Virus record (IMG/VR): IMGVR_UViG_3300035703_000098 | Span: 1-60,162 of that record | Strand: one strand, 5' to 3' | From: a virus | Taxonomy: Duplodnaviria > Caudoviricetes | DNA: 60,162 nucleotides | Part shown: positions 1 to 60,162 of the stretch, piece after piece | Layout: each line of letters starts with the position of its first letter | How positions within the stretch are numbered: position 1 is the first letter of the stretch | The notes under the pieces: generated by a model | The model's input: only the letters and a program-made list of their open reading frames with translations | What the model was told of the DNA's origin: nothing | Database searches by the model: none | Program-made: the position numbers and the translations under genes

Positions 1-127
1 GATCGCTGCCTGTTTGTTTGCGGCGAAACGGTCCACCGCCCTTGTTCGTCTCGCTTCTGATCTGGATCAAACGCATACCGCTCGACCGCCGGTTTCTTCG
101 TGGCTCCGTCCTGATACAACCACTTCA
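1..127. repeat. Terminal direct repeat, copy 1 (circular contig overlap)
   Basis: Bases 1-127 are identical to 60036-60162, and the reading frame of the giant gene continues across the join. 127 is a common assembler k-mer length. Confidence 0.95.
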
Positions 128-644
128 GGAACTGCCCGCGCGTCATCGCGACAAGGCTCCGCAGCCCCTTCCAGCCGGCCGAGTACGCTGACAGGTAAAG
201 TTTCCGGGCTTCGCCCTTCGATCGGCAGCCGAGCACAACCTTGTGCTCATCGAACCGGCCGCCAGGCGTCTGCTGGTTGACCACGAACACGACTTCGCTC
301 GATGGATGCGGACCGATGAAGCAGTCCACATGGTCACCGTCCGCCTCGCTCAGAGTGCGCCGGATGTAGCCGTAGTGTGCCGGCATCGTGACCGACCATG
401 CGCGACCCTGGCCGTCGCGACCGGATCGAACTGACCCCTTCGGGTTCTCGATGACCAGTTCCAGTCCCCACATCCAGAACCGGCCCTTGCGGTAGTTGCC
501 GGCCCGCTTCTGATCGTCGGTCGGATTGCGGTCTGTCTCTGCAGCGGCGTCGCTGATGCGTCCGGCGAGCGAATAGCGTTCCCGGCGGACATCATCGAAG
601 ACTGTCCGCAAAGCTCGCTGAAGTGTGGGCGATGCCGTGCTCAT
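1..644 (-). CDS. N-terminal part of the giant polyvalent protein: inorganic pyrophosphatase (InPase) domain. Joins 54170..60162 across the circular junction.
   Basis: Manual translation from ATG at 644: MSTASPTL...RRERYSLAG...AGNYRKG...IENPKGSVRSG...MPAHYGYIRRTLSEADGDHVDCFIGP...FDEHKVVLG...FLKWLYQDGATKKP. It is in frame with ORF 54170..60154 with no stop; an in-frame TAA lies upstream at 657-659. Confidence 0.88.
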   Translation of the reverse strand, partial: MSTASPTLQRALRTVFDDVRRERYSLAGRISDAAAETDRNPTDDQKRAGNYRKGRFWMWGLELVIENPKGSVRSGRDGQGRAWSVTMPAHYGYIRRTLSEADGDHVDCFIGPHPSSEVVFVVNQQTPGGRFDEHKVVLGCRSKGEARKLYLSAYSAGWKGLRSLVAMTRGQFLKWLYQDGATKKPAVERYAFDPDQKRDEQGRWTVSPQTNRQR

Positions 645-656
645 TACTGTTCTGCC

Positions 657-1004
657 TTATTCTGCGAGCACTGACGTCTGGAATTCGACGTGTCTGAACT
701 CAGTGACAGCACCGGGAATCCGTTCTGGAATGCAACCCGGCTCACAAATCGGAAACTCGTTACTGGCGATCAGTGCTTCGATGCAGCGACGCTCAAACGA
801 CACATTCACTGCGATGACGACACAATCCGGCGGCAGTTCGTCAGTAACCGGCAGCGCAAGCCAGTGCGGAGGATTTCGCCACCAGTTCAGGACATCAATC
901 AGAAATTCCTGCCTGATACTGATGATTTTCACTCGCCGCTCATCCACTTCGACTGAAGCAACTGAAGTGGCCAGCGTTGTTGATTCCGTGCTCATTACGA
1001 TCAC
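657..1004 (-). CDS. Hypothetical protein
   Basis: 115-aa ORF whose start overlaps the stop of the upstream gene, in the same direction as the operon. Confidence 0.7.
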   Translation of the reverse strand: MIVMSTESTTLATSVASVEVDERRVKIISIRQEFLIDVLNWWRNPPHWLALPVTDELPPDCVVIAVNVSFERRCIEALIASNEFPICEPGCIPERIPGAVTEFRHVEFQTSVLAE

Positions 1005-1432
1005 TCCTTGCGAATCGTCGCATGCCCGGCCCGGACCTGTTCTGCAGACACATCCGCATCAGGCTGGCCGTCACCGTTTGAATCCCGCCAGGCTCGCGCG
1101 AGGACTCTGCCGAGCGTGATTGAGTCTTCCAGCCGGCCTGTGGTCGGAATCTGAATCCGGACCGTGCTGCCAGGCGGAATCAGGCTGGCCAGGTGATCCC
1201 GCGACGCATAGCCCCGTCGCTTCTCTGCTGCGTCTCTCGTCCGGATCTCCGGTGCCCAGCAGTCGAGCAGCCGAACTCTCAGTTCCGTCTGGACAGTGAC
1301 CACAATCGTGTCCCCGTCATAGACCTCGCGGACAACAGCGTCCGTCGTGATGCCGCGCGGCGGCGCGGGATCATCCGCAAACAGGACGATGCCGGTTCCC
1401 AACACGGTCAACGCGAGAATGTGACGCATCAC
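1001..1432 (-). CDS. Thermonuclease (SNase-like) with signal peptide
   Basis: VYDGDT, RVRLLDCWAPE, GRVLA and VRAGHA motifs; hydrophobic N-terminus. Confidence 0.88.
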   Translation of the reverse strand: MMRHILALTVLGTGIVLFADDPAPPRGITTDAVVREVYDGDTIVVTVQTELRVRLLDCWAPEIRTRDAAEKRRGYASRDHLASLIPPGSTVRIQIPTTGRLEDSITLGRVLARAWRDSNGDGQPDADVSAEQVRAGHATIRKE

Positions 1433-1797
1433 GTGGCTCCCGAAAGGATGATTTCTGCCGCCGGATCGGCCGGAGTCTCAGCCGAGTCCGTCACCTTAAT
1501 ACAGGCAAACGGCATACACTCATCGGGAACCGGATACCAGCCAGCAGTTCCACCTGTGTCGATCGTCACATCTTCCCACGTGGAGAAGTCTGTGTCGGCG
1601 TTCGTTCGCCGCTTGATCACAGAGAACGTCCCGTCTGACCTGCCGTTGCTGCTGCCGTAGAACTTCAACACGGACAGAGTGGCCGGCACATAGATCGCGC
1701 TGGCCACTGGATCAAGCATGATCGGATCGCTGTCTGCAACAGCGGCGGCAACGGTGATTCCAGACTGAATCGTTTTGAGTCGTGAAATTGCACCCAT
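1429..1797 (-). CDS. Hypothetical protein, probable virion beta-sandwich protein
   Basis: 122-aa ORF coupled to the next gene; late-region position. Confidence 0.65.
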   Translation of the reverse strand: MGAISRLKTIQSGITVAAAVADSDPIMLDPVASAIYVPATLSVLKFYGSSNGRSDGTFSVIKRRTNADTDFSTWEDVTIDTGGTAGWYPVPDECMPFACIKVTDSAETPADPAAEIILSGAT

Positions 1798-1809
1798 GAT
1801 TGTTACCCG

Positions 1810-1950
1810 TTACCTCCGCACAAGGAAAATGCATCGCCGCCACGCACACGCGCGCATGAGTCTTTGCCGCCACGTCATGGAACCACCTCCGCCCCCGCCG
1901 CCGGGACCAGAACTCCCATCCCCAACACACAAGAGCATCCAGCCGATCAT
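1810..1950 (-). CDS. Small hypothetical peptide (46 aa, Gly run, basic C-terminus)
   Basis: ATGA overlap with the upstream stop; MIGWMLLCVGDGSSGPGGGGGGGSMTWRQRLMRACAWRRCIFLVRR. Below the ORF-track cutoff. Confidence 0.5.
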   Translation of the reverse strand: MIGWMLLCVGDGSSGPGGGGGGGSMTWRQRLMRACAWRRCIFLVRR

Positions 1951-2597
1951 GAGGCACCTCGGATCGGATCGTCATCGGCGGTCTTCGTCAGCGATCGAGT
2001 GCCAAGCGATGTGCTGCCGTCCGTCTTGTAAACGGTCAGCGTTGTTCCGCTGATGGCGAACTTCTGCGACTGCTGGATCAGGCCATACAGACAGGCCAGC
2101 GAAACCGCGTCGCCGTTTGCGGATGCTTCCGCGTTCGCGGCCGTTCGTCGCAACACAGTGTCGGCGATTCGCGCCGCCATAATTGCGGGAGTCTCTTGCG
2201 GGTCGAACTGAGTCAACCAGACGCGAGCTGTGGTCTGTGCCGCGTTGCTCGCTCCGCTGATGGTGACATCAACGTAGGTCGCTCCGGAAACGGCAAAACG
2301 GGCATCCGCAATCTGCAGTTCGTACAGGCCTGGATGATTCGTTCCATCGACGGCCTTGAAGCGGCACTTGCTAGCTGTTGGTGCCGCGAATGTGCCCAGC
2401 GTCGTGATGTCTTCCACGTTCCCGGCGGCAACAGTGTAGACAGTCGCCGTGGCTTCGTTGTCGGCAATCGTGCTGATAATCAATCCGGACGTGTTGTACG
2501 CCAGCCCTGTCTTGCCGGCACCGGTTGTTACTGACGAATCCAGAATCGGAATTCGCAGGACGTTCGATGTCGATGAGTGTTTGCGCCAGAATTGCAT
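1947..2597 (-). CDS. Putative virion structural protein (Thr/Ala/Gly rich)
   Basis: Start reassigned to ATG 2597 (TAATG overlap with the upstream stop); composition typical of virion proteins. Confidence 0.7.
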   Translation of the reverse strand: MQFWRKHSSTSNVLRIPILDSSVTTGAGKTGLAYNTSGLIISTIADNEATATVYTVAAGNVEDITTLGTFAAPTASKCRFKAVDGTNHPGLYELQIADARFAVSGATYVDVTISGASNAAQTTARVWLTQFDPQETPAIMAARIADTVLRRTAANAEASANGDAVSLACLYGLIQQSQKFAISGTTLTVYKTDGSTSLGTRSLTKTADDDPIRGAS

Positions 2598-3823
2598 TAG
2601 AGAAACATCCTGAGTGGGCTTTGTCGAAGATGATGAGGGAAGCAACCGCCTTCATCTGCTGCAGACCAGCCGTCGTACTCGCGAGTTCCGGCGGTCCCGG
2701 TCAGGCCGACGATATTGCCGGTGGGGTATTGGGTGTCCGTGCTGCCGGAACTGAATGCTGTCCCGTTCCGCGACAGAATGTGCGTGCTGCCGGACGAATA
2801 GTTTCGGATGACATCCCAGGCCGTCAGGGACTGTGTGCCAGACGTGTATACGAACGTCGCCGATCCACCAACGAAACGAGCAATCCGCCAGGTGTTGTCA
2901 GCCGGCCGGAAGTAACCGATGTAACCCTCATTCTGATCGGTCGTCGTTGACCGACGAATCCAGACACCAACGCCGGATGATCCGCTGTGACTGATGGCTG
3001 CCTGCGCCCAGTGATTCGAGCCGCTCAATGTGGTCGTGAATGATAGACACGGCCACGCACTGGCATCCGTGCAACGACAGATCGTGCCAGGATTCGTGAA
3101 CGTACCACGGCCCTGAGTCCAGTTGTTGAGATTGCCCGCGTTGAAATCATCGCTGACAGAAGTGTGAAACGCGGCCGGCAACAATCCTGCAGCCCGTAGA
3201 TCGGACGGAATCAGAGTGGTCGTCTGCGGGTCAGGAGCAACCCCGGTATCAACAGCGATTTCGTGGCACAGCCAACCCAGCCACTCCGCGCACAGTTGCT
3301 GACTGCTACTCCACAATCGACGCAATTCCGCATGAATGTGTGGAATCCACTTCGCGAAGGCGTGCGGATGGAGTCGCGTGAATCGTTCGCAGTAGACACT
3401 TTGTCCGAACAGCACAGTCAGGTAATAACCGTCCGGCTCGCGAGTCGGCCACAGTGGAAGAGTCCCTTCGCCAGCAGGATCAGAGCCGTCCAGCAGCGAA
3501 TAGACGCAGGCCCGCTGCAGCGTTTCGATTGAGTTCGGCAAACTGACGCGAAACATCGCCTGCCAGGCATCGCGTTCTGACGTTCCGAAGTCGATTTCGG
3601 ACCAGTCACCCACGCCGAAAACCGTGTAGTCGCTGGGGACGTCAACCGGATCGCAATCGAGTTGCCACAGTCCGCAGCCGCGTTCCGTCGCGCCATCGCC
3701 AGCGACTGCAGATTCACGCTGAGCGCAGTCCGACAAATCGAGCGTCGCCAGCACAGCCCCCGCATCTGGAGCTGACCAGCCGCCGTCTCTCATCTGCCAC
3801 GGTCCCGCGACAACGCAGCTCAC
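2597..3823 (-). CDS. Putative virion protein with C-terminal lectin/ConA-like beta-sandwich
   Basis: 408-aa ORF; C-terminal DDFN...W...G...TDT pattern; coupled to both neighbours. Confidence 0.6.
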   Translation of the reverse strand: MSCVVAGPWQMRDGGWSAPDAGAVLATLDLSDCAQRESAVAGDGATERGCGLWQLDCDPVDVPSDYTVFGVGDWSEIDFGTSERDAWQAMFRVSLPNSIETLQRACVYSLLDGSDPAGEGTLPLWPTREPDGYYLTVLFGQSVYCERFTRLHPHAFAKWIPHIHAELRRLWSSSQQLCAEWLGWLCHEIAVDTGVAPDPQTTTLIPSDLRAAGLLPAAFHTSVSDDFNAGNLNNWTQGRGTFTNPGTICRCTDASAWPCLSFTTTLSGSNHWAQAAISHSGSSGVGVWIRRSTTTDQNEGYIGYFRPADNTWRIARFVGGSATFVYTSGTQSLTAWDVIRNYSSGSTHILSRNGTAFSSGSTDTQYPTGNIVGLTGTAGTREYDGWSAADEGGCFPHHLRQSPLRMFL

Positions 3824-4131
3824 TGATCGGCCTCCGTGCTGCTGACCGCTTTCGTGCCAAACGCCATCCGGTCCAAAGCTCGATCAAATGAATCTGAAGC
3901 ACGCTGAAACTGCTTCGTCTGCTCCGCTTCCTGACGCTCAAGTTGCCGCTGATGTCCGGCCTCGATGCGTTCCACGGCTTCAAAGATCGCGGCACGTTCA
4001 CCGGGAATAACGCGTTCGCCAAAGTAGTACAGGCCGCCGCCAATAACCGCGATCAGCATCATCACAAGCACGTTGAGGAATGGTTGCCCGGTAAACCACT
4101 TTACCAGCATGCCCAGGCTGTCTTTCGACAT
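3820..4131 (-). CDS. Single-TM membrane protein with coiled coil (holin-like candidate)
   Basis: One hydrophobic helix (FLNVLVMMLIAVIGGGLYYF) followed by a charged heptad region; start moved to ATG 4131. Confidence 0.55.
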   Translation of the reverse strand: MSKDSLGMLVKWFTGQPFLNVLVMMLIAVIGGGLYYFGERVIPGERAAIFEAVERIEAGHQRQLERQEAEQTKQFQRASDSFDRALDRMAFGTKAVSSTEADQ

Positions 4132-4213
4132 GATTGTCACAATCCTGCTCCACCAGAACCACAATGACCGCCAGTGTCAGGCCTGCCCGCCATCGACTGA
4201 CAACCCCGCTGTA

Positions 4214-5851
4214 TCACTTCATGACCGCCTGCAGTTTTCTCGCAAAGTCGCGTGTCCATCGCTCGCTGCTGACATTGCCCCTTGACCACGATGCCGCCGG
4301 CTGACCCGGCTGGCCGTTCTCGCCTTCACCGACCAGACCATCTCCGTCGCCGTCACCGCCGAGACCCGGCCCGCCCTGCTGCGGATTGTTCTGCAGAACC
4401 ACGTCCTCACCGGTCGGCACGCCAGCCCCGATCGTCGCCAGTACGTCAGACTCTTTGATCCGCGCGCCCATCTGCCAGGCGGACATGTAGGCATCCATCT
4501 TGTCGCGCGCGTCAGGCGTTTTCGTGTCGATCTTGAACCGCACGTGGATGCCGGCAGCTCGCGGGAAATTGAATCGGATCAGCGGCAGCACAAGTTCGTG
4601 AGTGAGCGTCTCTTCGAGATTGCCGGCGTCGTACTCGATGATCTGGCTCAGCGTGTCCATGTGGATGTCGGCGACGCCGGAACCGAGTCCTGTCGCGTCC
4701 GCTTCACTGCTGAGCGTCTGGCCGAGGATGTACCGCTTCACGCGATGGCCGAAATACTTCTCCAACAGCTCCTGCAGTGCCGCGGCACCGGCCATGCCCG
4801 GCTCGACATGCCGCACGTCGAACAACGGCGCATCCTCTCCCTGAGGCTTCGGGAACATGACGATATTCCGGTTCGGCCCGGACCGATTCATCGCCGCTGA
4901 GCGACAAGCTGTCTCCGCCTCTTTGTTACCGAGCGGGTATTCCCAGATCTCGATGCCGAACGCAGACCGCTCCAGGTATTCCAGAAGAAATCCCAGACAC
5001 TCCTGCTTCTGGAACCACTCCCAATAAATCCGGGATCGGATGCCGACACCGTTGATTGCGCCGGAACCAAGCGGATCTTCGAACGCTGCGTCTTCGATCG
5101 AATGGCGATGAATCGTCATGAGCGGGCGCTGCCACTGCGGCAGGAAATAGCACATGCCCTGATTCGTCGGATACAGGTGGCTCCGCATCCGTTCCGGCAC
5201 AGTCGCCACGTTCACTCGCACGCCGACAGAGCCGAGCTGCTCGCCATCGACGTTCTTCACCGGGTACGAATCATCGTCCGGCGCGCGGAAGACGAGCTTG
5301 TCGCCATGGATCGGCGCCCAGCCTGGCAGTTCACATCCAGGCGGCTGCGACGGCATCGTGATGATCTTGCCACCCAGATTGACGCGCCGCCATTGATGCT
5401 GGACGGCATACCGGCCAAACCAGATGGCTTCCATCAGACAGCGACGCATCTCCGTGAATCGCCGGATGCGGCCAAGAATCTTCGTGAGTTGGTCACACAG
5501 TGCCTTCTGATCCTGCGATGACTCGTCTTCCGGTTCCAGGTGCCAGCCCAGCAGTGCCGTCAGTCGCTGGCGAGCCTCGATGCACTCCATCACGCCCACG
5601 TCATTCCGCATGAATCGGGCGTTTTCGAGCGAGTGCCGGACCGCCTCATCCGCCTGCATGTAGACGCGGGCCAATGCGCCGGTCATGCCCGCAAATGACA
5701 CGATGTGCGGAACGATCGGCTCGCCATAATTCGGAGCGTCCCCGGACAGCGACGCGGGATCAACCCGCCGCGCAGACTCCGCCAGCATCGCTTGCCGCAA
5801 CGGAGTGCTGGCCAGTGAATTCGGCGAATCGGTGACGGTCGGAGAAGCCAT
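4214..5851 (-). CDS. Portal protein, DUF935 / Mu gp29-like
   Basis: 545 aa; MEAIWFG, YLERSAFG, ILGQTLSSE and LIRFNFP motifs; downstream of the terminase. Confidence 0.88.
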   Translation of the reverse strand: MASPTVTDSPNSLASTPLRQAMLAESARRVDPASLSGDAPNYGEPIVPHIVSFAGMTGALARVYMQADEAVRHSLENARFMRNDVGVMECIEARQRLTALLGWHLEPEDESSQDQKALCDQLTKILGRIRRFTEMRRCLMEAIWFGRYAVQHQWRRVNLGGKIITMPSQPPGCELPGWAPIHGDKLVFRAPDDDSYPVKNVDGEQLGSVGVRVNVATVPERMRSHLYPTNQGMCYFLPQWQRPLMTIHRHSIEDAAFEDPLGSGAINGVGIRSRIYWEWFQKQECLGFLLEYLERSAFGIEIWEYPLGNKEAETACRSAAMNRSGPNRNIVMFPKPQGEDAPLFDVRHVEPGMAGAAALQELLEKYFGHRVKRYILGQTLSSEADATGLGSGVADIHMDTLSQIIEYDAGNLEETLTHELVLPLIRFNFPRAAGIHVRFKIDTKTPDARDKMDAYMSAWQMGARIKESDVLATIGAGVPTGEDVVLQNNPQQGGPGLGGDGDGDGLVGEGENGQPGQPAASWSRGNVSSERWTRDFARKLQAVMK

Positions 5852-5913
5852 TGAATCACTCTGAGGCTGCGCGCGAACGAAAAACGCAATGAGCCTCAGA
5901 GGGTCTTACGGAT

Positions 5914-5932
5914 CGACCACAATCAACAAGAG
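5914..5932 (-). promoter_or_regulatory. Conserved 19-nt motif CTCTTG(T/C)TGATTGTGGTCG, copy 1 (putative late promoter/activator site)
   Basis: 18/19 identical to 53935-53953; intergenic, upstream of the portal gene. Confidence 0.5.
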
Positions 5933-5943
5933 CGAACCGCAGT

Positions 5944-6822
5944 CTATCTCTGGACCAGCGGAACACGCCGACCACCGGGGAACAGAGCCACCGAACTGAC
6001 GCGCCGTACGAACTGGCTGGGCAACTGACTTTCGAACGCGCGGACCTCGCCAGTCCTTGCGTTCCGGCCAGTCACCGTCCGGCGGATGAAGTATTCACGA
6101 TAATCACCCGGCCTTCGCCGCCCGACAGCCTGACGAGGGACATATCCATCAGCGATGCCCGTCAGCTTGTAGTCGAACCGATGACCGCTGATCGTGCCAC
6201 GGATTCGCAGCCGGTCCCACACGAACTGGCCCTTCGAGTCTGCTGCGCGGAAGGCGTCGAAAATCAGCGGATGCACTGCAGAGTATTCGTATTCCGGACC
6301 GGGCCGGCCCTTCTGCAGAAAGCGCACAATCAACGTGCCCTTCGCCGGATCCATGTCATTCCAGCGGAAACCGATCGAATGCACGTTCGAAGACGTAACA
6401 GGGATCATCTCGCCGCGATAGATCGGGTCATCCGGATCGCCATTGAATCCGCGAATGAACATCGGCCGCCGCTCCGGCCGTCGCACATCACCGGTGTCAT
6501 CGTAGGCCGGCTCCGGGATGCCACCGGGTGGAACTTCGGAGAACGTGATTCCGCCTGCCGGACGTGATCCCTGCAATTGTGGTGCAAGGTCGGGTCGCAG
6601 AATCGCCACCGCCTGCCGCAGAGCATCGAGTTGGTCCCGCGTCGGACGCTGGCCCGGCCACAGTTTGCGCAGGAACGATCCGACTGGTCCGAGCGATCGA
6701 ATCAAACGGGTCCAGGCGGACTGAGTCTGCTGCGGAGAATTCGCCGCGTATCGCTCGATGCCGGACACGGACCGAATGATGGATTCACGCTGGCGACGGT
6801 TGCGATTGTAGCGGTCGAACAT
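5944..6822 (-). CDS. KTSC domain-containing protein
   Basis: MIPVTSSNVHSIGF...LIVRF...EYEYSAVHPLIFDAFRAADSKGQF matches the KTSC signature. Confidence 0.8.
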   Translation of the reverse strand: MFDRYNRNRRQRESIIRSVSGIERYAANSPQQTQSAWTRLIRSLGPVGSFLRKLWPGQRPTRDQLDALRQAVAILRPDLAPQLQGSRPAGGITFSEVPPGGIPEPAYDDTGDVRRPERRPMFIRGFNGDPDDPIYRGEMIPVTSSNVHSIGFRWNDMDPAKGTLIVRFLQKGRPGPEYEYSAVHPLIFDAFRAADSKGQFVWDRLRIRGTISGHRFDYKLTGIADGYVPRQAVGRRRPGDYREYFIRRTVTGRNARTGEVRAFESQLPSQFVRRVSSVALFPGGRRVPLVQR

Positions 6823-6825
6823 GCT

Positions 6826-8322
6826 TCACCTGACTCCCTGATTCTCCAGTCGAATGCCGTGCCGATACCGACTGCTTTCGTGCGACTTCGCGACGCGGTC
6901 GATCGTGACGCCGGACGTGACCGCCTCGCTGTAGAGCAGATACCGCAGACAATCTGCAAGATGGTCCTTGACCTTGAGCGGCTCGCGCGCCGGCGATCGA
7001 GGATTGAGCACGTTGGTCTTACTGCTTCGCACCCAGCGATACGTCCGCAGTTCCCTGATCAGATTCCGGCAGCTCTCATGGATGATCAGACCCGGCCCGT
7101 TGAAGCGGGCCTGTGCCTTCATCGCCAGCTGGACGTGCTCGATGCCGGCCCGGACGTTCTTCCGCGCGCCCTGGATGCTGATATTGTCGCAATGCGGTTT
7201 GTGCCTGCTGAGCTGTCCTGCCATCAGCATTGACGATGGATCGGCGGTGTCAGCCCACGTTGGCCCCCAGACCAATGTGTCCGGCTTCCAGCCCCAGTCC
7301 TTCGATCTCTGATCCACCAGTTCCAGATAATCCGGAGTCGTCAGACGGTCCGTGACATAGAGTTCGTCGTAAACCACCCAGCGTCCGGACGACTCGCGAT
7401 ACGCCCACAGGCAAGCGAATGGATGCTCACCGCCGGAACCCCAATCGATCGCGCGAGCATGGTACACACCGCGCGGGAATGTGATCTCCGAGTCCCCGCG
7501 AACGTGAGTGCGCACCGTGAACGACGGATAGATCGTGCCATCGAACGCGCCGAACTCCCCGATCTGTCGAACCAGCAGCATCTCCGGCGGCACCATTCCG
7601 AAGAAGTCGTCGTACCACTGTGCGGTCACATGCCCGGCTTCAAGCGCGCATTCCGTGTTCGCCCGATAGATGCCCCACGTTGGTGGCACACGATCCTGCT
7701 CGATCATCTCCTGCAACTCGAAACACAACTCAGGGTCGATCGGAGTGAACTCAGCCAGCTTGTTGCCGGTGTAGGAATACTCGCGGCATCCACGATACAC
7801 CTCCTGAAACAGCCCCCATGGGAATTGCTCCGTAAACGCGAATCCGCCGATCGACCGGGCGCTCATCTGGTTGAGCTGCTGCCGCCATGACTTGAACTCC
7901 AGCACCCAGTTCGCGCGCGGATTCACATCGGGCCGATCATGCGTGTACTTCGGCCAGGGACGCAGCGGCACCGTGGAAGGATGCCCCTTCTTCGCGTCGA
8001 GCCAGCTGATTCGCTTCCAGTCGATCTCCGATTCTGGAATGTGCCCGTGCCCCAGCAGTTTTTCCTTCCAGCAAGCTTCACATGACTGCACATAGGAGCC
8101 GGCCACGATCCAGAACGGAGTGTCAGGACGCGGAGGCGGTTGCTGCTGCAGCACGAACTCAGCCACCTTCGCCAGCATCGTCTCCGTAGTGCCCGCTCCG
8201 TTTCCGCCCAGGAGAAACGTCGGACCGGCATGCTGGCTGAAGAAGAACGATTCCTGCTGATCGTACCGGTCAGGTTGATCGGGCCGCGGAGTCCAGGCGT
8301 TCCATTCGCAGGTCGCGATCAT
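6826..8322 (-). CDS. terL: Terminase large subunit with non-canonical Walker motifs
   Basis: Degenerate P-loop GGNGAGTT, EFTP coupling motif, RNase H-like AIDWG, WADTAD and KDHLADCLRY; between terS and the portal. Confidence 0.88.
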   Translation of the reverse strand: MIATCEWNAWTPRPDQPDRYDQQESFFFSQHAGPTFLLGGNGAGTTETMLAKVAEFVLQQQPPPRPDTPFWIVAGSYVQSCEACWKEKLLGHGHIPESEIDWKRISWLDAKKGHPSTVPLRPWPKYTHDRPDVNPRANWVLEFKSWRQQLNQMSARSIGGFAFTEQFPWGLFQEVYRGCREYSYTGNKLAEFTPIDPELCFELQEMIEQDRVPPTWGIYRANTECALEAGHVTAQWYDDFFGMVPPEMLLVRQIGEFGAFDGTIYPSFTVRTHVRGDSEITFPRGVYHARAIDWGSGGEHPFACLWAYRESSGRWVVYDELYVTDRLTTPDYLELVDQRSKDWGWKPDTLVWGPTWADTADPSSMLMAGQLSRHKPHCDNISIQGARKNVRAGIEHVQLAMKAQARFNGPGLIIHESCRNLIRELRTYRWVRSSKTNVLNPRSPAREPLKVKDHLADCLRYLLYSEAVTSGVTIDRVAKSHESSRYRHGIRLENQGVR

Positions 8323-8945
8323 TCTGAATCCATCTCTGGTCCAGTAATCATTCCGCCGTTGATAACCGGCCCGCCGAGTCCCCTGCGTTCTTCCTCTCGT
8401 TGCAGCCTGGCCAATGTCTGTCGGCGCAGTTCGTCACGCCCGCGCCCGGCGATTCGGTCCGACTCATCCGGCTCCGCGTCATCAGCATCGTCTTCCAACT
8501 GTCCGACGCGCAACCCGATACCACAGTTTCGTGCGTAGACCGGCCTCCGGGCCTTCAGAATGAAGATCGCCAGCTGATCGCTGTATTCACGCTCCAGATA
8601 CTGCTTCTTGGTTTCTGGATCAATTATTGGCTCACCTTTGGCGTTGAACTTCTTCTTCACAACGCCCTGAAATGCGCGGCGCATGACCTCGCCTTCGAGC
8701 AGCTGCGTCGATTCTTCGATGGCCGCTTCGTAGGCCGCGCGATAAGTGGCAGACTTTTTCAACCAGCGGTCGTGGAGATTGAACACCGTGTGGTAGGTCA
8801 GATTCATCGCGCGAGCGGCATTGGCGATTGTGCCGACTTCAGGCAGCACTTTGAGGAATGCCTTGAGCCGCGGCGGGAAGTTGGCCGGATCTCCATCGCG
8901 ATCCTTGATTGATGGCGCTCCCACCCTCCGCTTCTGAGTGGTCAT
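8319..8945 (-). CDS. terS: Terminase small subunit
   Basis: N-terminal HTH (GTIANAARAM), LEGEVMRRAFQG and YSDQLAIFILKARRP; directly upstream of terL. Confidence 0.8.
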   Translation of the reverse strand: MTTQKRRVGAPSIKDRDGDPANFPPRLKAFLKVLPEVGTIANAARAMNLTYHTVFNLHDRWLKKSATYRAAYEAAIEESTQLLEGEVMRRAFQGVVKKKFNAKGEPIIDPETKKQYLEREYSDQLAIFILKARRPVYARNCGIGLRVGQLEDDADDAEPDESDRIAGRGRDELRRQTLARLQREEERRGLGGPVINGGMITGPEMDSE

Positions 8946-8977
8946 CGTGGCGACCTCCAGATTCAGTCGCCTTCAGG

Positions 8978-10159
8978 TCAGTCTTCGGAGTCCGAGTCAT
9001 CGTCCGAATCGTCATCGGACGCGATACCGGCAGCAGTGTCACTCGATAGCGGCGAACCAGAGCTGAGCGATGCGCCCCGCTTCCGGGCCTCTCGACGCAG
9101 GCCGGCGATCTGATGCGGAGTCAATGTGCCGCCCGCAGCGATCAGTCGTTCGCGAATTTCCTGATTCGGCATCTCCGGATTGTCCGCAATCAACGTCAGG
9201 ACCATCTCACGCTGCTGTTCGTCCGATGGAGTGCCTGCCGTGCCCGATTGCACAGCCTGTGTTACATCGCCACTGTCGTCACCATCTTCAGCCTCACCGG
9301 ACTGTGAATCATCAGCCGGTGGAGCGTACAGCGTGCTCTGTGGCGTCTTCAAAGGCACCTGCCGCCGCTCTGCGATGGCCAGCACCTCTTCGCCAGTCAG
9401 GATCGGCCATTGCCTTAGAACCTGATGCAGAAACGCGCCTTCGGCCAGGTACTCTGCAACCTGCTGTTCGGTCGGACGTTCTTCGCTGCGAATGCGTTCA
9501 GACCGCTGTTGTTCTCGCGTGGCTCGCTGATCCACTCGTTGCAATCGAGTCTGCAGTTCGCGTTCGCGGCGAGTCCTGTTTGCCACATCCGACGGATGTT
9601 CCCAGCTTGCAGGGATGACCGACCCCGGCTGCTCCGCTTCCTTGTCGATCAAATGCGACATGACAGCACTGCGAGCATTGAAAAACGGACCGATCCACCG
9701 TTCGCCGTCACGATGGCCGTAGATTTTTGCGATCTGGATGTCGGACACCTTCTGCTCTCGCAGAGTCCGCACGGATTCCACCAGGCGGGATGTTGGCAGT
9801 GACACTCCGCGACGCGCATCGACCACAGCCCGGACAGCCGCGTAGAACGTCGGCTGCGGTTCGAGCGTATGAGCCACAAACTCACCCTGCTGATACAACT
9901 CCCATTGATGCTCCAGCCGATTGATCGCCAGCGTGAGTTCCAGACAATTCTCCGGAATGTCCCCTTTGGAGACCGCTACGAACATGATCTCCATCATGTC
10001 GCCGAGCGCACTATCCGGCGAGATGACCGTTGTTTTCTCATCATTGGCCCATTCGTCATAACTTTTGACGAACTCATCCACCCGACGCAGAATCCATTCT
10101 CGCCGTCTCGCCATGTCCGAATCAGTCGCATTTCCAATCGGAATCGCAGCAGCAGTCAT
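8978..10159 (-). CDS. Hypothetical protein with possible C-terminal HTH
   Basis: Long ORF; start moved to the ATGA overlap at 10159. Confidence 0.7.
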   Translation of the reverse strand: MTAAAIPIGNATDSDMARRREWILRRVDEFVKSYDEWANDEKTTVISPDSALGDMMEIMFVAVSKGDIPENCLELTLAINRLEHQWELYQQGEFVAHTLEPQPTFYAAVRAVVDARRGVSLPTSRLVESVRTLREQKVSDIQIAKIYGHRDGERWIGPFFNARSAVMSHLIDKEAEQPGSVIPASWEHPSDVANRTRRERELQTRLQRVDQRATREQQRSERIRSEERPTEQQVAEYLAEGAFLHQVLRQWPILTGEEVLAIAERRQVPLKTPQSTLYAPPADDSQSGEAEDGDDSGDVTQAVQSGTAGTPSDEQQREMVLTLIADNPEMPNQEIRERLIAAGGTLTPHQIAGLRREARKRGASLSSGSPLSSDTAAGIASDDDSDDDSDSED

Positions 10160-10719
10160 GTTGTTCGCATTCCTTCGATGAAATTCACACATTGAGCAAT
10201 CGCGTCCGCGGCCTCGCGTTCCAGCTCCCCATGCCCATGCGATCTATCCGCGTGATCGACCAGTTTCGCAGCCAGCAACCGCATACGTGCAAGTTCCACC
10301 GGCCTGACCAGCCGCGCGGCCTCGAACGCCGGTCCGCCGGCGAGACTGACAGCCTCGTAGTATTTCAGCGCACGGCGCCGCCTGAGCGGTGCAATCCACC
10401 GGGCAAACAGCGAGGCCTTCGCGGCCGACTCCACCAACGCCAGCAGATTGTGCAGGAAAAGTGAATCGGCCTCACCTTTGTCGTCGGCAGTAACACCCTC
10501 CGCGTACATCCAGTCGTGGATATTGCAGGCCTCAGTGATCGGCAGGCCGTAGACGGTGTCAGGCACCAGCGTGCCCTTCCACCCGCCAGTGCCGCAGCCG
10601 TTGCAGTTCAAGCGGCGTGTCTCGCAGGTGGCAGACCAGTAGCTGACCGGCGCAGACAGCGACCCGCGCCGCTGGAGTGCGACCGGGTTGCTGTAGACTG
10701 ATCCGGGCAGGCCTGGCAT
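10156..10719 (-). CDS. Phospholipase A2-like / DUF1353-like protein
   Basis: CNGCG...ACNIHDWMY...EADSLF motif, consistent with a PLA2-type His-Asp site. Confidence 0.65.
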   Translation of the reverse strand: MPGLPGSVYSNPVALQRRGSLSAPVSYWSATCETRRLNCNGCGTGGWKGTLVPDTVYGLPITEACNIHDWMYAEGVTADDKGEADSLFLHNLLALVESAAKASLFARWIAPLRRRRALKYYEAVSLAGGPAFEAARLVRPVELARMRLLAAKLVDHADRSHGHGELEREAADAIAQCVNFIEGMRTT

Positions 10720-10726
10720 GTGCGTG

Positions 10727-11212
10727 TTACTCCGGCTTGCCGAGTTCGAGCAGATATCGCGGCGAAGTCGTTTCGCCGCCGGTTGAATCAGGAGCGGCCG
10801 GAGCAGTGGCAGCCGGCTGTTGAGTGAGCAGGTCTTTCAGCGCGGACATGCCCAGCGGAATGCCCACCGCCGCCCCAGCGCCGGACCCGATCAGCGCCGC
10901 CGCGACGCCGGCCTTCGCCAGCGCGCCGAGCTTTGACGCAGGCGCGGATCCCGGAGCGGACGGGGTGCTGGCGGCTGGTTCCGGCGGAACAGTGATGGTC
11001 ACGGTAGAGTCAACCAGAATCATGTCATCGCCCGCTGATTGCATGTCTGACTCATGGTGATTATCACCCCACGCCATCCGCTGTGCCCGCTGCCAGTTGG
11101 CCGTCGCCTTCCGCTCGCTGCGCAGTGTCATCGCCTCCGCCAGAAAGCCCCGCAGTTTGAGGAGCGAACTGGTTGTCGTCTGCCGATTGGTGGTATCTGC
11201 TGCGGAGGTCAT
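10727..11212 (-). CDS. Hypothetical membrane protein
   Basis: Gly/Ala-rich hydrophobic segment (AGVAAALIGSGAGAAVGIPL). Confidence 0.7.
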   Translation of the reverse strand: MTSAADTTNRQTTTSSLLKLRGFLAEAMTLRSERKATANWQRAQRMAWGDNHHESDMQSAGDDMILVDSTVTITVPPEPAASTPSAPGSAPASKLGALAKAGVAAALIGSGAGAAVGIPLGMSALKDLLTQQPAATAPAAPDSTGGETTSPRYLLELGKPE

Positions 11213-11334
11213 CGAGTCTCTGCCTTACCACTGAAGACACTGTTCCGTTCAAGCCAGCAGACAGCACGTCATGCGCTGCCTGCTGCGCCAGTTCTTCGTC
11301 CGCGAGGATCTCACGGGCGAAGTCCGAGAGGTGA

Positions 11335-11670
11335 TTACTTGCTGGCATCGGGAGCATTGCCGGGCTGACCAGCGGCGGAACGAGCCAGCAGCACGTCTTT
11401 CGCCATGCCGGATTCCAGGTTGGTCGCGGCCTTCGCGCCGACAAGCTGAATCGCCGACTGATGGACGAGCTGAGTCGTTTCGGCAATGAAATTCGCGGCG
11501 TTGTTGTGCCGCACAGCACCAGCAGCAAAACCCTGCTGCAGAGTCGTCTGAGTTGACGAGTAACCTTGATCCATCGCAAGCCGGATGGTGGCATCCACTT
11601 CGTTCGCCATGACTGGCATCTCCACTGAAACAGGAACCGGAACGTCAATCACACCATCACCAGACGGCAT
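11335..11670 (-). CDS. Hypothetical protein
   Basis: 111-aa ORF with purine-rich RBS upstream. Confidence 0.7.
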   Translation of the reverse strand: MPSGDGVIDVPVPVSVEMPVMANEVDATIRLAMDQGYSSTQTTLQQGFAAGAVRHNNAANFIAETTQLVHQSAIQLVGAKAATNLESGMAKDVLLARSAAGQPGNAPDASK

Positions 11671-11702
11671 GTGTCACACTCTTTCTTACTGCTGAATCCG
11701 GA

Positions 11703-11767
11703 AGCCGGTGACTGGATTTGAACCAGCACTCCACCATCATGGTCGCTCGCCGTTGGCGTACACCGGC
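11703..11767 (-). ncRNA. tRNA-like RNA with a truncated anticodon arm
   Basis: Acceptor stem GCCGGTG/CACCGGC; T-arm GCTGG-TTCAAAT-CCAGT; D-like arm; anticodon arm only ACCATGATGGT (11 nt); intergenic. Confidence 0.7.
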
Positions 11768-11773
11768 CGTGTC

Positions 11774-12871
11774 TCACTTCGATTTCGTCAGCAGCCGCTC
11801 GTGAAATCTCAGCACGATCGGCTGACCGGGCTGATATGTCTCTGTATCACTCGCGATTACTTTCCCGCTGCCGTCAACCACGTCCAGCCGGACCTGCAGC
11901 GGGCGGGCGCTCGCGTCTTTTCCGGCCGGACCAACTGGCCCTTGTGGCCCTCTCTCGCCCTGCGGTCCGGGCGGGCCGGCCTTGCCACTGGCGGACTCTG
12001 CGAGCTGCTTCCGCAGCGTTGCGACGTCGCGTTCCAGCGACTCGATTCGTCGCACTTTTTCGCGGTCCGGAATGTCTCCGGGCAGCTCGATTGGCGGCGG
12101 TGGCACGGCGGCGAGCGGTGCAACAGGCAAAGGGCTGGGCACGCACTCCGGCCGGCAGCGCAGGATGAACTCACGGACGTGATGGCAGGGCGTCAGTCTC
12201 GTCTCGCGGTCCTCACGCGAAATGGAGTTGATCACTCCGACGATCTGACCGCCAGCGATGGCTGGTCCACCGGAATCACCGGGCCGGGCCATCGCATCAA
12301 CCCACGAGTCAGACAGCAGCGGCGCGTCCGCCCACGCTCTCTGATCGCTGTCGCCAAAGCCCCACAGTCGCACCGTTTTCGCAGGGGAATACGACTCGCT
12401 GGCCACAGGAATCGGACGCAGTCCGGTCAGGCCTGGCACATCCAGCAGCGCCACGTCATGACCCGCTTCGGGTCGGTAATCGACGGCAATCACGCGGGCT
12501 GATCGGCCACGAACTTCGACCGCTTGAGCACGGCGAACAACGTGCGCCGCGGTCAGCACAATCGAGCCGCTCTGGCTCGCGCAGATGACCGTTCCAGTGC
12601 CGTTGCCGCGATACTGGACCAGTCGGCAATAACCCGGAGCCGGACACTCCTGCCGCGTCTCTGTGGTCGTGATCGGCACGATGGATTCGACCAGGCCAGG
12701 CTGCGGTTCGGCGGCGGCGACGCTGCTGGCCAGCAGGAAAATCACCGCGATTGCGATCACAGCCGCCATTGCCGCGACGATGCCTTTCGCAATCTCCCAC
12801 AGCATGTCCGGGCCGCAGTATTCGTCATCGTCGATCGCTCGCGCGCGATCTTCAGCCTGCTCAATCCGCAT
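11774..12871 (-). CDS. Membrane-anchored trypsin-like serine protease with a short collagen repeat
   Basis: TAAH, DVALL and GDSGGP catalytic motifs; N-terminal TM; GPPGPQGERGPQGPVGPAGKD near the C-terminus. Confidence 0.9.
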   Translation of the reverse strand: MRIEQAEDRARAIDDDEYCGPDMLWEIAKGIVAAMAAVIAIAVIFLLASSVAAAEPQPGLVESIVPITTTETRQECPAPGYCRLVQYRGNGTGTVICASQSGSIVLTAAHVVRRAQAVEVRGRSARVIAVDYRPEAGHDVALLDVPGLTGLRPIPVASESYSPAKTVRLWGFGDSDQRAWADAPLLSDSWVDAMARPGDSGGPAIAGGQIVGVINSISREDRETRLTPCHHVREFILRCRPECVPSPLPVAPLAAVPPPPIELPGDIPDREKVRRIESLERDVATLRKQLAESASGKAGPPGPQGERGPQGPVGPAGKDASARPLQVRLDVVDGSGKVIASDTETYQPGQPIVLRFHERLLTKSK

Positions 12872-12955
12872 CTCACCGCCTCCGTGATGTCGGATGATCG
12901 TCCGTTATCGCGGATGACGGTAGGCAGTGAGCAGGTGAATGTCAAGCGGATTCAA

Positions 12956-13240
12956 TCACTCCTGCTTCTGCGTGACCATGTCGCTCTTGCGAAACTCGTA
13001 GTCGTTCATGCTCGCCAAAAAACGAATCGCCATCGCGGCCGTCTGTCTCGCCTCCTGCATAACTTCCAGCCGCGATGTCTTGTGCGGCTCGTAGGTCAGC
13101 TGCAGCACGGCCCGCTGCAACTCTCCGCACTCTTCGGCCACGATCGCCGCAGCGTGAATCGGATCGGTCGGCCACTCAGGGAACTTATGGAGTGCCCCAG
13201 CTAATTCCTGCTGCACATCCGCAAATTGTCGCTCGAACAT
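12956..13240 (-). CDS. MazG-like all-alpha NTP pyrophosphohydrolase
   Basis: AEECGEL...EARQTAAMAIRF motif. Confidence 0.65.
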   Translation of the reverse strand: MFERQFADVQQELAGALHKFPEWPTDPIHAAAIVAEECGELQRAVLQLTYEPHKTSRLEVMQEARQTAAMAIRFLASMNDYEFRKSDMVTQKQE

Positions 13241-13253
13241 CGTTGCCCCTTAA

Positions 13254-13439
13254 TTAACCATTCCTTGCCGCGTCACATCCACACTGCTCAACCACATTCC
13301 CGCATCGACCACAGCGACTGACACGCCATCTCCCGGAAGCGATCAATCTGTTTGCCTCGGCACACGACTCAGGCGTATCGCAAATTGCGTGTAAGTATTG
13401 GGCGGCCTGCTGTCCGGCATATTCGCTCAATGGTCGCAC
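13254..13439 (-). CDS. Small Cys-rich hypothetical protein
   Basis: 61-aa ORF with CGRC...CGC. Confidence 0.45.
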   Translation of the reverse strand: MRPLSEYAGQQAAQYLHAICDTPESCAEANRLIASGRWRVSRCGRCGNVVEQCGCDAARNG

Positions 13440-13501
13440 TGTGCTGATCGTGTCTCCGCGATAACACTCCCGCTGGCGGTCGAGATGCTGTTGCTAATCC
13501 A

Positions 13502-13693
13502 TCACAGATACTCCAGTTCCCAAGCTGGATGGAAGGTTCGCGATCGCTTTTCATCATCCAATCGTATTCGCAAATACCCGCCGCGCGCAGACGTTATCAC
13601 TCCATATCTCACACCATCCGGACTGCCAGTGTATTTCACTTTGCCGCCGCGTTTAGCAGGCACTCCGTATGTCTTTCGGATGTAACTCATCAC
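13502..13693 (-). CDS. Small SH3-like phage hypothetical protein
   Basis: YIRKTYGVPAKRGGKV...GVITSA...LRIRLD...FHPAWELEYL, a pattern common in phage small proteins. Confidence 0.7.
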   Translation of the reverse strand: MMSYIRKTYGVPAKRGGKVKYTGSPDGVRYGVITSARGGYLRIRLDDEKRSRTFHPAWELEYL

Positions 13694-14037
13694 GGCTTCA
13701 CCCCCATCGCTTCGAGCAGTGTCATCGCCTGCCGACGGGTTGGGTTCTCGATCACTACGGAATCAGCCGCTTCGATGCTGCCGTTGTCATAGATTGCAAG
13801 TTTTATTCCGTGTCGAAACCAACCGTATACACCAAGAAATGCGTACCTTTTAGACGACAGTCTCAGCAATTCTTCCAGCCACTCCTTCGTCGCCGGCAGT
13901 TGCTCGTCTGCCAGCCGCTGTTCCTCGGCAGCGATGGTGGCGCGCAATGCAGTTATTGAGGCTCCGTCAGATTTGACGGCGTCGTGCGAGTCCGCCACGG
14001 ATATGACAGCCTTTGCGGCTTCAAGCAGTTTGCTCAC
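13690..14037 (-). CDS. Hypothetical protein
   Basis: Coupled ORF; GTG start at 14037. Confidence 0.6.
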   Translation of the reverse strand: MSKLLEAAKAVISVADSHDAVKSDGASITALRATIAAEEQRLADEQLPATKEWLEELLRLSSKRYAFLGVYGWFRHGIKLAIYDNGSIEAADSVVIENPTRRQAMTLLEAMGVKP

Positions 14038-14350
14038 GGCGTTCCTTTCTCCACTCCAGGAAGATCGCAACCGCTGCGTCCATTGCCGGTGCGAACAGTT
14101 GCTCGATTTCCTCGATCTCTTCTCCGGTCACGTTGAATCCACACTCAGGGCACTCAATTGCTCCTCGTGAGACACGGGAGTAGCGGTGATGCCTTTCCGT
14201 ATAAGTTATGCGATCACGGATGATTCTTGTTGCCGGATTGTGCTTGTGGCACTTCGGGCAGTCCCCGTCGTTCAGTGCCCGCCAGACCCTGTGCAATGCT
14301 CTGGCTCTTTCGAGTGATACGTCGAGATGAAGGGGCTGTTGATCGCTCAT
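14021..14350 (-). CDS. Zn-ribbon hypothetical protein
   Basis: CPKC...CPEC; GGAGA RBS upstream. Confidence 0.7.
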   Translation of the reverse strand: MSDQQPLHLDVSLERARALHRVWRALNDGDCPKCHKHNPATRIIRDRITYTERHHRYSRVSRGAIECPECGFNVTGEEIEEIEQLFAPAMDAAVAIFLEWRKERREQTA

Positions 14351-14709
14351 GGATTCTCCCTCGCCTTTCGCTTGCCGAACCGAACATCAATCGCATACCA
14401 CGCTACGGCGATCGGAATCAGCCTGAACGCCTTATCGCAGTAAAACAGTCCGTTGATATCAACGCTGCGACTTATGATGTATCTCGCCTGCTTGCGCGTC
14501 ATGTCTTCTCCCTCGATTCCATCGCCTCGCGGGTCCGCTCAGCGGCTTGAGAATTCCCCTACCAGCGTCCGGACCGAATCCAACGTACAAATGCTCGGCG
14601 CACCCAGCATCGCGATATGTCACTCGTCCGGAAAACTCATACCACGGATGCCAGGCCTTATCCCCCGGCAGTGCCGGCGAGCCGTCCGCGAACTTCGGGA
14701 TGCGGACGA

Positions 14710-14746
14710 ATCGCCATGCTCACTCAGCCCCTGCCGCAGTCAGTTC
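14710..14746. repeat. ~36-bp direct repeat, copy 1
   Basis: atcgccatg(c)tcactcagcccctgccg(c/t)agtcagttc; one indel and one mismatch versus 15532-15567. Confidence 0.85.
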
Positions 14747-15361
14747 CATGCCAGCAACATTAAATAAACTACGTTCTGGTGTCTTACTTAATCCCCTGAC
14801 AATGTCGTCCAGCATGTGGTCATACATCGCTACGCCACTTCCATCGCAGGTGTCCGCACCTGCTTCCGCAAATAGCTTGTACCGCTTCAGCGTATTGACC
14901 CTGCCGACGTGTGCGTGCTTTTGCAGGGTCTTTGCCGTCTTCACGATGTCAACCGCCGCTTTACTGTCCTTCCACGGATCGCAACCGCCAATGAACACGG
15001 CCGACAAATCGCCCCACGGAATATCCATATCTTCCATGCCATCCTGCATAACCAGCGCCAGCGGCCATCCACTCACGATCCCGTACCGATGCCTCCATAT
15101 TTCCAACGTTCGGCGAGCAGATCCCACGATGTCTGGCACGGAGACAAACAGGCAACGCTCTTTATGTAAATCCTCGCGCTGCAGTAATGATGAGAACGCC
15201 AACCTGTCGAAACCGCTGTATGCGCCATTATCAATCGCAAACACACCTCCAGCATTTCGATATCGTGTCAGCGGGGTTAACAACTGCCCGGCCACAAGAG
15301 TTGGATGCAGGCTCATTTTTCGCTGAATGTCATTCGGCGACTTGTCGATCAGAAACTTCAC
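14720..15361 (-). CDS. TGT-fold (queuine tRNA-ribosyltransferase / DpdA-like) protein
   Basis: FAIDNGAYSGF, VPDIVG, VMQDG, VFIGG, HVGRVN and DTCDGSG motifs; visibly lower GC than its flanks. Confidence 0.65.
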   Translation of the reverse strand: MKFLIDKSPNDIQRKMSLHPTLVAGQLLTPLTRYRNAGGVFAIDNGAYSGFDRLAFSSLLQREDLHKERCLFVSVPDIVGSARRTLEIWRHRYGIVSGWPLALVMQDGMEDMDIPWGDLSAVFIGGCDPWKDSKAAVDIVKTAKTLQKHAHVGRVNTLKRYKLFAEAGADTCDGSGVAMYDHMLDDIVRGLSKTPERSLFNVAGMELTAAGAE

Positions 15362-15539
15362 TGGTCAACACCTCTGCAGACAGATTGCGAAATCCGCCAC
15401 AATCCAAATCAACAAGACAACGCCCGGATGGATACACCACGCGAATGACACCAGAACCGCCGGCGGCTCCGTCTGAATCAGCCAGCACGCGCACACGCTG
15501 GCCGGCAAACACAATGCGAGGCTCTTCTTTCATCGCCAT
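15330..15539 (-). CDS. Small SH3/KOW-like hypothetical protein
   Basis: GQRVRV...GVIRVVY...CLVDLD. Confidence 0.55.
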   Translation of the reverse strand: MAMKEEPRIVFAGQRVRVLADSDGAAGGSGVIRVVYPSGRCLVDLDCGGFRNLSAEVLTSEVSDRQVAE

Positions 15540-15567
15540 GTCACTCAGCCCCTGCCGTAGTCAGTTC
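15532..15567. repeat. ~36-bp direct repeat, copy 2
   Basis: Matches 14710-14746. Confidence 0.85.
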
Positions 15568-15598
15568 GCGAATCCGGCGCCGGATAACGTCTGGTTCG

Positions 15599-15853
15599 TC
15601 ACACAACCCGAATCACTGACAAAGGTCTCTTGCCGAGTGAAACAAGATACGCATTCAACGCATCGGTGCGTGCCTTTCTGACCACATACCCAGCGTCCCA
15701 GCCAGCAATCCAATGGTCCGATTCGGTCAACCGTCTTGGCTCAGGCCTGATTGCCGCACAAAAGCCAGCCGAAAACTCGTCCGCGATCGTGTATAGATGT
15801 GACGAACAAGCGGGTGAATCCGAGTGCTCGTCTTGCCGTTTTGTTTCAGTCAT
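15599..15853 (-). CDS. Hypothetical protein
   Basis: 84-aa ORF with GAGGAG RBS. Confidence 0.6.
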   Translation of the reverse strand: MTETKRQDEHSDSPACSSHLYTIADEFSAGFCAAIRPEPRRLTESDHWIAGWDAGYVVRKARTDALNAYLVSLGKRPLSVIRVV

Positions 15854-15888
15854 AGTCTTCTCCTCGTACCGGATAACCCAAGCGTTAC

Positions 15889-16161
15889 TCAGCCCTTCTG
15901 TCCGGACCCTGAATCGGCAGCGCGTTCACTCGTCACTTCTTTGGTAATCTCACGCAGAAGCTTCTTCCCAGCCAAAGTGCCGATCAACGTCGCACCGACT
16001 CCGCCAGACAACATTCCGAGGCCTATCGCCTGTGATACACTGAGGAGCAGTAATCCGACCCACAGGCCAATAAATCCCGCCAGGCAGCCGAACACGCCGC
16101 AAATCAAAAAGAACGACAGAACAACTGTGTTTACTTCTTCCGTTCGCAATTGCATTTGCAT
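15889..16161 (-). CDS. Small two-TM membrane protein
   Basis: Two hydrophobic helices. Confidence 0.6.
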   Translation of the reverse strand: MQMQLRTEEVNTVVLSFFLICGVFGCLAGFIGLWVGLLLLSVSQAIGLGMLSGGVGATLIGTLAGKKLLREITKEVTSERAADSGSGQKG

Positions 16162-16167
16162 TTTCCC

Positions 16168-17346
16168 TTACTCACTGACCATCGGAAACACACGCCGCAA
16201 CGCCTCGAGCGCGTTGCAGATATCTTCAGCCTTACCCTTCCCGATCCCTGTCAGGTCGCGATACCAGTGTGAACCGCCCTTCTCACGCATCAGGGCTTCG
16301 AGCTGCCCGATCGTGTAGATGCCCGCGTCGCCCAGCTTGTCGGCGATGGCGTCGCTGATACCGACGTCTCCGGATCGGCCGTTGGTCTTCGATGAGAGCT
16401 GGTCGCGGGTCAGCAGGTGGATGGCGCAGCCGAGGATCGGGTCTTCGCCTGCCGTGGCGTTTTCCGGCTCATCGGATTTTTCGGCCGCCGGATCTGGCTG
16501 TCCGGCTTCCGGCTGGCTCACCCGATCAAACGGCAGCCGCGTCTGGAAGTCGCCACCAGCCACGCCGGTCAGAGCCTCACTGAGTTCCTCGACCAGTGAG
16601 TTCAACTGGTCCTGCATCGCATCGACGTTTTTCTTCGCCGCGTCATGAGCCTTTTTTCGACTCTCAGCCAGCGACTCCGCATCCCGCAACTGACGCAGAG
16701 CGATCGGCAACATCTCCTCCAGCCGCTGCCGGGCCTCTGCCGGCGTCTCCGCTCGCGGGGGCTGCTGATCGACGGCTGCGGACGCAGACGAATCCGCTGA
16801 AGCCTCGCCGCCAGCCTGCTCATCCGCCGGGATCGGCTCAACCACAGTCCGCAGGCACTCCGGCACGATCAGCAGATCGCCGCCGTTCGCCTTGAGGTCT
16901 CCGCCGCTGGCCAGCGTGTCGTGGACCGAGTCCACCCACTCGTTGAGTTCGTTGAGTTCGTCGCCGTCCAGATCGCTCAGGAAGGCCTGTGGCGTAATCT
17001 CGATGTCAGTTCGCCACCGCTGGCCAACCGCCTTGATCGCACCCAGCAGGCGGGAATTCTCGTGACGCTCTTCCAGCCAGTCCGTCAGTTCCGCCGGGCA
17101 CTCCAGCCAGAGTTCCGGGTTGTTCTCCGCGCCGATGTCGGTCTCACCGATTGCAACATCGGTCCAATCCTGGACTCGTTCGTAGACGTCGATCGTCTGC
17201 GTCAAGAGCCACGCCACAGCATCGTCAGCCGCCAGTGAGCCATATCGGTCGCCCGGCCAGTCAGCGCGGTCTGAGAGCGATCCCAGACGCTCTGCCAGCA
17301 GCTTCACGCCCGGATCCACCACAGTTGCCGTTGCCGCCATGCTCAT
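16168..17346 (-). CDS. Hypothetical acidic coiled-coil protein with C-terminal HhH-like motif
   Basis: Start moved to ATG 17346 (GGAGA RBS); LTGIGKGKAE near the C-terminus. Confidence 0.7.
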   Translation of the reverse strand: MSMAATATVVDPGVKLLAERLGSLSDRADWPGDRYGSLAADDAVAWLLTQTIDVYERVQDWTDVAIGETDIGAENNPELWLECPAELTDWLEERHENSRLLGAIKAVGQRWRTDIEITPQAFLSDLDGDELNELNEWVDSVHDTLASGGDLKANGGDLLIVPECLRTVVEPIPADEQAGGEASADSSASAAVDQQPPRAETPAEARQRLEEMLPIALRQLRDAESLAESRKKAHDAAKKNVDAMQDQLNSLVEELSEALTGVAGGDFQTRLPFDRVSQPEAGQPDPAAEKSDEPENATAGEDPILGCAIHLLTRDQLSSKTNGRSGDVGISDAIADKLGDAGIYTIGQLEALMREKGGSHWYRDLTGIGKGKAEDICNALEALRRVFPMVSE

Positions 17347-17456
17347 TTCTCTTTCTCCAGTTCCTGAAAATTCCGATCTCGAACCCCAAACCAACCCGCG
17401 GAACAACACGCTCCGCAGATATCCCAAATTCGCCATTCATCCAGCAAAGAAGAGTG

Positions 17457-17800
17457 GGGCGGATGCGTTTTTCATCCGCCGCGCGTTAACATCAATTCCC
17501 GATTGCATTTACACAACATGGAGGCGGATGGGGCGGATGCGCCCTACCGGAGAACGCTCACAGTCACCAACTACCACCCACAGCACTGCTCTACATGCAC
17601 CATACAACACACAAATTAAAACTTTTTAGAGAAGCGTCTTATCCGTCTTATCCGCCCCAACACAGGGAATTCCTTATGATTTCGCGCGGCGGATGCGAAA
17701 GCGCATCCGTCTTATCCGCCCCGGATTCGCGACCGAATTGACTCCACGTCTGAAATCAGATTTGAAACTTTCCGAATTCATCCGCCCCATCCGTCTTATG
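17457..17800. promoter_or_regulatory. Putative replication origin with iterons
   Basis: Many GGCGGAT / ATCCG(C/T)C units in both orientations around an AT-rich patch (~17605-17630), just downstream of the primase-helicase. Confidence 0.6.
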
Positions 17801-17873
17801 TGCCGCGCCGTTGTCCGCATCAGTATGTGTTCGATTTCAAGAGTGGATAACAATGTTTGAGAGTCCGCATCAG

Positions 17874-20399
17874 TCAGAATGAGCCGCCCTTCGATTCCAG
17901 CTCGATGCGATGCTCCAGGTCGCAAAAAATCTCCGTTCCGGATTCGTGGAACTTGTCACCCTGCCACAACACGCCTCGACCCTTTCGCTTGTTTGTCCAT
18001 CGGAACAGGTTGGTGAACTCTGATTCGTCGATCGACTGATTGATTTTGCGCATCACTCCGACCGTTGAACCGGTCCGATCATTCGTGGCTGCGCGGTACC
18101 AGGTCACGAACAGCACGGCCGGGATAAACACACTGTGCTGTTCGGTGTCGTACCGCAGATCGGCCAACTGGTTCTGTACGTAGCTCTGGATCAGGTCGCA
18201 TTCATCCGCGTCTGAATCAGTGAACGACTGCCGTTCTGCGATGATCCGGCGGACCTCATCCGGTTCTGGAAGTCGCTGTAAAACATCTTTCTCCCATGCC
18301 CCCCAGCGACTGTGGCCAGTGATGGCCGTTCGCTCGCGACGCAGGAATTCCACGCAATCGGCGTAGATCGCGCGCCGATGCTCCGCGATGTAGGTTTCGA
18401 CCATCTCGATCCAGTTGCCGGCGTACTGTGGTTTCGAGACTTTGATAATCACCGAACGCTGAGCGAGGTCTTTCGAGAAGGCCGGCCCGTTCATCGTGAT
18501 CAGGTAAGTGAGCGTATTCGGCCGCTGAGCCTCGCCGATGTAGAGTGCCCGGCCGCTGATGACCGGCGAAGTTACCAGTCCCTCGAAATCAGCCCAACTG
18601 AATTTGTGCGACTTCACGTTGTCGAGCAGGACAATGCGATACCGCAGTGATTCTGGAGTCAGCAGCCGCTCTTTGATCCGCTCGAACGTCTCGTTGCTCG
18701 TCAGTTCGATGTGGCCGCCGAACAGCCGGCAGACCATGCGAGCCGTGGACGACTTCCCGGATCCGCGACCGTCATCTGACGTGAGCACGAACACAGGTCG
18801 AGTGCCACCAGCCCCGCCCCAGAACGGCGTCACAAACATCAACCGGAGCAAATCAGCATCCCACTGGCTGGCCGGCTTCATCATCTCCAGCAGGCCGTCC
18901 AGTGCCTTCCCATCGCCTGGCTGAAGTGTTTCGTCGCATGCGTAGAACCGATTCGGCATCAGCGGTTCATGTGGGACGTACTCGATGGATTCGTAAGCTG
19001 GAGCACACTGAGCAATACGTTCAAAGACTTCTCCCTTTGTGTGATAGGAAGCACCTCTCCAGAATTCTGGAGGCACGCCAGTCTTCTGGCCGATGTAGCC
19101 GAACAGTCCAGCCTGATTAGTGATTCGGTGGATCTGCTTTTCTTCGTAGGTGAAAAGCATCTCACCGACTCGCCGCGGCCAGCCATCGGTCAGCTGAAAA
19201 CACCGCTCGACGATCTTCTGCATTGGCAGCGGCATGCCTTCTCGCTCTTTGATGCCGCGCTCGAAGTTCGTGACTCCCTGAAGAGCTTCTTCGGCCGCCG
19301 CCTGGCTGCGCTCTGCCGGCTCGACAGAATTGGCCAGTTCCACCAGCTCCGTGAATGTGTGCCCCTCGTTGAGCCAGTCCCTCAGATCCTTTCCGTGAGT
19401 CGCGGACATCTCGTACGGAAGCCGGACATGCCGCACGTCCTGGCAACCCATCGCGAGCTGAGCCACCCAGCGAGACGCTCCGTCCTCGCCTGGCTGATCG
19501 CAATCGTGGATGACGACGACTCGTCCAGACTGGCCAGCTGCCGTCGCCGCGAACGCATCGAGCATCCACGCTTCAGGTTTCTCCTTGCTGCCGTTGGCTG
19601 TCGTGATCACTGCCGTCGAGTCTCGCTCAGACTCTGGGATCGCTCCCATCAGCGCGAGACAGTCCGAGACGCCTTCGACCTTGAAGATCGTCTTGATCGC
19701 ATCGGGTTGGCTGATCAGCCGCGCGGCATCACCAATCAGTCCCGGGTCGCTGCCAGCTGTGACTTTGACTTTCTCCCAACGCGGTGGCTGCGACTTCTTG
19801 TCGAAGATCGGCAGTTCGCCGCCGCCTTGCTCGAAGATCACCCAGCCGACTGCATCCGCAGCCGCTCCCTTCGGACCGCGCACCGGGAACGCCATCACGC
19901 TGTATCGCTCGCGGTATCTAGCCGGCAGTCCGCCCGCCTGTTGAATGGCTTCCGGAGCGACTCCGGGTTTGTGACGACACCACAGTTTCGCAGGGATCGG
20001 ATGCCACTCGCGAAGAACCAGATTTTTCAGCGGGTCCGCTTTCTCTCGCCCGCCCTTCGATTTCAATTCAACGTGCAGAAAGTCTGCCACCCGCCTGGCA
20101 GCCTCAGAGAAATCGCACCCCAGCCACCATTGCAGAGATGCCAGTCCGTCACCGTTTCTGGTGGCGAAACACTGATTGCAGAACAGTCCGCCAGTCTGAT
20201 CGAAGTCTTCAAATGCCCGATATCGATCACTGCCGCCGCATTTCGGGCATGGCCCGTGAACAGTGCTCAGGTACTCTGCGGGAAAACCGTTGGTAGTCAG
20301 GATTGATTGCCAGCGGCCTGATGCCAGTCCTTTCAGTTCGTCGAGTGAAACTTTCCGTTCCGGCTTTGCCGAGACATTCCGTGTCTTCGCCGCATTCAT
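17874..20399 (-). CDS. Primase-helicase (P4 alpha-like Zn ribbon + TOPRIM + P-loop)
   Basis: HGPCPKCGGSDRY...FCNQC...GDG; KVEGVSD; HDCDQPG; GRGSGKS; LLDNV. Start at the ATGA overlap 20399. Confidence 0.88.
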   Translation of the reverse strand: MNAAKTRNVSAKPERKVSLDELKGLASGRWQSILTTNGFPAEYLSTVHGPCPKCGGSDRYRAFEDFDQTGGLFCNQCFATRNGDGLASLQWWLGCDFSEAARRVADFLHVELKSKGGREKADPLKNLVLREWHPIPAKLWCRHKPGVAPEAIQQAGGLPARYRERYSVMAFPVRGPKGAAADAVGWVIFEQGGGELPIFDKKSQPPRWEKVKVTAGSDPGLIGDAARLISQPDAIKTIFKVEGVSDCLALMGAIPESERDSTAVITTANGSKEKPEAWMLDAFAATAAGQSGRVVVIHDCDQPGEDGASRWVAQLAMGCQDVRHVRLPYEMSATHGKDLRDWLNEGHTFTELVELANSVEPAERSQAAAEEALQGVTNFERGIKEREGMPLPMQKIVERCFQLTDGWPRRVGEMLFTYEEKQIHRITNQAGLFGYIGQKTGVPPEFWRGASYHTKGEVFERIAQCAPAYESIEYVPHEPLMPNRFYACDETLQPGDGKALDGLLEMMKPASQWDADLLRLMFVTPFWGGAGGTRPVFVLTSDDGRGSGKSSTARMVCRLFGGHIELTSNETFERIKERLLTPESLRYRIVLLDNVKSHKFSWADFEGLVTSPVISGRALYIGEAQRPNTLTYLITMNGPAFSKDLAQRSVIIKVSKPQYAGNWIEMVETYIAEHRRAIYADCVEFLRRERTAITGHSRWGAWEKDVLQRLPEPDEVRRIIAERQSFTDSDADECDLIQSYVQNQLADLRYDTEQHSVFIPAVLFVTWYRAATNDRTGSTVGVMRKINQSIDESEFTNLFRWTNKRKGRGVLWQGDKFHESGTEIFCDLEHRIELESKGGSF

Positions 20400-21046
20400 G
20401 TGCTGGCCTCCAGTTGCCGTGAGGCAGCAGCGATCTGTTCTGTGGCCTTTGCGTGAAACCGTTCCAGCCATCTGAACGCTGTGATTTCAGCCAGTCGCCG
20501 ACTATCGCAAAACAGCCACGGTGTTTTGTGGTAGTCCTGCTGCAAGGCGATGACGGACCGATGGAAGATCTTCATCAGCGTCTGACTGCCATGCTCGCTC
20601 TCGACGCAGTAATTCAGGCAGGCATCCAGCGAGCCTTCGCAGATCACTACAGCCGAAGTGAGTGTCTCAAGATTGGCCAGTTCACGCTCGAACCGCTCGC
20701 GTCGATCACTCTTGAATCCAGTGATCGTGCCGACCATGTCCTCGATCGACTTTCGTTCGATGGCCACCCTTGCGACGGCATCAATCCGACCTGGCTCATA
20801 CCCGGCCAGCGAATAGTCGCCACAGCCAGCGCCCAGAGATTGCCACCGCGTTTCAACGACCAGCGGCCGGTTCCGCTGTTTCGAGTCGGCTCGCAATCCA
20901 CTGAATGAGAATGGCGCCTTCTCTTGCGCGTCGATCACTACAACGAAAGGGCAGACAAGTGGTCGATCGTCTGGCTGTCCTTTTCTGGTTCTACGTTCGG
21001 ACGCTGTTCCAACTCCAGTTCCGCCGTCTGCATGTCCGCCTGACAT
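20396..21046 (-). CDS. ERCC4/XPF-domain nuclease
   Basis: VIDAQE, GDY and IERKSIED motifs. Confidence 0.85.
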   Translation of the reverse strand: MSGGHADGGTGVGTASERRTRKGQPDDRPLVCPFVVVIDAQEKAPFSFSGLRADSKQRNRPLVVETRWQSLGAGCGDYSLAGYEPGRIDAVARVAIERKSIEDMVGTITGFKSDRRERFERELANLETLTSAVVICEGSLDACLNYCVESEHGSQTLMKIFHRSVIALQQDYHKTPWLFCDSRRLAEITAFRWLERFHAKATEQIAAASRQLEAST

Positions 21047-23385
21047 GTCAACAACCTCCGCTGTTCTTCGATGCGTTCGACCAGAAAAGTCTTGCGATTC
21101 TTCAAGGCCACGCGACGCACCATCGCGTGTGCTGTCGCCAGTTTGCCGACCAACAGGCAAAGCCGCTTGGCGCGACTGATGGCCGTGTAGATCCACTCTC
21201 GCGAAGTCACCATTCGCGCGCCGGCATAGTCGTCGAGCACGACAATGACGACCGGCCATTCGCTGCCCTGCGATTTGTGAACGCTGAGTGCGTAGCCCAG
21301 ATCCCAGCTGCAGCCGCTGTCGCCTTCGGTCTCGTTCTTCTGACCGCGCGGGATCTTCACGCAGACTTCACCGGGTCTCGTGCGGGCAATCGTGAAGCCC
21401 GATTCGGCATGTAAGACCTCCGCCAATTCTCCGTTTGCAATGAAGACTTTCGCATCATCGCCAAGTGATCCGTCCGGTTGGCATTCAGGGAAGAACCCAT
21501 TCTGTGTGTTGACAATCTTGTCACCCGTCCTAAAAGGGTTGCCGTTGGGAGTGCTCTCGGCCCCATTGAAGGACGATTTTGTCACCAACCCGGAACGGCT
21601 TTTTCCCATCAGTTCGCTCTGCAATACCTGATTCAGAGCCTTCCGAGACACTCCCGACTTCTCGTTGACCGCAACCAGGACCTGCACATCCCAGACTGGA
21701 TCCAGTCCTTCTTCTCGCTGCAGTGCAATCGCCTTGAGAATCTTCTCCATCTGCTGATCGGCGTTCGATGCCTGGACCAGATACAGGTTCTCAGGATCAT
21801 CAACATCCAGATCGACGCGCATGCTGGTCCGGATTTCCTGCCCTTCACGGATGGAATGGCACTGGCTGACGATGCGGCCGCTGTTCCTCCGGATTTCCGT
21901 AAGGATTGCATGGGGCACATTCGCCGCGATGAAATCGCGAAGCGGCGCGCCATGGCCAACCGGTGGCAACTGATGGACATCGCCGACCAGAAGCAGGTGA
22001 GTCCCTGTCGCGCGAGCCGCCAGCAGGTGATCCATCAGCGGAACGTCGATCATCGAACTCTCATCGACGATCAGCCAGCGGTGAGGCAGCGGGCAGTTCG
22101 CGTTGTGCCGGAACGTCCAGCCGCCTCCGTCTGAATTCGTTTCAACCCCCAACAGCGAATGAATCGTCTGAGCCTGCAGGTTGATTCCGTAGGATCGCAT
22201 GGCTTCAGTGATTCGCACTGCCGCCTTCCCTGTGGGAGCCGCCACGGCGATCGAGCCACCCAGTCCGCTGGACTGGATGAGTTTGACGATCTGGGCCGCC
22301 GTGAATGTCTTGCCTGTGCCTGGCCCGCCGCCCAGGTGGCAGACGACTCCGGCCAGTGCCTCGCTGGCATGTTCTCGCTGATGCTCGCTGAGCACTTCAC
22401 AGCTCGCGACCGAAGGCCATTTGCACGGCTCAGTGGCAGCCTGCGCGAGGCGTTCTGCGATTCGCTCTTCTGCCAGCGAAGCGGTCCGCTCTGATACCCA
22501 CAGCCGATCGTGTTCGTCGCGGCGTGTGTCGATCATGCGGCCGCGTTTGGCCAGCTTTAAGGCGGCGAATTCGCTGATGGCCGCACCGCCGACTTTCTCG
22601 CGCAGGCCTCGCTCCACAACGGCCACTGGAAACCAGGTATGACCGTCCGAATTGCTGGCCAGCGAATGCCACGCACACAGCGCCTGTCGTTTCAGTCGTC
22701 CCGGTTCGCCTCCGAGGTCCAGATACATCTGGTCGGTTCGCAGGAACCCGCAACCCCGGAACTTCATCAGCAGGTACGGATTCCGCCGAAGCACTTCGGC
22801 CGCACGATTGCCCCATGCCCGGATTGCCTGGCGGGCCACAGACTTCGGGAAGCCGCGTCCGGTCAGCAGGTCCATCAGGTCGAGAGTGCAAGACTCCAGC
22901 GCGGCCTCTTCTTGCAGGAATGCCGCCGCCTCTCGCGCCTTCTCAATTGTGAAGTGACTTCCGCCAACGCGGGCAACTGCCACCTCTGGCTGCTCGCGCA
23001 ATACACGCACAGCGTCTGATTGGAATCCTTCCCACAGCTTGCGAGCGGTGGCTGATCCCACATGCGGAGCATTCTGCAGATATCGGACAACACCCTGCAT
23101 TCCGTGCGGCTGCGCGCGGACGAACGTCTGGAACTCGAATTGATCTTCAGAAACTCCAGTGCGTTTGTTGGTGTACTTTTTCCAGCGGCCGTAAAAACGG
23201 TACGTCAGCAGGTACTCCAGCTCGCCTTCATCGGCCGTGCCTTTGATCTTGATCGGCACCTTGCCTGAATGCTGATCCTGACCTTCTTCGCTGACCACGA
23301 TCATCTGAGCACTTCCAATGATGGTCTGATCCCAGCGTTGCTGCTCGCTGATGAATACAGCAGTGATTTCCTGCAGTTGAGCCAT
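20938..23385 (-). CDS. recD2: RecD2-like SF1B helicase
   Basis: GGPGTGKT, APTGKAA, VDESSM, VGDVHQLPPVG, YALSVHKSQGSE and YTAISRA. Confidence 0.92.
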   Translation of the reverse strand: MAQLQEITAVFISEQQRWDQTIIGSAQMIVVSEEGQDQHSGKVPIKIKGTADEGELEYLLTYRFYGRWKKYTNKRTGVSEDQFEFQTFVRAQPHGMQGVVRYLQNAPHVGSATARKLWEGFQSDAVRVLREQPEVAVARVGGSHFTIEKAREAAAFLQEEAALESCTLDLMDLLTGRGFPKSVARQAIRAWGNRAAEVLRRNPYLLMKFRGCGFLRTDQMYLDLGGEPGRLKRQALCAWHSLASNSDGHTWFPVAVVERGLREKVGGAAISEFAALKLAKRGRMIDTRRDEHDRLWVSERTASLAEERIAERLAQAATEPCKWPSVASCEVLSEHQREHASEALAGVVCHLGGGPGTGKTFTAAQIVKLIQSSGLGGSIAVAAPTGKAAVRITEAMRSYGINLQAQTIHSLLGVETNSDGGGWTFRHNANCPLPHRWLIVDESSMIDVPLMDHLLAARATGTHLLLVGDVHQLPPVGHGAPLRDFIAANVPHAILTEIRRNSGRIVSQCHSIREGQEIRTSMRVDLDVDDPENLYLVQASNADQQMEKILKAIALQREEGLDPVWDVQVLVAVNEKSGVSRKALNQVLQSELMGKSRSGLVTKSSFNGAESTPNGNPFRTGDKIVNTQNGFFPECQPDGSLGDDAKVFIANGELAEVLHAESGFTIARTRPGEVCVKIPRGQKNETEGDSGCSWDLGYALSVHKSQGSEWPVVIVVLDDYAGARMVTSREWIYTAISRAKRLCLLVGKLATAHAMVRRVALKNRKTFLVERIEEQRRLLTCQADMQTAELELEQRPNVEPEKDSQTIDHLSALSL

Positions 23386-23612
23386 CAGGCGAATCCCCTC
23401 TGCTCTGCCAGTCTCAGGCGAATCACGATTGAGCCAGCATTCTCCGGCCCTTCTGGAAACGATTCACTGAGAATGTCCACGCGGCGGAACCACTCAAAGG
23501 AGCCGTCAATTCGATACGCAACCATGTTGCCACGAATAACACGTTGTTCGGCGGCGATTTCCCACTCGCCGTCCGCATCCTGCTCATCAGCATTGATTGC
23601 TACTCGCTCCAT
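23385..23612 (-). CDS. Hypothetical protein
   Basis: Start moved to ATG 23612, downstream of the tRNA-like RNA; coupled to recD2. Confidence 0.6.
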   Translation of the reverse strand: MERVAINADEQDADGEWEIAAEQRVIRGNMVAYRIDGSFEWFRRVDILSESFPEGPENAGSIVIRLRLAEQRGFA

Positions 23613-23638
23613 CACGACATTCCTCTCAGCTACAGAAT

Positions 23639-23739
23639 TGGTCGCGGCAGGACTCGAACCTGCATTCATTGCGGGCACCGCCAACCTCACTCGCAATGAC
23701 TCATTGGCTTGGGCGTTTTCCGGGTTTCGCCACGCGACC
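23639..23739 (-). ncRNA. tRNA-like RNA with a long extra arm and no canonical anticodon arm
   Basis: Acceptor stem GGTCGCG/CGCGACC + A; T-arm GCAGG-TTCGAGT-CCTGC; D-arm GCG...CGC; 8-bp stem TCATTGCG/CGCAATGA; 101 nt. Confidence 0.7.
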
Positions 23740-23750
23740 AGCCATCAGAA

Positions 23751-24416
23751 TCACAGGCCGGCGTATTTGTCGGCCGGTTTCGCTTTGGCAGCAGGAGCCG
23801 CCGGCACATCGTCTGACCCGGCCGCAGGCTTGCTGACAGCAGTCTGGCCAGTGGTCTGATTCGCAGCAGAAGCCGCGGCTCCGCTACCTGCAGTTTGTTG
23901 ACCAGACGGGTCAACGGCGTTCTGCTGGCCGTTCTCGCGGCATAGATCCAGCGTGACTTTGTCGGCCGGAATGTGTGCCGCGTCCGGATCGTTCGGCGCC
24001 CAGATATACAACCCGTCGATCTGCCCCTGCCTGCCGGTGCCACCGGACTTTTTCGTGTAAGTCCGATGAGTCACGCCGGCCTTGAAGCAGCGATACAACA
24101 GCTGGTCCGGTTCATACGGCTTGCCGCTGCGAGCCTCTTCGATGGATGCGAAAATCCCGGTCGCCAGCAGCAGCTTGAGCTTCCGGCTACGCGCGAATTT
24201 TCCACCATCCTTGTTGGTGGACACATCGTGAAACCACGCTTCGGTCAGTTTGCGCCCGGCCTGACCATCAACCGTGCCACTGCACACGGTCAACTCGAAC
24301 TCGGTGAGTTGGTCCTTTTCTTCCACGTTGCTCACCATCAGAAGGTATTGACCTTCATCCGGAAACGACTGGCCCGCCAGATCCTTTTCGTCGATGTCGT
24401 CGAACTCACTCGGCAT
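23751..24416 (-). CDS. SSB-like (DUF669-like OB-fold) protein
   Basis: PDEGQY motif, beta-rich core and flexible tail; adjacent to the Sak4-like ATPase. Confidence 0.6.
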   Translation of the reverse strand: MPSEFDDIDEKDLAGQSFPDEGQYLLMVSNVEEKDQLTEFELTVCSGTVDGQAGRKLTEAWFHDVSTNKDGGKFARSRKLKLLLATGIFASIEEARSGKPYEPDQLLYRCFKAGVTHRTYTKKSGGTGRQGQIDGLYIWAPNDPDAAHIPADKVTLDLCRENGQQNAVDPSGQQTAGSGAAASAANQTTGQTAVSKPAAGSDDVPAAPAAKAKPADKYAGL

Positions 24417-24613
24417 GATTCGTTCCTTTCAAGAGAACAAGAGAAAACATCAAACTTCGTACCCTTCAGTCGCCAGCACTGTGCGGACGGCTTGAATTGC
24501 CGCAACAGGATGCGGCGCCCAGGTTGCCGGGTAACCATGCACTGCCAGCCACGTTGACCAGACGGCCTGCTCACCACAGCATTCCACCAGTGGCCGGAGT
24601 GATGCCGGCCAGA

Positions 24614-25765
24614 TCAGTTTCCCGGCGTGCTGCCAACGCCAAACATCTCTTCGGCTACAATGCTTTCGGCCACCTCTTCCAGTTTTTCCAGGAACTCAGT
24701 CCCGACTGTTGCTTCGAGTCGCTCTGGATGTGGTTTGTTGTCCGCATCTGGCTGCACTCCTCGCGCTGCCAGCTTTTGGATCAGCACCTCATCCGGCATT
24801 TCGATGCGTTTCGCGAGGTAGAAGATTCGTTCCACCTGAGCCGGAGTGATGCAGGTCGTGAATGGGATGTCTGTTGCCGTTGTTGCGGGAGCAGTCTGCG
24901 TTGCTGGCTGGTCCTGCTGCTGTCGCTTGAGTTCATTCTTGCGTCGCAGTTTTTCGATTGGACTCAGATTCTCTTCGGCGGCTTCTTTGTTGACCTGTGT
25001 CTGAAGGTCAGCTTCGGTGACCGCATAGAAACTCGGATCAACCGTGCTCCCGTTCTCCAGCCAGTTCAGCAATGGTGTCATCAGCGACGCGCCCGGTTTC
25101 ATGACGACCATGCCATCGAGCGCCGGGCAACGAGTCTTACTCACCTTCAGCAGATGCTCGGTGTCAATGTCACACACGACATCGAATTCGTATTCCATGC
25201 CGTCCCGCTGAATCGGTTTCAGGCCGATCTTTGTTGGAACCATCTTGCCGGTTTTCGAGTCCGGCTGAAGGACGTACTCCGTCTTCGATCGCATGGTGCA
25301 GATGACATGACACGGCGATCGCAGGATCGCTTCCACCATCTGGCGATGCTGCGGAGTTACGTCCTTCCATGCGGTGAAGGAGTTCCCGCCTTTGGTGGTT
25401 TTCGCGTCCACCTGGTCGAGCGCGCCGCCTTTGCCTTCCCAGGCATGCGACAGCGAATCAATCACAACAACGTCGTATCCATTCTGCCCGGCCTCCTGCA
25501 GCACAACCGTGTAATCAGTCGGGCTGAAGTTCTCCAGAACAGCATGATCGAATTCGAAGGGCGTGCCGTCCGGACGCTCGCCCACGTATTTCGCTGCACT
25601 GCCGTGCTCAGTGTCGATTACGGCAATGCGTCCTTGCCCCTTTGCCGCCAGAGCTTGAGCAAATCTCAGTGCAGTGAATGTTTTTCCCGAACCGCTGGGA
25701 CCATCCAGTGCCAGTCTCAGTTTGGCCTTCTTGCGATCGGCCTTTTTGAAGAATGAGGAAGCCAT
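24614..25765 (-). CDS. AAA_24 / Sak4-like ATPase (single-strand annealing protein)
   Basis: GPSGSGKT, VIDTE, VIDSLSHAW and YEFD motifs. Confidence 0.85.
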   Translation of the reverse strand: MASSFFKKADRKKAKLRLALDGPSGSGKTFTALRFAQALAAKGQGRIAVIDTEHGSAAKYVGERPDGTPFEFDHAVLENFSPTDYTVVLQEAGQNGYDVVVIDSLSHAWEGKGGALDQVDAKTTKGGNSFTAWKDVTPQHRQMVEAILRSPCHVICTMRSKTEYVLQPDSKTGKMVPTKIGLKPIQRDGMEYEFDVVCDIDTEHLLKVSKTRCPALDGMVVMKPGASLMTPLLNWLENGSTVDPSFYAVTEADLQTQVNKEAAEENLSPIEKLRRKNELKRQQQDQPATQTAPATTATDIPFTTCITPAQVERIFYLAKRIEMPDEVLIQKLAARGVQPDADNKPHPERLEATVGTEFLEKLEEVAESIVAEEMFGVGSTPGN

Positions 25766-25773
25766 CGTTTCTC

Positions 25774-26796
25774 CTACGAGCAGAAAAAGCCTTGATAAAT
25801 CTGATGCAGTTTGCGCGTCACGGTGATGTCAGACCTGACGTACTCAGCGACCTTGGCCGGTTCGGTCTGCATCAACTGGTAGACAGCGCCGCCATCGGTC
25901 TCACCCGCCGGAACTTCGATCTCCAGCATGCGACACAGGTCTTTCAGCCGCGTTGCTCCGGAACGCGGATAGCGTGCTACCATCAGGTCCAGCACGTCAC
26001 TTCCCCACGGCTTCAAATCGAATCGTCTGGTAGGACTCACGCCCAGCATTGCTGAGCGGACGAAGATCACCGGCAGATCGAATCCCAGGACATTGAAGCC
26101 ACACAGTGGAGTTGCCGTGCGGGCCAGCCCCCAGAAGACTTCCAGAATCGACTCTTCGGTCACTCCATCAATGCCGACTACCAGCGAGACAGGATCAGCA
26201 TCGCCAACAGCGAATCCCAGCGCGGCGATGCGGCACATTTCCGGAGTGACGCTCATCGTCTTGATCTGTGCAGCTTCGGCCGTTTCGCGAGCAGATTTCG
26301 CGGTGCGAATCGCAGAAACGATCTTTGCCACACCAGCCCGTGGCTTCTTCTGCTGCAACTCGAATTGCTCAAACCCATCCAGCCATTCCGATTCCGGATT
26401 GAGCGGAATCAGTCGTTTCTCGATCTCATCCAGTCCCAGGCCTGCCACCTCTGCAAAGGGCGGGCATCCATCAATCGGAGTCTCTGGCGGCACTTCCGGC
26501 AGCGGGTCCAGTCCGAACAGTTCGCGACGGCGTTCGTCAGGGACTGTCTCCAGATCAAAATAGACGATCTCGCGACCAGTTGTTTTGAGGTGAACTGGTG
26601 GCTGCGATTGCAACACGACAGCATTTGCCGGTATCGGCGGTGCAGTTGTGACGCCAACCTGGTTGCCTTTGCCGTCGTGCTCGACTGCGGTGACAGTATG
26701 TTCCGTCACAACCACACTCGACGATTGTGATTGCTTTTTTGCAGCAACCCGTGCTCGCAGTTCAGCGAGTGGGTCTGACAGATCGGTGTTTGTCAT
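25774..26796 (-). CDS. DEDD 3'-5' exonuclease (PolB-exonuclease-like)
   Basis: YFDLET, GFNVLGFDLP and EYVRSD motifs. Confidence 0.8.
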   Translation of the reverse strand: MTNTDLSDPLAELRARVAAKKQSQSSSVVVTEHTVTAVEHDGKGNQVGVTTAPPIPANAVVLQSQPPVHLKTTGREIVYFDLETVPDERRRELFGLDPLPEVPPETPIDGCPPFAEVAGLGLDEIEKRLIPLNPESEWLDGFEQFELQQKKPRAGVAKIVSAIRTAKSARETAEAAQIKTMSVTPEMCRIAALGFAVGDADPVSLVVGIDGVTEESILEVFWGLARTATPLCGFNVLGFDLPVIFVRSAMLGVSPTRRFDLKPWGSDVLDLMVARYPRSGATRLKDLCRMLEIEVPAGETDGGAVYQLMQTEPAKVAEYVRSDITVTRKLHQIYQGFFCS

Positions 26797-26839
26797 CGTG
26801 CTTTTCCTTCGGTTTCGATTTCGGTTTCAGAAACGTCAC

Positions 26840-26971
26840 TCAACACTCACAATTCAGGTACGCATCGCGCATCTGGTCGAGAATCATTTCCCGGATTTCA
26901 ATCGGCATCTCCGGCGGAAACACAGGCGGCTTCCACCAGACCATGATCCGGCCGTTCCATAGACCGCACAT
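26840..26971 (-). CDS. Small hypothetical peptide (43 aa)
   Basis: TGATG overlap with the csrA stop. Confidence 0.4.
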   Translation of the reverse strand: MCGLWNGRIMVWWKPPVFPPEMPIEIREMILDQMRDAYLNCEC

Positions 26972-27147
26972 CAGGCAGACTCCTTTCGTTGTTGCTGTTG
27001 TTCGTCCAATTCTTCGCGGACGATGTTCATGTCCTTCGGAGCGTCAATTCCCAGCCGAACGGTATTGGGACCGATCCGGATAACAGTGACAGCCACGTTG
27101 TCGCCGATCAGAATGCGTTCACCGGGCTTCCTTGATAGAACCAGCAT
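26971..27147 (-). CDS. csrA: Carbon storage regulator CsrA/RsmA (58 aa, absent from the ORF track)
   Basis: Manual translation MLVLSRKPGERILIGDNVAVTVIRIGPNTVRLGIDAPKDMNIVREEL; GGAG RBS. Confidence 0.92.
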   Translation of the reverse strand: MLVLSRKPGERILIGDNVAVTVIRIGPNTVRLGIDAPKDMNIVREELDEQQQQRKESA

Positions 27148-27264
27148 GCTGCTCCACTTCCCTGTTCGGAGCCGGCCGGGCCTCTCCCTGACCTGGCCGG
27201 CTCTGCCACTGCGTCGCGTCTGCCAGTCTCCACTGACTGCCCCGCGCGACGCTCCCTCGATTTA

Positions 27265-27636
27265 TCAATTCACCGGCAGTCCAATCAGAGAGACTGATCT
27301 CACCGATGGCCCGGCAGTCAATCGCAGTGACACACTCTGCGGCATCGCCTCTACGGCGTGCCGGTGGAAGTTCAATTGGTGGTCATCCCGCAGTGCGGAC
27401 ATCGCGAGCAGCAGGTACTGAGTGGCAATCTCGCTGGGAGACGGCCACGGCACACGCTTGTCGCTGAACCACGTGATCGCGGTGCGATCGCGACAGGCGG
27501 CGGCCCACTCCCACGCCTGTTGCCAGTTCACGTCGTTGTCTTTCGGCTTGCACCGCAGATACTGCCACAGCAGCTGCTTGACCGAATTGACCAGCGGCAC
27601 GCTGGGATGGCCTGATAATGTTCGGACTTCAGCCAT
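27265..27636 (-). CDS. Hypothetical protein
   Basis: 123-aa ORF with GAGG RBS. Confidence 0.65.
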   Translation of the reverse strand: MAEVRTLSGHPSVPLVNSVKQLLWQYLRCKPKDNDVNWQQAWEWAAACRDRTAITWFSDKRVPWPSPSEIATQYLLLAMSALRDDHQLNFHRHAVEAMPQSVSLRLTAGPSVRSVSLIGLPVN

Positions 27637-27840
27637 TGTTACTACCTCGCCATTCTGGCCAGTCCCGCAATCGCCGCGACCAACGCAGCACAGCAGGCGA
27701 AGGGCGACAGGCAGAACAGCACTGTTTCGATCACGGTCAGCATGACTGATGTCCTTGGTAGTAAGAGAAGAGTCACCGCCAGCTTTCAGGTGCGGTCTCG
27801 TTTCCAGTTGACGCCCGCGTCCGGATGCCAGTCCTGTTGC

Positions 27841-28230
27841 CTACGGCTCCCTGCCGGCGGTGACTCGTGTATGTGGTCGATTGGTAAGATGCGTCTGCAC
27901 GAACTCCCGCGCCGCATCCAGCACTGATGATTCAGTGGAAAGGTCTTCCCGCAGGAAGTACCAGACGCGGCCTGGCTCGCGATGCTCCGGCACAGCTCTG
28001 ATTTCGAGCGAGTACGTCAGCGCGCTGAGCCGCTCGCACTCCGTGGTCGAGACGTGCCGGCCGATCAGTTCAATTCGCCAGCCGTCCTCGCCGATCATCG
28101 CCCGCACCGCGCAGGCCAGGTCAGTCACGCTCATCAGGTTGTCGATGTCGGCGAGCATTTCAGCGGCCTGCCTTTCCGGTGCGCACCGGCGCCGCTTTGA
28201 GCGATGCTGACTTTCCTCTTTGAGCGCCAT
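27841..28230 (-). CDS. Hypothetical protein
   Basis: 129-aa ORF in the early operon. Confidence 0.5.
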   Translation of the reverse strand: MALKEESQHRSKRRRCAPERQAAEMLADIDNLMSVTDLACAVRAMIGEDGWRIELIGRHVSTTECERLSALTYSLEIRAVPEHREPGRVWYFLREDLSTESSVLDAAREFVQTHLTNRPHTRVTAGREP

Positions 28231-28615
28231 GGCGACTGACCGGTCTGCTGGTCCGCCTGGCAGGTTCCGGCTCCAGACGGATCATGAGTCCGCCAAGAGA
28301 TTCAGCCGCTTTCATTGCCGGAATGACGGCCTTCTTTGAAGCGGTCCGGAACGATCGGACGGCAGATGCCGGCCTGCCCGCCGGAATGATTTGAAAGACC
28401 ACAGTGTCCGGATCAACCACAGAAGTGAATGCGGTCCCGCCAGCGCCCCTGATCTTCGACTTCAGCAGAATTGTGCTGCGGAATTGCTCCGCTGTGACAT
28501 TGAAGTCAACGCCGCGCTTCGCCACTCGAATTTGACCGTCCATCCATGTTTGCCACGGATAGGACGATCGCGGACCGCGTTGATGGAAGTCGAAGCTGGT
28601 GATCACCGTGGCCAT
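28160..28615 (-). CDS. Hypothetical protein, probably DNA-binding
   Basis: YPWQTW...GVDF pattern; AAAGGA RBS before ATG 28615. Confidence 0.6.
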   Translation of the reverse strand: MATVITSFDFHQRGPRSSYPWQTWMDGQIRVAKRGVDFNVTAEQFRSTILLKSKIRGAGGTAFTSVVDPDTVVFQIIPAGRPASAVRSFRTASKKAVIPAMKAAESLGGLMIRLEPEPARRTSRPVSRHGAQRGKSASLKAAPVRTGKAGR

Positions 28616-28769
28616 CGTGATCCTTTCGCGGAGAAGTTCAGCCAGGTCCGCGCACACCGGGAGCGCAGACGAACTCAGGGTCGTTTCAAACCAGTCTCGA
28701 CATCGCGGCTGGTTCAACTGTCTGCCGGCCGTCCGTGGCCTCAGTGAGTGTCGATCCTTCGCAGCGTGA

Positions 28770-29018
28770 TCAGATCACGGCACTCGCCGTGGTTGCGGCA
28801 GGCTTTGGTTCGCCGGCCAGCCGATGAAGTTCGCGCCACGAAATGCGGCGGACCGAACCTCGCAGCAGGACCGTTTCAATTTCACCGCGTCTCTGCATCA
28901 GAAAGAACGTTTCGCGGCTGATCGACAGGTAGGCACAGGCCACATCAACGGTGGTCAGGCCGATCTGCTGATCGGCTGGCGGAATGACAACGGCAGTGGT
29001 TTCAGTGGGTGCAGACAT
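28770..29018 (-). CDS. Excisionase-like HTH_17 protein
   Basis: LTTVDVACAYLSISRETFFLM..RGEI...RRI. Confidence 0.75.
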   Translation of the reverse strand: MSAPTETTAVVIPPADQQIGLTTVDVACAYLSISRETFFLMQRRGEIETVLLRGSVRRISWRELHRLAGEPKPAATTASAVI

Positions 29019-29262
29019 TGGACCGAATCTCCTTCAGCGCCTTCGCCATCGGGCTGCGATGCACGGCCTGAAACGGCAGTGCCAGGTTCTTATTGACCAG
29101 ACTCTCCCAGGACTCGCGACCGGCTTCGATCTCTCGAAGAGCCTGCTGGTAACAGGCATTGCAGAGACCTCGCTTCTGCTTCAGTCGCACACATCCGGGA
29201 ACCAGGCAATCGCCGGGCTTCTTTGCAGGTCCGGCCGATGTCGCCTTCTTGCCTCGTGCCAT
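29002..29262 (-). CDS. Small basic Zn-finger protein, first gene of the leftward early operon (Cro position)
   Basis: CLVPGC...RGLCNACY; GAGG RBS. Confidence 0.65.
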   Translation of the reverse strand: MARGKKATSAGPAKKPGDCLVPGCVRLKQKRGLCNACYQQALREIEAGRESWESLVNKNLALPFQAVHRSPMAKALKEIRSNVCTH

Positions 29263-29480
29263 TTCCTCGCGTCTCCATTCAGTCGTCCGCGTCAGTCGCT
29301 CGCAGTGCTTCAGAGTCTGCAATCGACAGCGGGAGTATGACCGATGATTCTTCGATGGCAAGTCTATGTTTCATCAAAATTCCAAAGATGTTGCAAGTCG
29401 CTGCGGCTTTTCGGTTTCAGTTGCGTGAATCACCTGTATGTTGCATGCTAATGCCGTACTTGTTGCATGAGGTGATTGAG

Positions 29481-29723
29481 TTGCCGAAGAAACACGCCAG
29501 TCTGGTTCGACGCGATGACTACACAGGAGCCGACCTGCTGAAGTGGGCGGACCAGCTTGCCCGTTTGCAGTCGGAACTACTTGCTTCTCACGACGTTATG
29601 AAGGCAGAGAACCTCGATACCATTCGCGTAGACGGCGCCACGAAGATCACTCGCGGCCTGAAGCTCATCGCCGAATTCAGCGGCAATGTCACGCGGGCCA
29701 TCAAGTCCGCTCAGTACGGCTGA
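29481..29723 (+). CDS. Small helical protein in the repressor position
   Basis: First rightward ORF; GAGGTG RBS before TTG 29481 (ATG 29445 is an alternative start). Confidence 0.55.
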   Translation: MPKKHASLVRRDDYTGADLLKWADQLARLQSELLASHDVMKAENLDTIRVDGATKITRGLKLIAEFSGNVTRAIKSAQYG

Positions 29724-29820
29724 GCCGTGCGTTTGTCTGCGAATCCTCTTGTTGAGTTGACGCGCGGACACAGGAAACGCAGGATGCAGTGAACGTCACG
29801 CGAAAATCGCGAGGAACTGC

Positions 29821-30471
29821 ATGGCTCTTCAGCGACTCCTGATCCTGATCGGCAGTATCGGCATCGGCATTGGCTCGTTTCTGCCGTGGCGATGGTTTCC
29901 ATTCGGATTATCCGTCCGGGCCTTTCGCGAATACGGATGGTTGACGGCCATTTTCAGCCTGGCAACGGCACTCATCGCATTGATGGCCGGTCCTCTTGAG
30001 CGTCCCGTCACTCAGCGGAAGTCTGTTCTCGCAGTGCGTGTGATGTGCATTCTTTCCACGCTGATCGTACTGCATGTGATTCATGAGTCAGTAACCTTAC
30101 GGGACAGGCTTGGCCCGGACATCGGTGCTGGAATAGTCATCGGTTCGGCAATTCTGGCCGTTGTTGCATCGTTCATGCGGGAATCGATCACGGTAGCAGA
30201 CCAGCCAGCATCAGAGCCTGCTTTTCATCCAGCTTCTGAGAGTCCAGTCTCGCAGAAGCCGCAACAGCCAGTCCGTACGCAGCCACAGACGCGTTCTCAG
30301 CCACAACCATCGGGCTTCATCCTGAATCGCGAGACGATTCACCTGGTCCCCGAAACCTGGACCGCTCCCTGCCCGTCCTGCAAAACCTCGCTGGTTCTGC
30401 ATCGCTCCCTTCTGCGGATTGATGTGACCTGTGGCCATTGTGGCTCGATCTTTGAGGTGACCTGGCCCTGA
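29821..30471 (+). CDS. Four-TM membrane protein with C-terminal Zn ribbon (moron)
   Basis: Four hydrophobic helices; CPSC...CGHC; GAGGA RBS. Confidence 0.75.
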   Translation: MALQRLLILIGSIGIGIGSFLPWRWFPFGLSVRAFREYGWLTAIFSLATALIALMAGPLERPVTQRKSVLAVRVMCILSTLIVLHVIHESVTLRDRLGPDIGAGIVIGSAILAVVASFMRESITVADQPASEPAFHPASESPVSQKPQQPVRTQPQTRSQPQPSGFILNRETIHLVPETWTAPCPSCKTSLVLHRSLLRIDVTCGHCGSIFEVTWP

Positions 30472-30486
30472 TCTGGAGACCTGCCG

Positions 30487-31374
30487 ATGAAGACCACGTT
30501 CATCGTCGCCGCCGCCGTTCTGCTCGCAAAGATCGCTTGTGCTCAACCGGATGAACCGGCTCCCGACAAGTCACAGCAGGCTCAGACTGAGAAGCAGACG
30601 CCGAAACCAGCTCGCCCGGCTTCCATCGACCCACGATTGCTGGCAGCTGGCCGCGGACTGAAGGATTCGAGTTGGGATGCTCAGCTTCGATCCATTCAGG
30701 AACTGAAACAGGATTGGGGACCGCGCGCGACACCGCTGCTTCCAGACATCTGCACCGTCGCCTGCACTCGCAATCTGAAAACGAGACAGGCCGTTGCTGA
30801 ACTGATCGAAGCCATCGACCCGGAGCTTTACGACGCCATCGTTCCCGTGCTGGTGGATCAGGATCCAACGCAACGACACAAAGCCCTTCAGGCATTACCG
30901 GCAGCCAGAAACGGGAAGGCAGCAGTTCCCCTGGTTGTCTGGTTGGCGAGACAGAATCTGGCGATCGCCGGGACCAGATCTGACACCTATTCGGTCGGCA
31001 ACTACGAGGCTCGCCAGTGCCTGAGAACCGCCGTTGAACTTGATGGATCAGACCGCTCTGTCATTGATCTGATTCACGACGTCGTGTCAGGCAGGATCCG
31101 AAACAGCGACGCAGTGAGCGTGGCCGTCCTGCTGATGCCGAAGCTGTCTCGCGAAAAGCCATTCGGCCAGAAGAGTGTGGACCTGCTCGTTGATCTGCTG
31201 AAGAAAATGCCTCGCAACTCCCCACACGCGACCGGACCGATCAAGGCGCTGGAAGAGTTCGGACCAGAGGCACGATCTGCGCTGCCGGTACTGAGAGCAG
31301 CAAAGTTGTCATCTCAGGTATCCGTTCGACAGGCCGCCGAAAACGCGATTGTTGCGATTGAACAAACTCCCTGA
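30487..31374 (+). CDS. Secreted HEAT-repeat protein (moron)
   Basis: Signal peptide; HEAT-like units such as ALEEFGPEARSALPVL...VRQAAENAI. Confidence 0.75.
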   Translation: MKTTFIVAAAVLLAKIACAQPDEPAPDKSQQAQTEKQTPKPARPASIDPRLLAAGRGLKDSSWDAQLRSIQELKQDWGPRATPLLPDICTVACTRNLKTRQAVAELIEAIDPELYDAIVPVLVDQDPTQRHKALQALPAARNGKAAVPLVVWLARQNLAIAGTRSDTYSVGNYEARQCLRTAVELDGSDRSVIDLIHDVVSGRIRNSDAVSVAVLLMPKLSREKPFGQKSVDLLVDLLKKMPRNSPHATGPIKALEEFGPEARSALPVLRAAKLSSQVSVRQAAENAIVAIEQTP

Positions 31375-31377
31375 ATG

Positions 31378-31654
31378 ACTACCCCGCCAGTACCCTGACC
31401 CGCAAAAATTCAGCAGGATTCCGCCAGTTTCTCTAGCACGTTGCGTTCTTGTTGCGTCATCTGTAAGGTGAAAGCCAGAAACGAATTACAACAACGCTGC
31501 GACGTCCGGAATCGCATGGCATGCAAGAGGTCGGGGGTTCAAGTCCCCCATCCTCCACTTCTCGCAAGATGTTTTAAGTTCAAGAGTTACGCATCCTGTG
31601 AGAACTGCAAAGAGTGTTGGTTCCTGAGTTTACTACCCCGATTCGGAGGGTAGT
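31378..31654. repeat. Putative integrase arm-type sites
   Basis: ACTACCCCG at 31378-31386 and 31632-31640, inverted GGGTAGT at 31648-31654, flanking the core. Confidence 0.55.
31514..31557 (+). mobile_element. attP core: 3' half of a tRNA-Ala(GGC)
   Basis: GCATGGCATGCAAGAGGTCGGGGGTTCAAGTCCCCCATCCTCCA gives anticodon loop, T-arm and 3' acceptor strand with no 5' half; ~130 bp upstream of the integrase. Confidence 0.85.
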
Positions 31655-31688
31655 CGCAGCGTGAAGTTGTCCTTCTGGAGCTTCACGC

Positions 31689-32774
31689 ATGCCGCGCAAA
31701 CGACGCACGAAGCCGGCCTACCAACTGCACAAGGCGACCGGCCAGGCGAGGGTCCGCATTGACGGACGAGACTGCTATCTGGGGGCACACGGATCCCCGG
31801 AATCGAAGACGCTGTATCAACGCCTCGTCCGCGAATGGATGGCGCGACAGGACGGGCTGGCGACGACTGTCGGCGACGTTGCTGCCGCCTGGCTTGAGCA
31901 CGCGGACGGCTACTACCGCAAGAACGGCGCGCGGACTTCGGAATACGCGTGCTTCAAGGCCGCGTGCGATTTCCTGAAGCCATTCGCCGGTGAACTGGCT
32001 CTGGACTTCGGACCGCGAAAGCTGAAGAAGGTCCAGGACGCGATGGTTGCGGCCCGGCTGGCCAGGACCACAATCAACCGCCAGACCAGCCGCATCAAGC
32101 AGGTCTTTCGCTGGGCGGTGTCCGAAGAACTGATCCCGGCGGACACGCTGGCGGCGCTGGAATCAGTCAGCGGTCTGCGTAAGGGCCGGACGGCAGCGGT
32201 CGAAACCGAACCAGTCGGGCCAGTGTCGATTGAGCACGTCGAAGCGATCCAGTCCCATGTCAGCCGGCCTGTGTGGGGCTTGATCCAGTTCCAGTTGCTG
32301 ACGGGCTGCAGGCCCGGGGAAGCATTAAATCTGCGTTGGTGCGACATCGACCGCCGCGGCGAGGTCTGGCAATACCACCCGCGCGAGCACAAAACCGAGC
32401 ATCACGAACGCGACCGCGTGATTTGCATTGGCCCGGATGCTCAAGCCCTGCTGGCACAATATCAGGAAGAGGAATCCGAATTCGTGTTCTCGCCGCAATC
32501 AGTGCGGGAAGTCGTTCCGGACGGGACTCGACAGCCAGGCAGGCGATACGACCGCAGCGCGTACCGGAATGCCGTTGTGCGAGCTTGTCGCCGGGCGGGG
32601 ATCCCGGAATGGACTCCGAACCAGCTCCGGCACACGGCAGCCACTCAATTGCGGTCCCGATTCGGGCTGGAAGTCGCTCGGACGGTTCTGGGGCACAGCA
32701 CAGTCCGCATGACAGAAGTTTACGCGGAACAGGATCTGGAACAGGCCCGGAAAGCGATCCGGCAGATCGGTTGA
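31689..32774 (+). CDS. int: Tyrosine recombinase / integrase
   Basis: TGCRPGE, HKT, NQLRH, LGH and Y motifs; N-terminal HKATGQARVRIDGRDCYLG arm-binding domain. Confidence 0.95.
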   Translation: MPRKRRTKPAYQLHKATGQARVRIDGRDCYLGAHGSPESKTLYQRLVREWMARQDGLATTVGDVAAAWLEHADGYYRKNGARTSEYACFKAACDFLKPFAGELALDFGPRKLKKVQDAMVAARLARTTINRQTSRIKQVFRWAVSEELIPADTLAALESVSGLRKGRTAAVETEPVGPVSIEHVEAIQSHVSRPVWGLIQFQLLTGCRPGEALNLRWCDIDRRGEVWQYHPREHKTEHHERDRVICIGPDAQALLAQYQEEESEFVFSPQSVREVVPDGTRQPGRRYDRSAYRNAVVRACRRAGIPEWTPNQLRHTAATQLRSRFGLEVARTVLGHSTVRMTEVYAEQDLEQARKAIRQIG

Positions 32775-33089
32775 CCCCTGGCAGTTGTGGTCATAGATCA
32801 CTGAACGCCGATTTCAGAAAAAGCAGTTGCGATACTGAACTTCGACGATACTTTCCCGCCATCAAAACGAATGAAGAACAAGTCACGGAAACGCAACATG
32901 GCTGCTACTGATCCCCGCTGGATCACTGTTGCCCGATGGTCTGAATTCGGCCCTTGCGCCTTCAGCCAGACTCCGCCGCCAGCTTGAGACGACTGACATC
33001 GTTTTGCTGATCGAGTCGTTGAGTTGTTGTCCGCATTCATCCGGCTGCGCTCATCCTGCGCGCCGATCATTCTTCAGGAGTTATCCATC

Positions 33090-33317
33090 ATGAGAAGTCT
33101 GGCCATTGAAAAGTGCTTTGTCGTGACTCGTTCCTCTCAAGATTCTGCTGTCCTGTTTGCCGCGGTTGATCTGGATTCGAGTTCCGCGTTCGCCCGTGCT
33201 CAGTCCTACGTTCGGACGTTCAATCAGTTGACCCGGACTGGCAAGGCTGTCATCCGTCCGGCGCAGGCCTCGCTGGCATGGAACGCGCGAGGCACGGTCG
33301 CTGCTCCTCACCGATGA
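33090..33317 (+). CDS. Hypothetical protein
   Basis: AGGAG RBS before ATG 33090. Confidence 0.5.
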   Translation: MRSLAIEKCFVVTRSSQDSAVLFAAVDLDSSSAFARAQSYVRTFNQLTRTGKAVIRPAQASLAWNARGTVAAPHR

Positions 33318-33348
33318 TCGACTCGGAAGCTGCTGTCCTGAGTGTGTT

Positions 33349-33382
33349 AAGCGCGGTTGTCTCTTAAGGAACAACCGCGCTT
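33349..33382. terminator. 12-bp hairpin at the convergence of plus and minus transcription
   Basis: AAGCGCGGTTGT-N10-ACAACCGCGCTT. Confidence 0.55.
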
Positions 33383-33388
33383 GCGCAC

Positions 33389-33814
33389 TCATCGGTGATT
33401 TTCCGGAGTCAGCCATCGCAGCAGAAGCACCCACAGGTCTGTGGCTGTTGGATCGCGCGGAAGCCGGTGTTCGTCATGGACGACTTCCGCTGCGGTTTCC
33501 ATTGTGCCTTCGGTGTCTGCAACTGGTCCGATTAACTCGCGACCGTCCAACTGCGCCTGTCTTCGCAGACTGATTTCGTGAAACGCAGCCAGGGCCAGCG
33601 CACACAGCATGTCGAACTGCTCAATCGGCAGTTCGCGAACGCGATCGTGATCTTCGCTGAGCAGTGAGTCGATCAGATTCGCGCGGTCTTCCCCGGAAAG
33701 TGCCTGAAACGAATCGGCGATGTCAGGCCAGAGCAGGTCTGACATGGAAATCAGCCGGCTCAGTGTCGGATCGTGCTTTCGCGGCTGAGATGGATTCCGG
33801 CTCGTCATCGACAT
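33389..33814 (-). CDS. Hypothetical protein
   Basis: 141-aa ORF at the end of the late operon; true start uncertain. Confidence 0.55.
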   Translation of the reverse strand: MSMTSRNPSQPRKHDPTLSRLISMSDLLWPDIADSFQALSGEDRANLIDSLLSEDHDRVRELPIEQFDMLCALALAAFHEISLRRQAQLDGRELIGPVADTEGTMETAAEVVHDEHRLPRDPTATDLWVLLLRWLTPENHR

Positions 33815-35642
33815 CTGCCCGGCTGATGTGCTCGCACTCGATCGACCAGTCCATCAGCGTGCGCCAGTGGGTCTGTTCCAGTCGTGTGAATCTGGCCCGA
33901 TCGTAATCAGGAGACGACACGCTGGCGAACGAATCCGCTCGATCGGTGAAAACTCCCAGATCGAACATCTGCCGGCGCATCAGCGCGCAGCCGAATCCTG
34001 TGCCGCCAACCTGCTGGATCCTTTCGGACGGCTTGTCGGTGAATCGCAGATCGAAGGCGCGACCGCGATCCCAAGCGATCCATGTGCCCCAATACGGCGA
34101 GCGATACGCCCCGGATACACAGATCACGTCGTGTTCGACGCTCGCCATCAGTCGGCCGATCACGTTCGGTGTTGGTACGAAGACGTCGTCTTCGAGAATA
34201 AAGGCGTATTCCGTCGCGAGGTTTCGTCGCAGCCAGTTGTAAATCCGGGCCATCGCCGTCCAGACATGCTCCACGGCAGGACGATTGCCCGGATGTCGCC
34301 GATCCACGTCAGCCACTCGCGGCGGACCAACAGGTTGCCGGACATGGCGGATGTCGGACCAGCGGGAGCGATTCATCCAGCGGCGGACTCTGGCGGCAAA
34401 CGTGTCTGACTGTGACGTGTCGAACAGGATCAGCGAGAGTTGATCTGCCGGCCAGTCGAGCACTTCGAGCTGTGCCGCATACCGGTCCCACAATTCGGCG
34501 CGACCCGACAGCGGGCAGAACACGGTGACCGGCTCCTGCATCAGATTCGCGCGATCGGCATACGTCAGCAGTTTGTGCTTCCGGATCATCGAGTTCGGAT
34601 GCTGGCGGTACAGGTACCTGGCAGGCTGCTTTGCGGCGGTGTAGCCGTATCGGATCAGCCGTTTCCACAGCGTCCAGTCGTCATGCGTGTTGATCGACGT
34701 GAGCGGATGGAAGGCATCAGCCTGCCTCAGTGCAGAGATGCGGCACAATGAGCCGGCGTGAACACAGTTGTCGATCCAGAAGCGGCTGCGATCGAACTGC
34801 GCGGGATACTCCATCAGGCGGTCGTCGAGACCGAATCGCTGCATGTCGCTGTAAACGATGGCTACGGTCGGATCGCCAAAGTGCTGCAGGCCGGCCAGGT
34901 AGTCCGGCGGCAGCATGTCATCCGCATCCAGGAACACGATCACTTCCGCGCCGGCTTGTTCGGCCAGATGGGCCGCATGCTGCCTCGCGCGATGCACGCT
35001 GCGGAGCTCGACTCGATGCCGCGGCACTCCCAGACGAGCGCAAACCTCAGGCGTCTCGTCATCGGACGCATCATCAACCACGAAGACCTGATGCGTTTCG
35101 TGCCGCAACGCCCGAACGGACCGGATGCAGTCTTCGAGGAACCGGCCGTAATTGTGGCAGATGATGGCGATGGTGGTCTTGAGCGGCGACGATTCTCGCT
35201 CCACCGGTGGTTCCGCAATGATCGGACTTCGACTGCTCAACTCGGCCACGATTTCGCGCGCGTCAGGAGTTCCGTGTCGGACGTAATCCGGGCAGTGACC
35301 GCAGAACTGGAAGCCGTCAGTCGCTGACAGGATCGTGACCAGTCCCGCAGAGGCATGATCCGGATGCCGGCAGGCGAACGCTGGTTGTCCGCCACTGCTG
35401 CACGAGCACGGCGCGGTCGAAGCCTGTTGCCGGGTGTCACAGAATTCGCATCGCGACCTCAGTGCCGCCGTTAGTTCCGCCGGATCAACGCGCTCCGCCG
35501 TCGAAGGCGGAACCGGAGGTCGGGGAATACGTGCCGGCGACAGTGTGGCCCGCGTTCGATCTCGATCCTTTGAATGAATCGGGCAGGAATCCGGCGGACG
35601 CCGGGATGTAACACAGATGCCGTTCGATGTGCGACAGGTCAT
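33723..35642 (-). CDS. Tandem GT-A (GT2-like) glycosyltransferase with Cys-rich N-terminus
   Basis: CHNYGRFL, VVDDAS, FLDADD and DDW in the first domain; ILEDD and GTGFGC in the second. Confidence 0.85.
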   Translation of the reverse strand: MTCRTSNGICVTSRRPPDSCPIHSKDRDRTRATLSPARIPRPPVPPSTAERVDPAELTAALRSRCEFCDTRQQASTAPCSCSSGGQPAFACRHPDHASAGLVTILSATDGFQFCGHCPDYVRHGTPDAREIVAELSSRSPIIAEPPVERESSPLKTTIAIICHNYGRFLEDCIRSVRALRHETHQVFVVDDASDDETPEVCARLGVPRHRVELRSVHRARQHAAHLAEQAGAEVIVFLDADDMLPPDYLAGLQHFGDPTVAIVYSDMQRFGLDDRLMEYPAQFDRSRFWIDNCVHAGSLCRISALRQADAFHPLTSINTHDDWTLWKRLIRYGYTAAKQPARYLYRQHPNSMIRKHKLLTYADRANLMQEPVTVFCPLSGRAELWDRYAAQLEVLDWPADQLSLILFDTSQSDTFAARVRRWMNRSRWSDIRHVRQPVGPPRVADVDRRHPGNRPAVEHVWTAMARIYNWLRRNLATEYAFILEDDVFVPTPNVIGRLMASVEHDVICVSGAYRSPYWGTWIAWDRGRAFDLRFTDKPSERIQQVGGTGFGCALMRRQMFDLGVFTDRADSFASVSSPDYDRARFTRLEQTHWRTLMDWSIECEHISRADVDDEPESISAAKARSDTEPADFHVRPALA

Positions 35643-37408
35643 GTTTTCAGCTTTTCGTAATCAAGACCGGCCAGTGCGAGAGCACGTGGCAGAATCGTTC
35701 CGAAATTTGACAACCCCGTCCCAGCGACGGCGGGCCTTCCTCCAGTCGCAACAAGACCGCCTAAGGTGAAGAACCCGCAAGCAATCACTCGCGATCCATT
35801 CCCAAGCTCGTCCACGGCAATCACTGGCCAGGTGCCGCGAACGTCAGTTCTTTCTATGAAATCCTGAAGGTCTCCGGAATTTCGTAACTCGGCTTTTTGA
35901 GTCAACACAGCATTACATGCAACTGTCCCACCGCTGATTGTTCCGCACGCGACGGCTCCAAATGGAAATTGCGGCCAGGACTCACTGTCATCGTTTGTTT
36001 CCCATCCACTGAATGACTCACCAGCCGGACAGATCGGATGAAGACCAGTAGACTGAAATGATACTCTGGCATTGACGTATTCACCCACATAGGGAGGGTC
36101 TGAGATTGGAGATAGAATCGAGGCATTTACAATGCCTTGCGCCTCATTGAGTACATTGCCACAAAGCACTCCACTTCCAAAATCAATTGACAGCGATGAC
36201 CCGATTCCAGAAAGGAATGCATTGTGGTTGCTGCTGTCGATTGCAACAGAAACGATACCGTTTACACATGGCGAAAAATCAAGAAAGAGAGTCTTGTTGC
36301 CGGTATTCAGCCAGTCATTGATTGCTGAGGTGTCATCACCCGCAGGCAGAGACGTGTAAAACATTTCATCGGAAGCTGGATAGAATACGCGAACGGCTGT
36401 TATTGCAACAAACTTGACATTATTGATGAACGCGGTCTGGCTGAACCGATGCGGCCCCTGTGTGAGACCGAGGTTCCGCCGGACAAAGATCCCGCCGAGT
36501 TCACTGATTGTTGAATTTGTTGAAACCGGAGCGCCGGCGCCGCCCCCCTCTGCGGTTGAAGTACCTGAAATGAACGGTGACTGACAGGGCAGAAAATCCG
36601 GACTGCCGACAGCCGAGTATGGAAATTCCCACTCAGGCATGATCGCTGTATTCCAGATGATTGCTTCTGGAACGCATCCCGGTGCGACGTTCGGATGATC
36701 TACGTCTCCAGTCCAAAGGATTGACTGCGATTCAGACAAGGCGTCTACATATCTGGTACCATTATTGAATAATCCGTGATTGATCGGTTTGCATTGTGGT
36801 TCCGTCGTTCCCGTCTTGAGAATCGGCCAGTTCTCTCTGTCGCAAACGTCACTGCCTCCGGGATAGTAATCGAGTCCTTCTGGATATTGTGAGTATTGCC
36901 GCATTCCGGGCCACATGATCTGTGTGCCGCCACACACCACACATCCGACTTCCAGAACCCACGGCCATGCAACCATTACGGATGTTGGATTGACGCCCCC
37001 ACTGGCGTACTGTGTCGTGAGGATGTTTCCTGTCCAGTTTGGTGGAATGCCGATCATGCGCCAGTCCCGAACAGGGCCAAGCGCATCTGGAACAGCCGGG
37101 TTCACTGATCGCGTTATTGCTCCTCCCGGATTGGCAGTAATGTCGGTCAAGCAATTGTCAGCTTTGTACTGCAGCCAGGCGCGCGAACCTGCAAAGTGCC
37201 GGATTCTCCAGATCAGCGTCGTTATCTGCGGCTGCCAGTCGGCGAGGCGATGGTGCCAGCCCGGGAACGTCCGAATGTCCGGTTCGTTCGAGAAATCGTA
37301 ATCGCCGGACCATTGGAGCAGGACTGCTGAGTGGCATCGTGGTTTGCACGGCGAACACGTCGGCAGACATCCGCAGGATTTCTCTTTCATCGGATCACTC
37401 GCAATCAA
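35639..37408 (-). CDS. Cys-rich putative tail-tip / receptor-binding protein
   Basis: 589-aa ORF at the end of the tail module; CGC...C N-terminus; low-GC C-terminal half. Confidence 0.6.
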   Translation of the reverse strand: MIASDPMKEKSCGCLPTCSPCKPRCHSAVLLQWSGDYDFSNEPDIRTFPGWHHRLADWQPQITTLIWRIRHFAGSRAWLQYKADNCLTDITANPGGAITRSVNPAVPDALGPVRDWRMIGIPPNWTGNILTTQYASGGVNPTSVMVAWPWVLEVGCVVCGGTQIMWPGMRQYSQYPEGLDYYPGGSDVCDRENWPILKTGTTEPQCKPINHGLFNNGTRYVDALSESQSILWTGDVDHPNVAPGCVPEAIIWNTAIMPEWEFPYSAVGSPDFLPCQSPFISGTSTAEGGGAGAPVSTNSTISELGGIFVRRNLGLTQGPHRFSQTAFINNVKFVAITAVRVFYPASDEMFYTSLPAGDDTSAINDWLNTGNKTLFLDFSPCVNGIVSVAIDSSNHNAFLSGIGSSLSIDFGSGVLCGNVLNEAQGIVNASILSPISDPPYVGEYVNARVSFQSTGLHPICPAGESFSGWETNDDSESWPQFPFGAVACGTISGGTVACNAVLTQKAELRNSGDLQDFIERTDVRGTWPVIAVDELGNGSRVIACGFFTLGGLVATGGRPAVAGTGLSNFGTILPRALALAGLDYEKLKT

Positions 37409-39425
37409 TCCAGATGAACTGCCATTCGTCGCCGTATCGCCGGAGATACGACACTCCTGCTGCAGTCGTCAGCACGTCGGTTCGATCCCAATCGAAGCAA
37501 TCAGTCCGATCGGGAGTCATTTCATCCGGGCAGTCGGACGGCGCGCCGGCGGCCGGCAGTGTGTCGCAGCCAATCTCGTCGCGCAGAGCCTGGATGATCT
37601 TTTGCGACCGAGTGACTCCAGTGATTTCCGCCCCCAGCCAGACCATTGTCCGACCCGCCTGAATGGATCCTTCCGCCGCCCACGGATCAGACGGAATGAA
37701 GGGTCGCACTTGTGCTTCCGCCCACTGCCATGAATGTGGGAAGAAGTCTTCGATGATGCCGCCGGACTGCAGCTGCACCGGATACTCACAGGCCGGACCG
37801 GATGCGCCCAGCAGGCTGCAGGCATCTTCCGGTGGAGGATCTTCGACGGCTTCGAGTTCCTTCGGATACAGCGTCCACTCCGACACAATCGCGCCAACAA
37901 CCTGATCCGGATCGAAGTCCGTCTGCCGGTGGAGCTGCACCAGCAGCGTGTTGACTCCGAAATTCGGCGGCAGCGACCGGACGTGAGTCGTCAGGGTTTC
38001 CGCGCACCAGACAGCACAATCGTCGAAGCCGGTCATCTCCCAATCGGCCATCCCGATCAGGTGATAATCGTGCTGCTGCTCCCGCCAGGCGACGTAGTTC
38101 GCGGCGACGGCCCGCGCGAACCGCATGTATCGATCGCCGTAAAAATTCTGGTCGATCGTGCCTGGCGGTTCCGGGCAGTCGCCGGATACCCCGTCGTGAT
38201 ACAGGTGCAGTCCCACCCAGGACGGCGTGTGAAACGTGACGGCAGTCCCCGGCAGGAAGTGCGTGACTCCGTGCGGTTCTTCGCTGATGTCTTCACGCAG
38301 CGTGCGAACGCCAGTCCCCGCCTGCAGCCGCATCCGGAAGTATGGGTCCGGCAGAAACACGCCAACGGACGGCAGGTCGTTCACGTCGGGGTTTGGATCT
38401 TCGTATTCAACCAGCTTGCGGAACGTAACATCGACGAACTGCGGATACAGAGCGGATCGGCGGAACGGTTGCCCCGCCGGAGTCAATGACGACAGGGCTG
38501 TCAGTTGAGTGAGCGCCGTCGGACCTGCCGGCGCGATGATCGGGCCGCCGGCCGTTGTGGTCGCAAGCGGCAAATTCGACGTGTGCGTCATTCCCGATCG
38601 TGTCGGGTCGATCAACAGGCAGGAGCCATCCACCCGGCGGACGAATCTCCGGCCACAGGAATGAGCCAGAGCGTCCAGCGTCATCGCCACGTTTGCCCGG
38701 GTACGGTCGAGCTCCGTCCGATCAGGGAAGAACCATTCCGTCACATCCACGTCGGGTTGAAACTCCAGCGTGACATCCCGCTGATCGTCATCCCGGTCAT
38801 CCAGCGAGGCCTGCAGCACTTCCAGCCAGCCAGCCCACGTCTCCTTTGTCGCGTTCGACCAGGCGACTCCGTTGTTCCGCTGCAGAACCGGACGGAACTG
38901 CCACCAGTACCGGACATCGACCAGCGGGAGCAGCCAGAATGTCGTGACTCCATCCACCGCGTCCCCGGATGGAATCGAGACCGGATGCGGTTCTAGCAGG
39001 AACATTCGAGTGCTCAGGACTCTCGCGCCGTTGCCGTCTGTGCTGACCTGATCGGCTTGCGGTTGTCCTTGAAACTCTCCGTCGCCGATCACAAGTTGAG
39101 CCGGCTTCCAGCCGACTCGATAGCCAGCCACGGTCTGCAGAATCAGGGTCAGGGCTTCCCGCGTCGCAATGCCGATGAACTGCGACCATCGCGCCGCGCC
39201 TGTCGGCCAGTAGAGCTGGTTGATCATCAGCCGCGGCAGTTCAGGATAGTTCGGCGTCGGAAACGGAGCGGTCGGCTCGTGACGACAGACCGGATTGTTG
39301 CGGCCGTCGTGTGCCGCCATCGGCGCGGCGAACAGCGTTCCGAAGTCGAATCCGTTCGACTCCAGAAACGCCTTCAGCGTCCCGCGCTGATCGGACAGCA
39401 GGTCAACACCAGCGAAGCGGATCAC
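37395..39425 (-). CDS. Putative baseplate hub / tail-tip protein
   Basis: 676-aa ORF coupled within the tail module. Confidence 0.6.
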   Translation of the reverse strand: MIRFAGVDLLSDQRGTLKAFLESNGFDFGTLFAAPMAAHDGRNNPVCRHEPTAPFPTPNYPELPRLMINQLYWPTGAARWSQFIGIATREALTLILQTVAGYRVGWKPAQLVIGDGEFQGQPQADQVSTDGNGARVLSTRMFLLEPHPVSIPSGDAVDGVTTFWLLPLVDVRYWWQFRPVLQRNNGVAWSNATKETWAGWLEVLQASLDDRDDDQRDVTLEFQPDVDVTEWFFPDRTELDRTRANVAMTLDALAHSCGRRFVRRVDGSCLLIDPTRSGMTHTSNLPLATTTAGGPIIAPAGPTALTQLTALSSLTPAGQPFRRSALYPQFVDVTFRKLVEYEDPNPDVNDLPSVGVFLPDPYFRMRLQAGTGVRTLREDISEEPHGVTHFLPGTAVTFHTPSWVGLHLYHDGVSGDCPEPPGTIDQNFYGDRYMRFARAVAANYVAWREQQHDYHLIGMADWEMTGFDDCAVWCAETLTTHVRSLPPNFGVNTLLVQLHRQTDFDPDQVVGAIVSEWTLYPKELEAVEDPPPEDACSLLGASGPACEYPVQLQSGGIIEDFFPHSWQWAEAQVRPFIPSDPWAAEGSIQAGRTMVWLGAEITGVTRSQKIIQALRDEIGCDTLPAAGAPSDCPDEMTPDRTDCFDWDRTDVLTTAAGVSYLRRYGDEWQFIWIDCE

Positions 39426-39646
39426 TTTGCGGTCCCGTTCGGAGTTGTCGAGGTCTCCGGAGTCGCCGCGACACGGCTGAATCCGGTGGACGTCGTCTTG
39501 CGGACTGGATTTGACGGCGGTTTCGTTCCCTCTGCGACCGGCGCGGGCGGCTGCTGCGGACCAGGATCACTCTGAGCAGTCGCTCCGGGGCTTCCGGCTG
39601 CGATTCCGTCGATGCCCGTTGTGGTTGCGGTTGTGTCTTTCGCCAC
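39422..39646 (-). CDS. Small disordered protein
   Basis: AGGAG RBS; coupled to the next gene. Confidence 0.6.
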   Translation of the reverse strand: MAKDTTATTTGIDGIAAGSPGATAQSDPGPQQPPAPVAEGTKPPSNPVRKTTSTGFSRVAATPETSTTPNGTAK

Positions 39647-39663
39647 GATGAAACTCCTTCAAA

Positions 39664-40212
39664 TCACGGATCAGGTTCTGGATCGGCGGTCAGATCCCAT
39701 TCAAACGGCAAGTTCACCAGCAGTGCCAGGTCGCCGACAGGCTGGCCCTGAATTGTTGGCCGCTCGCAATGCAGGATCTGCAGCGGCTGGATCAGCAATG
39801 ACACCGTCTGCTCATCGACGGTTGTGGTCAGGTACTGGCCGGCCAGTGCCCGGATCAGCTTGCGCTTCAAAACCCACAACCCGTAATTCGGCTCCGTCAG
39901 CACAATGCCCGGCTTACCTTTCTGCGCGAGTCGAATTGACGAATGCAGAACGATCGTGGCGGCCGTGTACTCGATGACATTGTGCTCTCCGCCGCCGTCG
40001 AATTCAGGCTCGCCGATCTGGCCATCAGTCGGACAGACCACGGCATAGACCTTGTGCTGTGCGCCCTTCGGAATCTCGAACTCTGGATCGTCTGACAGCC
40101 ACAGATTGACCGTGTTGAAGATCGGTTCGGCGTTCGCAGTGAGAACTCCGGCCCGGATCTTTGCCAGCAGTGCGTCGAACACTGCCTGATGTGTTGTTGG
40201 AGTGTTGATCAT
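39664..40212 (-). CDS. Putative tail terminator / completion protein
   Basis: Size and alpha/beta pattern; position in the tail module. Confidence 0.5.
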   Translation of the reverse strand: MINTPTTHQAVFDALLAKIRAGVLTANAEPIFNTVNLWLSDDPEFEIPKGAQHKVYAVVCPTDGQIGEPEFDGGGEHNVIEYTAATIVLHSSIRLAQKGKPGIVLTEPNYGLWVLKRKLIRALAGQYLTTTVDEQTVSLLIQPLQILHCERPTIQGQPVGDLALLVNLPFEWDLTADPEPDP

Positions 40213-43200
40213 TGAATCACCGTGTCCGGCACAGTCTCACTGCCAACCGCGTTTACCGGCAGCAGGAGCCGTTCCTGGGCGAGGTCGAATGTTCGATGCA
40301 TCCATTCGTGGAGCGTGCCCGCGCGGTTGTTCGCGACCGCCAGAGCGAATTCGTCGTTGATGCGGAAGGCGTCTCGACCGCCGAACGCCGCCACGAACGG
40401 ACCGCCGGCATACAATTCGGTCATCGCCACCATTGTGAGATGATCGACGAACAGGATCTTGCCGGACGGCATCGCCGTACTGAACCGGATGCGAAAGTAG
40501 ACCAGTGGTGGCAGCTTTGACGGCGTCCGGAAGATCGGGACGACTCCACTGATCGCGGACAGCGCCTGCCACGATGTCGTCAGGTCGGCAGCATTGACCG
40601 TGATGGCGTTCGAGTTGCCCGCGTCATCGGTGATCACGGTCCCGTTCACGCCGTCCACCAGCTCGAACTTGATGACTCCGGATGCGGAAGCAGCCGCCAG
40701 AATCAACCGGCAATCCACGGCGTAAGGCGTCGCGGCCGTCAGCGATGTGAGCCGCTTCGTGATCTGAGTGAGTTCCGACCCGTTCGATGTCAGCTTCAGC
40801 GCGTAGGCTCCGGAGTAGACCTGCGCGGTCCCCGGCACGGATTCCGCAATTGCGATTGTGCCGGAATCGTCAGACCCCTGCTGAGTTGTCGTGATCACTC
40901 CGGACGGCTGAGCATTGGCCAGAGTGCCGGCGTCTTTTGTGACCGTGATGTTGATCCCGGACAGACTTCCGCCGGCCGTGACAGTCCATGGCCCGCCGGC
41001 CGAACCGGTCACCGTGAACGTGCCGAGCGCCGTCGCATCCAGCAGGCCTTTCAGTGCGGTCGAAGTCGCCGCGTAAGAGATGTCGCCAGTTTCGACGGCT
41101 GGATTCGTCCCGTCGTTGATCGTCAGCGTGAACGCGCCGCTGATTGGAGAATTGCTCAGCGTGACTGTGAACTGCTCATCCTGATCCGGCTGACCAACCT
41201 GCGTCTGTGTGACCTTGTAGAGCAGCAGCGAATAATCGACCGACAGCATATCCACGTTGCCCATGGTAGACGGGAACGTGACATCCATCGTGTTACTGGG
41301 AAACGGACCGGCCCCGGACACGGTCACAGCCGACATGCCTGGCAGCGTCCGCAGTTTGGTTTGCGTGTCGGCAACGGCTTCGTCGAAGTCGATCGAAACC
41401 CACGAACCCAGCCGACCAAGCCGGAATGTTCCTTCCGCTGGAGTGCCGGCCACGGTGATTCGCTGCACTTCCGATGTGGATGATGTCGCGCCGTTCTGGA
41501 CAGTGTCCATATATGGTTCGCCTGATACGGCATTGAGATACTCCAGGACGGTCATGGAAAACTCAGAACCAATATTTGTGGCAGCCAGATCCCCGACGAA
41601 TTCAAACGTGTACGTTGCCGGTGCGATTTCCGTGACCGTGCAATTGCCACTCCCAAACAGCGTGTTCATTGTGGTCTGAAGTGTTGATTCTGCCCCTGAT
41701 GTGACATCTACCTCTTCGGATTCCGAGCCATTGTAAAACACTGCGGTGTACTGCAAAGGAACCCATGTGCCGGTAGCGCTTCCATTTACCACTCCAGATG
41801 AGGCATACGACCCGCCTCCGGTCAAGCTGCCAGCATTGACAGTAATCGTTGCGTAATTCTGAAACCCTGAATTAATCAGGACAAACTCAAAACCCGACGA
41901 TGCCCCCGATGTATGAGTCAGCGACAACAACGCCTGACTGCTGCTTTGCGGAATTACACCAACAGTTCCAGAACCGTAGGCCTCGTCAAAAACCCCTTGA
42001 ATCGCTTCAAGAATTGTCCACCATTTCGCATCGTAGGGAATTGCGTCCGATGTGTACGTCGTTGACGATACTGTGATAGCAACTGTAAATGTCCCTCCGG
42101 ACACAGTACCTGATCTAACAATTTTCTGTCGTTCAAAGTTGCGACCTGTCCCGACTGAATCCGTGCCAGAGCCAAATGCATCGCACCGCAGCAGCCGAAT
42201 CTCATTGCCGCCGGTCGCCCCTGCCGTCTGCTCCGATACCGCAACCGAAATGCTGCCTCCGGTCAGGCCGGATGTGTCGAGCGTCATTGCGGGGATGACT
42301 GAACCGGCCGAAGCCCCATCGAACTCGATCTCAACAGAATCGGTCCCCAGCGGACCGTCCGAAGTGGTCACTTCGTAATCGCCAGTGTCCTCGATCGCCG
42401 TTGCAATGTCGGCGGCGGACGCGTCGTGATCGAACGGCGCCGTGACCGTGTTGCCGATCCGAAGGAATGCCGTTCCGCCGGTGAAGGTGTCGATCAGCTC
42501 CAGTGTCTGGATCGAATTCGCCGCCGGACCGCCTTCGCGCACGGTGGCCAGCACCACGTCCGGAGCCGTCCGCGTCAGGCTGGCGGTGTCGATCGTCATT
42601 GCCGGCAGGTTCTGCAGACCCAACCCGTTCTGAAACTCGACCACCCACGGCCCGGACCCGGTCACACTGATTTCACCGGTGTCCACATTCGACAGCGCCA
42701 GCAGTGCTGTGCTGATCGTCGCAGACGTCGGCGGATAGCTGATGTTCCCGGTCGTCTGTGGATTGCTGCCCGTGTCGTCGAACGTCAGCGTGAAGGTGCC
42801 ACCGTCCGCGTTGCTGATCGTGATCGACTGTTTTTCATTCGATCCGCTCGCCCCGGACAGATAGTTCTTCGCGACCAGCAAGGCCACGTCGCCACCGACA
42901 CCCTTGAAGGTGACCGTGTGCGTGTAGTTCGGGCTGGTCCCGGTCGAACTGACGGTCAGCTGATTCAGTCCGTCCAGGCTCCGCAACCCGGACTGCACCT
43001 TCGAAGCCGCGCCGTCATACGTGATCGGATCGGTCGTCTGGATCTTTCCGTTTCGATCCGTGTACTGGAGCTGGTAGTAACCACCGGTCGGAGTGCCGGC
43101 GATCGTGACGGTCTGCTGCTCTGGAGTCGTCAGGCTGATCGTGGTTCCGGGAGTGCCGACCACAACAATCCAACCGGAAGGCACGTCCGCGTCGAGAGTC

Positions 43201-43850
43201 GAGACTGTGTCGAAGCCGCCATCCCGCAGCACATCAGAGCCGACAGACGTGACGGCCACAGTCGTCTGAGTTCCGGATCCGCCTGGCCAGTCCACCGACA
43301 GCAGATCGAGCTTCACGCCATCGGACACCGTCAGACTGCGACCGGTGTCATCAATTGCCTTGGCCGTCAGAGCCTCAGCCAGTGCATGCTGTTGCGTCAG
43401 GCCATCGCCGCGGATAACGGTGGCAATCACTGTTCCGTCGCCGTCGTTGTCGCCGTCTGCTGTGACCGTGATCGACACAGTGGAAGCATCAACCGATTCG
43501 CTCTCTTCGATCATCTGCCGGATCAACTCTACCAGAGCGGCGCGCGGCGTCTTCGATGTCAGCGGATGATCGGCATGCACGACTTCGACCAGATAGTTCC
43601 GCGCCACGGTCCGCAGTGCTGACAGCGCCGATGACGCGCCGGAAGTGCTCGCGGTGTCTGCCAGCAATACCTGAGCGATGATCGCATTCAGGTCGATGTC
43701 GTCGGTGACGTTCTCGAACTGCGTCAGAATGTCCGTGAGTTCCTGCCGGATCGTTGTGCGCGCGGCTGTTTGTACGGCACTCATCGCCTGAAACACGCGG
43801 CCCAGCACGTCGAACAGACCGGCCGATCCATCAGTGAGCAGTACGGTCAT
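40209..43850 (-). CDS. Repeat-containing virion fibre/adhesin protein (1213 aa)
   Basis: About six ~100-aa repeats, (N/S/D)ExQxxT...GGTFTL...I.Y...L..L...VTGxG...V.F. Confidence 0.75.
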   Translation of the reverse strand: MTVLLTDGSAGLFDVLGRVFQAMSAVQTAARTTIRQELTDILTQFENVTDDIDLNAIIAQVLLADTASTSGASSALSALRTVARNYLVEVVHADHPLTSKTPRAALVELIRQMIEESESVDASTVSITVTADGDNDGDGTVIATVIRGDGLTQQHALAEALTAKAIDDTGRSLTVSDGVKLDLLSVDWPGGSGTQTTVAVTSVGSDVLRDGGFDTVSTLDADVPSGWIVVVGTPGTTISLTTPEQQTVTIAGTPTGGYYQLQYTDRNGKIQTTDPITYDGAASKVQSGLRSLDGLNQLTVSSTGTSPNYTHTVTFKGVGGDVALLVAKNYLSGASGSNEKQSITISNADGGTFTLTFDDTGSNPQTTGNISYPPTSATISTALLALSNVDTGEISVTGSGPWVVEFQNGLGLQNLPAMTIDTASLTRTAPDVVLATVREGGPAANSIQTLELIDTFTGGTAFLRIGNTVTAPFDHDASAADIATAIEDTGDYEVTTSDGPLGTDSVEIEFDGASAGSVIPAMTLDTSGLTGGSISVAVSEQTAGATGGNEIRLLRCDAFGSGTDSVGTGRNFERQKIVRSGTVSGGTFTVAITVSSTTYTSDAIPYDAKWWTILEAIQGVFDEAYGSGTVGVIPQSSSQALLSLTHTSGASSGFEFVLINSGFQNYATITVNAGSLTGGGSYASSGVVNGSATGTWVPLQYTAVFYNGSESEEVDVTSGAESTLQTTMNTLFGSGNCTVTEIAPATYTFEFVGDLAATNIGSEFSMTVLEYLNAVSGEPYMDTVQNGATSSTSEVQRITVAGTPAEGTFRLGRLGSWVSIDFDEAVADTQTKLRTLPGMSAVTVSGAGPFPSNTMDVTFPSTMGNVDMLSVDYSLLLYKVTQTQVGQPDQDEQFTVTLSNSPISGAFTLTINDGTNPAVETGDISYAATSTALKGLLDATALGTFTVTGSAGGPWTVTAGGSLSGINITVTKDAGTLANAQPSGVITTTQQGSDDSGTIAIAESVPGTAQVYSGAYALKLTSNGSELTQITKRLTSLTAATPYAVDCRLILAAASASGVIKFELVDGVNGTVITDDAGNSNAITVNAADLTTSWQALSAISGVVPIFRTPSKLPPLVYFRIRFSTAMPSGKILFVDHLTMVAMTELYAGGPFVAAFGGRDAFRINDEFALAVANNRAGTLHEWMHRTFDLAQERLLLPVNAVGSETVPDTVIQ

Positions 43851-43852
43851 GA

Positions 43853-45682
43853 TTATGGATTCGCGTTAGAGAAGAAGTTCTGCGGGTTGGTCTTGTGAGT
43901 CGCCACCGATGCGTCCTCCCACGGGTTGAACGCGACCGGAAGCTGATCAGTGTCCTTCGGACGAGTCGTCAGCGCGTATTCGAACTCCGCGCGGACCGTG
44001 AACACTTCCTGGCCGCCGGGAGTGCGCTCCGGAGACACCGGAGTGGCCACGTTGCGCAGCAGAATCGCGCGGCCATTGCCGAACTGGTACGACGGAACCG
44101 GACGCGGAATGGATGGTTCGCGTCCGACTCGTTGACCGACGATTCGCACGATGCGCCGCCAGCCGGGCAGAGCCACGGCGCCCACAACCAGCGTTGGTGA
44201 ATCATCGGACAAGGCGAATGCCTGACCGGCGATCGGCAACGCGATCCGATGTGCGTCCTGCTGGTAGACGGACTCCGCCTGCCAATGTGTGTAGACCGCG
44301 TCGCGATGATCCTGGCCGACGTAATTCACCGGCTGCGTCGGCAGAGCTGACACGACCGCGCCGGAGAGCGCGTAATCTATGCGCGCAAACGGACTCTGCT
44401 CTTTCAATGCGTTTTCAGCACTTTCAATTCCATGCGTTGAGCCATCACAGGGCGTCTGAAGGTAGGCGTGCCATGCGGATGTCACTGGAATCGGTCCGCT
44501 GACGTAGATCGGATCGCCAGGGCGTGCGCCAACTGAAAAATTCGAGTTGTATCCGGGAACCACGGCCGCCAGATCAGCCGCAGTGATCGGCCGCCCGATC
44601 GAATTCGTCAGCGCTCCCAGCAGTGCGTTCGTCTCCATCGCGCGTTCGGCCAGGCACGAGACCTGAATCGAGTTCCCGGAGTCGCCGAAACTGTCCACGA
44701 TCGTGAATTCATGAATAACTGCCTGAGCTTGATTGCCGCCGTTATTGACGAGCTGAGACAGCTTGCTGATCTTCGCTTCGATCAGCGCCACGCCGATCCG
44801 GATCATGGCCTGTTTGTCGGCATCGCGCGGGCCTTTCAGGGTCACATCCAGCGATGACTGCACCATCCGGCTGTTACTGGTCTTTTCGACATGACGGACG
44901 TCCCAGCTTGTGGCGGGCGCTGGACAGGCGAAAGCCACTTCGCGGTCCACGATGGTGTAATCGAGGATCCGCGCGTCCTCGTTGACCGTGAACTGCATCG
45001 ACTGGCGACGGAAGCCCGGTTGCAGCCGGGGAACTACCCAGAACCGCAGCGAGTTCACGTTCACCGTGCCGTCAGCCGTTTCCATCCGGCCGTTGATCGT
45101 GCGCGTCGTGTAGTAATCCTGATCGACCACATCCACCATCGACCAGCGATTGTTGAGGATGCCGGTTGTCTGATTCGGAGCTGTTCCGGATTCGTTGCAC
45201 TCGACCAGGCAAACTTCAATCTCGAACTCCAGCCGCATCACATTGCTGCTGACAATCTGAGTGACTGCCAGAGAACGCGGATGCGGACCGTTCTTCACAT
45301 CGACATTGCTGTAGGACAGCGATGTCTTCGAGGCAACCGGATTCGCTTCCAGCATCATGGTCGTGCCGGACTTGAACTCGAACGCCTGACGCGGTTCCAT
45401 CAGTTTCGCGCGAATGATCAAGTGCTGCGTCGGCGCGTTGATCGCACTACCTGCTGGCGGTGGCAACGATGGATTCAGACCGGATGTGCGAACGCCAACT
45501 CGTGTTGTTGGCGCTGTAAAATCAAGGACGTCTGCGGATGACAGATAGCCCGTTACGCCGATCGTGTAACGATAGTAAAGCAGGTCGGTATCCGACCGAT
45601 CGTAGACCGCTTCCTGACGGAAAGTCCGGGTCAGGCAGTTCCGCAGAGTGACACCGTTGTAAGTGAGAGTTGTTTCGCTCAC
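43853..45682 (-). CDS. Putative distal tail protein
   Basis: Follows the tape-measure position gene; GTGA overlap start at 45682; beta-rich. Confidence 0.6.
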   Translation of the reverse strand: MSETTLTYNGVTLRNCLTRTFRQEAVYDRSDTDLLYYRYTIGVTGYLSSADVLDFTAPTTRVGVRTSGLNPSLPPPAGSAINAPTQHLIIRAKLMEPRQAFEFKSGTTMMLEANPVASKTSLSYSNVDVKNGPHPRSLAVTQIVSSNVMRLEFEIEVCLVECNESGTAPNQTTGILNNRWSMVDVVDQDYYTTRTINGRMETADGTVNVNSLRFWVVPRLQPGFRRQSMQFTVNEDARILDYTIVDREVAFACPAPATSWDVRHVEKTSNSRMVQSSLDVTLKGPRDADKQAMIRIGVALIEAKISKLSQLVNNGGNQAQAVIHEFTIVDSFGDSGNSIQVSCLAERAMETNALLGALTNSIGRPITAADLAAVVPGYNSNFSVGARPGDPIYVSGPIPVTSAWHAYLQTPCDGSTHGIESAENALKEQSPFARIDYALSGAVVSALPTQPVNYVGQDHRDAVYTHWQAESVYQQDAHRIALPIAGQAFALSDDSPTLVVGAVALPGWRRIVRIVGQRVGREPSIPRPVPSYQFGNGRAILLRNVATPVSPERTPGGQEVFTVRAEFEYALTTRPKDTDQLPVAFNPWEDASVATHKTNPQNFFSNANP

Positions 45683-47961
45683 GGGCGAATCTCCCACTGC
45701 GGATTGATCGGCTGCCGGAGTCCAGCGAACGGATCATTCGGTTGGGCTTTGAACGCCGCCATGACTTCCACGGGAATGCCGCCACGATCTTCTTTGCGTG
45801 TGTTCTTCTCGATCTGATCGAGAATGGCGCCGAAGCCAAGAATCTCACGGGCCGTGCTGTACATGCCGCCGAATGCTTCCGAGATTTTCGCGCCGAAGAC
45901 TGCTCCCAGGTTTGAAATCGTCTTTGAATCTCTGTCATACGGCTGCCACGCTTTTTGCGATGCAGTCGTCGCATTGACAAGCCACGCTGTTGTTCCCTGC
46001 GTCTCATTGGCCGTCTGGCGGTCCATCTGCATTCGATTCAAATCCTGTCGCGCGAAAGCCGCCGCGATGTTGCCGTTGTATTTCGCGAGATACCGATTGC
46101 CCTCGTTGATCGTCTCCGAGAATTCCTTGAACTTTCCGACCAGACCAATGGTCGCGGCACCGAGGACCCCAAGGCCCGCAGCCAGACCAGCCACTACCAG
46201 TCCGACCGGCCCTCCTGCCATCAAGCCAGCCGCCACAGTGCCACCGACCACCAGTCCGGCTACTCCACCTGCCATTCGACCTGTAGCCTGTGCTGATGGA
46301 GTGTTTCCGCCAATACTGCTCATTCCGCTCGAAACACCAGCACTGACAGTGCGTCCTGTCACATATCCGGCTGCCAGTCCGCCAAGGAGTCGTCCGCCCA
46401 TACCGCCCGGGCGCAGTCCGAACTTCCGCATGGCCTGCCGACCGGCCTGACGGCGTCCGATCGTGGCCAGCAGATTGCGGGCGATGCCGCGTTTGCCGAA
46501 CACCAGATTCCGGAAGACCGCGCGCGGGTTGAACGCTGGCTGCTTCCGCGAATCACGACGACGTCGGCGCTGGCCCGATCCAGATGGCTGAGCGGACTGG
46601 TCGGACTCCGAGCGGCTATCACCGTCCGAAACCGGCGGAATGGGAGAATCACCAATCGGCGCGGCAGCTTGCGATGGATCGATCTGTCCTGGATTCCCAG
46701 ACTGGCCGGATCGTGACTCATTCCTGCTGTCGCCGCTGTCGTCGTCACCGCCGTCCGGAGGCTCATCTCCACCGCCTGCTGGTGGACGCGGCGGGCCCGG
46801 CGGAACTGGAGGAATCTGGCCGCCGCTGCCTGCTGACGATGGCTGAGCCGCCGCCGATGGTGACGATGTCGCAGACTGCTGTTGCTTCTGCGGATCCTGC
46901 TGATGGCGTTGAAGCAGCGAGTTCAAGACTTTGACCGTGTCGGTCTTGTTCCCCCCAGCGTCATAAATCGCCGCGATGTCGTCACGGTCGCGAATCAGTC
47001 CACGAGAGGCCGCCAGATCAACAGCCTGCTCAAAGACAGGAGGCTTGCCACCGGCGATGTTTGCGGACTTCCCGGCCTGCACTCGATTCCAGACCGAGTC
47101 GATCAGGCCGTCCCGCATGCCTTTGGCCATCCCGGCGCCCATGCTCGCAAGGCCGGTTTTGTCGCCGTTTGTGCCGTCCGTCCTGCTTTCGACCAGCGGA
47201 GCGGCAACCAGAGTTTTCGCCACTGGCTCTGCCGGCTCTTCCGTCGCCTGCAGCGAGGCCATCGCCTGAGGGTAATACCGGCCAAGCAACTGTTGAGCTT
47301 CGTCCGGACTGAGCGCCACTGCATTTGCCGGACTCGCCTTGCTCTGACGAGTTGCTGACCGGGAAGACGGGACACGGCCGGGCTTGCCCACCGAAGGCGA
47401 CAGTGGAGGCAAAGCACCGGCCGGCCCGGTTGATTGTGATGCGGATGATTGCGGATGCGGAACCGAGGACTGCGATTCAACCGGATTGACCGCCGCCTGC
47501 AACGTCGCCGCGGACATGATCAGATCCGGCCGCAAACCCATCAGCGACTGAATCAGTTCGGCGCGTTGTGCCGGGTCCGGAAACAGTTCCGGGCTGATGA
47601 TCGCTGCGACTTCCCGCATCTCCTTTGGCACTGTCGATGCGGCTGCGGACGATGGATTCAGTGCCTGCTGAATGGCCCGCGCCGCATCCGGTACGCCGGC
47701 CTGCTGCATGATCTGCGCGGAAATCTCTGGCCCGATCGAATCCAGCAGAGACCTCACGACGCGGGACATGCGAGGCCGCGCGGCCGGCTGCGTCGGACCA
47801 GATCGATCGACGGGCATCGCTCCCGTCTCGCCGGAAGTCTCAGCGGCCAGAAACTGCGACAGCCAGTCCGCCAGGCGAGTCAACGGCAACGCGGACAGAA
47901 TTGACCGCCACGGCCATGCCGCGCCGCCGATTCCTCCCTGCATTGGGGTTCCAGTCGCCAT
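45679..47961 (-). CDS. Tape-measure-position protein
   Basis: Directly after the frameshifted chaperone; Gly/Ala-rich hydrophobic helices near the C-terminus. Confidence 0.55.
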   Translation of the reverse strand: MATGTPMQGGIGGAAWPWRSILSALPLTRLADWLSQFLAAETSGETGAMPVDRSGPTQPAARPRMSRVVRSLLDSIGPEISAQIMQQAGVPDAARAIQQALNPSSAAASTVPKEMREVAAIISPELFPDPAQRAELIQSLMGLRPDLIMSAATLQAAVNPVESQSSVPHPQSSASQSTGPAGALPPLSPSVGKPGRVPSSRSATRQSKASPANAVALSPDEAQQLLGRYYPQAMASLQATEEPAEPVAKTLVAAPLVESRTDGTNGDKTGLASMGAGMAKGMRDGLIDSVWNRVQAGKSANIAGGKPPVFEQAVDLAASRGLIRDRDDIAAIYDAGGNKTDTVKVLNSLLQRHQQDPQKQQQSATSSPSAAAQPSSAGSGGQIPPVPPGPPRPPAGGGDEPPDGGDDDSGDSRNESRSGQSGNPGQIDPSQAAAPIGDSPIPPVSDGDSRSESDQSAQPSGSGQRRRRRDSRKQPAFNPRAVFRNLVFGKRGIARNLLATIGRRQAGRQAMRKFGLRPGGMGGRLLGGLAAGYVTGRTVSAGVSSGMSSIGGNTPSAQATGRMAGGVAGLVVGGTVAAGLMAGGPVGLVVAGLAAGLGVLGAATIGLVGKFKEFSETINEGNRYLAKYNGNIAAAFARQDLNRMQMDRQTANETQGTTAWLVNATTASQKAWQPYDRDSKTISNLGAVFGAKISEAFGGMYSTAREILGFGAILDQIEKNTRKEDRGGIPVEVMAAFKAQPNDPFAGLRQPINPQWEIRP

Positions 47962-47975
47962 TGTTCTCACTCACC

Positions 47976-48273
47976 TCACTGGCCGAGCAGTTCACGCCTC
48001 TGTCGCTGCAATTCGAGATTCGCCTGATGCCGCTCCCACTGGTCCTGCGCCTGCCATTCACCGTCAGCCACCGCGTCAAACATCTCCCGCGGCACTTCTC
48101 CGGACAGTGCCGTATGAATCGCAGTCATGACGGGCACGGCTCCGCGATACTGCTGGCGTTCGAGGTTGAGCCAGAGTCCGAATCGGAATTCGGGATCGGA
48201 TCGCTCGTGCTGGGGGATGGCTCCTGCGCCGTATTGAGCAGCGAGGTCAGCAGCAGGTTGCCACTTTTTTTTT
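47976..48273 (-). CDS. Tail assembly chaperone, -1 frameshift extension (gpGT-like)
   Basis: The -1 frame is open from the A9 run: KKKWQPAAD...RELLGQ. Confidence 0.75.
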
Positions 48274-48592
48274 GCTCGCGTATGTATGCCACAAATGCAA
48301 TCAGCAGTCCGACGCACTCTGTCTCTGTGAGGCTACCTGTGACCGGCAGCCGGAACGCCGATCGAACTGCCGCCACGGTCCGCTGGAGTGCCGCGTCTCG
48401 CTCCTGATGCGTGAGAGCGCTGCTGATCCAGATCGGGTCTTTCGACCAGTCAAACGGCGGAGAATTCATTAACGTGCGAATGACTTCGATCGGATCAATG
48501 GTCCGAATTTCGCGACCATTCCAGTACCGATAAACAGCACGTTCCCGCTCTGCACGTTTGCGTCTGATCCTGTTGAACAGCCAGCCGAGCAT
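48125..48592 (-). CDS. Tail assembly chaperone (gpG-like)
   Basis: Between tail tube and tape measure; slippery CAA AAA AAA AGT followed by a low-complexity Ser/Pro tail. Confidence 0.75.
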   Translation of the reverse strand: MLGWLFNRIRRKRAERERAVYRYWNGREIRTIDPIEVIRTLMNSPPFDWSKDPIWISSALTHQERDAALQRTVAAVRSAFRLPVTGSLTETECVGLLIAFVAYIREQKKSGNLLLTSLLNTAQEPSPSTSDPIPNSDSDSGSTSNASSIAEPCPS

Positions 48593-48696
48593 GTCTGATC
48601 GCCTTTCAGACAGTTCGAGAAAGGAAAACAGCCGGAGTTGCCGAAGAACCGACAACCCCGGCCGCCGAAGGAAGGGCTGCGCCCATCACACACTCG

Positions 48697-49188
48697 TCAT
48701 GTGGTCGTCGCGTTGTAGAGCGTCATCGTTCCGGACACGTCCACCGCATGTGCTTCCCACGTCATCGGAATGCGAGTCGCTCTGGTACCGGCCGGGATCT
48801 TCATCCCTCGCCACGGAGCCGCGAGCAGATAGTTGCGCGGGACCGAAGTGGAATGCAGCAGCAGGCGGAACCCGTTGTCGCTCAGGAACGTGCCGGGATC
48901 CGCGACTGTGCCTGCCGTTTGCCCGTAAACGTGAGCCAAAACCTTGGCCAGAACTGCGGCATCGAACTTCACCAGCGTGAACTGAATCAGATGGATTGCT
49001 CCGAAGTATTGCACTTCGTCTGGAGGGCCGGCCTGGCCGCCGCGCAGGTCACACTTGATGTCTTCGCGGAAGACCTGATCGTCGATCATGACGCCGTCTT
49101 CGGAGTATCCAAGCAGTTCCAGCGCGTTCGTTGCCCCGGTATCAACCTTGATGGCGACCGGGCCTTTCATTTCGTAAGCGACAGCCAT
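48697..49188 (-). CDS. Major tail (tube) protein
   Basis: LGYSEDGV motif; size; upstream of the chaperone. Confidence 0.75.
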   Translation of the reverse strand: MAVAYEMKGPVAIKVDTGATNALELLGYSEDGVMIDDQVFREDIKCDLRGGQAGPPDEVQYFGAIHLIQFTLVKFDAAVLAKVLAHVYGQTAGTVADPGTFLSDNGFRLLLHSTSVPRNYLLAAPWRGMKIPAGTRATRIPMTWEAHAVDVSGTMTLYNATTT

Positions 49189-49194
49189 GATTCA

Positions 49195-49698
49195 TCACCC
49201 TCTTCGGGGAAAAGTCTGATGCGGGTAGTAATGGTATGTTCGGCTTCTCATCAGGCCGGCTGCTTCCACGCTGGACGGCGTTGCCACCTCACGCGATGGA
49301 ACGCTGGCTTCCAGAGACTCCGTGATGCCGAAGATGTTTTCGCCGCGCCGCAGCCGATCGAGCATGTCATTCGGCCACTGCATCCGTTTCTCAAACTGAT
49401 CTGGATCGAGTCCGCCGCGCCGCTCTTCCAGAAACGTGAACGCAATCTGGCAAACGAGCCGCTTGAGCAGTCCCTGTGGATTACCAGTGAGACCACTCAG
49501 GTCAGCTGCCGAGTACCGCTGACCGGCCAGCAACGCGGCTTCCACCTGACCGGATGCGTCTTCCAGCACCATCAGGAGAATCTCGTTGTCGTCCAGGTCA
49601 GCAGACTCGATCGCTTCATCGGTGTCGCTGGGCAGCTCAAGGAGCGTCCGCACGTCATACCGCTGAGCGAGGTCCGCCGGCGTCGCGTAAGCAGCCAT
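49195..49698 (-). CDS. Head-tail adaptor, Mu gp36 / DUF1320-like
   Basis: MAAYATPADL...DASGQVEAAL..RY...LVCQIA...LDRLRRG; start ATG 49698. Confidence 0.8.
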   Translation of the reverse strand: MAAYATPADLAQRYDVRTLLELPSDTDEAIESADLDDNEILLMVLEDASGQVEAALLAGQRYSAADLSGLTGNPQGLLKRLVCQIAFTFLEERRGGLDPDQFEKRMQWPNDMLDRLRRGENIFGITESLEASVPSREVATPSSVEAAGLMRSRTYHYYPHQTFPRRG

Positions 49699-49709
49699 GC
49701 GGACTCCGA

Positions 49710-50765
49710 TCAGATCACATCGGTGAACAGGAACGACGAAGCCGGAGCAGTGAGCTTGGCCACGCGATGGTCGATCACACGGACTTTCGTGACTCGATTT
49801 TCGGTGTCGTTCTTCACTTCCGTCTGCATGTCGTACCCATCGCTGCCCTGGTAGACGAACAGCGAGCAGGACGAGAACTCCGGCGAACCGTAGAGGCCTT
49901 CCAGCGCCCCGGGACGCGCCAGCAGCATGGCCTTTGCGCCGGTAAGCACATAGGACCGACTGACAGACGACGCGCCCTTTTTGCTGGTCACCATCGTGGT
50001 GTTCTCGACAACCAGCTTGACGCCGTAGAGGTATGGCGGAAGCCCCCATTCGGAGTTGTCCCACAGCGTGCCTTCGATCTGGCCCTTGCTGTGCTGCGAC
50101 CCCTTGAGGTACTCGACGATCTCCTGACATTCAGAGATTTCACTGGCACAGTCGGGACTGATCACCAGCACGAGGTCTTTCTTGCTGACAGCGCTCAGCG
50201 TTGCCTTCTCGATGACCTTCGCCGCATAGTTCAACGACCGCTTGATGTCCTGTCGGGCACTGGTCGAAGCCGCCCACGTCCCGGAGTTACCGGAGATATC
50301 AGCCGCCGCCGAATAGTGACCGGACAGGTAATTGCCAGTCGTGGTCAACATGTCGATGACATGCCGCGTCCGGCTGGTCATGCCCTGCTGGGCCTTGATG
50401 CGGGCGTGCTGATTGACGATGTCCCACGATGCCTGTTCGGCACCGAGATTGCCCAGCCGCGCGCTCCACGCTTTGCGGTCGCAAGTGAACTGTTTGAACT
50501 GGAACGACTCCGTTCCGCCGTTGTCGTCGGGAGCATCTGCGCCATCCGGCCAGGCGTGTTCAACGTCGTTGGCCGACAGAACTCGACCGGCCTCTTCGAC
50601 GGTCATTTCCAGCCAGTAACCGGCCATCTTCGGCGCCGGAATCAGCTTCGTGTACTGATTCAACGCGAATTTGCTGGGGTTGCGGCTGAAATCCACAGTA
50701 AGGCCGCCGCTGGCCTTATGGTCCAGAACGAAGGTGTTATTACCACCCGGAAGAGTCGCAACCAC
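49710..50765 (-). CDS. Major capsid protein
   Basis: ~351 aa from GTG 50765 with GGAG RBS; order protease-cement-MCP-adaptor; LVISP and LYGVKLVV patterns of the HK97 fold. Confidence 0.85.
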   Translation of the reverse strand: MVATLPGGNNTFVLDHKASGGLTVDFSRNPSKFALNQYTKLIPAPKMAGYWLEMTVEEAGRVLSANDVEHAWPDGADAPDDNGGTESFQFKQFTCDRKAWSARLGNLGAEQASWDIVNQHARIKAQQGMTSRTRHVIDMLTTTGNYLSGHYSAAADISGNSGTWAASTSARQDIKRSLNYAAKVIEKATLSAVSKKDLVLVISPDCASEISECQEIVEYLKGSQHSKGQIEGTLWDNSEWGLPPYLYGVKLVVENTTMVTSKKGASSVSRSYVLTGAKAMLLARPGALEGLYGSPEFSSCSLFVYQGSDGYDMQTEVKNDTENRVTKVRVIDHRVAKLTAPASSFLFTDVI

Positions 50766-50784
50766 GGCTTTTTCTCCAGTCCAC

Positions 50785-50865
50785 AAAAAAGAAAAACCCG
50801 CGACCGAGTGCATTCACACTCAGGCGCGGGTTCTGTTGGTCAGTCACCCGAAAGAATCAGATTGT
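50785..50865 (-). promoter_or_regulatory. Conserved RNA leader + intrinsic terminator, copy B (before the MCP)
   Basis: ACAATCTGATT-N6-GGTGACTGACCAACAG, then hairpin AACCCGCG...CGCGGGTT, then TTTCTTTTTT. Confidence 0.8.
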
Positions 50866-50878
50866 GAGAGTCAGTCGA

Positions 50879-51298
50879 TTACGCGGCCGGAACGGTACGA
50901 GTAGACGGACGCAGCTCCATGCGGGCGTATTCGCCTTCCGACGCCGTTTCGAGCGCCTTGCCACCAAGGTTCCGCACCGTGCCGGCAGTCGTAGCGGCAA
51001 TGACCGCCTGGCCGTCTGCGTCCGACTCAACGTCCGACCCGTAGGTCACGCCGCCGGAACCAACGCGGATCAGCACGATCTCGCCCGGTGTGTGATGCAC
51101 GTTGAGTGCTTCACCGCTTTGTGCGGCCTGAGGCGGATCGGCCGTTTCGCTCGGAATCGGAACCACGCGGCTGAATTCCTGCGAGACACCGTAGATCGAC
51201 TCGTTCGCATCGCATTCGGCGACGGAGAAGTTTCCACTCAATTTGACGAAGCGACTCACTCGAATCGTCCCGGTCGCAACATGGGCACCAGTCGGCAT
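50879..51298 (-). CDS. Capsid cement / decoration protein (DUF2190-like)
   Basis: 139 aa; RFVKL, GDV-like GSDVESDADGQA and GKALETA motifs; immediately upstream of the MCP. Confidence 0.75.
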   Translation of the reverse strand: MPTGAHVATGTIRVSRFVKLSGNFSVAECDANESIYGVSQEFSRVVPIPSETADPPQAAQSGEALNVHHTPGEIVLIRVGSGGVTYGSDVESDADGQAVIAATTAGTVRNLGGKALETASEGEYARMELRPSTRTVPAA

Positions 51299-51310
51299 GT
51301 TCCGTTCCTC

Positions 51311-51392
51311 AAAAAGAAAGAGCCTGTGCTGAATGCTGTTGTTTGCACTCAGCACAGGCTCTGTTGGTCAGTCACCTGTGAAATCAGATTGT
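51311..51392 (-). promoter_or_regulatory. Conserved RNA leader + intrinsic terminator, copy A (before the cement gene)
   Basis: ACAATCTGATT-N5-GGTGACTGACCAACA, then 17-bp hairpin GAGCCTGTGCTGAGTGC/GCATTCAGCACAGGCTC, then TTTCTTTTT. Confidence 0.8.
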
Positions 51393-51407
51393 CTGTAAGC
51401 GAGCCGC

Positions 51408-53075
51408 TCAGATCCGGCCGGCAATCGCATCCTCAACCAGCTTGTTGTAATCCGCCGGTCGGCCCGCCTGCACTTCGGCGCGGTACTTCTCCATCGCCCT
51501 CTTCGCGTATCGAGCCATCTTCGGGTTGCCCGGCTGCGACAAATCCCCGCCGGAACTTTCCGTCTTCTTCGGCCGCTCAACCGGCAAATCGCCAACCTCA
51601 TCAGCCAGCGGCACTCGCACTGAATTTCGCTCCAGAGACTTCGCATACCGTTCAAACTGAACATCGTCGAAGTCTTCACTGAGTTGAGCACATTCGTCGA
51701 TGTCGATCTGGTGGCCCTTCTTACGAAGTGCAGCCAGCGTCGCACGGCGGTAATGCTCCTTTTTCTCGCCGCCCACTTTCGCGAGCTGCTGCTTCAGCCG
51801 GGCATTCTCAGCCTGCAGTGAAGTGATGCGATCCATCAGGACGTCAGGACTGGCGCCGGATTCAGGGCTGACCGCTTCGAGACTTGAGCCAGATGTATCG
51901 CCAGCCGATTCCGTTTCATCGCCGTCATCATCGCCGTCATCAACATCCGACGCCGCTTCAGCCGGGGCCGGAGCTGCTCCTGCCTCGCCTTCACCGCCAT
52001 CCTCTTCATCATCTTCATCGTCGAAGTCCGCCATGACCTGAGAGTCATCGTCGGAGACTTCATCACCGTCCGGCTCGTCATGATCGTCGTCAGTGACTGC
52101 TTCGGTGTCCGCGACATCATCCGGCCCTTTGTCGCCGGCCATCATCGACTTCACGAACTGCACCCACGGCGTTTCTTCCAGAATGTCCGCCGCATACTGA
52201 GCGATCTTGCGAGCATCTTCGTCAGAAAGAGCCATCGAATCCCGTCCTTCTGTTTCCGGCTCATCGGCCGAATACTTTTCGTCTGGAACAAACGTGTTCG
52301 CGCCGCCAGGCATCGCTGCAGCTGCGTACCGCTCAACCTTGATTCCCGATCGCTGCCCCTGTACTCGCGTCGCAGACAACCGCGTGATTCCACGGGCTGC
52401 ATACCTCTCGACAGCGACTTCGTGCTGTGATCCAGACAGTGAATACCGAGCCATACCCAGATCGCGACGGGGACGTTCGGCCCCCAGCGCGGCGATCGGA
52501 TCCATGACCCGGTCTTCCAGTCGCGGAGTCAGCCAGACTTCCGGCGAGCGAGTGCGGTGAGTGTCCAGGATCGGCGCCGCGGATTTGCGGTGCCACTCCA
52601 CCGAAAACACTGCCCAGCGGGGAGCGCCCTCGTTACCAACCTGGCCGAGGTAGAACGGCCCGGAGTAGCCCAGCACTTCAGGCTGCTGATCAGCCGGATC
52701 GTCAGTCGTGTGCCCGTCCGTCAGCGCCGCGTAATTGCCGGTTTTCCGAATGCGATCATTCATGTTCCGAACGATCGCAGACAGCCCCTTGTGTTCGTAG
52801 TGCGTTGTCGAACCGTCGCCATTGCGGGCCACATGCTCGTCAAACACTGCGACCGGAGGCACCATCCGGTACTTCTCTTTCGGCCATTGCCTTCGCCCGG
52901 CCCGCAACAGCGAATCGTTTCCGGATTCAAACCAGACCCGGAACATCTCCGCGTTGCGAGCATCAGTATCGGGAATCTCGCGACTCATCAGAGTGTGGAA
53001 ACGAGTGGCAAACGCAATCTGATCCTCTCCCGGTTTCGGGAGCAGACCGACTCGCGTTGTGATACCTGCTGCCAT
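51408..53075 (-). CDS. Prohead protease-scaffold fusion (Mu gpI/Z-like)
   Basis: DGH, LGY, RSPEV and ALGAERP motifs, followed by an acidic linker and coiled coil; upstream of cement and MCP. Confidence 0.75.
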   Translation of the reverse strand: MAAGITTRVGLLPKPGEDQIAFATRFHTLMSREIPDTDARNAEMFRVWFESGNDSLLRAGRRQWPKEKYRMVPPVAVFDEHVARNGDGSTTHYEHKGLSAIVRNMNDRIRKTGNYAALTDGHTTDDPADQQPEVLGYSGPFYLGQVGNEGAPRWAVFSVEWHRKSAAPILDTHRTRSPEVWLTPRLEDRVMDPIAALGAERPRRDLGMARYSLSGSQHEVAVERYAARGITRLSATRVQGQRSGIKVERYAAAAMPGGANTFVPDEKYSADEPETEGRDSMALSDEDARKIAQYAADILEETPWVQFVKSMMAGDKGPDDVADTEAVTDDDHDEPDGDEVSDDDSQVMADFDDEDDEEDGGEGEAGAAPAPAEAASDVDDGDDDGDETESAGDTSGSSLEAVSPESGASPDVLMDRITSLQAENARLKQQLAKVGGEKKEHYRRATLAALRKKGHQIDIDECAQLSEDFDDVQFERYAKSLERNSVRVPLADEVGDLPVERPKKTESSGGDLSQPGNPKMARYAKRAMEKYRAEVQAGRPADYNKLVEDAIAGRI

Positions 53076-53096
53076 GTCGTTTCACTCGATTAAAAA

Positions 53097-53168
53097 TGGC
53101 GGAGGACAGAATTGAACTGTCTGTCTCCAGCTTATGAGGCTGGCGAGATACCGGTTCTCCACTCCGCG
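53097..53168 (-). tRNA. tRNA-Met(CAT), initiator-like but atypical
   Basis: 72-nt cloverleaf C-GCGGAG/CTCCGC-C-A; D stem GAGA/TCTC; anticodon arm CCAGC-CTCATAA-GCTGG; T-arm GACAG-TTCAATT-CTGTC; CCA not encoded. Confidence 0.88.
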
Positions 53169-53174
53169 TCAGTA

Positions 53175-53861
53175 TCAGTTGTCACCCAGGTTGATCCAGA
53201 TCAGCCGAATCGTCCCGTTCACAGTGATCGTGTCGTTGGCCGAAGACCCGGCATCCGGACACGCGATGTTCAGGTAAGCGTCCGCAGCCGTCGAAGTGCC
53301 ATCCAGCAGGGCAACCGCTGTCGATTCGCCCTTTACGGCTCCTGCGCCGCTCGTCAGCGTGCCGGCCGTGCTGGGAACGATGTTCGCTTCCGTGCTGGTC
53401 AGAGTCGCATTGTCGGTCCCCACAGCCGCGGAGCCAACAGACGCAACGATTGAGGCCGTGTCTGAGATTCCGCCAGCACCGGCTTCGATGGTGAGGTCGG
53501 TCACCGCGCCCAGAACCATGATGTTGCCGGCCGGGAAGTCGTAGACCTTCTGGCTGCCGTGGCTGCCGTTGGTCGTCGCGTCCGTCATCGTGACTTCAAG
53601 GTCTTCGATCGTCAGCACAGTCGTCTGCACACGGGCGCCGCGTTCGTCAGCAGCCACACCGGTCCCCGCTGCCGCGCCGGAGCTGGTCGCTTCCGGTTCC
53701 AGACCGTCCGGCTGAACCCATTCGCCGCTGGCATTGAAGACCAACAGTTTGCCGATCGTAGTGTCGAAGTAGACCGCGCCCACGTTCGCATTGGTCGGGC
53801 GCTGCGCCGTCGTTCCGCAACGATCAGCACCATTCTCGGACCACGGGATCACCTGAATCAT
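53175..53861 (-). CDS. Putative head decoration / virion protein
   Basis: GTTAQRP...GAVYFDTTIGK head-fibre-type motif plus a beta-sandwich (YDFPAGNI..LGA). Confidence 0.7.
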   Translation of the reverse strand: MIQVIPWSENGADRCGTTAQRPTNANVGAVYFDTTIGKLLVFNASGEWVQPDGLEPEATSSGAAAGTGVAADERGARVQTTVLTIEDLEVTMTDATTNGSHGSQKVYDFPAGNIMVLGAVTDLTIEAGAGGISDTASIVASVGSAAVGTDNATLTSTEANIVPSTAGTLTSGAGAVKGESTAVALLDGTSTAADAYLNIACPDAGSSANDTITVNGTIRLIWINLGDN

Positions 53862-53934
53862 ATCACACCATTTCACGCATAACTTGTCAGACCATCAACA
53901 GGCGGAACGCCAGAGTCACGATCCGACCACGAAC

Positions 53935-53953
53935 CGACCACAATCAGCAAGAG
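53935..53953 (-). promoter_or_regulatory. Conserved 19-nt motif, copy 2 (putative late promoter/activator site)
   Basis: 18/19 identical to 5914-5932; intergenic, upstream of the head operon. Confidence 0.5.
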
Positions 53954-53960
53954 ATCATTT

Positions 53961-54161
53961 TCAGAGTTTTTCTGACCGTCTGGTGGATGCGACAATTCGG
54001 ACGGGCACACCGTTCTCAACGAAGACCTGCAGGCCGACTTCGCCAAACCATCCAGACTCGCCGACAGCGACAACTTCGCGCTCCATGGCGCGCAGGATGG
54101 CCGCCATGCGACTGCGACGAACAGCCTCCGGCTCGCCTTCAGCCGGCCTGCGATCAATCAC
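53961..54161 (-). CDS. Small YezD/DUF2292-like protein
   Basis: FGEVGLQVFVENGVPVRI...RRSEKL pattern; start either GTG 54161 or ATG 54107. Confidence 0.5.
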   Translation of the reverse strand: MIDRRPAEGEPEAVRRSRMAAILRAMEREVVAVGESGWFGEVGLQVFVENGVPVRIVASTRRSEKL

Positions 54162-54169
54162 TCTGCCGC

Positions 54170-57100
54170 TCAAAATGGAACCCCCGCCAACTGTTCTGCC
54201 AGCGTGTCGATCGTGGATTCGCGAGACCATGTCTGCGGCCCGTCGAAACCATTCTCATCACCACTGAAATTGTCGAAGTCATCGAATCCGTCACTGTCGC
54301 CGAAATCGTCATCAGCGCTGGCGGACGGCTGCTTTTGCACTCGCTTTGCCGCCTTGCGATCACGCATCAATCGCTCTGCGGCACTGTCTGCCACTTCCTG
54401 CGACCACTCTTTGACCGCTGGCTTTGCGCCCTCGCGAATGAAGTCCCACACTTTCTGCGGGTTCTCAGTATCATCCGGATCGAATCCCAGATGCTGGAAC
54501 GCATAGGCGAATGTGCGAGCGCCCTCATCGAATCCGGGAACCGTCGAATGGTCCCTGTAGGCGTTTTCGATGAACCCCTGCCGGCCGGAGTTCAGGCCAG
54601 TCATCTTCCTGGCTTCCGCGCGAGCCTGTTCAAACAGCAAATGATCCTGAGACATCCGCTGATGCTCTTCCGTCATCGCTCGAAGGACATCACGAGTCGA
54701 AACGCCGGTCGCCCTGGCTGCACTCCGGGCCGCCGCATGCTTCTGCTGAGCTGCGGGAGACTCCAGCTTCTTCAGGTCGGCAGTCTTCATGTCTTTCCCG
54801 GTCTTCCCGGCCGCTTCCGCATGGGCCTGCCGCGCAGCGCGACGATCGCGTGACAGGTCATCTTCGCCGATCAGATCGTTGACATGCTCACCCTTCAGAC
54901 CGGGACAGCCTTTGGTGATCTTGCCGTCACCGTTCACGAACACCGACGAACCGCCGACCTTCTGCCAGCCCGGAGTCCCGTCACCCGGCTGGCGTGCCCT
55001 CTGCGACGTTGCCACTCTCTTCTTGCCCCCGCGAGTCTTTCCAGCTTTCGGATGGCTTTCAGCAGGCGCCGACGGCTTCAGTTCGTAACGCTCTACATGC
55101 ACGGCATCGAAGGCACGACGAAGCATGCCGTAAGGCTCGCGACTGACATCCGAATCCGGCATGGATGGCTTTTCAATTGTGACAAGCCGTGTATTCACAC
55201 CGGTTTTCCGAAACGCCTCATTCGACGCAAACGAACCTTCCGGCAAGTCTTCGGAGACTCCCCCCTGGCCCGTTAACCAGGCGTCGAATTCTTCGCGCTT
55301 TCGGCCACCGCCTGCACTCATGATGGCCACAACGCGGCCACCCGGAGCAAGCAGGGAAAAGGCGTGTTTGACATGTTCGATATCCTGCGCATTCTCAAAC
55401 GGCGGATTCATCACGATGCGGTCATAGCCGCCTTCGGAGTGCTTCAGGAAATCATCGCCAACCAACTTGTGGCCCTTTGCATCCAGCACGCCTCGCAGAT
55501 CACTGTGCGGCTCAATCGCATGTGGTTCAATCGCATCACCGTGCCGCTCTTTGAGCACATCCAGCAGATCACCTTTGCCTGCGGATGGTTCCAGAACTTT
55601 CATGCCCGGACGAATATCAGCCTCGTCAACCAGGCGATTCGCCAATGTCTTCGGAGTGGGAAAGAACCCGTCGATCTTTCTGCCGGCCAGTGCTCGTTCC
55701 GCCGCCTTGATCGGGTCTGTCTGCTGTTTGCCCACCTTGAGAGACTGGTATTCCCGAAGCGCCGCCCGCAATTCGGGCGGGTTCGTGATATCCATTGACC
55801 GCAGTCGCTTCACCTGTTCCAGCCGCCAGTTGAGATCATCTGCAATTCGCTGCCTGTTGCGGTCCGGTGATTTCTTCAGCCGAGACGCCACTGTTTCCAG
55901 CCTGGCAATCTCGTCTGGCTCGCTGAATGTGACCATTTCGCTGTCGGAAGTCGGCGCATCCACCAGATCAAGTTTGTGCCCGCGACTTCCGGCCGCAACG
56001 ATCGCTTCATCCGGAGACTTTGCAAACGTCTTGCCTCCGTCTGCCGTGTAGGCGTGCTCCAGTCCATGCTGCTGCAGTTCGCCTTTCAGTTTCGGATCCG
56101 AACTGCGATGCACTCGGACGGCCTTCCCATCCGGCACGCCGAACAATCGCGTCTTCTTTGACGTAATCAGTTCGCCGCCACTGAATGCCAGCCCATTCCC
56201 CTTCCGCTCAAATCCTTCTTCGGCCTTCTTCTTCAGGCTGGCCGCGATGTTCTTCAGGCCCGGCACGTCGCTGAGTTCGGCTGCATATTTGAGGATGTCA
56301 CTTTTGTGCAGACGCGGATACGGGAACTCCGCATGATCGACGTGCTCCCTTGCCGCCGGTCCATCCAGGATGCTTTCCTCTTCACGCCAGGTCATTCGAT
56401 CCTTGCCGTCTCCGCGCTCCTTCCGCATGTGCCGAACTGTCGCGTACTTCGCCTGATTCAACAGGCTGTCGAGCGTATCGAGATGCGTTCCGTGGCGGAC
56501 TCCAGCCAGATGTTGCAGTTCTCCGCGTTCAAGGTGATCCGCCAGAGTCTGCATCGTCTTTGCCTTCGCGACGCTGGCGTGTGCCCGGCCTTCGATCGAC
56601 GCCGCCATGTCCGCACGACGCGACGTATTCGTCTGACGCTCGCGACCGAGTTCCGCTGTCGCCGCTTCATGGATTGACGCGGCCTTTTCTCGAAGTGATT
56701 CGGATGCGGTCTGCGCCCGGAGTTCTGCTTTTGCGGCCATCTGATCCGATGCGTCCGCACTACCGCCTTCCATCACGCTGACGAACTGACGGCGAGCATC
56801 CTCAGTCGGAAAATGAAACCCGCCAGGCGTGCCGCCATAAGCCTTGTAGTACCATCCGCCCAATCGCCTGGCTGCCGCATTCATCGAATTGTATTCGTCT
56901 GTGCCAACCCGGTTCTTCGGACTCGCGGTGAAGATGTCGTGACCGCGCTTCGAGTGAAAATTCTTCGTCAGATCAAAGCCGCCAACTGAACCGACCGCTG
57001 CCGTCGATGCGGTAACCGTCGCCTTCTTACCGCGTTCAGATTCGCGTCTGGCTGTCGCCCGCAAGTCATCGTAAGTCGCCCGCTGCTCACTGGTCAGTTT

Positions 57101-60100
57101 GTCCTCGCCGCCCTTGATGCGCGCCGCTCGCTCAAAGTCTTCGATCGTCTTCGGGTTCTCCACTCCGGCCTTCATCTCCGCGATTTTTGCCTGCCGCTCT
57201 TCGGTAACGGCTTTACGCTGTGCTGCGTGCTTCTGGATGTGGTCGTCGGTCAGTTCATCAAGCCTCTTCGCGATCGCGTTAGCCTTTGCGGCCTTCATGT
57301 CGCCACTCATCTGATAACTGATGCCACGGTCGGTCACATTCAGCGACTCGCCACTCATCCAGTTCTGCATCAGACTATTGATTAGATCGGCCTTCTTTTC
57401 GCGACCGACCCAGCCGCGTGCGCCGCGCTTCTTTAGGTCTGCGACGCTCATTTTCTCCAGTTCACCGCGCACAGCTGACTGGAACTCCGGCGACTGCATT
57501 TCCTTGTGCCATTGCCGGACTTCATTTGCTGTTGTTTCTCCACGATCAAGGCGATCGTGCATTTCCGCGAGCCTGGCGATGCTGTACGGCGGCAGGTCTG
57601 TCCTTTCCGCTGCTGGTAATGGCATGTCGGCCTTCATCGATGTCGTTTGCTGTCGCTGTGAGAACTCTTCGAGCATCCGTTTCGCCAATGCGGGATTACT
57701 GGCAATGATGTCCTTCATCGCCGCTTTCGCGTCTTTGAGCGTTCTGCCGTTTTTCTGAACTGTACTAAGTGCAAGGGCATCTCCATGCTTCTCGAATAGC
57801 TCGCGAGCCTCGTCACGAATCTGAGATGACTCAAGTCGTTCTTGTCTTGCTTCTTCCACCTGCGACTTCTTCAGGTCATCAATCTGTCTGTCAATGTCAC
57901 CCCGTTTGCTGAGTGGCACATTGACTTGAGCCGTATCGACACCCTTTGAAGCCGCCTTCGTCGCTTTCCTTGCACGAACATACGCATCATCAGACGGTCG
58001 CGAACCCGCCTTCGACAACTCCCGCTGTCTCGCCACTAGATCCGGGTATTCCTGCAGTACATCATCGGGCACGTAGATGCCGCGCGCCAGATAACCCTCG
58101 ACGTGATTCTTGTGCTGTCCTAACTGCTCCTCCACGGCTCTGACCTGATAATCTCTCAGCGTAACGCCTTGCCGCATCAAGTCGGCCTTGCGCTCCTGTG
58201 TTAGATAGCCTTGCAGATGCCGAGGCCTGTCTGCTTTGGCCCAATCGCTGGCTGCCTGCTGCGCGGCATCGTAGGCCAGCCGCCGCTTGTCGAGCCGATG
58301 GAGCTTGTCCGCCTCTTCGGCTGTCATACTCTCCCACGCCTCTTTCGACCTGTCGTCGCCGACATCTACCAACTCCCGTTGCCCATCCAGCGGCTTGTTC
58401 GCGGCAGCTCGTTCCTCGTCCGCGTCTGAGATCTTCTCCAGCTCCGACTTCGGCACGGCAGACTCAGTGGACTTCGTGGACGACTTCGGCGCCGACACAT
58501 TGAACAGCTTGCCCTGTGAGTCCGGATTGAACAGGTTCTGCTGCTGGCCGGGGACGGTTGGCTGAGATGTTGCTCGCTCAGGTGTTTCTGGGCGCGCAGT
58601 CGGTAGTACCAATCGCGGATCAATCTCCTTCGTCGGCTCAGCTTGCTTTGACTCCGGCTTCCAATTGGGCATGTCCGCTGTCGCCACTAACACATTCTTA
58701 CCCCGCAACACGGCGCGAACTTCCGCTTGTGTGCCGCCTCCGTATGTGGCAATCGACAACTTTTCTCCGGGCTTCATCCTGGTCTTGAGCTCGTCCAATG
58801 TTGTGACGCCAGCAAACCTGCCTTTCCCGCCGCGAATTTCGCCAAGCTGTCGCTCGTTATTCTGCTTTAGCTTTACTGCACTGGAAGACGAGCGATTTCG
58901 TTCGGCCAGCTCGTTGGCGGCATTGGGCATCGCGTCTGCGTACTCGCGAAGCACTTCATCCGGAATTGAATCCGGATCGTAAATCAATGCGGCCTGCACC
59001 CATTCCTGATGATGGCCGGAATCATCTTGGCCGATCAGGAACTTACCGCCTGCAGGATCGAGTGCGTTGGCATACTCATCGGAAGTCAGCGTCCATGGAT
59101 CACGCCCGGTTGCTTTGCGGACGGCATGACCGCCTGATCTTGCGCGAGATGACAGCGCCGACTCGGACACCTTGCGACCACTTGACGACTTCGCTGCCAC
59201 ATCCGAACTGGACACCTCGCCGCTTCCATCTTTCGCCGGCTGTTTCTTACCTACTTCATGCGGCTTCTTGCCGTGCAGGGCCGGAACGGTCGGGTGGCTG
59301 GCAATCCGGCCTTCGCCGTCCAGCAGAACCGGAGTGCCGCCCGCGTGCTCCTTGCCGTCCTCTTCGTGACCGCCGATCGTCACCCAGCGGAATTCGCCCT
59401 GACCCTTCGCGGACTGGCGGGCGTAGCGCTCGCAGGCAACCCGCATCGCATACGACAAAGAATACCTGTTGACATCCCCATCAGAATGACGACCATCAAT
59501 ATCGGTCCCTTCAGAAGACGGGCGAGCCGTCCTGGGCGTTCTGTGAGGGGAGTCGGCACTCGCCGATTCATCCACTCTCGACCCTTTTTTCTTCTGAAGG
59601 GACTTTAATGCCAACTCTCGTCTGCCAGTCCTGACAGCCTGAATTGTGACGACATGACCGTTGAATCTCTTGCTGAACAATAACTGCAAACTCCCATGTG
59701 CATCCCGCTTCCGCAGCAGTTCCACATGGTCAGGCGAAGCCATGATTTCGGGTATCTTCATGAAGTCTTCGCGGCTGATCGGCAATTGCGATCGACTTGC
59801 TTCAATAGCCGGATCCGAATGACGATTAACGGCATGCCGCACATCATCAGCATCAATGATCAGGCTGTAACCTTCGACATCAACGCCAGTAGCAACTCTG
59901 ATCTTGTCAGCACCGATTTGGCTGACATCGGCATAATAAACCGCATCCCGGCCAGCAGCTTTTGACGACAAAGCGCGGTCAACCAATTGGCTAATTTCAG
60001 CAAGACCGCCTGTTCGCGTTCCTTGCGGTAAACGTGATCGCTGCCTGTTTGTTTGCGGCGAAACGGTCCACCGCCCTTGTTCGTCTCGCTTCTGATCTGG

Positions 60101-60162
60101 ATCAAACGCATACCGCTCGACCGCCGGTTTCTTCGTGGCTCCGTCCTGATACAACCACTTCA
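54170..60162 (-). CDS. Giant polyvalent protein (about 2169 aa with 128..644): InPase + PBECR RNase + N6-adenine DNA methyltransferase + unknown modules
   Basis: PBECR-like DDVRHAVNRH...QLPISREDF..IPEI...PD...LFSK (~59590-59950); MTase FFPTP, LEPSAGKG and MNPPF (~55175-55675). Confidence 0.88.
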   Translation of the reverse strand, partial: KWLYQDGATKKPAVERYAFDPDQKRDEQGRWTVSPQTNRQRSRLPQGTRTGGLAEISQLVDRALSSKAAGRDAVYYADVSQIGADKIRVATGVDVEGYSLIIDADDVRHAVNRHSDPAIEASRSQLPISREDFMKIPEIMASPDHVELLRKRDAHGSLQLLFSKRFNGHVVTIQAVRTGRRELALKSLQKKKGSRVDESASADSPHRTPRTARPSSEGTDIDGRHSDGDVNRYSLSYAMRVACERYARQSAKGQGEFRWVTIGGHEEDGKEHAGGTPVLLDGEGRIASHPTVPALHGKKPHEVGKKQPAKDGSGEVSSSDVAAKSSSGRKVSESALSSRARSGGHAVRKATGRDPWTLTSDEYANALDPAGGKFLIGQDDSGHHQEWVQAALIYDPDSIPDEVLREYADAMPNAANELAERNRSSSSAVKLKQNNERQLGEIRGGKGRFAGVTTLDELKTRMKPGEKLSIATYGGGTQAEVRAVLRGKNVLVATADMPNWKPESKQAEPTKEIDPRLVLPTARPETPERATSQPTVPGQQQNLFNPDSQGKLFNVSAPKSSTKSTESAVPKSELEKISDADEERAAANKPLDGQRELVDVGDDRSKEAWESMTAEEADKLHRLDKRRLAYDAAQQAASDWAKADRPRHLQGYLTQERKADLMRQGVTLRDYQVRAVEEQLGQHKNHVEGYLARGIYVPDDVLQEYPDLVARQRELSKAGSRPSDDAYVRARKATKAASKGVDTAQVNVPLSKRGDIDRQIDDLKKSQVEEARQERLESSQIRDEARELFEKHGDALALSTVQKNGRTLKDAKAAMKDIIASNPALAKRMLEEFSQRQQTTSMKADMPLPAAERTDLPPYSIARLAEMHDRLDRGETTANEVRQWHKEMQSPEFQSAVRGELEKMSVADLKKRGARGWVGREKKADLINSLMQNWMSGESLNVTDRGISYQMSGDMKAAKANAIAKRLDELTDDHIQKHAAQRKAVTEERQAKIAEMKAGVENPKTIEDFERAARIKGGEDKLTSEQRATYDDLRATARRESERGKKATVTASTAAVGSVGGFDLTKNFHSKRGHDIFTASPKNRVGTDEYNSMNAAARRLGGWYYKAYGGTPGGFHFPTEDARRQFVSVMEGGSADASDQMAAKAELRAQTASESLREKAASIHEAATAELGRERQTNTSRRADMAASIEGRAHASVAKAKTMQTLADHLERGELQHLAGVRHGTHLDTLDSLLNQAKYATVRHMRKERGDGKDRMTWREEESILDGPAAREHVDHAEFPYPRLHKSDILKYAAELSDVPGLKNIAASLKKKAEEGFERKGNGLAFSGGELITSKKTRLFGVPDGKAVRVHRSSDPKLKGELQQHGLEHAYTADGGKTFAKSPDEAIVAAGSRGHKLDLVDAPTSDSEMVTFSEPDEIARLETVASRLKKSPDRNRQRIADDLNWRLEQVKRLRSMDITNPPELRAALREYQSLKVGKQQTDPIKAAERALAGRKIDGFFPTPKTLANRLVDEADIRPGMKVLEPSAGKGDLLDVLKERHGDAIEPHAIEPHSDLRGVLDAKGHKLVGDDFLKHSEGGYDRIVMNPPFENAQDIEHVKHAFSLLAPGGRVVAIMSAGGGRKREEFDAWLTGQGGVSEDLPEGSFASNEAFRKTGVNTRLVTIEKPSMPDSDVSREPYGMLRRAFDAVHVERYELKPSAPAESHPKAGKTRGGKKRVATSQRARQPGDGTPGWQKVGGSSVFVNGDGKITKGCPGLKGEHVNDLIGEDDLSRDRRAARQAHAEAAGKTGKDMKTADLKKLESPAAQQKHAAARSAARATGVSTRDVLRAMTEEHQRMSQDHLLFEQARAEARKMTGLNSGRQGFIENAYRDHSTVPGFDEGARTFAYAFQHLGFDPDDTENPQKVWDFIREGAKPAVKEWSQEVADSAAERLMRDRKAAKRVQKQPSASADDDFGDSDGFDDFDNFSGDENGFDGPQTWSRESTIDTLAEQLAGVPF
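60036..60162. repeat. Terminal direct repeat, copy 2
   Basis: Identical to bases 1-127. Confidence 0.95.

Follow-up and report, generated by a model that had tools for sequence, protein, structure and literature searches.

Two near-copies of an intergenic element of about 80 bases, A (51392-51311) and B (50865-50785), lie on the minus strand, which is the sense strand, ahead of the cement-like gene and the major capsid protein (MCP) gene of a phage; judged by sequence they are real paralogues, and they probably gate capsid production. Our preferred reading, to which we give a probability of roughly 40%, is that the sense transcript of the head operon has in A and B two paralogous attenuators that act locally and depend on a factor, and not sites of the nut/put type. 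To our knowledge, next to nothing has been learned about how phages of Planctomycetes regulate their genes. If the elements are switchable attenuators, a temperate phage would be silencing its most expressed structural genes by local, not processive, antitermination, and an RNA-binding regulator yet to be named would be implied; if they are merely leaky terminators, they would represent ordinary though unusually tidy operon tuning. The leaders of the cement and MCP genes have been made alike several times in related phages, with different motifs, which suggests a general design rule for matched amounts of the two capsid proteins.

The repeat and its place in the head operon

The window, that is, the whole stretch of DNA analysed, is a complete phage record of 60,162 bp. 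An integrase gene is present, and the phage is therefore likely temperate. The head genes that bear on the repeat are the following.

51408..53075, minus strand: 555-aa head-module gene upstream of element A (from the ORF list)
50879..51298, minus strand: cement/decoration-like gene, 139 aa (from sub-threshold Pfam matches, a PHROG match and a homologue)
49710..50765, minus strand: MCP gene, 351 aa, HK97 fold (from an AlphaFold2 model and Foldseek)

The 555-aa gene product matches no Pfam family and one PHROG only marginally; its position is filled in relatives by homologues of 510-575 aa. The 139-aa product is cement-like as judged from its matches to PF23982, PF09956 and PF22758, all under the curated cut-offs, from a match to phrog_673 at 7.8e-11, and from a homologue (P0123) that has PF22758. 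The 351-aa product, as modelled by AlphaFold2 (pLDDT 67, pTM 0.71), is an HK97-fold capsid protein, with Foldseek returning 3bjq at 1.2e-10 as well as many phage capsid and encapsulin shell proteins; its GTG start (50765) was set by alignment of homologues.

Elements A and B share two blocks separated by a short spacer, ACAATCTGATT-N5/6-GGTGACTGACCAACAGA, exactly as the original prediction had stated for two intergenic copies, and these are the sole two copies in the genome.

51382..51392, minus strand: element A block 1, ACAATCTGATT, identical in B; contains segment 1, AUCUG (51389-51385)
51360..51376, minus strand: element A block 2, GGTGACTGACCAACAGA, identical in B
50855..50865, minus strand: element B block 1, ACAATCTGATT, identical in A
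50832..50848, minus strand: element B block 2, GGTGACTGACCAACAGA, identical in A

The spacer reads TCACA (5 nt) in A and CTTTCG (6 nt) in B. Allowing up to 3 mismatches, the 17-mer GGTGACTGACCAACAGA matches the window twice only, in A and in B, where shuffled sequence gives 0.19 on average and reaches two in 1 of 100 shuffles; the 11-mer ACAATCTGATT has two exact matches in the window and one with a single mismatch, and a search of the whole record at up to 2 mismatches returned A and B. Shorter pieces of the blocks occur elsewhere in the genome at chance level only (8-10-mers, one of them at 28128 inside a coding region), and no copy of the motif is found near the integrase or the early region in the window. 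Element B is unaltered in the three contig pieces that span it (X3, X4 and X5).

The similarity between the copies is confined to particular segments. Blocks 1 and 2 together with the inner 5' arm of the hairpin that follows are identical at 35 of 35 positions (28 of 28 for the two blocks alone), whereas 18 of the remaining 41 alignment columns from block 1 to the end of the stem are identical (roughly 44%); Fisher's test gives p = 1.5e-8 for this mosaic, on a partition chosen post hoc. A protein-coding reading of the blocks was considered and rejected, as their frames differ between the two copies.

Predicted terminators and an alternative hairpin

Each copy runs on into a strong hairpin and a U-tract just ahead of the ribosome-binding site; in element A the last three nucleotides of block 2 (AGA) are the first three of the stem. 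A third hairpin, C, lies outside the repeat and serves as a comparison site.

51319..51362, minus strand: terminator-type hairpin of element A, 18 bp (one of them G·U), 8-nt loop; -35.4 kcal/mol, z -8.7
51311..51318, minus strand: element A U-tract, TTCTTTTT, followed by the SD sequence GAGGA (51310-51306) and ATG (51298)
50793..50834, minus strand: terminator-type hairpin of element B, 10+8 bp on either side of a 1x1 internal loop, 4-nt loop; -28.9 kcal/mol, z -5.9
50785..50796, minus strand: element B U-tract, TTTTTCTTTTTT, followed by the SD sequence GGAG (50777-50774) and GTG (50765)
48627..48666, minus strand: third hairpin (C), 18 bp, with UUUUCCUUUCUC after it; -31.1 kcal/mol, z -5.5

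For hairpins A and B, an equal or better fold was obtained in none of 200 shuffles each. The U-tract comes immediately after the stem in A and after or overlapping the stem in B, in keeping with the 0-2 nt distance of an intrinsic terminator, and hairpin plus U-tract lie 20-30 nt upstream of the start of the cement-like gene (A) or the MCP gene (B). The two hairpins have the inner arm CTGAGTG in common, this 5' arm being invariant while the 3' arm differs; in the outer stems three pairs are altered on both sides with pairing retained. The earlier description of outer stems that differ but still pair, around a shared inner arm and ahead of a U-tract and ribosome-binding site, thus holds. By virtue of G·U pairs, of which hairpin B has three on the sense strand, the sense RNA folds more stably than the antisense RNA, by 3.3 kcal/mol in hairpin A and by 4.3 kcal/mol in hairpin B; that these pairs favour the sense RNA argues for a function in RNA rather than in DNA. 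From these features, A and B are predicted to end in intrinsic (Rho-independent) terminator-type hairpins on the sense strand. Since such hairpins stand directly before the cement-like and MCP genes, RNA polymerase must pass them, in agreement with the original point that terminators ahead of capsid genes call for read-through: hairpin and U-tract adjoin both genes on the sense strand. Hairpin C, which lacks the conserved block, separates a 163-aa gene from the gene that comes next; on the sense strand it has five G·U pairs. Strong hairpins with a U-tract occur at only these three sites in 60 kb, all in the head region. Stems of 18 bp are long for plain terminators.

The leader fold originally proposed, TCTG(A)TT/AACAGA around GGT-GACTG-ACC, fared less well: it is weak, at -2.5 (A) and -2.1 (B) kcal/mol, and is not the minimum-energy fold. 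The fold predicted in both copies is a different small hairpin, here called 2:3, which would be the antiterminator.

51353..51380, minus strand: element A alternative 2:3 hairpin (putative antiterminator), CACAGGU-GA-CUG-ACCAA-CAG-A-GCCUGUG, 7+3 bp; -13.2 kcal/mol
50827..50850, minus strand: element B alternative 2:3 hairpin, CGGGU-GA-CUG-ACCAA-CAG-A-ACCCG, 5+3 bp; -9.4 kcal/mol

The 2:3 hairpin covers the first 8 nt of the terminator 5' arm in both copies, and is predicted in both despite differing flanks (CACA:UGUG in A, CG:CG in B). In A it has a z of -3.1 and is equalled in 1 of 200 dinucleotide shuffles and in 19 of 300 upstream-only shuffles; in B it is not unusual (z -1.8; 12 of 200 and 84 of 300, respectively). 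Between the two sequences available the helix has one compensatory pair and one wobble change, a score that shuffles match in 231 of 500 trials. When successive prefixes of the transcript are folded, the pairing 1:2 forms before 2:3, and 2:3 before the terminator. The overlap of 2:3 with the terminator arm is suggestive of an attenuator-like layout. The sequence is consistent with the earlier proposal of a protein-responsive attenuator: an alternative hairpin is predicted to overlap the base of the terminator in both copies, but its statistics are weak at n = 2 and the Pfam scan of 47 phage ORFs yields no candidate factor.

We infer termination, the antiterminator role of 2:3 and a factor acting in trans, and the attenuator reading combines them as follows. 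The terminator hairpin and U-tract would halt the host RNA polymerase before it reached a ribosome-binding site, that of the cement-like gene in A and that of the MCP gene in B. The invariant region of 34 nt could fold as the 2:3 hairpin, C(A/G)GGU-GA-CUG-ACCAA-CAG-A-(G/A)CC(U/C)G, and a sequence-specific factor that holds this hairpin would keep the base of the terminator from forming beside the U-tract, so that polymerase reads through into the capsid gene. With the factor absent, the RNA would fold into the weak 1:2 hairpin (AUCUG with C(A/G)GGU) and into the terminator, which is far more stable; because the terminators are at least 20 kcal/mol more stable than the 2:3 hairpin, such a switch needs a factor. 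In this way A and B would silence the two capsid genes in heaviest use until a late signal. A further consideration runs against attenuators: two of them in series upstream of the MCP gene would give a lower, not a higher, share of MCP transcript.

Among the closest known parallels are the RAT attenuators of the BglG/SacY/LicT systems, and more loosely ANTAR, PyrR and TRAP. There, and by prediction here, a conserved leader of about 30 nt can adopt an imperfect hairpin that takes in the 5' base of a much stronger intrinsic terminator, itself placed directly ahead of the gene under control. There are also several copies of the same sequence per genome, and the default state would be termination. 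The RAT consensus, however, is absent from A and B, no CAT/PRD or ANTAR protein is recognised in the phage, the operon is one for phage capsids instead of sugars, and the alternative hairpin here is drawn from two sequences only. A more specific version of the attenuator reading is that a lineage-specific, sequence-specific RNA-binding antiterminator, of phage or host origin, holds the small hairpin on the invariant block and so disables the two local terminators, as a RAT-like switch of a new family that gates cement and MCP synthesis, with the repeated leader duplication in sister lineages reflecting a general need to co-regulate both genes; in this full form we consider it unlikely.

Attenuators of the trp/his type share with the predicted folding of A and B the mutually exclusive 1:2, 2:3 and 3:4 pairings in the order of transcription. 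The rph-pyrE attenuator is intercistronic and lies shortly past the upstream stop codon, and A and B likewise lie just past one: the 555-aa gene ends with TGA at 51410-51408, 15 nt upstream of element A, and block 1 of element B begins 13 nt downstream of the cement stop codon TAA (50881-50879). The stop codons thus precede block 1 by 13-15 nt and the terminator by about 45 nt; given the size of the ribosome footprint, a ribosome terminating there should not extend far enough to cover either segment 1 or the terminator directly. Unlike the trp/his systems, A and B have no leader peptide ORF: there is no start codon with an SD sequence in the 13-15 nt before block 1, and the frames of the blocks differ relative to the upstream stops.

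Relatives and searches for families and factors

The host was originally guessed to be a Planctomycete, which fits the clade: of 401 genomes sampled from one Planctomycetaceae family, 6 have relatives of the MCP, in loci that resemble prophages. The genome scans returned MCP relatives of at most 50% identity only, a metagenome scan relatives of 42-50% only, and the isolate phages of the INPHARED set had no related capsid gene. Proteins with 62-88% identity to the MCP do exist, P0003-P0011 among them at 62-70%; in IMG/VR, a scan with P0006 found no locus and one with P0004 found two, both distant. In P0002, an MCP 88% identical to that of this phage, the N-terminus implies that the 3' arm, U-tract and SD sequence of element B are kept there. 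The cement-to-MCP spacer has a hairpin and T-tract (at or below -4 kcal/mol) in 7 of 13 lineage representatives, that is, in this phage and six others, those of the relatives being without the conserved block. Several relatives have unrelated motifs duplicated in the same two leaders; in one of them (L039) a different 18-mer is duplicated about 45 nt upstream of both start codons, with no terminator after it.

Further copies of the blocks were not found in these relatives: at up to 4 mismatches, none is present in a leader in any of the related loci fetched. A covariance model (R1) of the block plus the 2:3 hairpin found just the two known copies across the window and 22 related loci (176,609 bases). 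The original prediction had put forward a scan of Planctomycete prophages with such a model; run on 151 genomes of one Planctomycetaceae family, the model gave no copy that we accept, its one match (E 0.047 per genome) lying apparently inside coding sequence. Exact matches to the 17-mer in IMG/VR fell in five stretches, all of coding-like DNA without block 1 or a hairpin, and are ascribed to chance. In Rfam 15, two tRNA matches are all that reaches the gathering threshold across the whole window; the best score in 50600-51600 is 18.6 bits against a threshold of 70, and bglG-cis-reg (RF03530) scores 18.5 bits against a gathering cut-off of 80 (E 1.7), aligned over the terminator part only. A match to a described Rfam family had been named as an outcome that would refute the original prediction, and none fits A or B at threshold. 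Among the 47 phage ORFs scanned with Pfam, many of which matched no family, none has a Q, N, NusG/KOW, CAT_RBD or ANTAR domain and none is a cognate CAT-PRD antiterminator; no gene for a sigma factor, an RNA polymerase or a Q-like protein was recognised in the phage. A scan for sigma-70-like promoters gave none in 44000-60162 on either strand, the best pairs of hexamers by eye reaching 6 of 12 positions. The literature searched had nothing relevant on RAT elements in phages, or on antitermination where a terminator or stem-loop precedes a capsid gene.

Alternative explanations

A rival view, which we rate as somewhat improbable, is that the hairpins are constitutive leaky terminators, or hairpins that protect or process 3' ends, and set the amounts of the head-gene messages; an RNase, an RNA chaperone or a stability factor would then act at the block, which would be no switch. 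Hairpin C, equally strong without the block, and the hairpins of the six other representatives without it indicate that plain leaky terminators may suffice; the length of the 18-bp stems is in keeping with this view, and the tRNA-Met gene within the operon that holds A and B implies that the transcript is processed anyway. Terminators internal to phage operons are leaky and regulated in time, balancing expression, in T7 and in LUZ7 as studied by ONT-cappable-seq, with more than 60% of LUZ7 terminators permitting read-through according to the accessible text of that report (PMC9163698). These, too, are hairpins between co-directional phage genes; yet the accessible text describes for LUZ7 and T7 no invariant upstream block duplicated together with the terminator (PMC9163698), and the sites in A and B stand before, not after, the capsid gene, unlike the LUZ7 and T7 terminators presented there. 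Leakiness alone accounts neither for 28 of 28 identity in the blocks beside about 44% elsewhere nor for the copying of block and hairpin together, and if transcription is cut ahead of the gene for the most abundant virion protein, something has to make up for it. The bipartite block might instead be a DNA site, a quite unlikely reading that comes in three forms: a late promoter or activator site with a terminator (like PR'-tR', with Q-like read-through), a repressor roadblock like the 'stoperator' of mycobacteriophages, or a cassette like the PeSLs flanking the cement gene. Two invariant boxes around a spacer of variable sequence, whose length differs by 1 nt, are what a protein-DNA site or promoter typically looks like; the inner 5' arm has stayed the same where the 3' arm has changed; and the duplicated 18-mer of L039 has no terminator after it. 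The PeSLs of T4-type phages, in the accessible accounts, are conserved intergenic cassettes of about 100 bp with a stem-loop, ending in an SD sequence and start codon and repeated on either side of a gene (PMC2839356, PMC4122927), an arrangement shared by A and B, which likewise flank one gene. According to those accounts they contain a strong sigma-70-like promoter, the stem-loop lying between its -35 and -10 boxes or over them, and occur in many copies in hyperplastic regions beside ORFans (PMC2839356, PMC4122927), whereas in A and B no promoter-like site was found, and the two copies flank a conserved core head gene kept in place in relatives. Moreover, a transcript begun in or after block 2 would be the terminator itself, an immunity repressor requires a further motif copy near the integrase or early region, where there is none, no sigma factor, RNA polymerase or Q-like gene is recognised to serve a late promoter, and the G·U bias of the hairpins indicates RNA.

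Processive antitermination of the nut/put type, in which the leader RNA modifies RNA polymerase to ignore distant downstream terminators, was the other half of the original proposal, and we find it scarcely probable. Lambda N/nut, HK022 put and Q-type systems resemble the present case in that late or delayed phage genes lie behind intrinsic terminators that need read-through, here within a long late operon; HK022 has two similar RNA sites per genome, putL and putR, as this phage has A and B, and loose boxA-like strings (CGCU/CUCU..ACAA) can be picked out by eye upstream of block 1. Those signals, however, act once near a promoter and over a long range, while each copy here abuts its own terminator; a single upstream copy would make the second needless, and the downstream hairpin C has no block. 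The nut consensus consists of a boxB with a 5-bp stem and a GNRA-like pentaloop and a boxA upstream, and A and B have no boxB of that kind, no exact boxA and no two-stem put fold, the only pentaloop hairpin being the 3-bp CUG-ACCAA-CAG stem; the small hairpins that are present are weak. No recognisable N, Q or other antiterminator gene is found in the phage, and Rfam gives nothing. A further reading, very unlikely in our estimate, makes A and B sibling sRNAs derived from the 3'-UTRs of the 555-aa and cement messages, with the block as a shared seed for host or phage targets. The order of seed, terminator hairpin and U-tail is that of Hfq-type 3'-UTR sRNAs, and the two copies combine identical 'seeds' with different stems, but no phage target was found: the best non-self duplex, at -29.7 kcal/mol, falls among the values for 10 shuffled seeds, which run from -27.4 to -32.2. 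We give least credence to a neutral remnant of a recent duplication or gene conversion between the leaders, with a block that has no function beyond the terminator. Duplication between these two spacers is indeed recurrent in the clade, with unrelated motifs; in A and B, however, stretches of identity (11, 17 and 7 positions) are set apart by diverged ones (5/6 positions between the first two, 7/8 between the last two), a pattern that fits neither a single conversion tract nor uniform decay.

Two leader elements before the cement-like and capsid genes

Two leader copies, elements A and B, lie between three minus-strand genes, and a third hairpin (hairpin C, a comparison site) lies two genes past the capsid gene, in the gap separating a 163-aa gene from the one that follows it.

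53075-51408, minus strand: 555-aa gene
51392-51311, minus strand: element A
51298-50879, minus strand: 139-aa cement-like gene
50865-50785, minus strand: element B
50765-49710, minus strand: 351-aa capsid gene, GTG start at 50765
48666-48627, tail to 48615, minus strand: hairpin C, 18 bp, -31.1 kcal/mol, z -5.5

Both elements consist of an 11-mer (block 1, ACAATCTGATT), a 5- or 6-nt spacer and a 17-mer (block 2, GGTGACTGACCAACAGA) on the minus strand. After these come, in each case, a long hairpin and then a U-tract, SD and start codon; the interval originally proposed runs exactly from the end of the element B U-tract to the start of block 1 in element A. With up to 3 mismatches allowed, the 17-mer has two sites in the genome, elements A and B only; shuffles give an expectation of 0.19, and 1 of 100 reached two matches. 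In the A/B alignment, 35/35 columns are identical across the two blocks plus CTGAGTG, the inner 5' arm, as are 18/41 of the other columns from block 1 to the stem end, a contrast with a Fisher p of 1.5e-8 for a partition picked post hoc, after the data had been seen.

The cement and major capsid identities assigned in the original prediction hold up. The 351-aa protein has no sequence match in Pfam, PHROG or PDB; its AlphaFold2 model (pLDDT 67, pTM 0.71) matches HK97-fold capsids, with 3bjq at 1.2e-10 followed by many phage capsids and encapsulins. The 139-aa protein matches three cement/minor-capsid Pfam families, none of them reaching its cut-off, as well as phrog_673 (7.8e-11); PF22758 is carried by 1 of 12 of its homologues. 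A Mu gp36-like gene starts 11 nt after the capsid stop codon; no spacer exists there, and no terminator lies directly 3' of this phage's capsid gene.

The hairpins of element A (18 bp, -35.4 kcal/mol, z -8.7) and element B (10+8 bp, -28.9 kcal/mol, z -5.9) were each matched by 0 of 200 shuffles, and together with the exact blocks this bears out the predicted duplicated leader with hairpin and U-tract before the cement and capsid ribosome-binding sites. Between A and B, 3 of 7 outer-stem pairs differ with both sides changed and pairing preserved, and the inner 3' arm carries two transitions that preserve pairing through G·U. The sense strand has 1 (A), 3 (B) and 5 (C) G·U pairs, and the sense hairpins are more stable than the antisense ones by 3.3, 4.3 and 14.4 kcal/mol, respectively; this G·U-based stability and the pairing-preserving changes argue for RNA hairpins of the sense transcript rather than a DNA palindrome. 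Hairpin C is followed by the U-rich tail UUUUCCUUUCUC and has no conserved block. Four scans gave no overall enrichment of terminator-like sites (observed/expected 10/14.4, 16/13.6, 19/17.5 and 6/7.6); 18-pair sites were found at A and C only, the next largest having 10 pairs, and only part of B is caught because of an internal loop in its stem. Within 50765-50800 (minus strand), the B 3' arm and U-tract (CGGGUUUUUCU) are complementary to AGAAAAAGCCG, the SD end and start-codon region, and a translational effect of this U-tract is conceivable.

The leader fold of the original prediction is possible and marginal (-2.5 and -2.1 kcal/mol), and is not the minimum-energy fold. RNAalifold and RNAfold instead find in both copies the hairpin C(A/G)GGU-GA-CUG-ACCAA-CAG-A-(G/A)CC(U/C)G (A, 7+3 bp, -13.2 kcal/mol; B, 5+3 bp, -9.4 kcal/mol), a putative antiterminator formed by segments 2 and 3, whose 3' strand coincides with the opening 8 nt of the terminator 5' arm and which gains further pairs from the non-conserved spacer (CACA:UGUG in A, CG:CG in B). 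Block 1, which holds segment 1, can form a weak helix with the 5' strand of this alternative hairpin, AUCUG(A) with (U)C(A/G)GGU (-3.4 and -4.9 kcal/mol). Prefix folding passes successively through 1:2, 2:3 and the terminator with 1:2, and this predicted order is the classical attenuator layout. Statistical support for the alternative hairpin is modest: z is -3.1 in A (1/200 shuffles as good) and -1.8 in B (12/200), upstream-only shuffles gave as many arm pairs in 19/300 (A) and 84/300 (B), and the single compensatory pair, with two sequences, is not significant (231/500).

Leaders of capsid relatives

Near-identical DNA is present in sequencing runs of four studies: one contig in run X2 covers 48000-54000 and has 92 differences and 2 gaps, pieces over element B in X3, X4 and X5 have no difference, and among the differences listed hairpin C is changed at loop position 48648 alone (X2, X3). 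Closer capsid relatives are known as proteins only (88%, 70% and 62-66% identity); in the 88% relative the called N-terminus extends across the ATG of the hairpin loop and reads MHSVAGVFFLRTGDKAVV where this phage has MHSVAGFSFLWTGEKAVV, which implies that the B 3' arm, U-rich tract and SD are retained.

Relatives at 42-50% capsid identity came from IMG/VR (23 loci and 2 more), JGI metagenomes (5) and genomes (3, of which 2 are titled Planctomycetaceae MAGs). In samples centred on one of these MAGs, the capsid gene occurs in 1/401 genomes of the phylum (the centre MAG itself) and 6/401 of the family. These relatives keep the arrangement of large gene, then cement-like gene, then capsid gene, and the conserved block is absent from all fetched loci of this group. 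A hairpin of -4 kcal/mol or below and then a T-tract occupies the cement-to-capsid spacer in 7 of 13 lineage representatives (this phage, L009, L022, L027, L038, L045 at -37.8 and L048 at -13.1 kcal/mol), whereas before the cement gene this phage alone of the 13 has one; by this distribution, having a terminator-like hairpin ahead of the capsid gene is a trait that recurs in the clade, and element A appears to be a copy specific to this lineage.

In other lineages, different motifs have been duplicated into these same two leaders. GTGAAAGGATTCAC occurs twice in 26/37 loci and as one exact copy in one more (L007); the SD (AGGA) falls within the loop of its 5-6-bp hairpin, about 8 nt ahead of the ATG, and the motif may be a shared translational operator. 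As (T)GTGAAAGGATTCAC(A), a palindrome, it ends both leaders in the distant relatives L005-L027 and L033-L036 (e.g. L009 2538-2551 and 2984-2997). The unrelated 18-mer CGGATGCCAGCCTAGACA lies about 45 nt before both starts in the L039 leaders (2309-2428, 2836-2976; 63% G+C), which are also more weakly alike from there to the SD; a 13-bp hairpin, with its T-tract on the opposite strand, precedes the 18-mer in the second spacer. L038 and L041 have no motif shared between the two leaders.

Lower-G+C relatives have a 170-230-nt, strongly structured spacer after the capsid gene (-56 to -85 kcal/mol) that includes a 13-14-bp hairpin, followed in L009 by TTTTCAT:

L009 4041-4216: post-capsid structured spacer
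L023 4041-4273: post-capsid structured spacer
L027 4041-4213: post-capsid structured spacer
L022 2271-2440: post-capsid structured spacer

L045-L048 (G437, G487, G553, G738) are prophage-like loci in genomes of a Planctomycetaceae family with cement-to-capsid spacers of 125-225 nt; that of L046 folds at -104 kcal/mol, and in L045 and L048 a strong hairpin and T-tract sit immediately before the capsid SD.

Readings of the elements

It is solid that A and B are paralogous RNA elements of the sense strand, and that each combines a terminator-type hairpin and U-tract with a sequence-constrained upstream region before the cement and capsid genes; the feature is real and non-random and matches no described family. 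The most likely reading, at a probability of about 0.4, makes them two local attenuators, in which a sequence-specific factor would hold the conserved region and so keep the terminator base from forming beside the U-tract. RAT/terminator systems have a similar architecture, but A and B score below the threshold of that family's model, and no CAT-PRD protein was recognised among the 47 phage ORFs scanned in Pfam. A rival account, doubtful rather than improbable, has ordinary terminators that leak, or else stabilising hairpins that carry a site for an RNase or a chaperone; it fits both hairpin C and the relatives. PMC9163698 documents leaky, time-dependent internal terminators in phages, and because internal terminators of late operons are already known the surprise is moderate.

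A DNA site, whether a roadblock site, a promoter that runs straight into a terminator or a cassette like the PeSLs described in PMC2839356 and PMC4122927, is unlikely; no promoter consensus was found in 44000-60162 on either strand, and the RNA-strand bias of the hairpins speaks against it. Sibling 3'-UTR sRNAs, for which no target was found within the phage, are highly unlikely, and the originally suggested nut/put-type antitermination, which would be processive, is about as improbable, because each copy adjoins a terminator of its own and the block is missing at hairpin C. Least probable is a neutral duplication remnant; the alternation of identical and diverged segments between A and B argues against neutral duplication or a single conversion tract. 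The parts that merit follow-up are the block, for its invariance, and the way both leaders have repeatedly been homogenised across the clade.

Gene content of the phage

The record is rated complete, with direct terminal repeats (60,162 bases), and most of its genes are on the minus strand. None of the 47 ORFs scanned in Pfam or the 27 scanned in PHROGs gave a recognisable RNA polymerase, sigma factor or known antiterminator domain; many ORFs have no family match in either.

31689-32774, plus strand: integrase
6826-8322: large terminase
4214-5851: Mu-type portal
53168-53097, minus strand: tRNA-Met (CAT) gene, in the head operon between a 233-aa structural gene and the 555-aa gene

A putative polyvalent protein of very large size carries domains for PBECR3 nuclease, methyltransferase and pyrophosphatase: a giant ORF of >1,990 aa (54170-60160, minus strand) has the PBECR3 nuclease and methyltransferase domains, an InPase-domain ORF (3-644, minus strand) runs off the window start, and the two may be one gene across the terminal repeat. 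A second tRNA-like match of 101 nt (23639-23739, minus strand) scores 36.5 bits in Rfam and is not called by ARAGORN.
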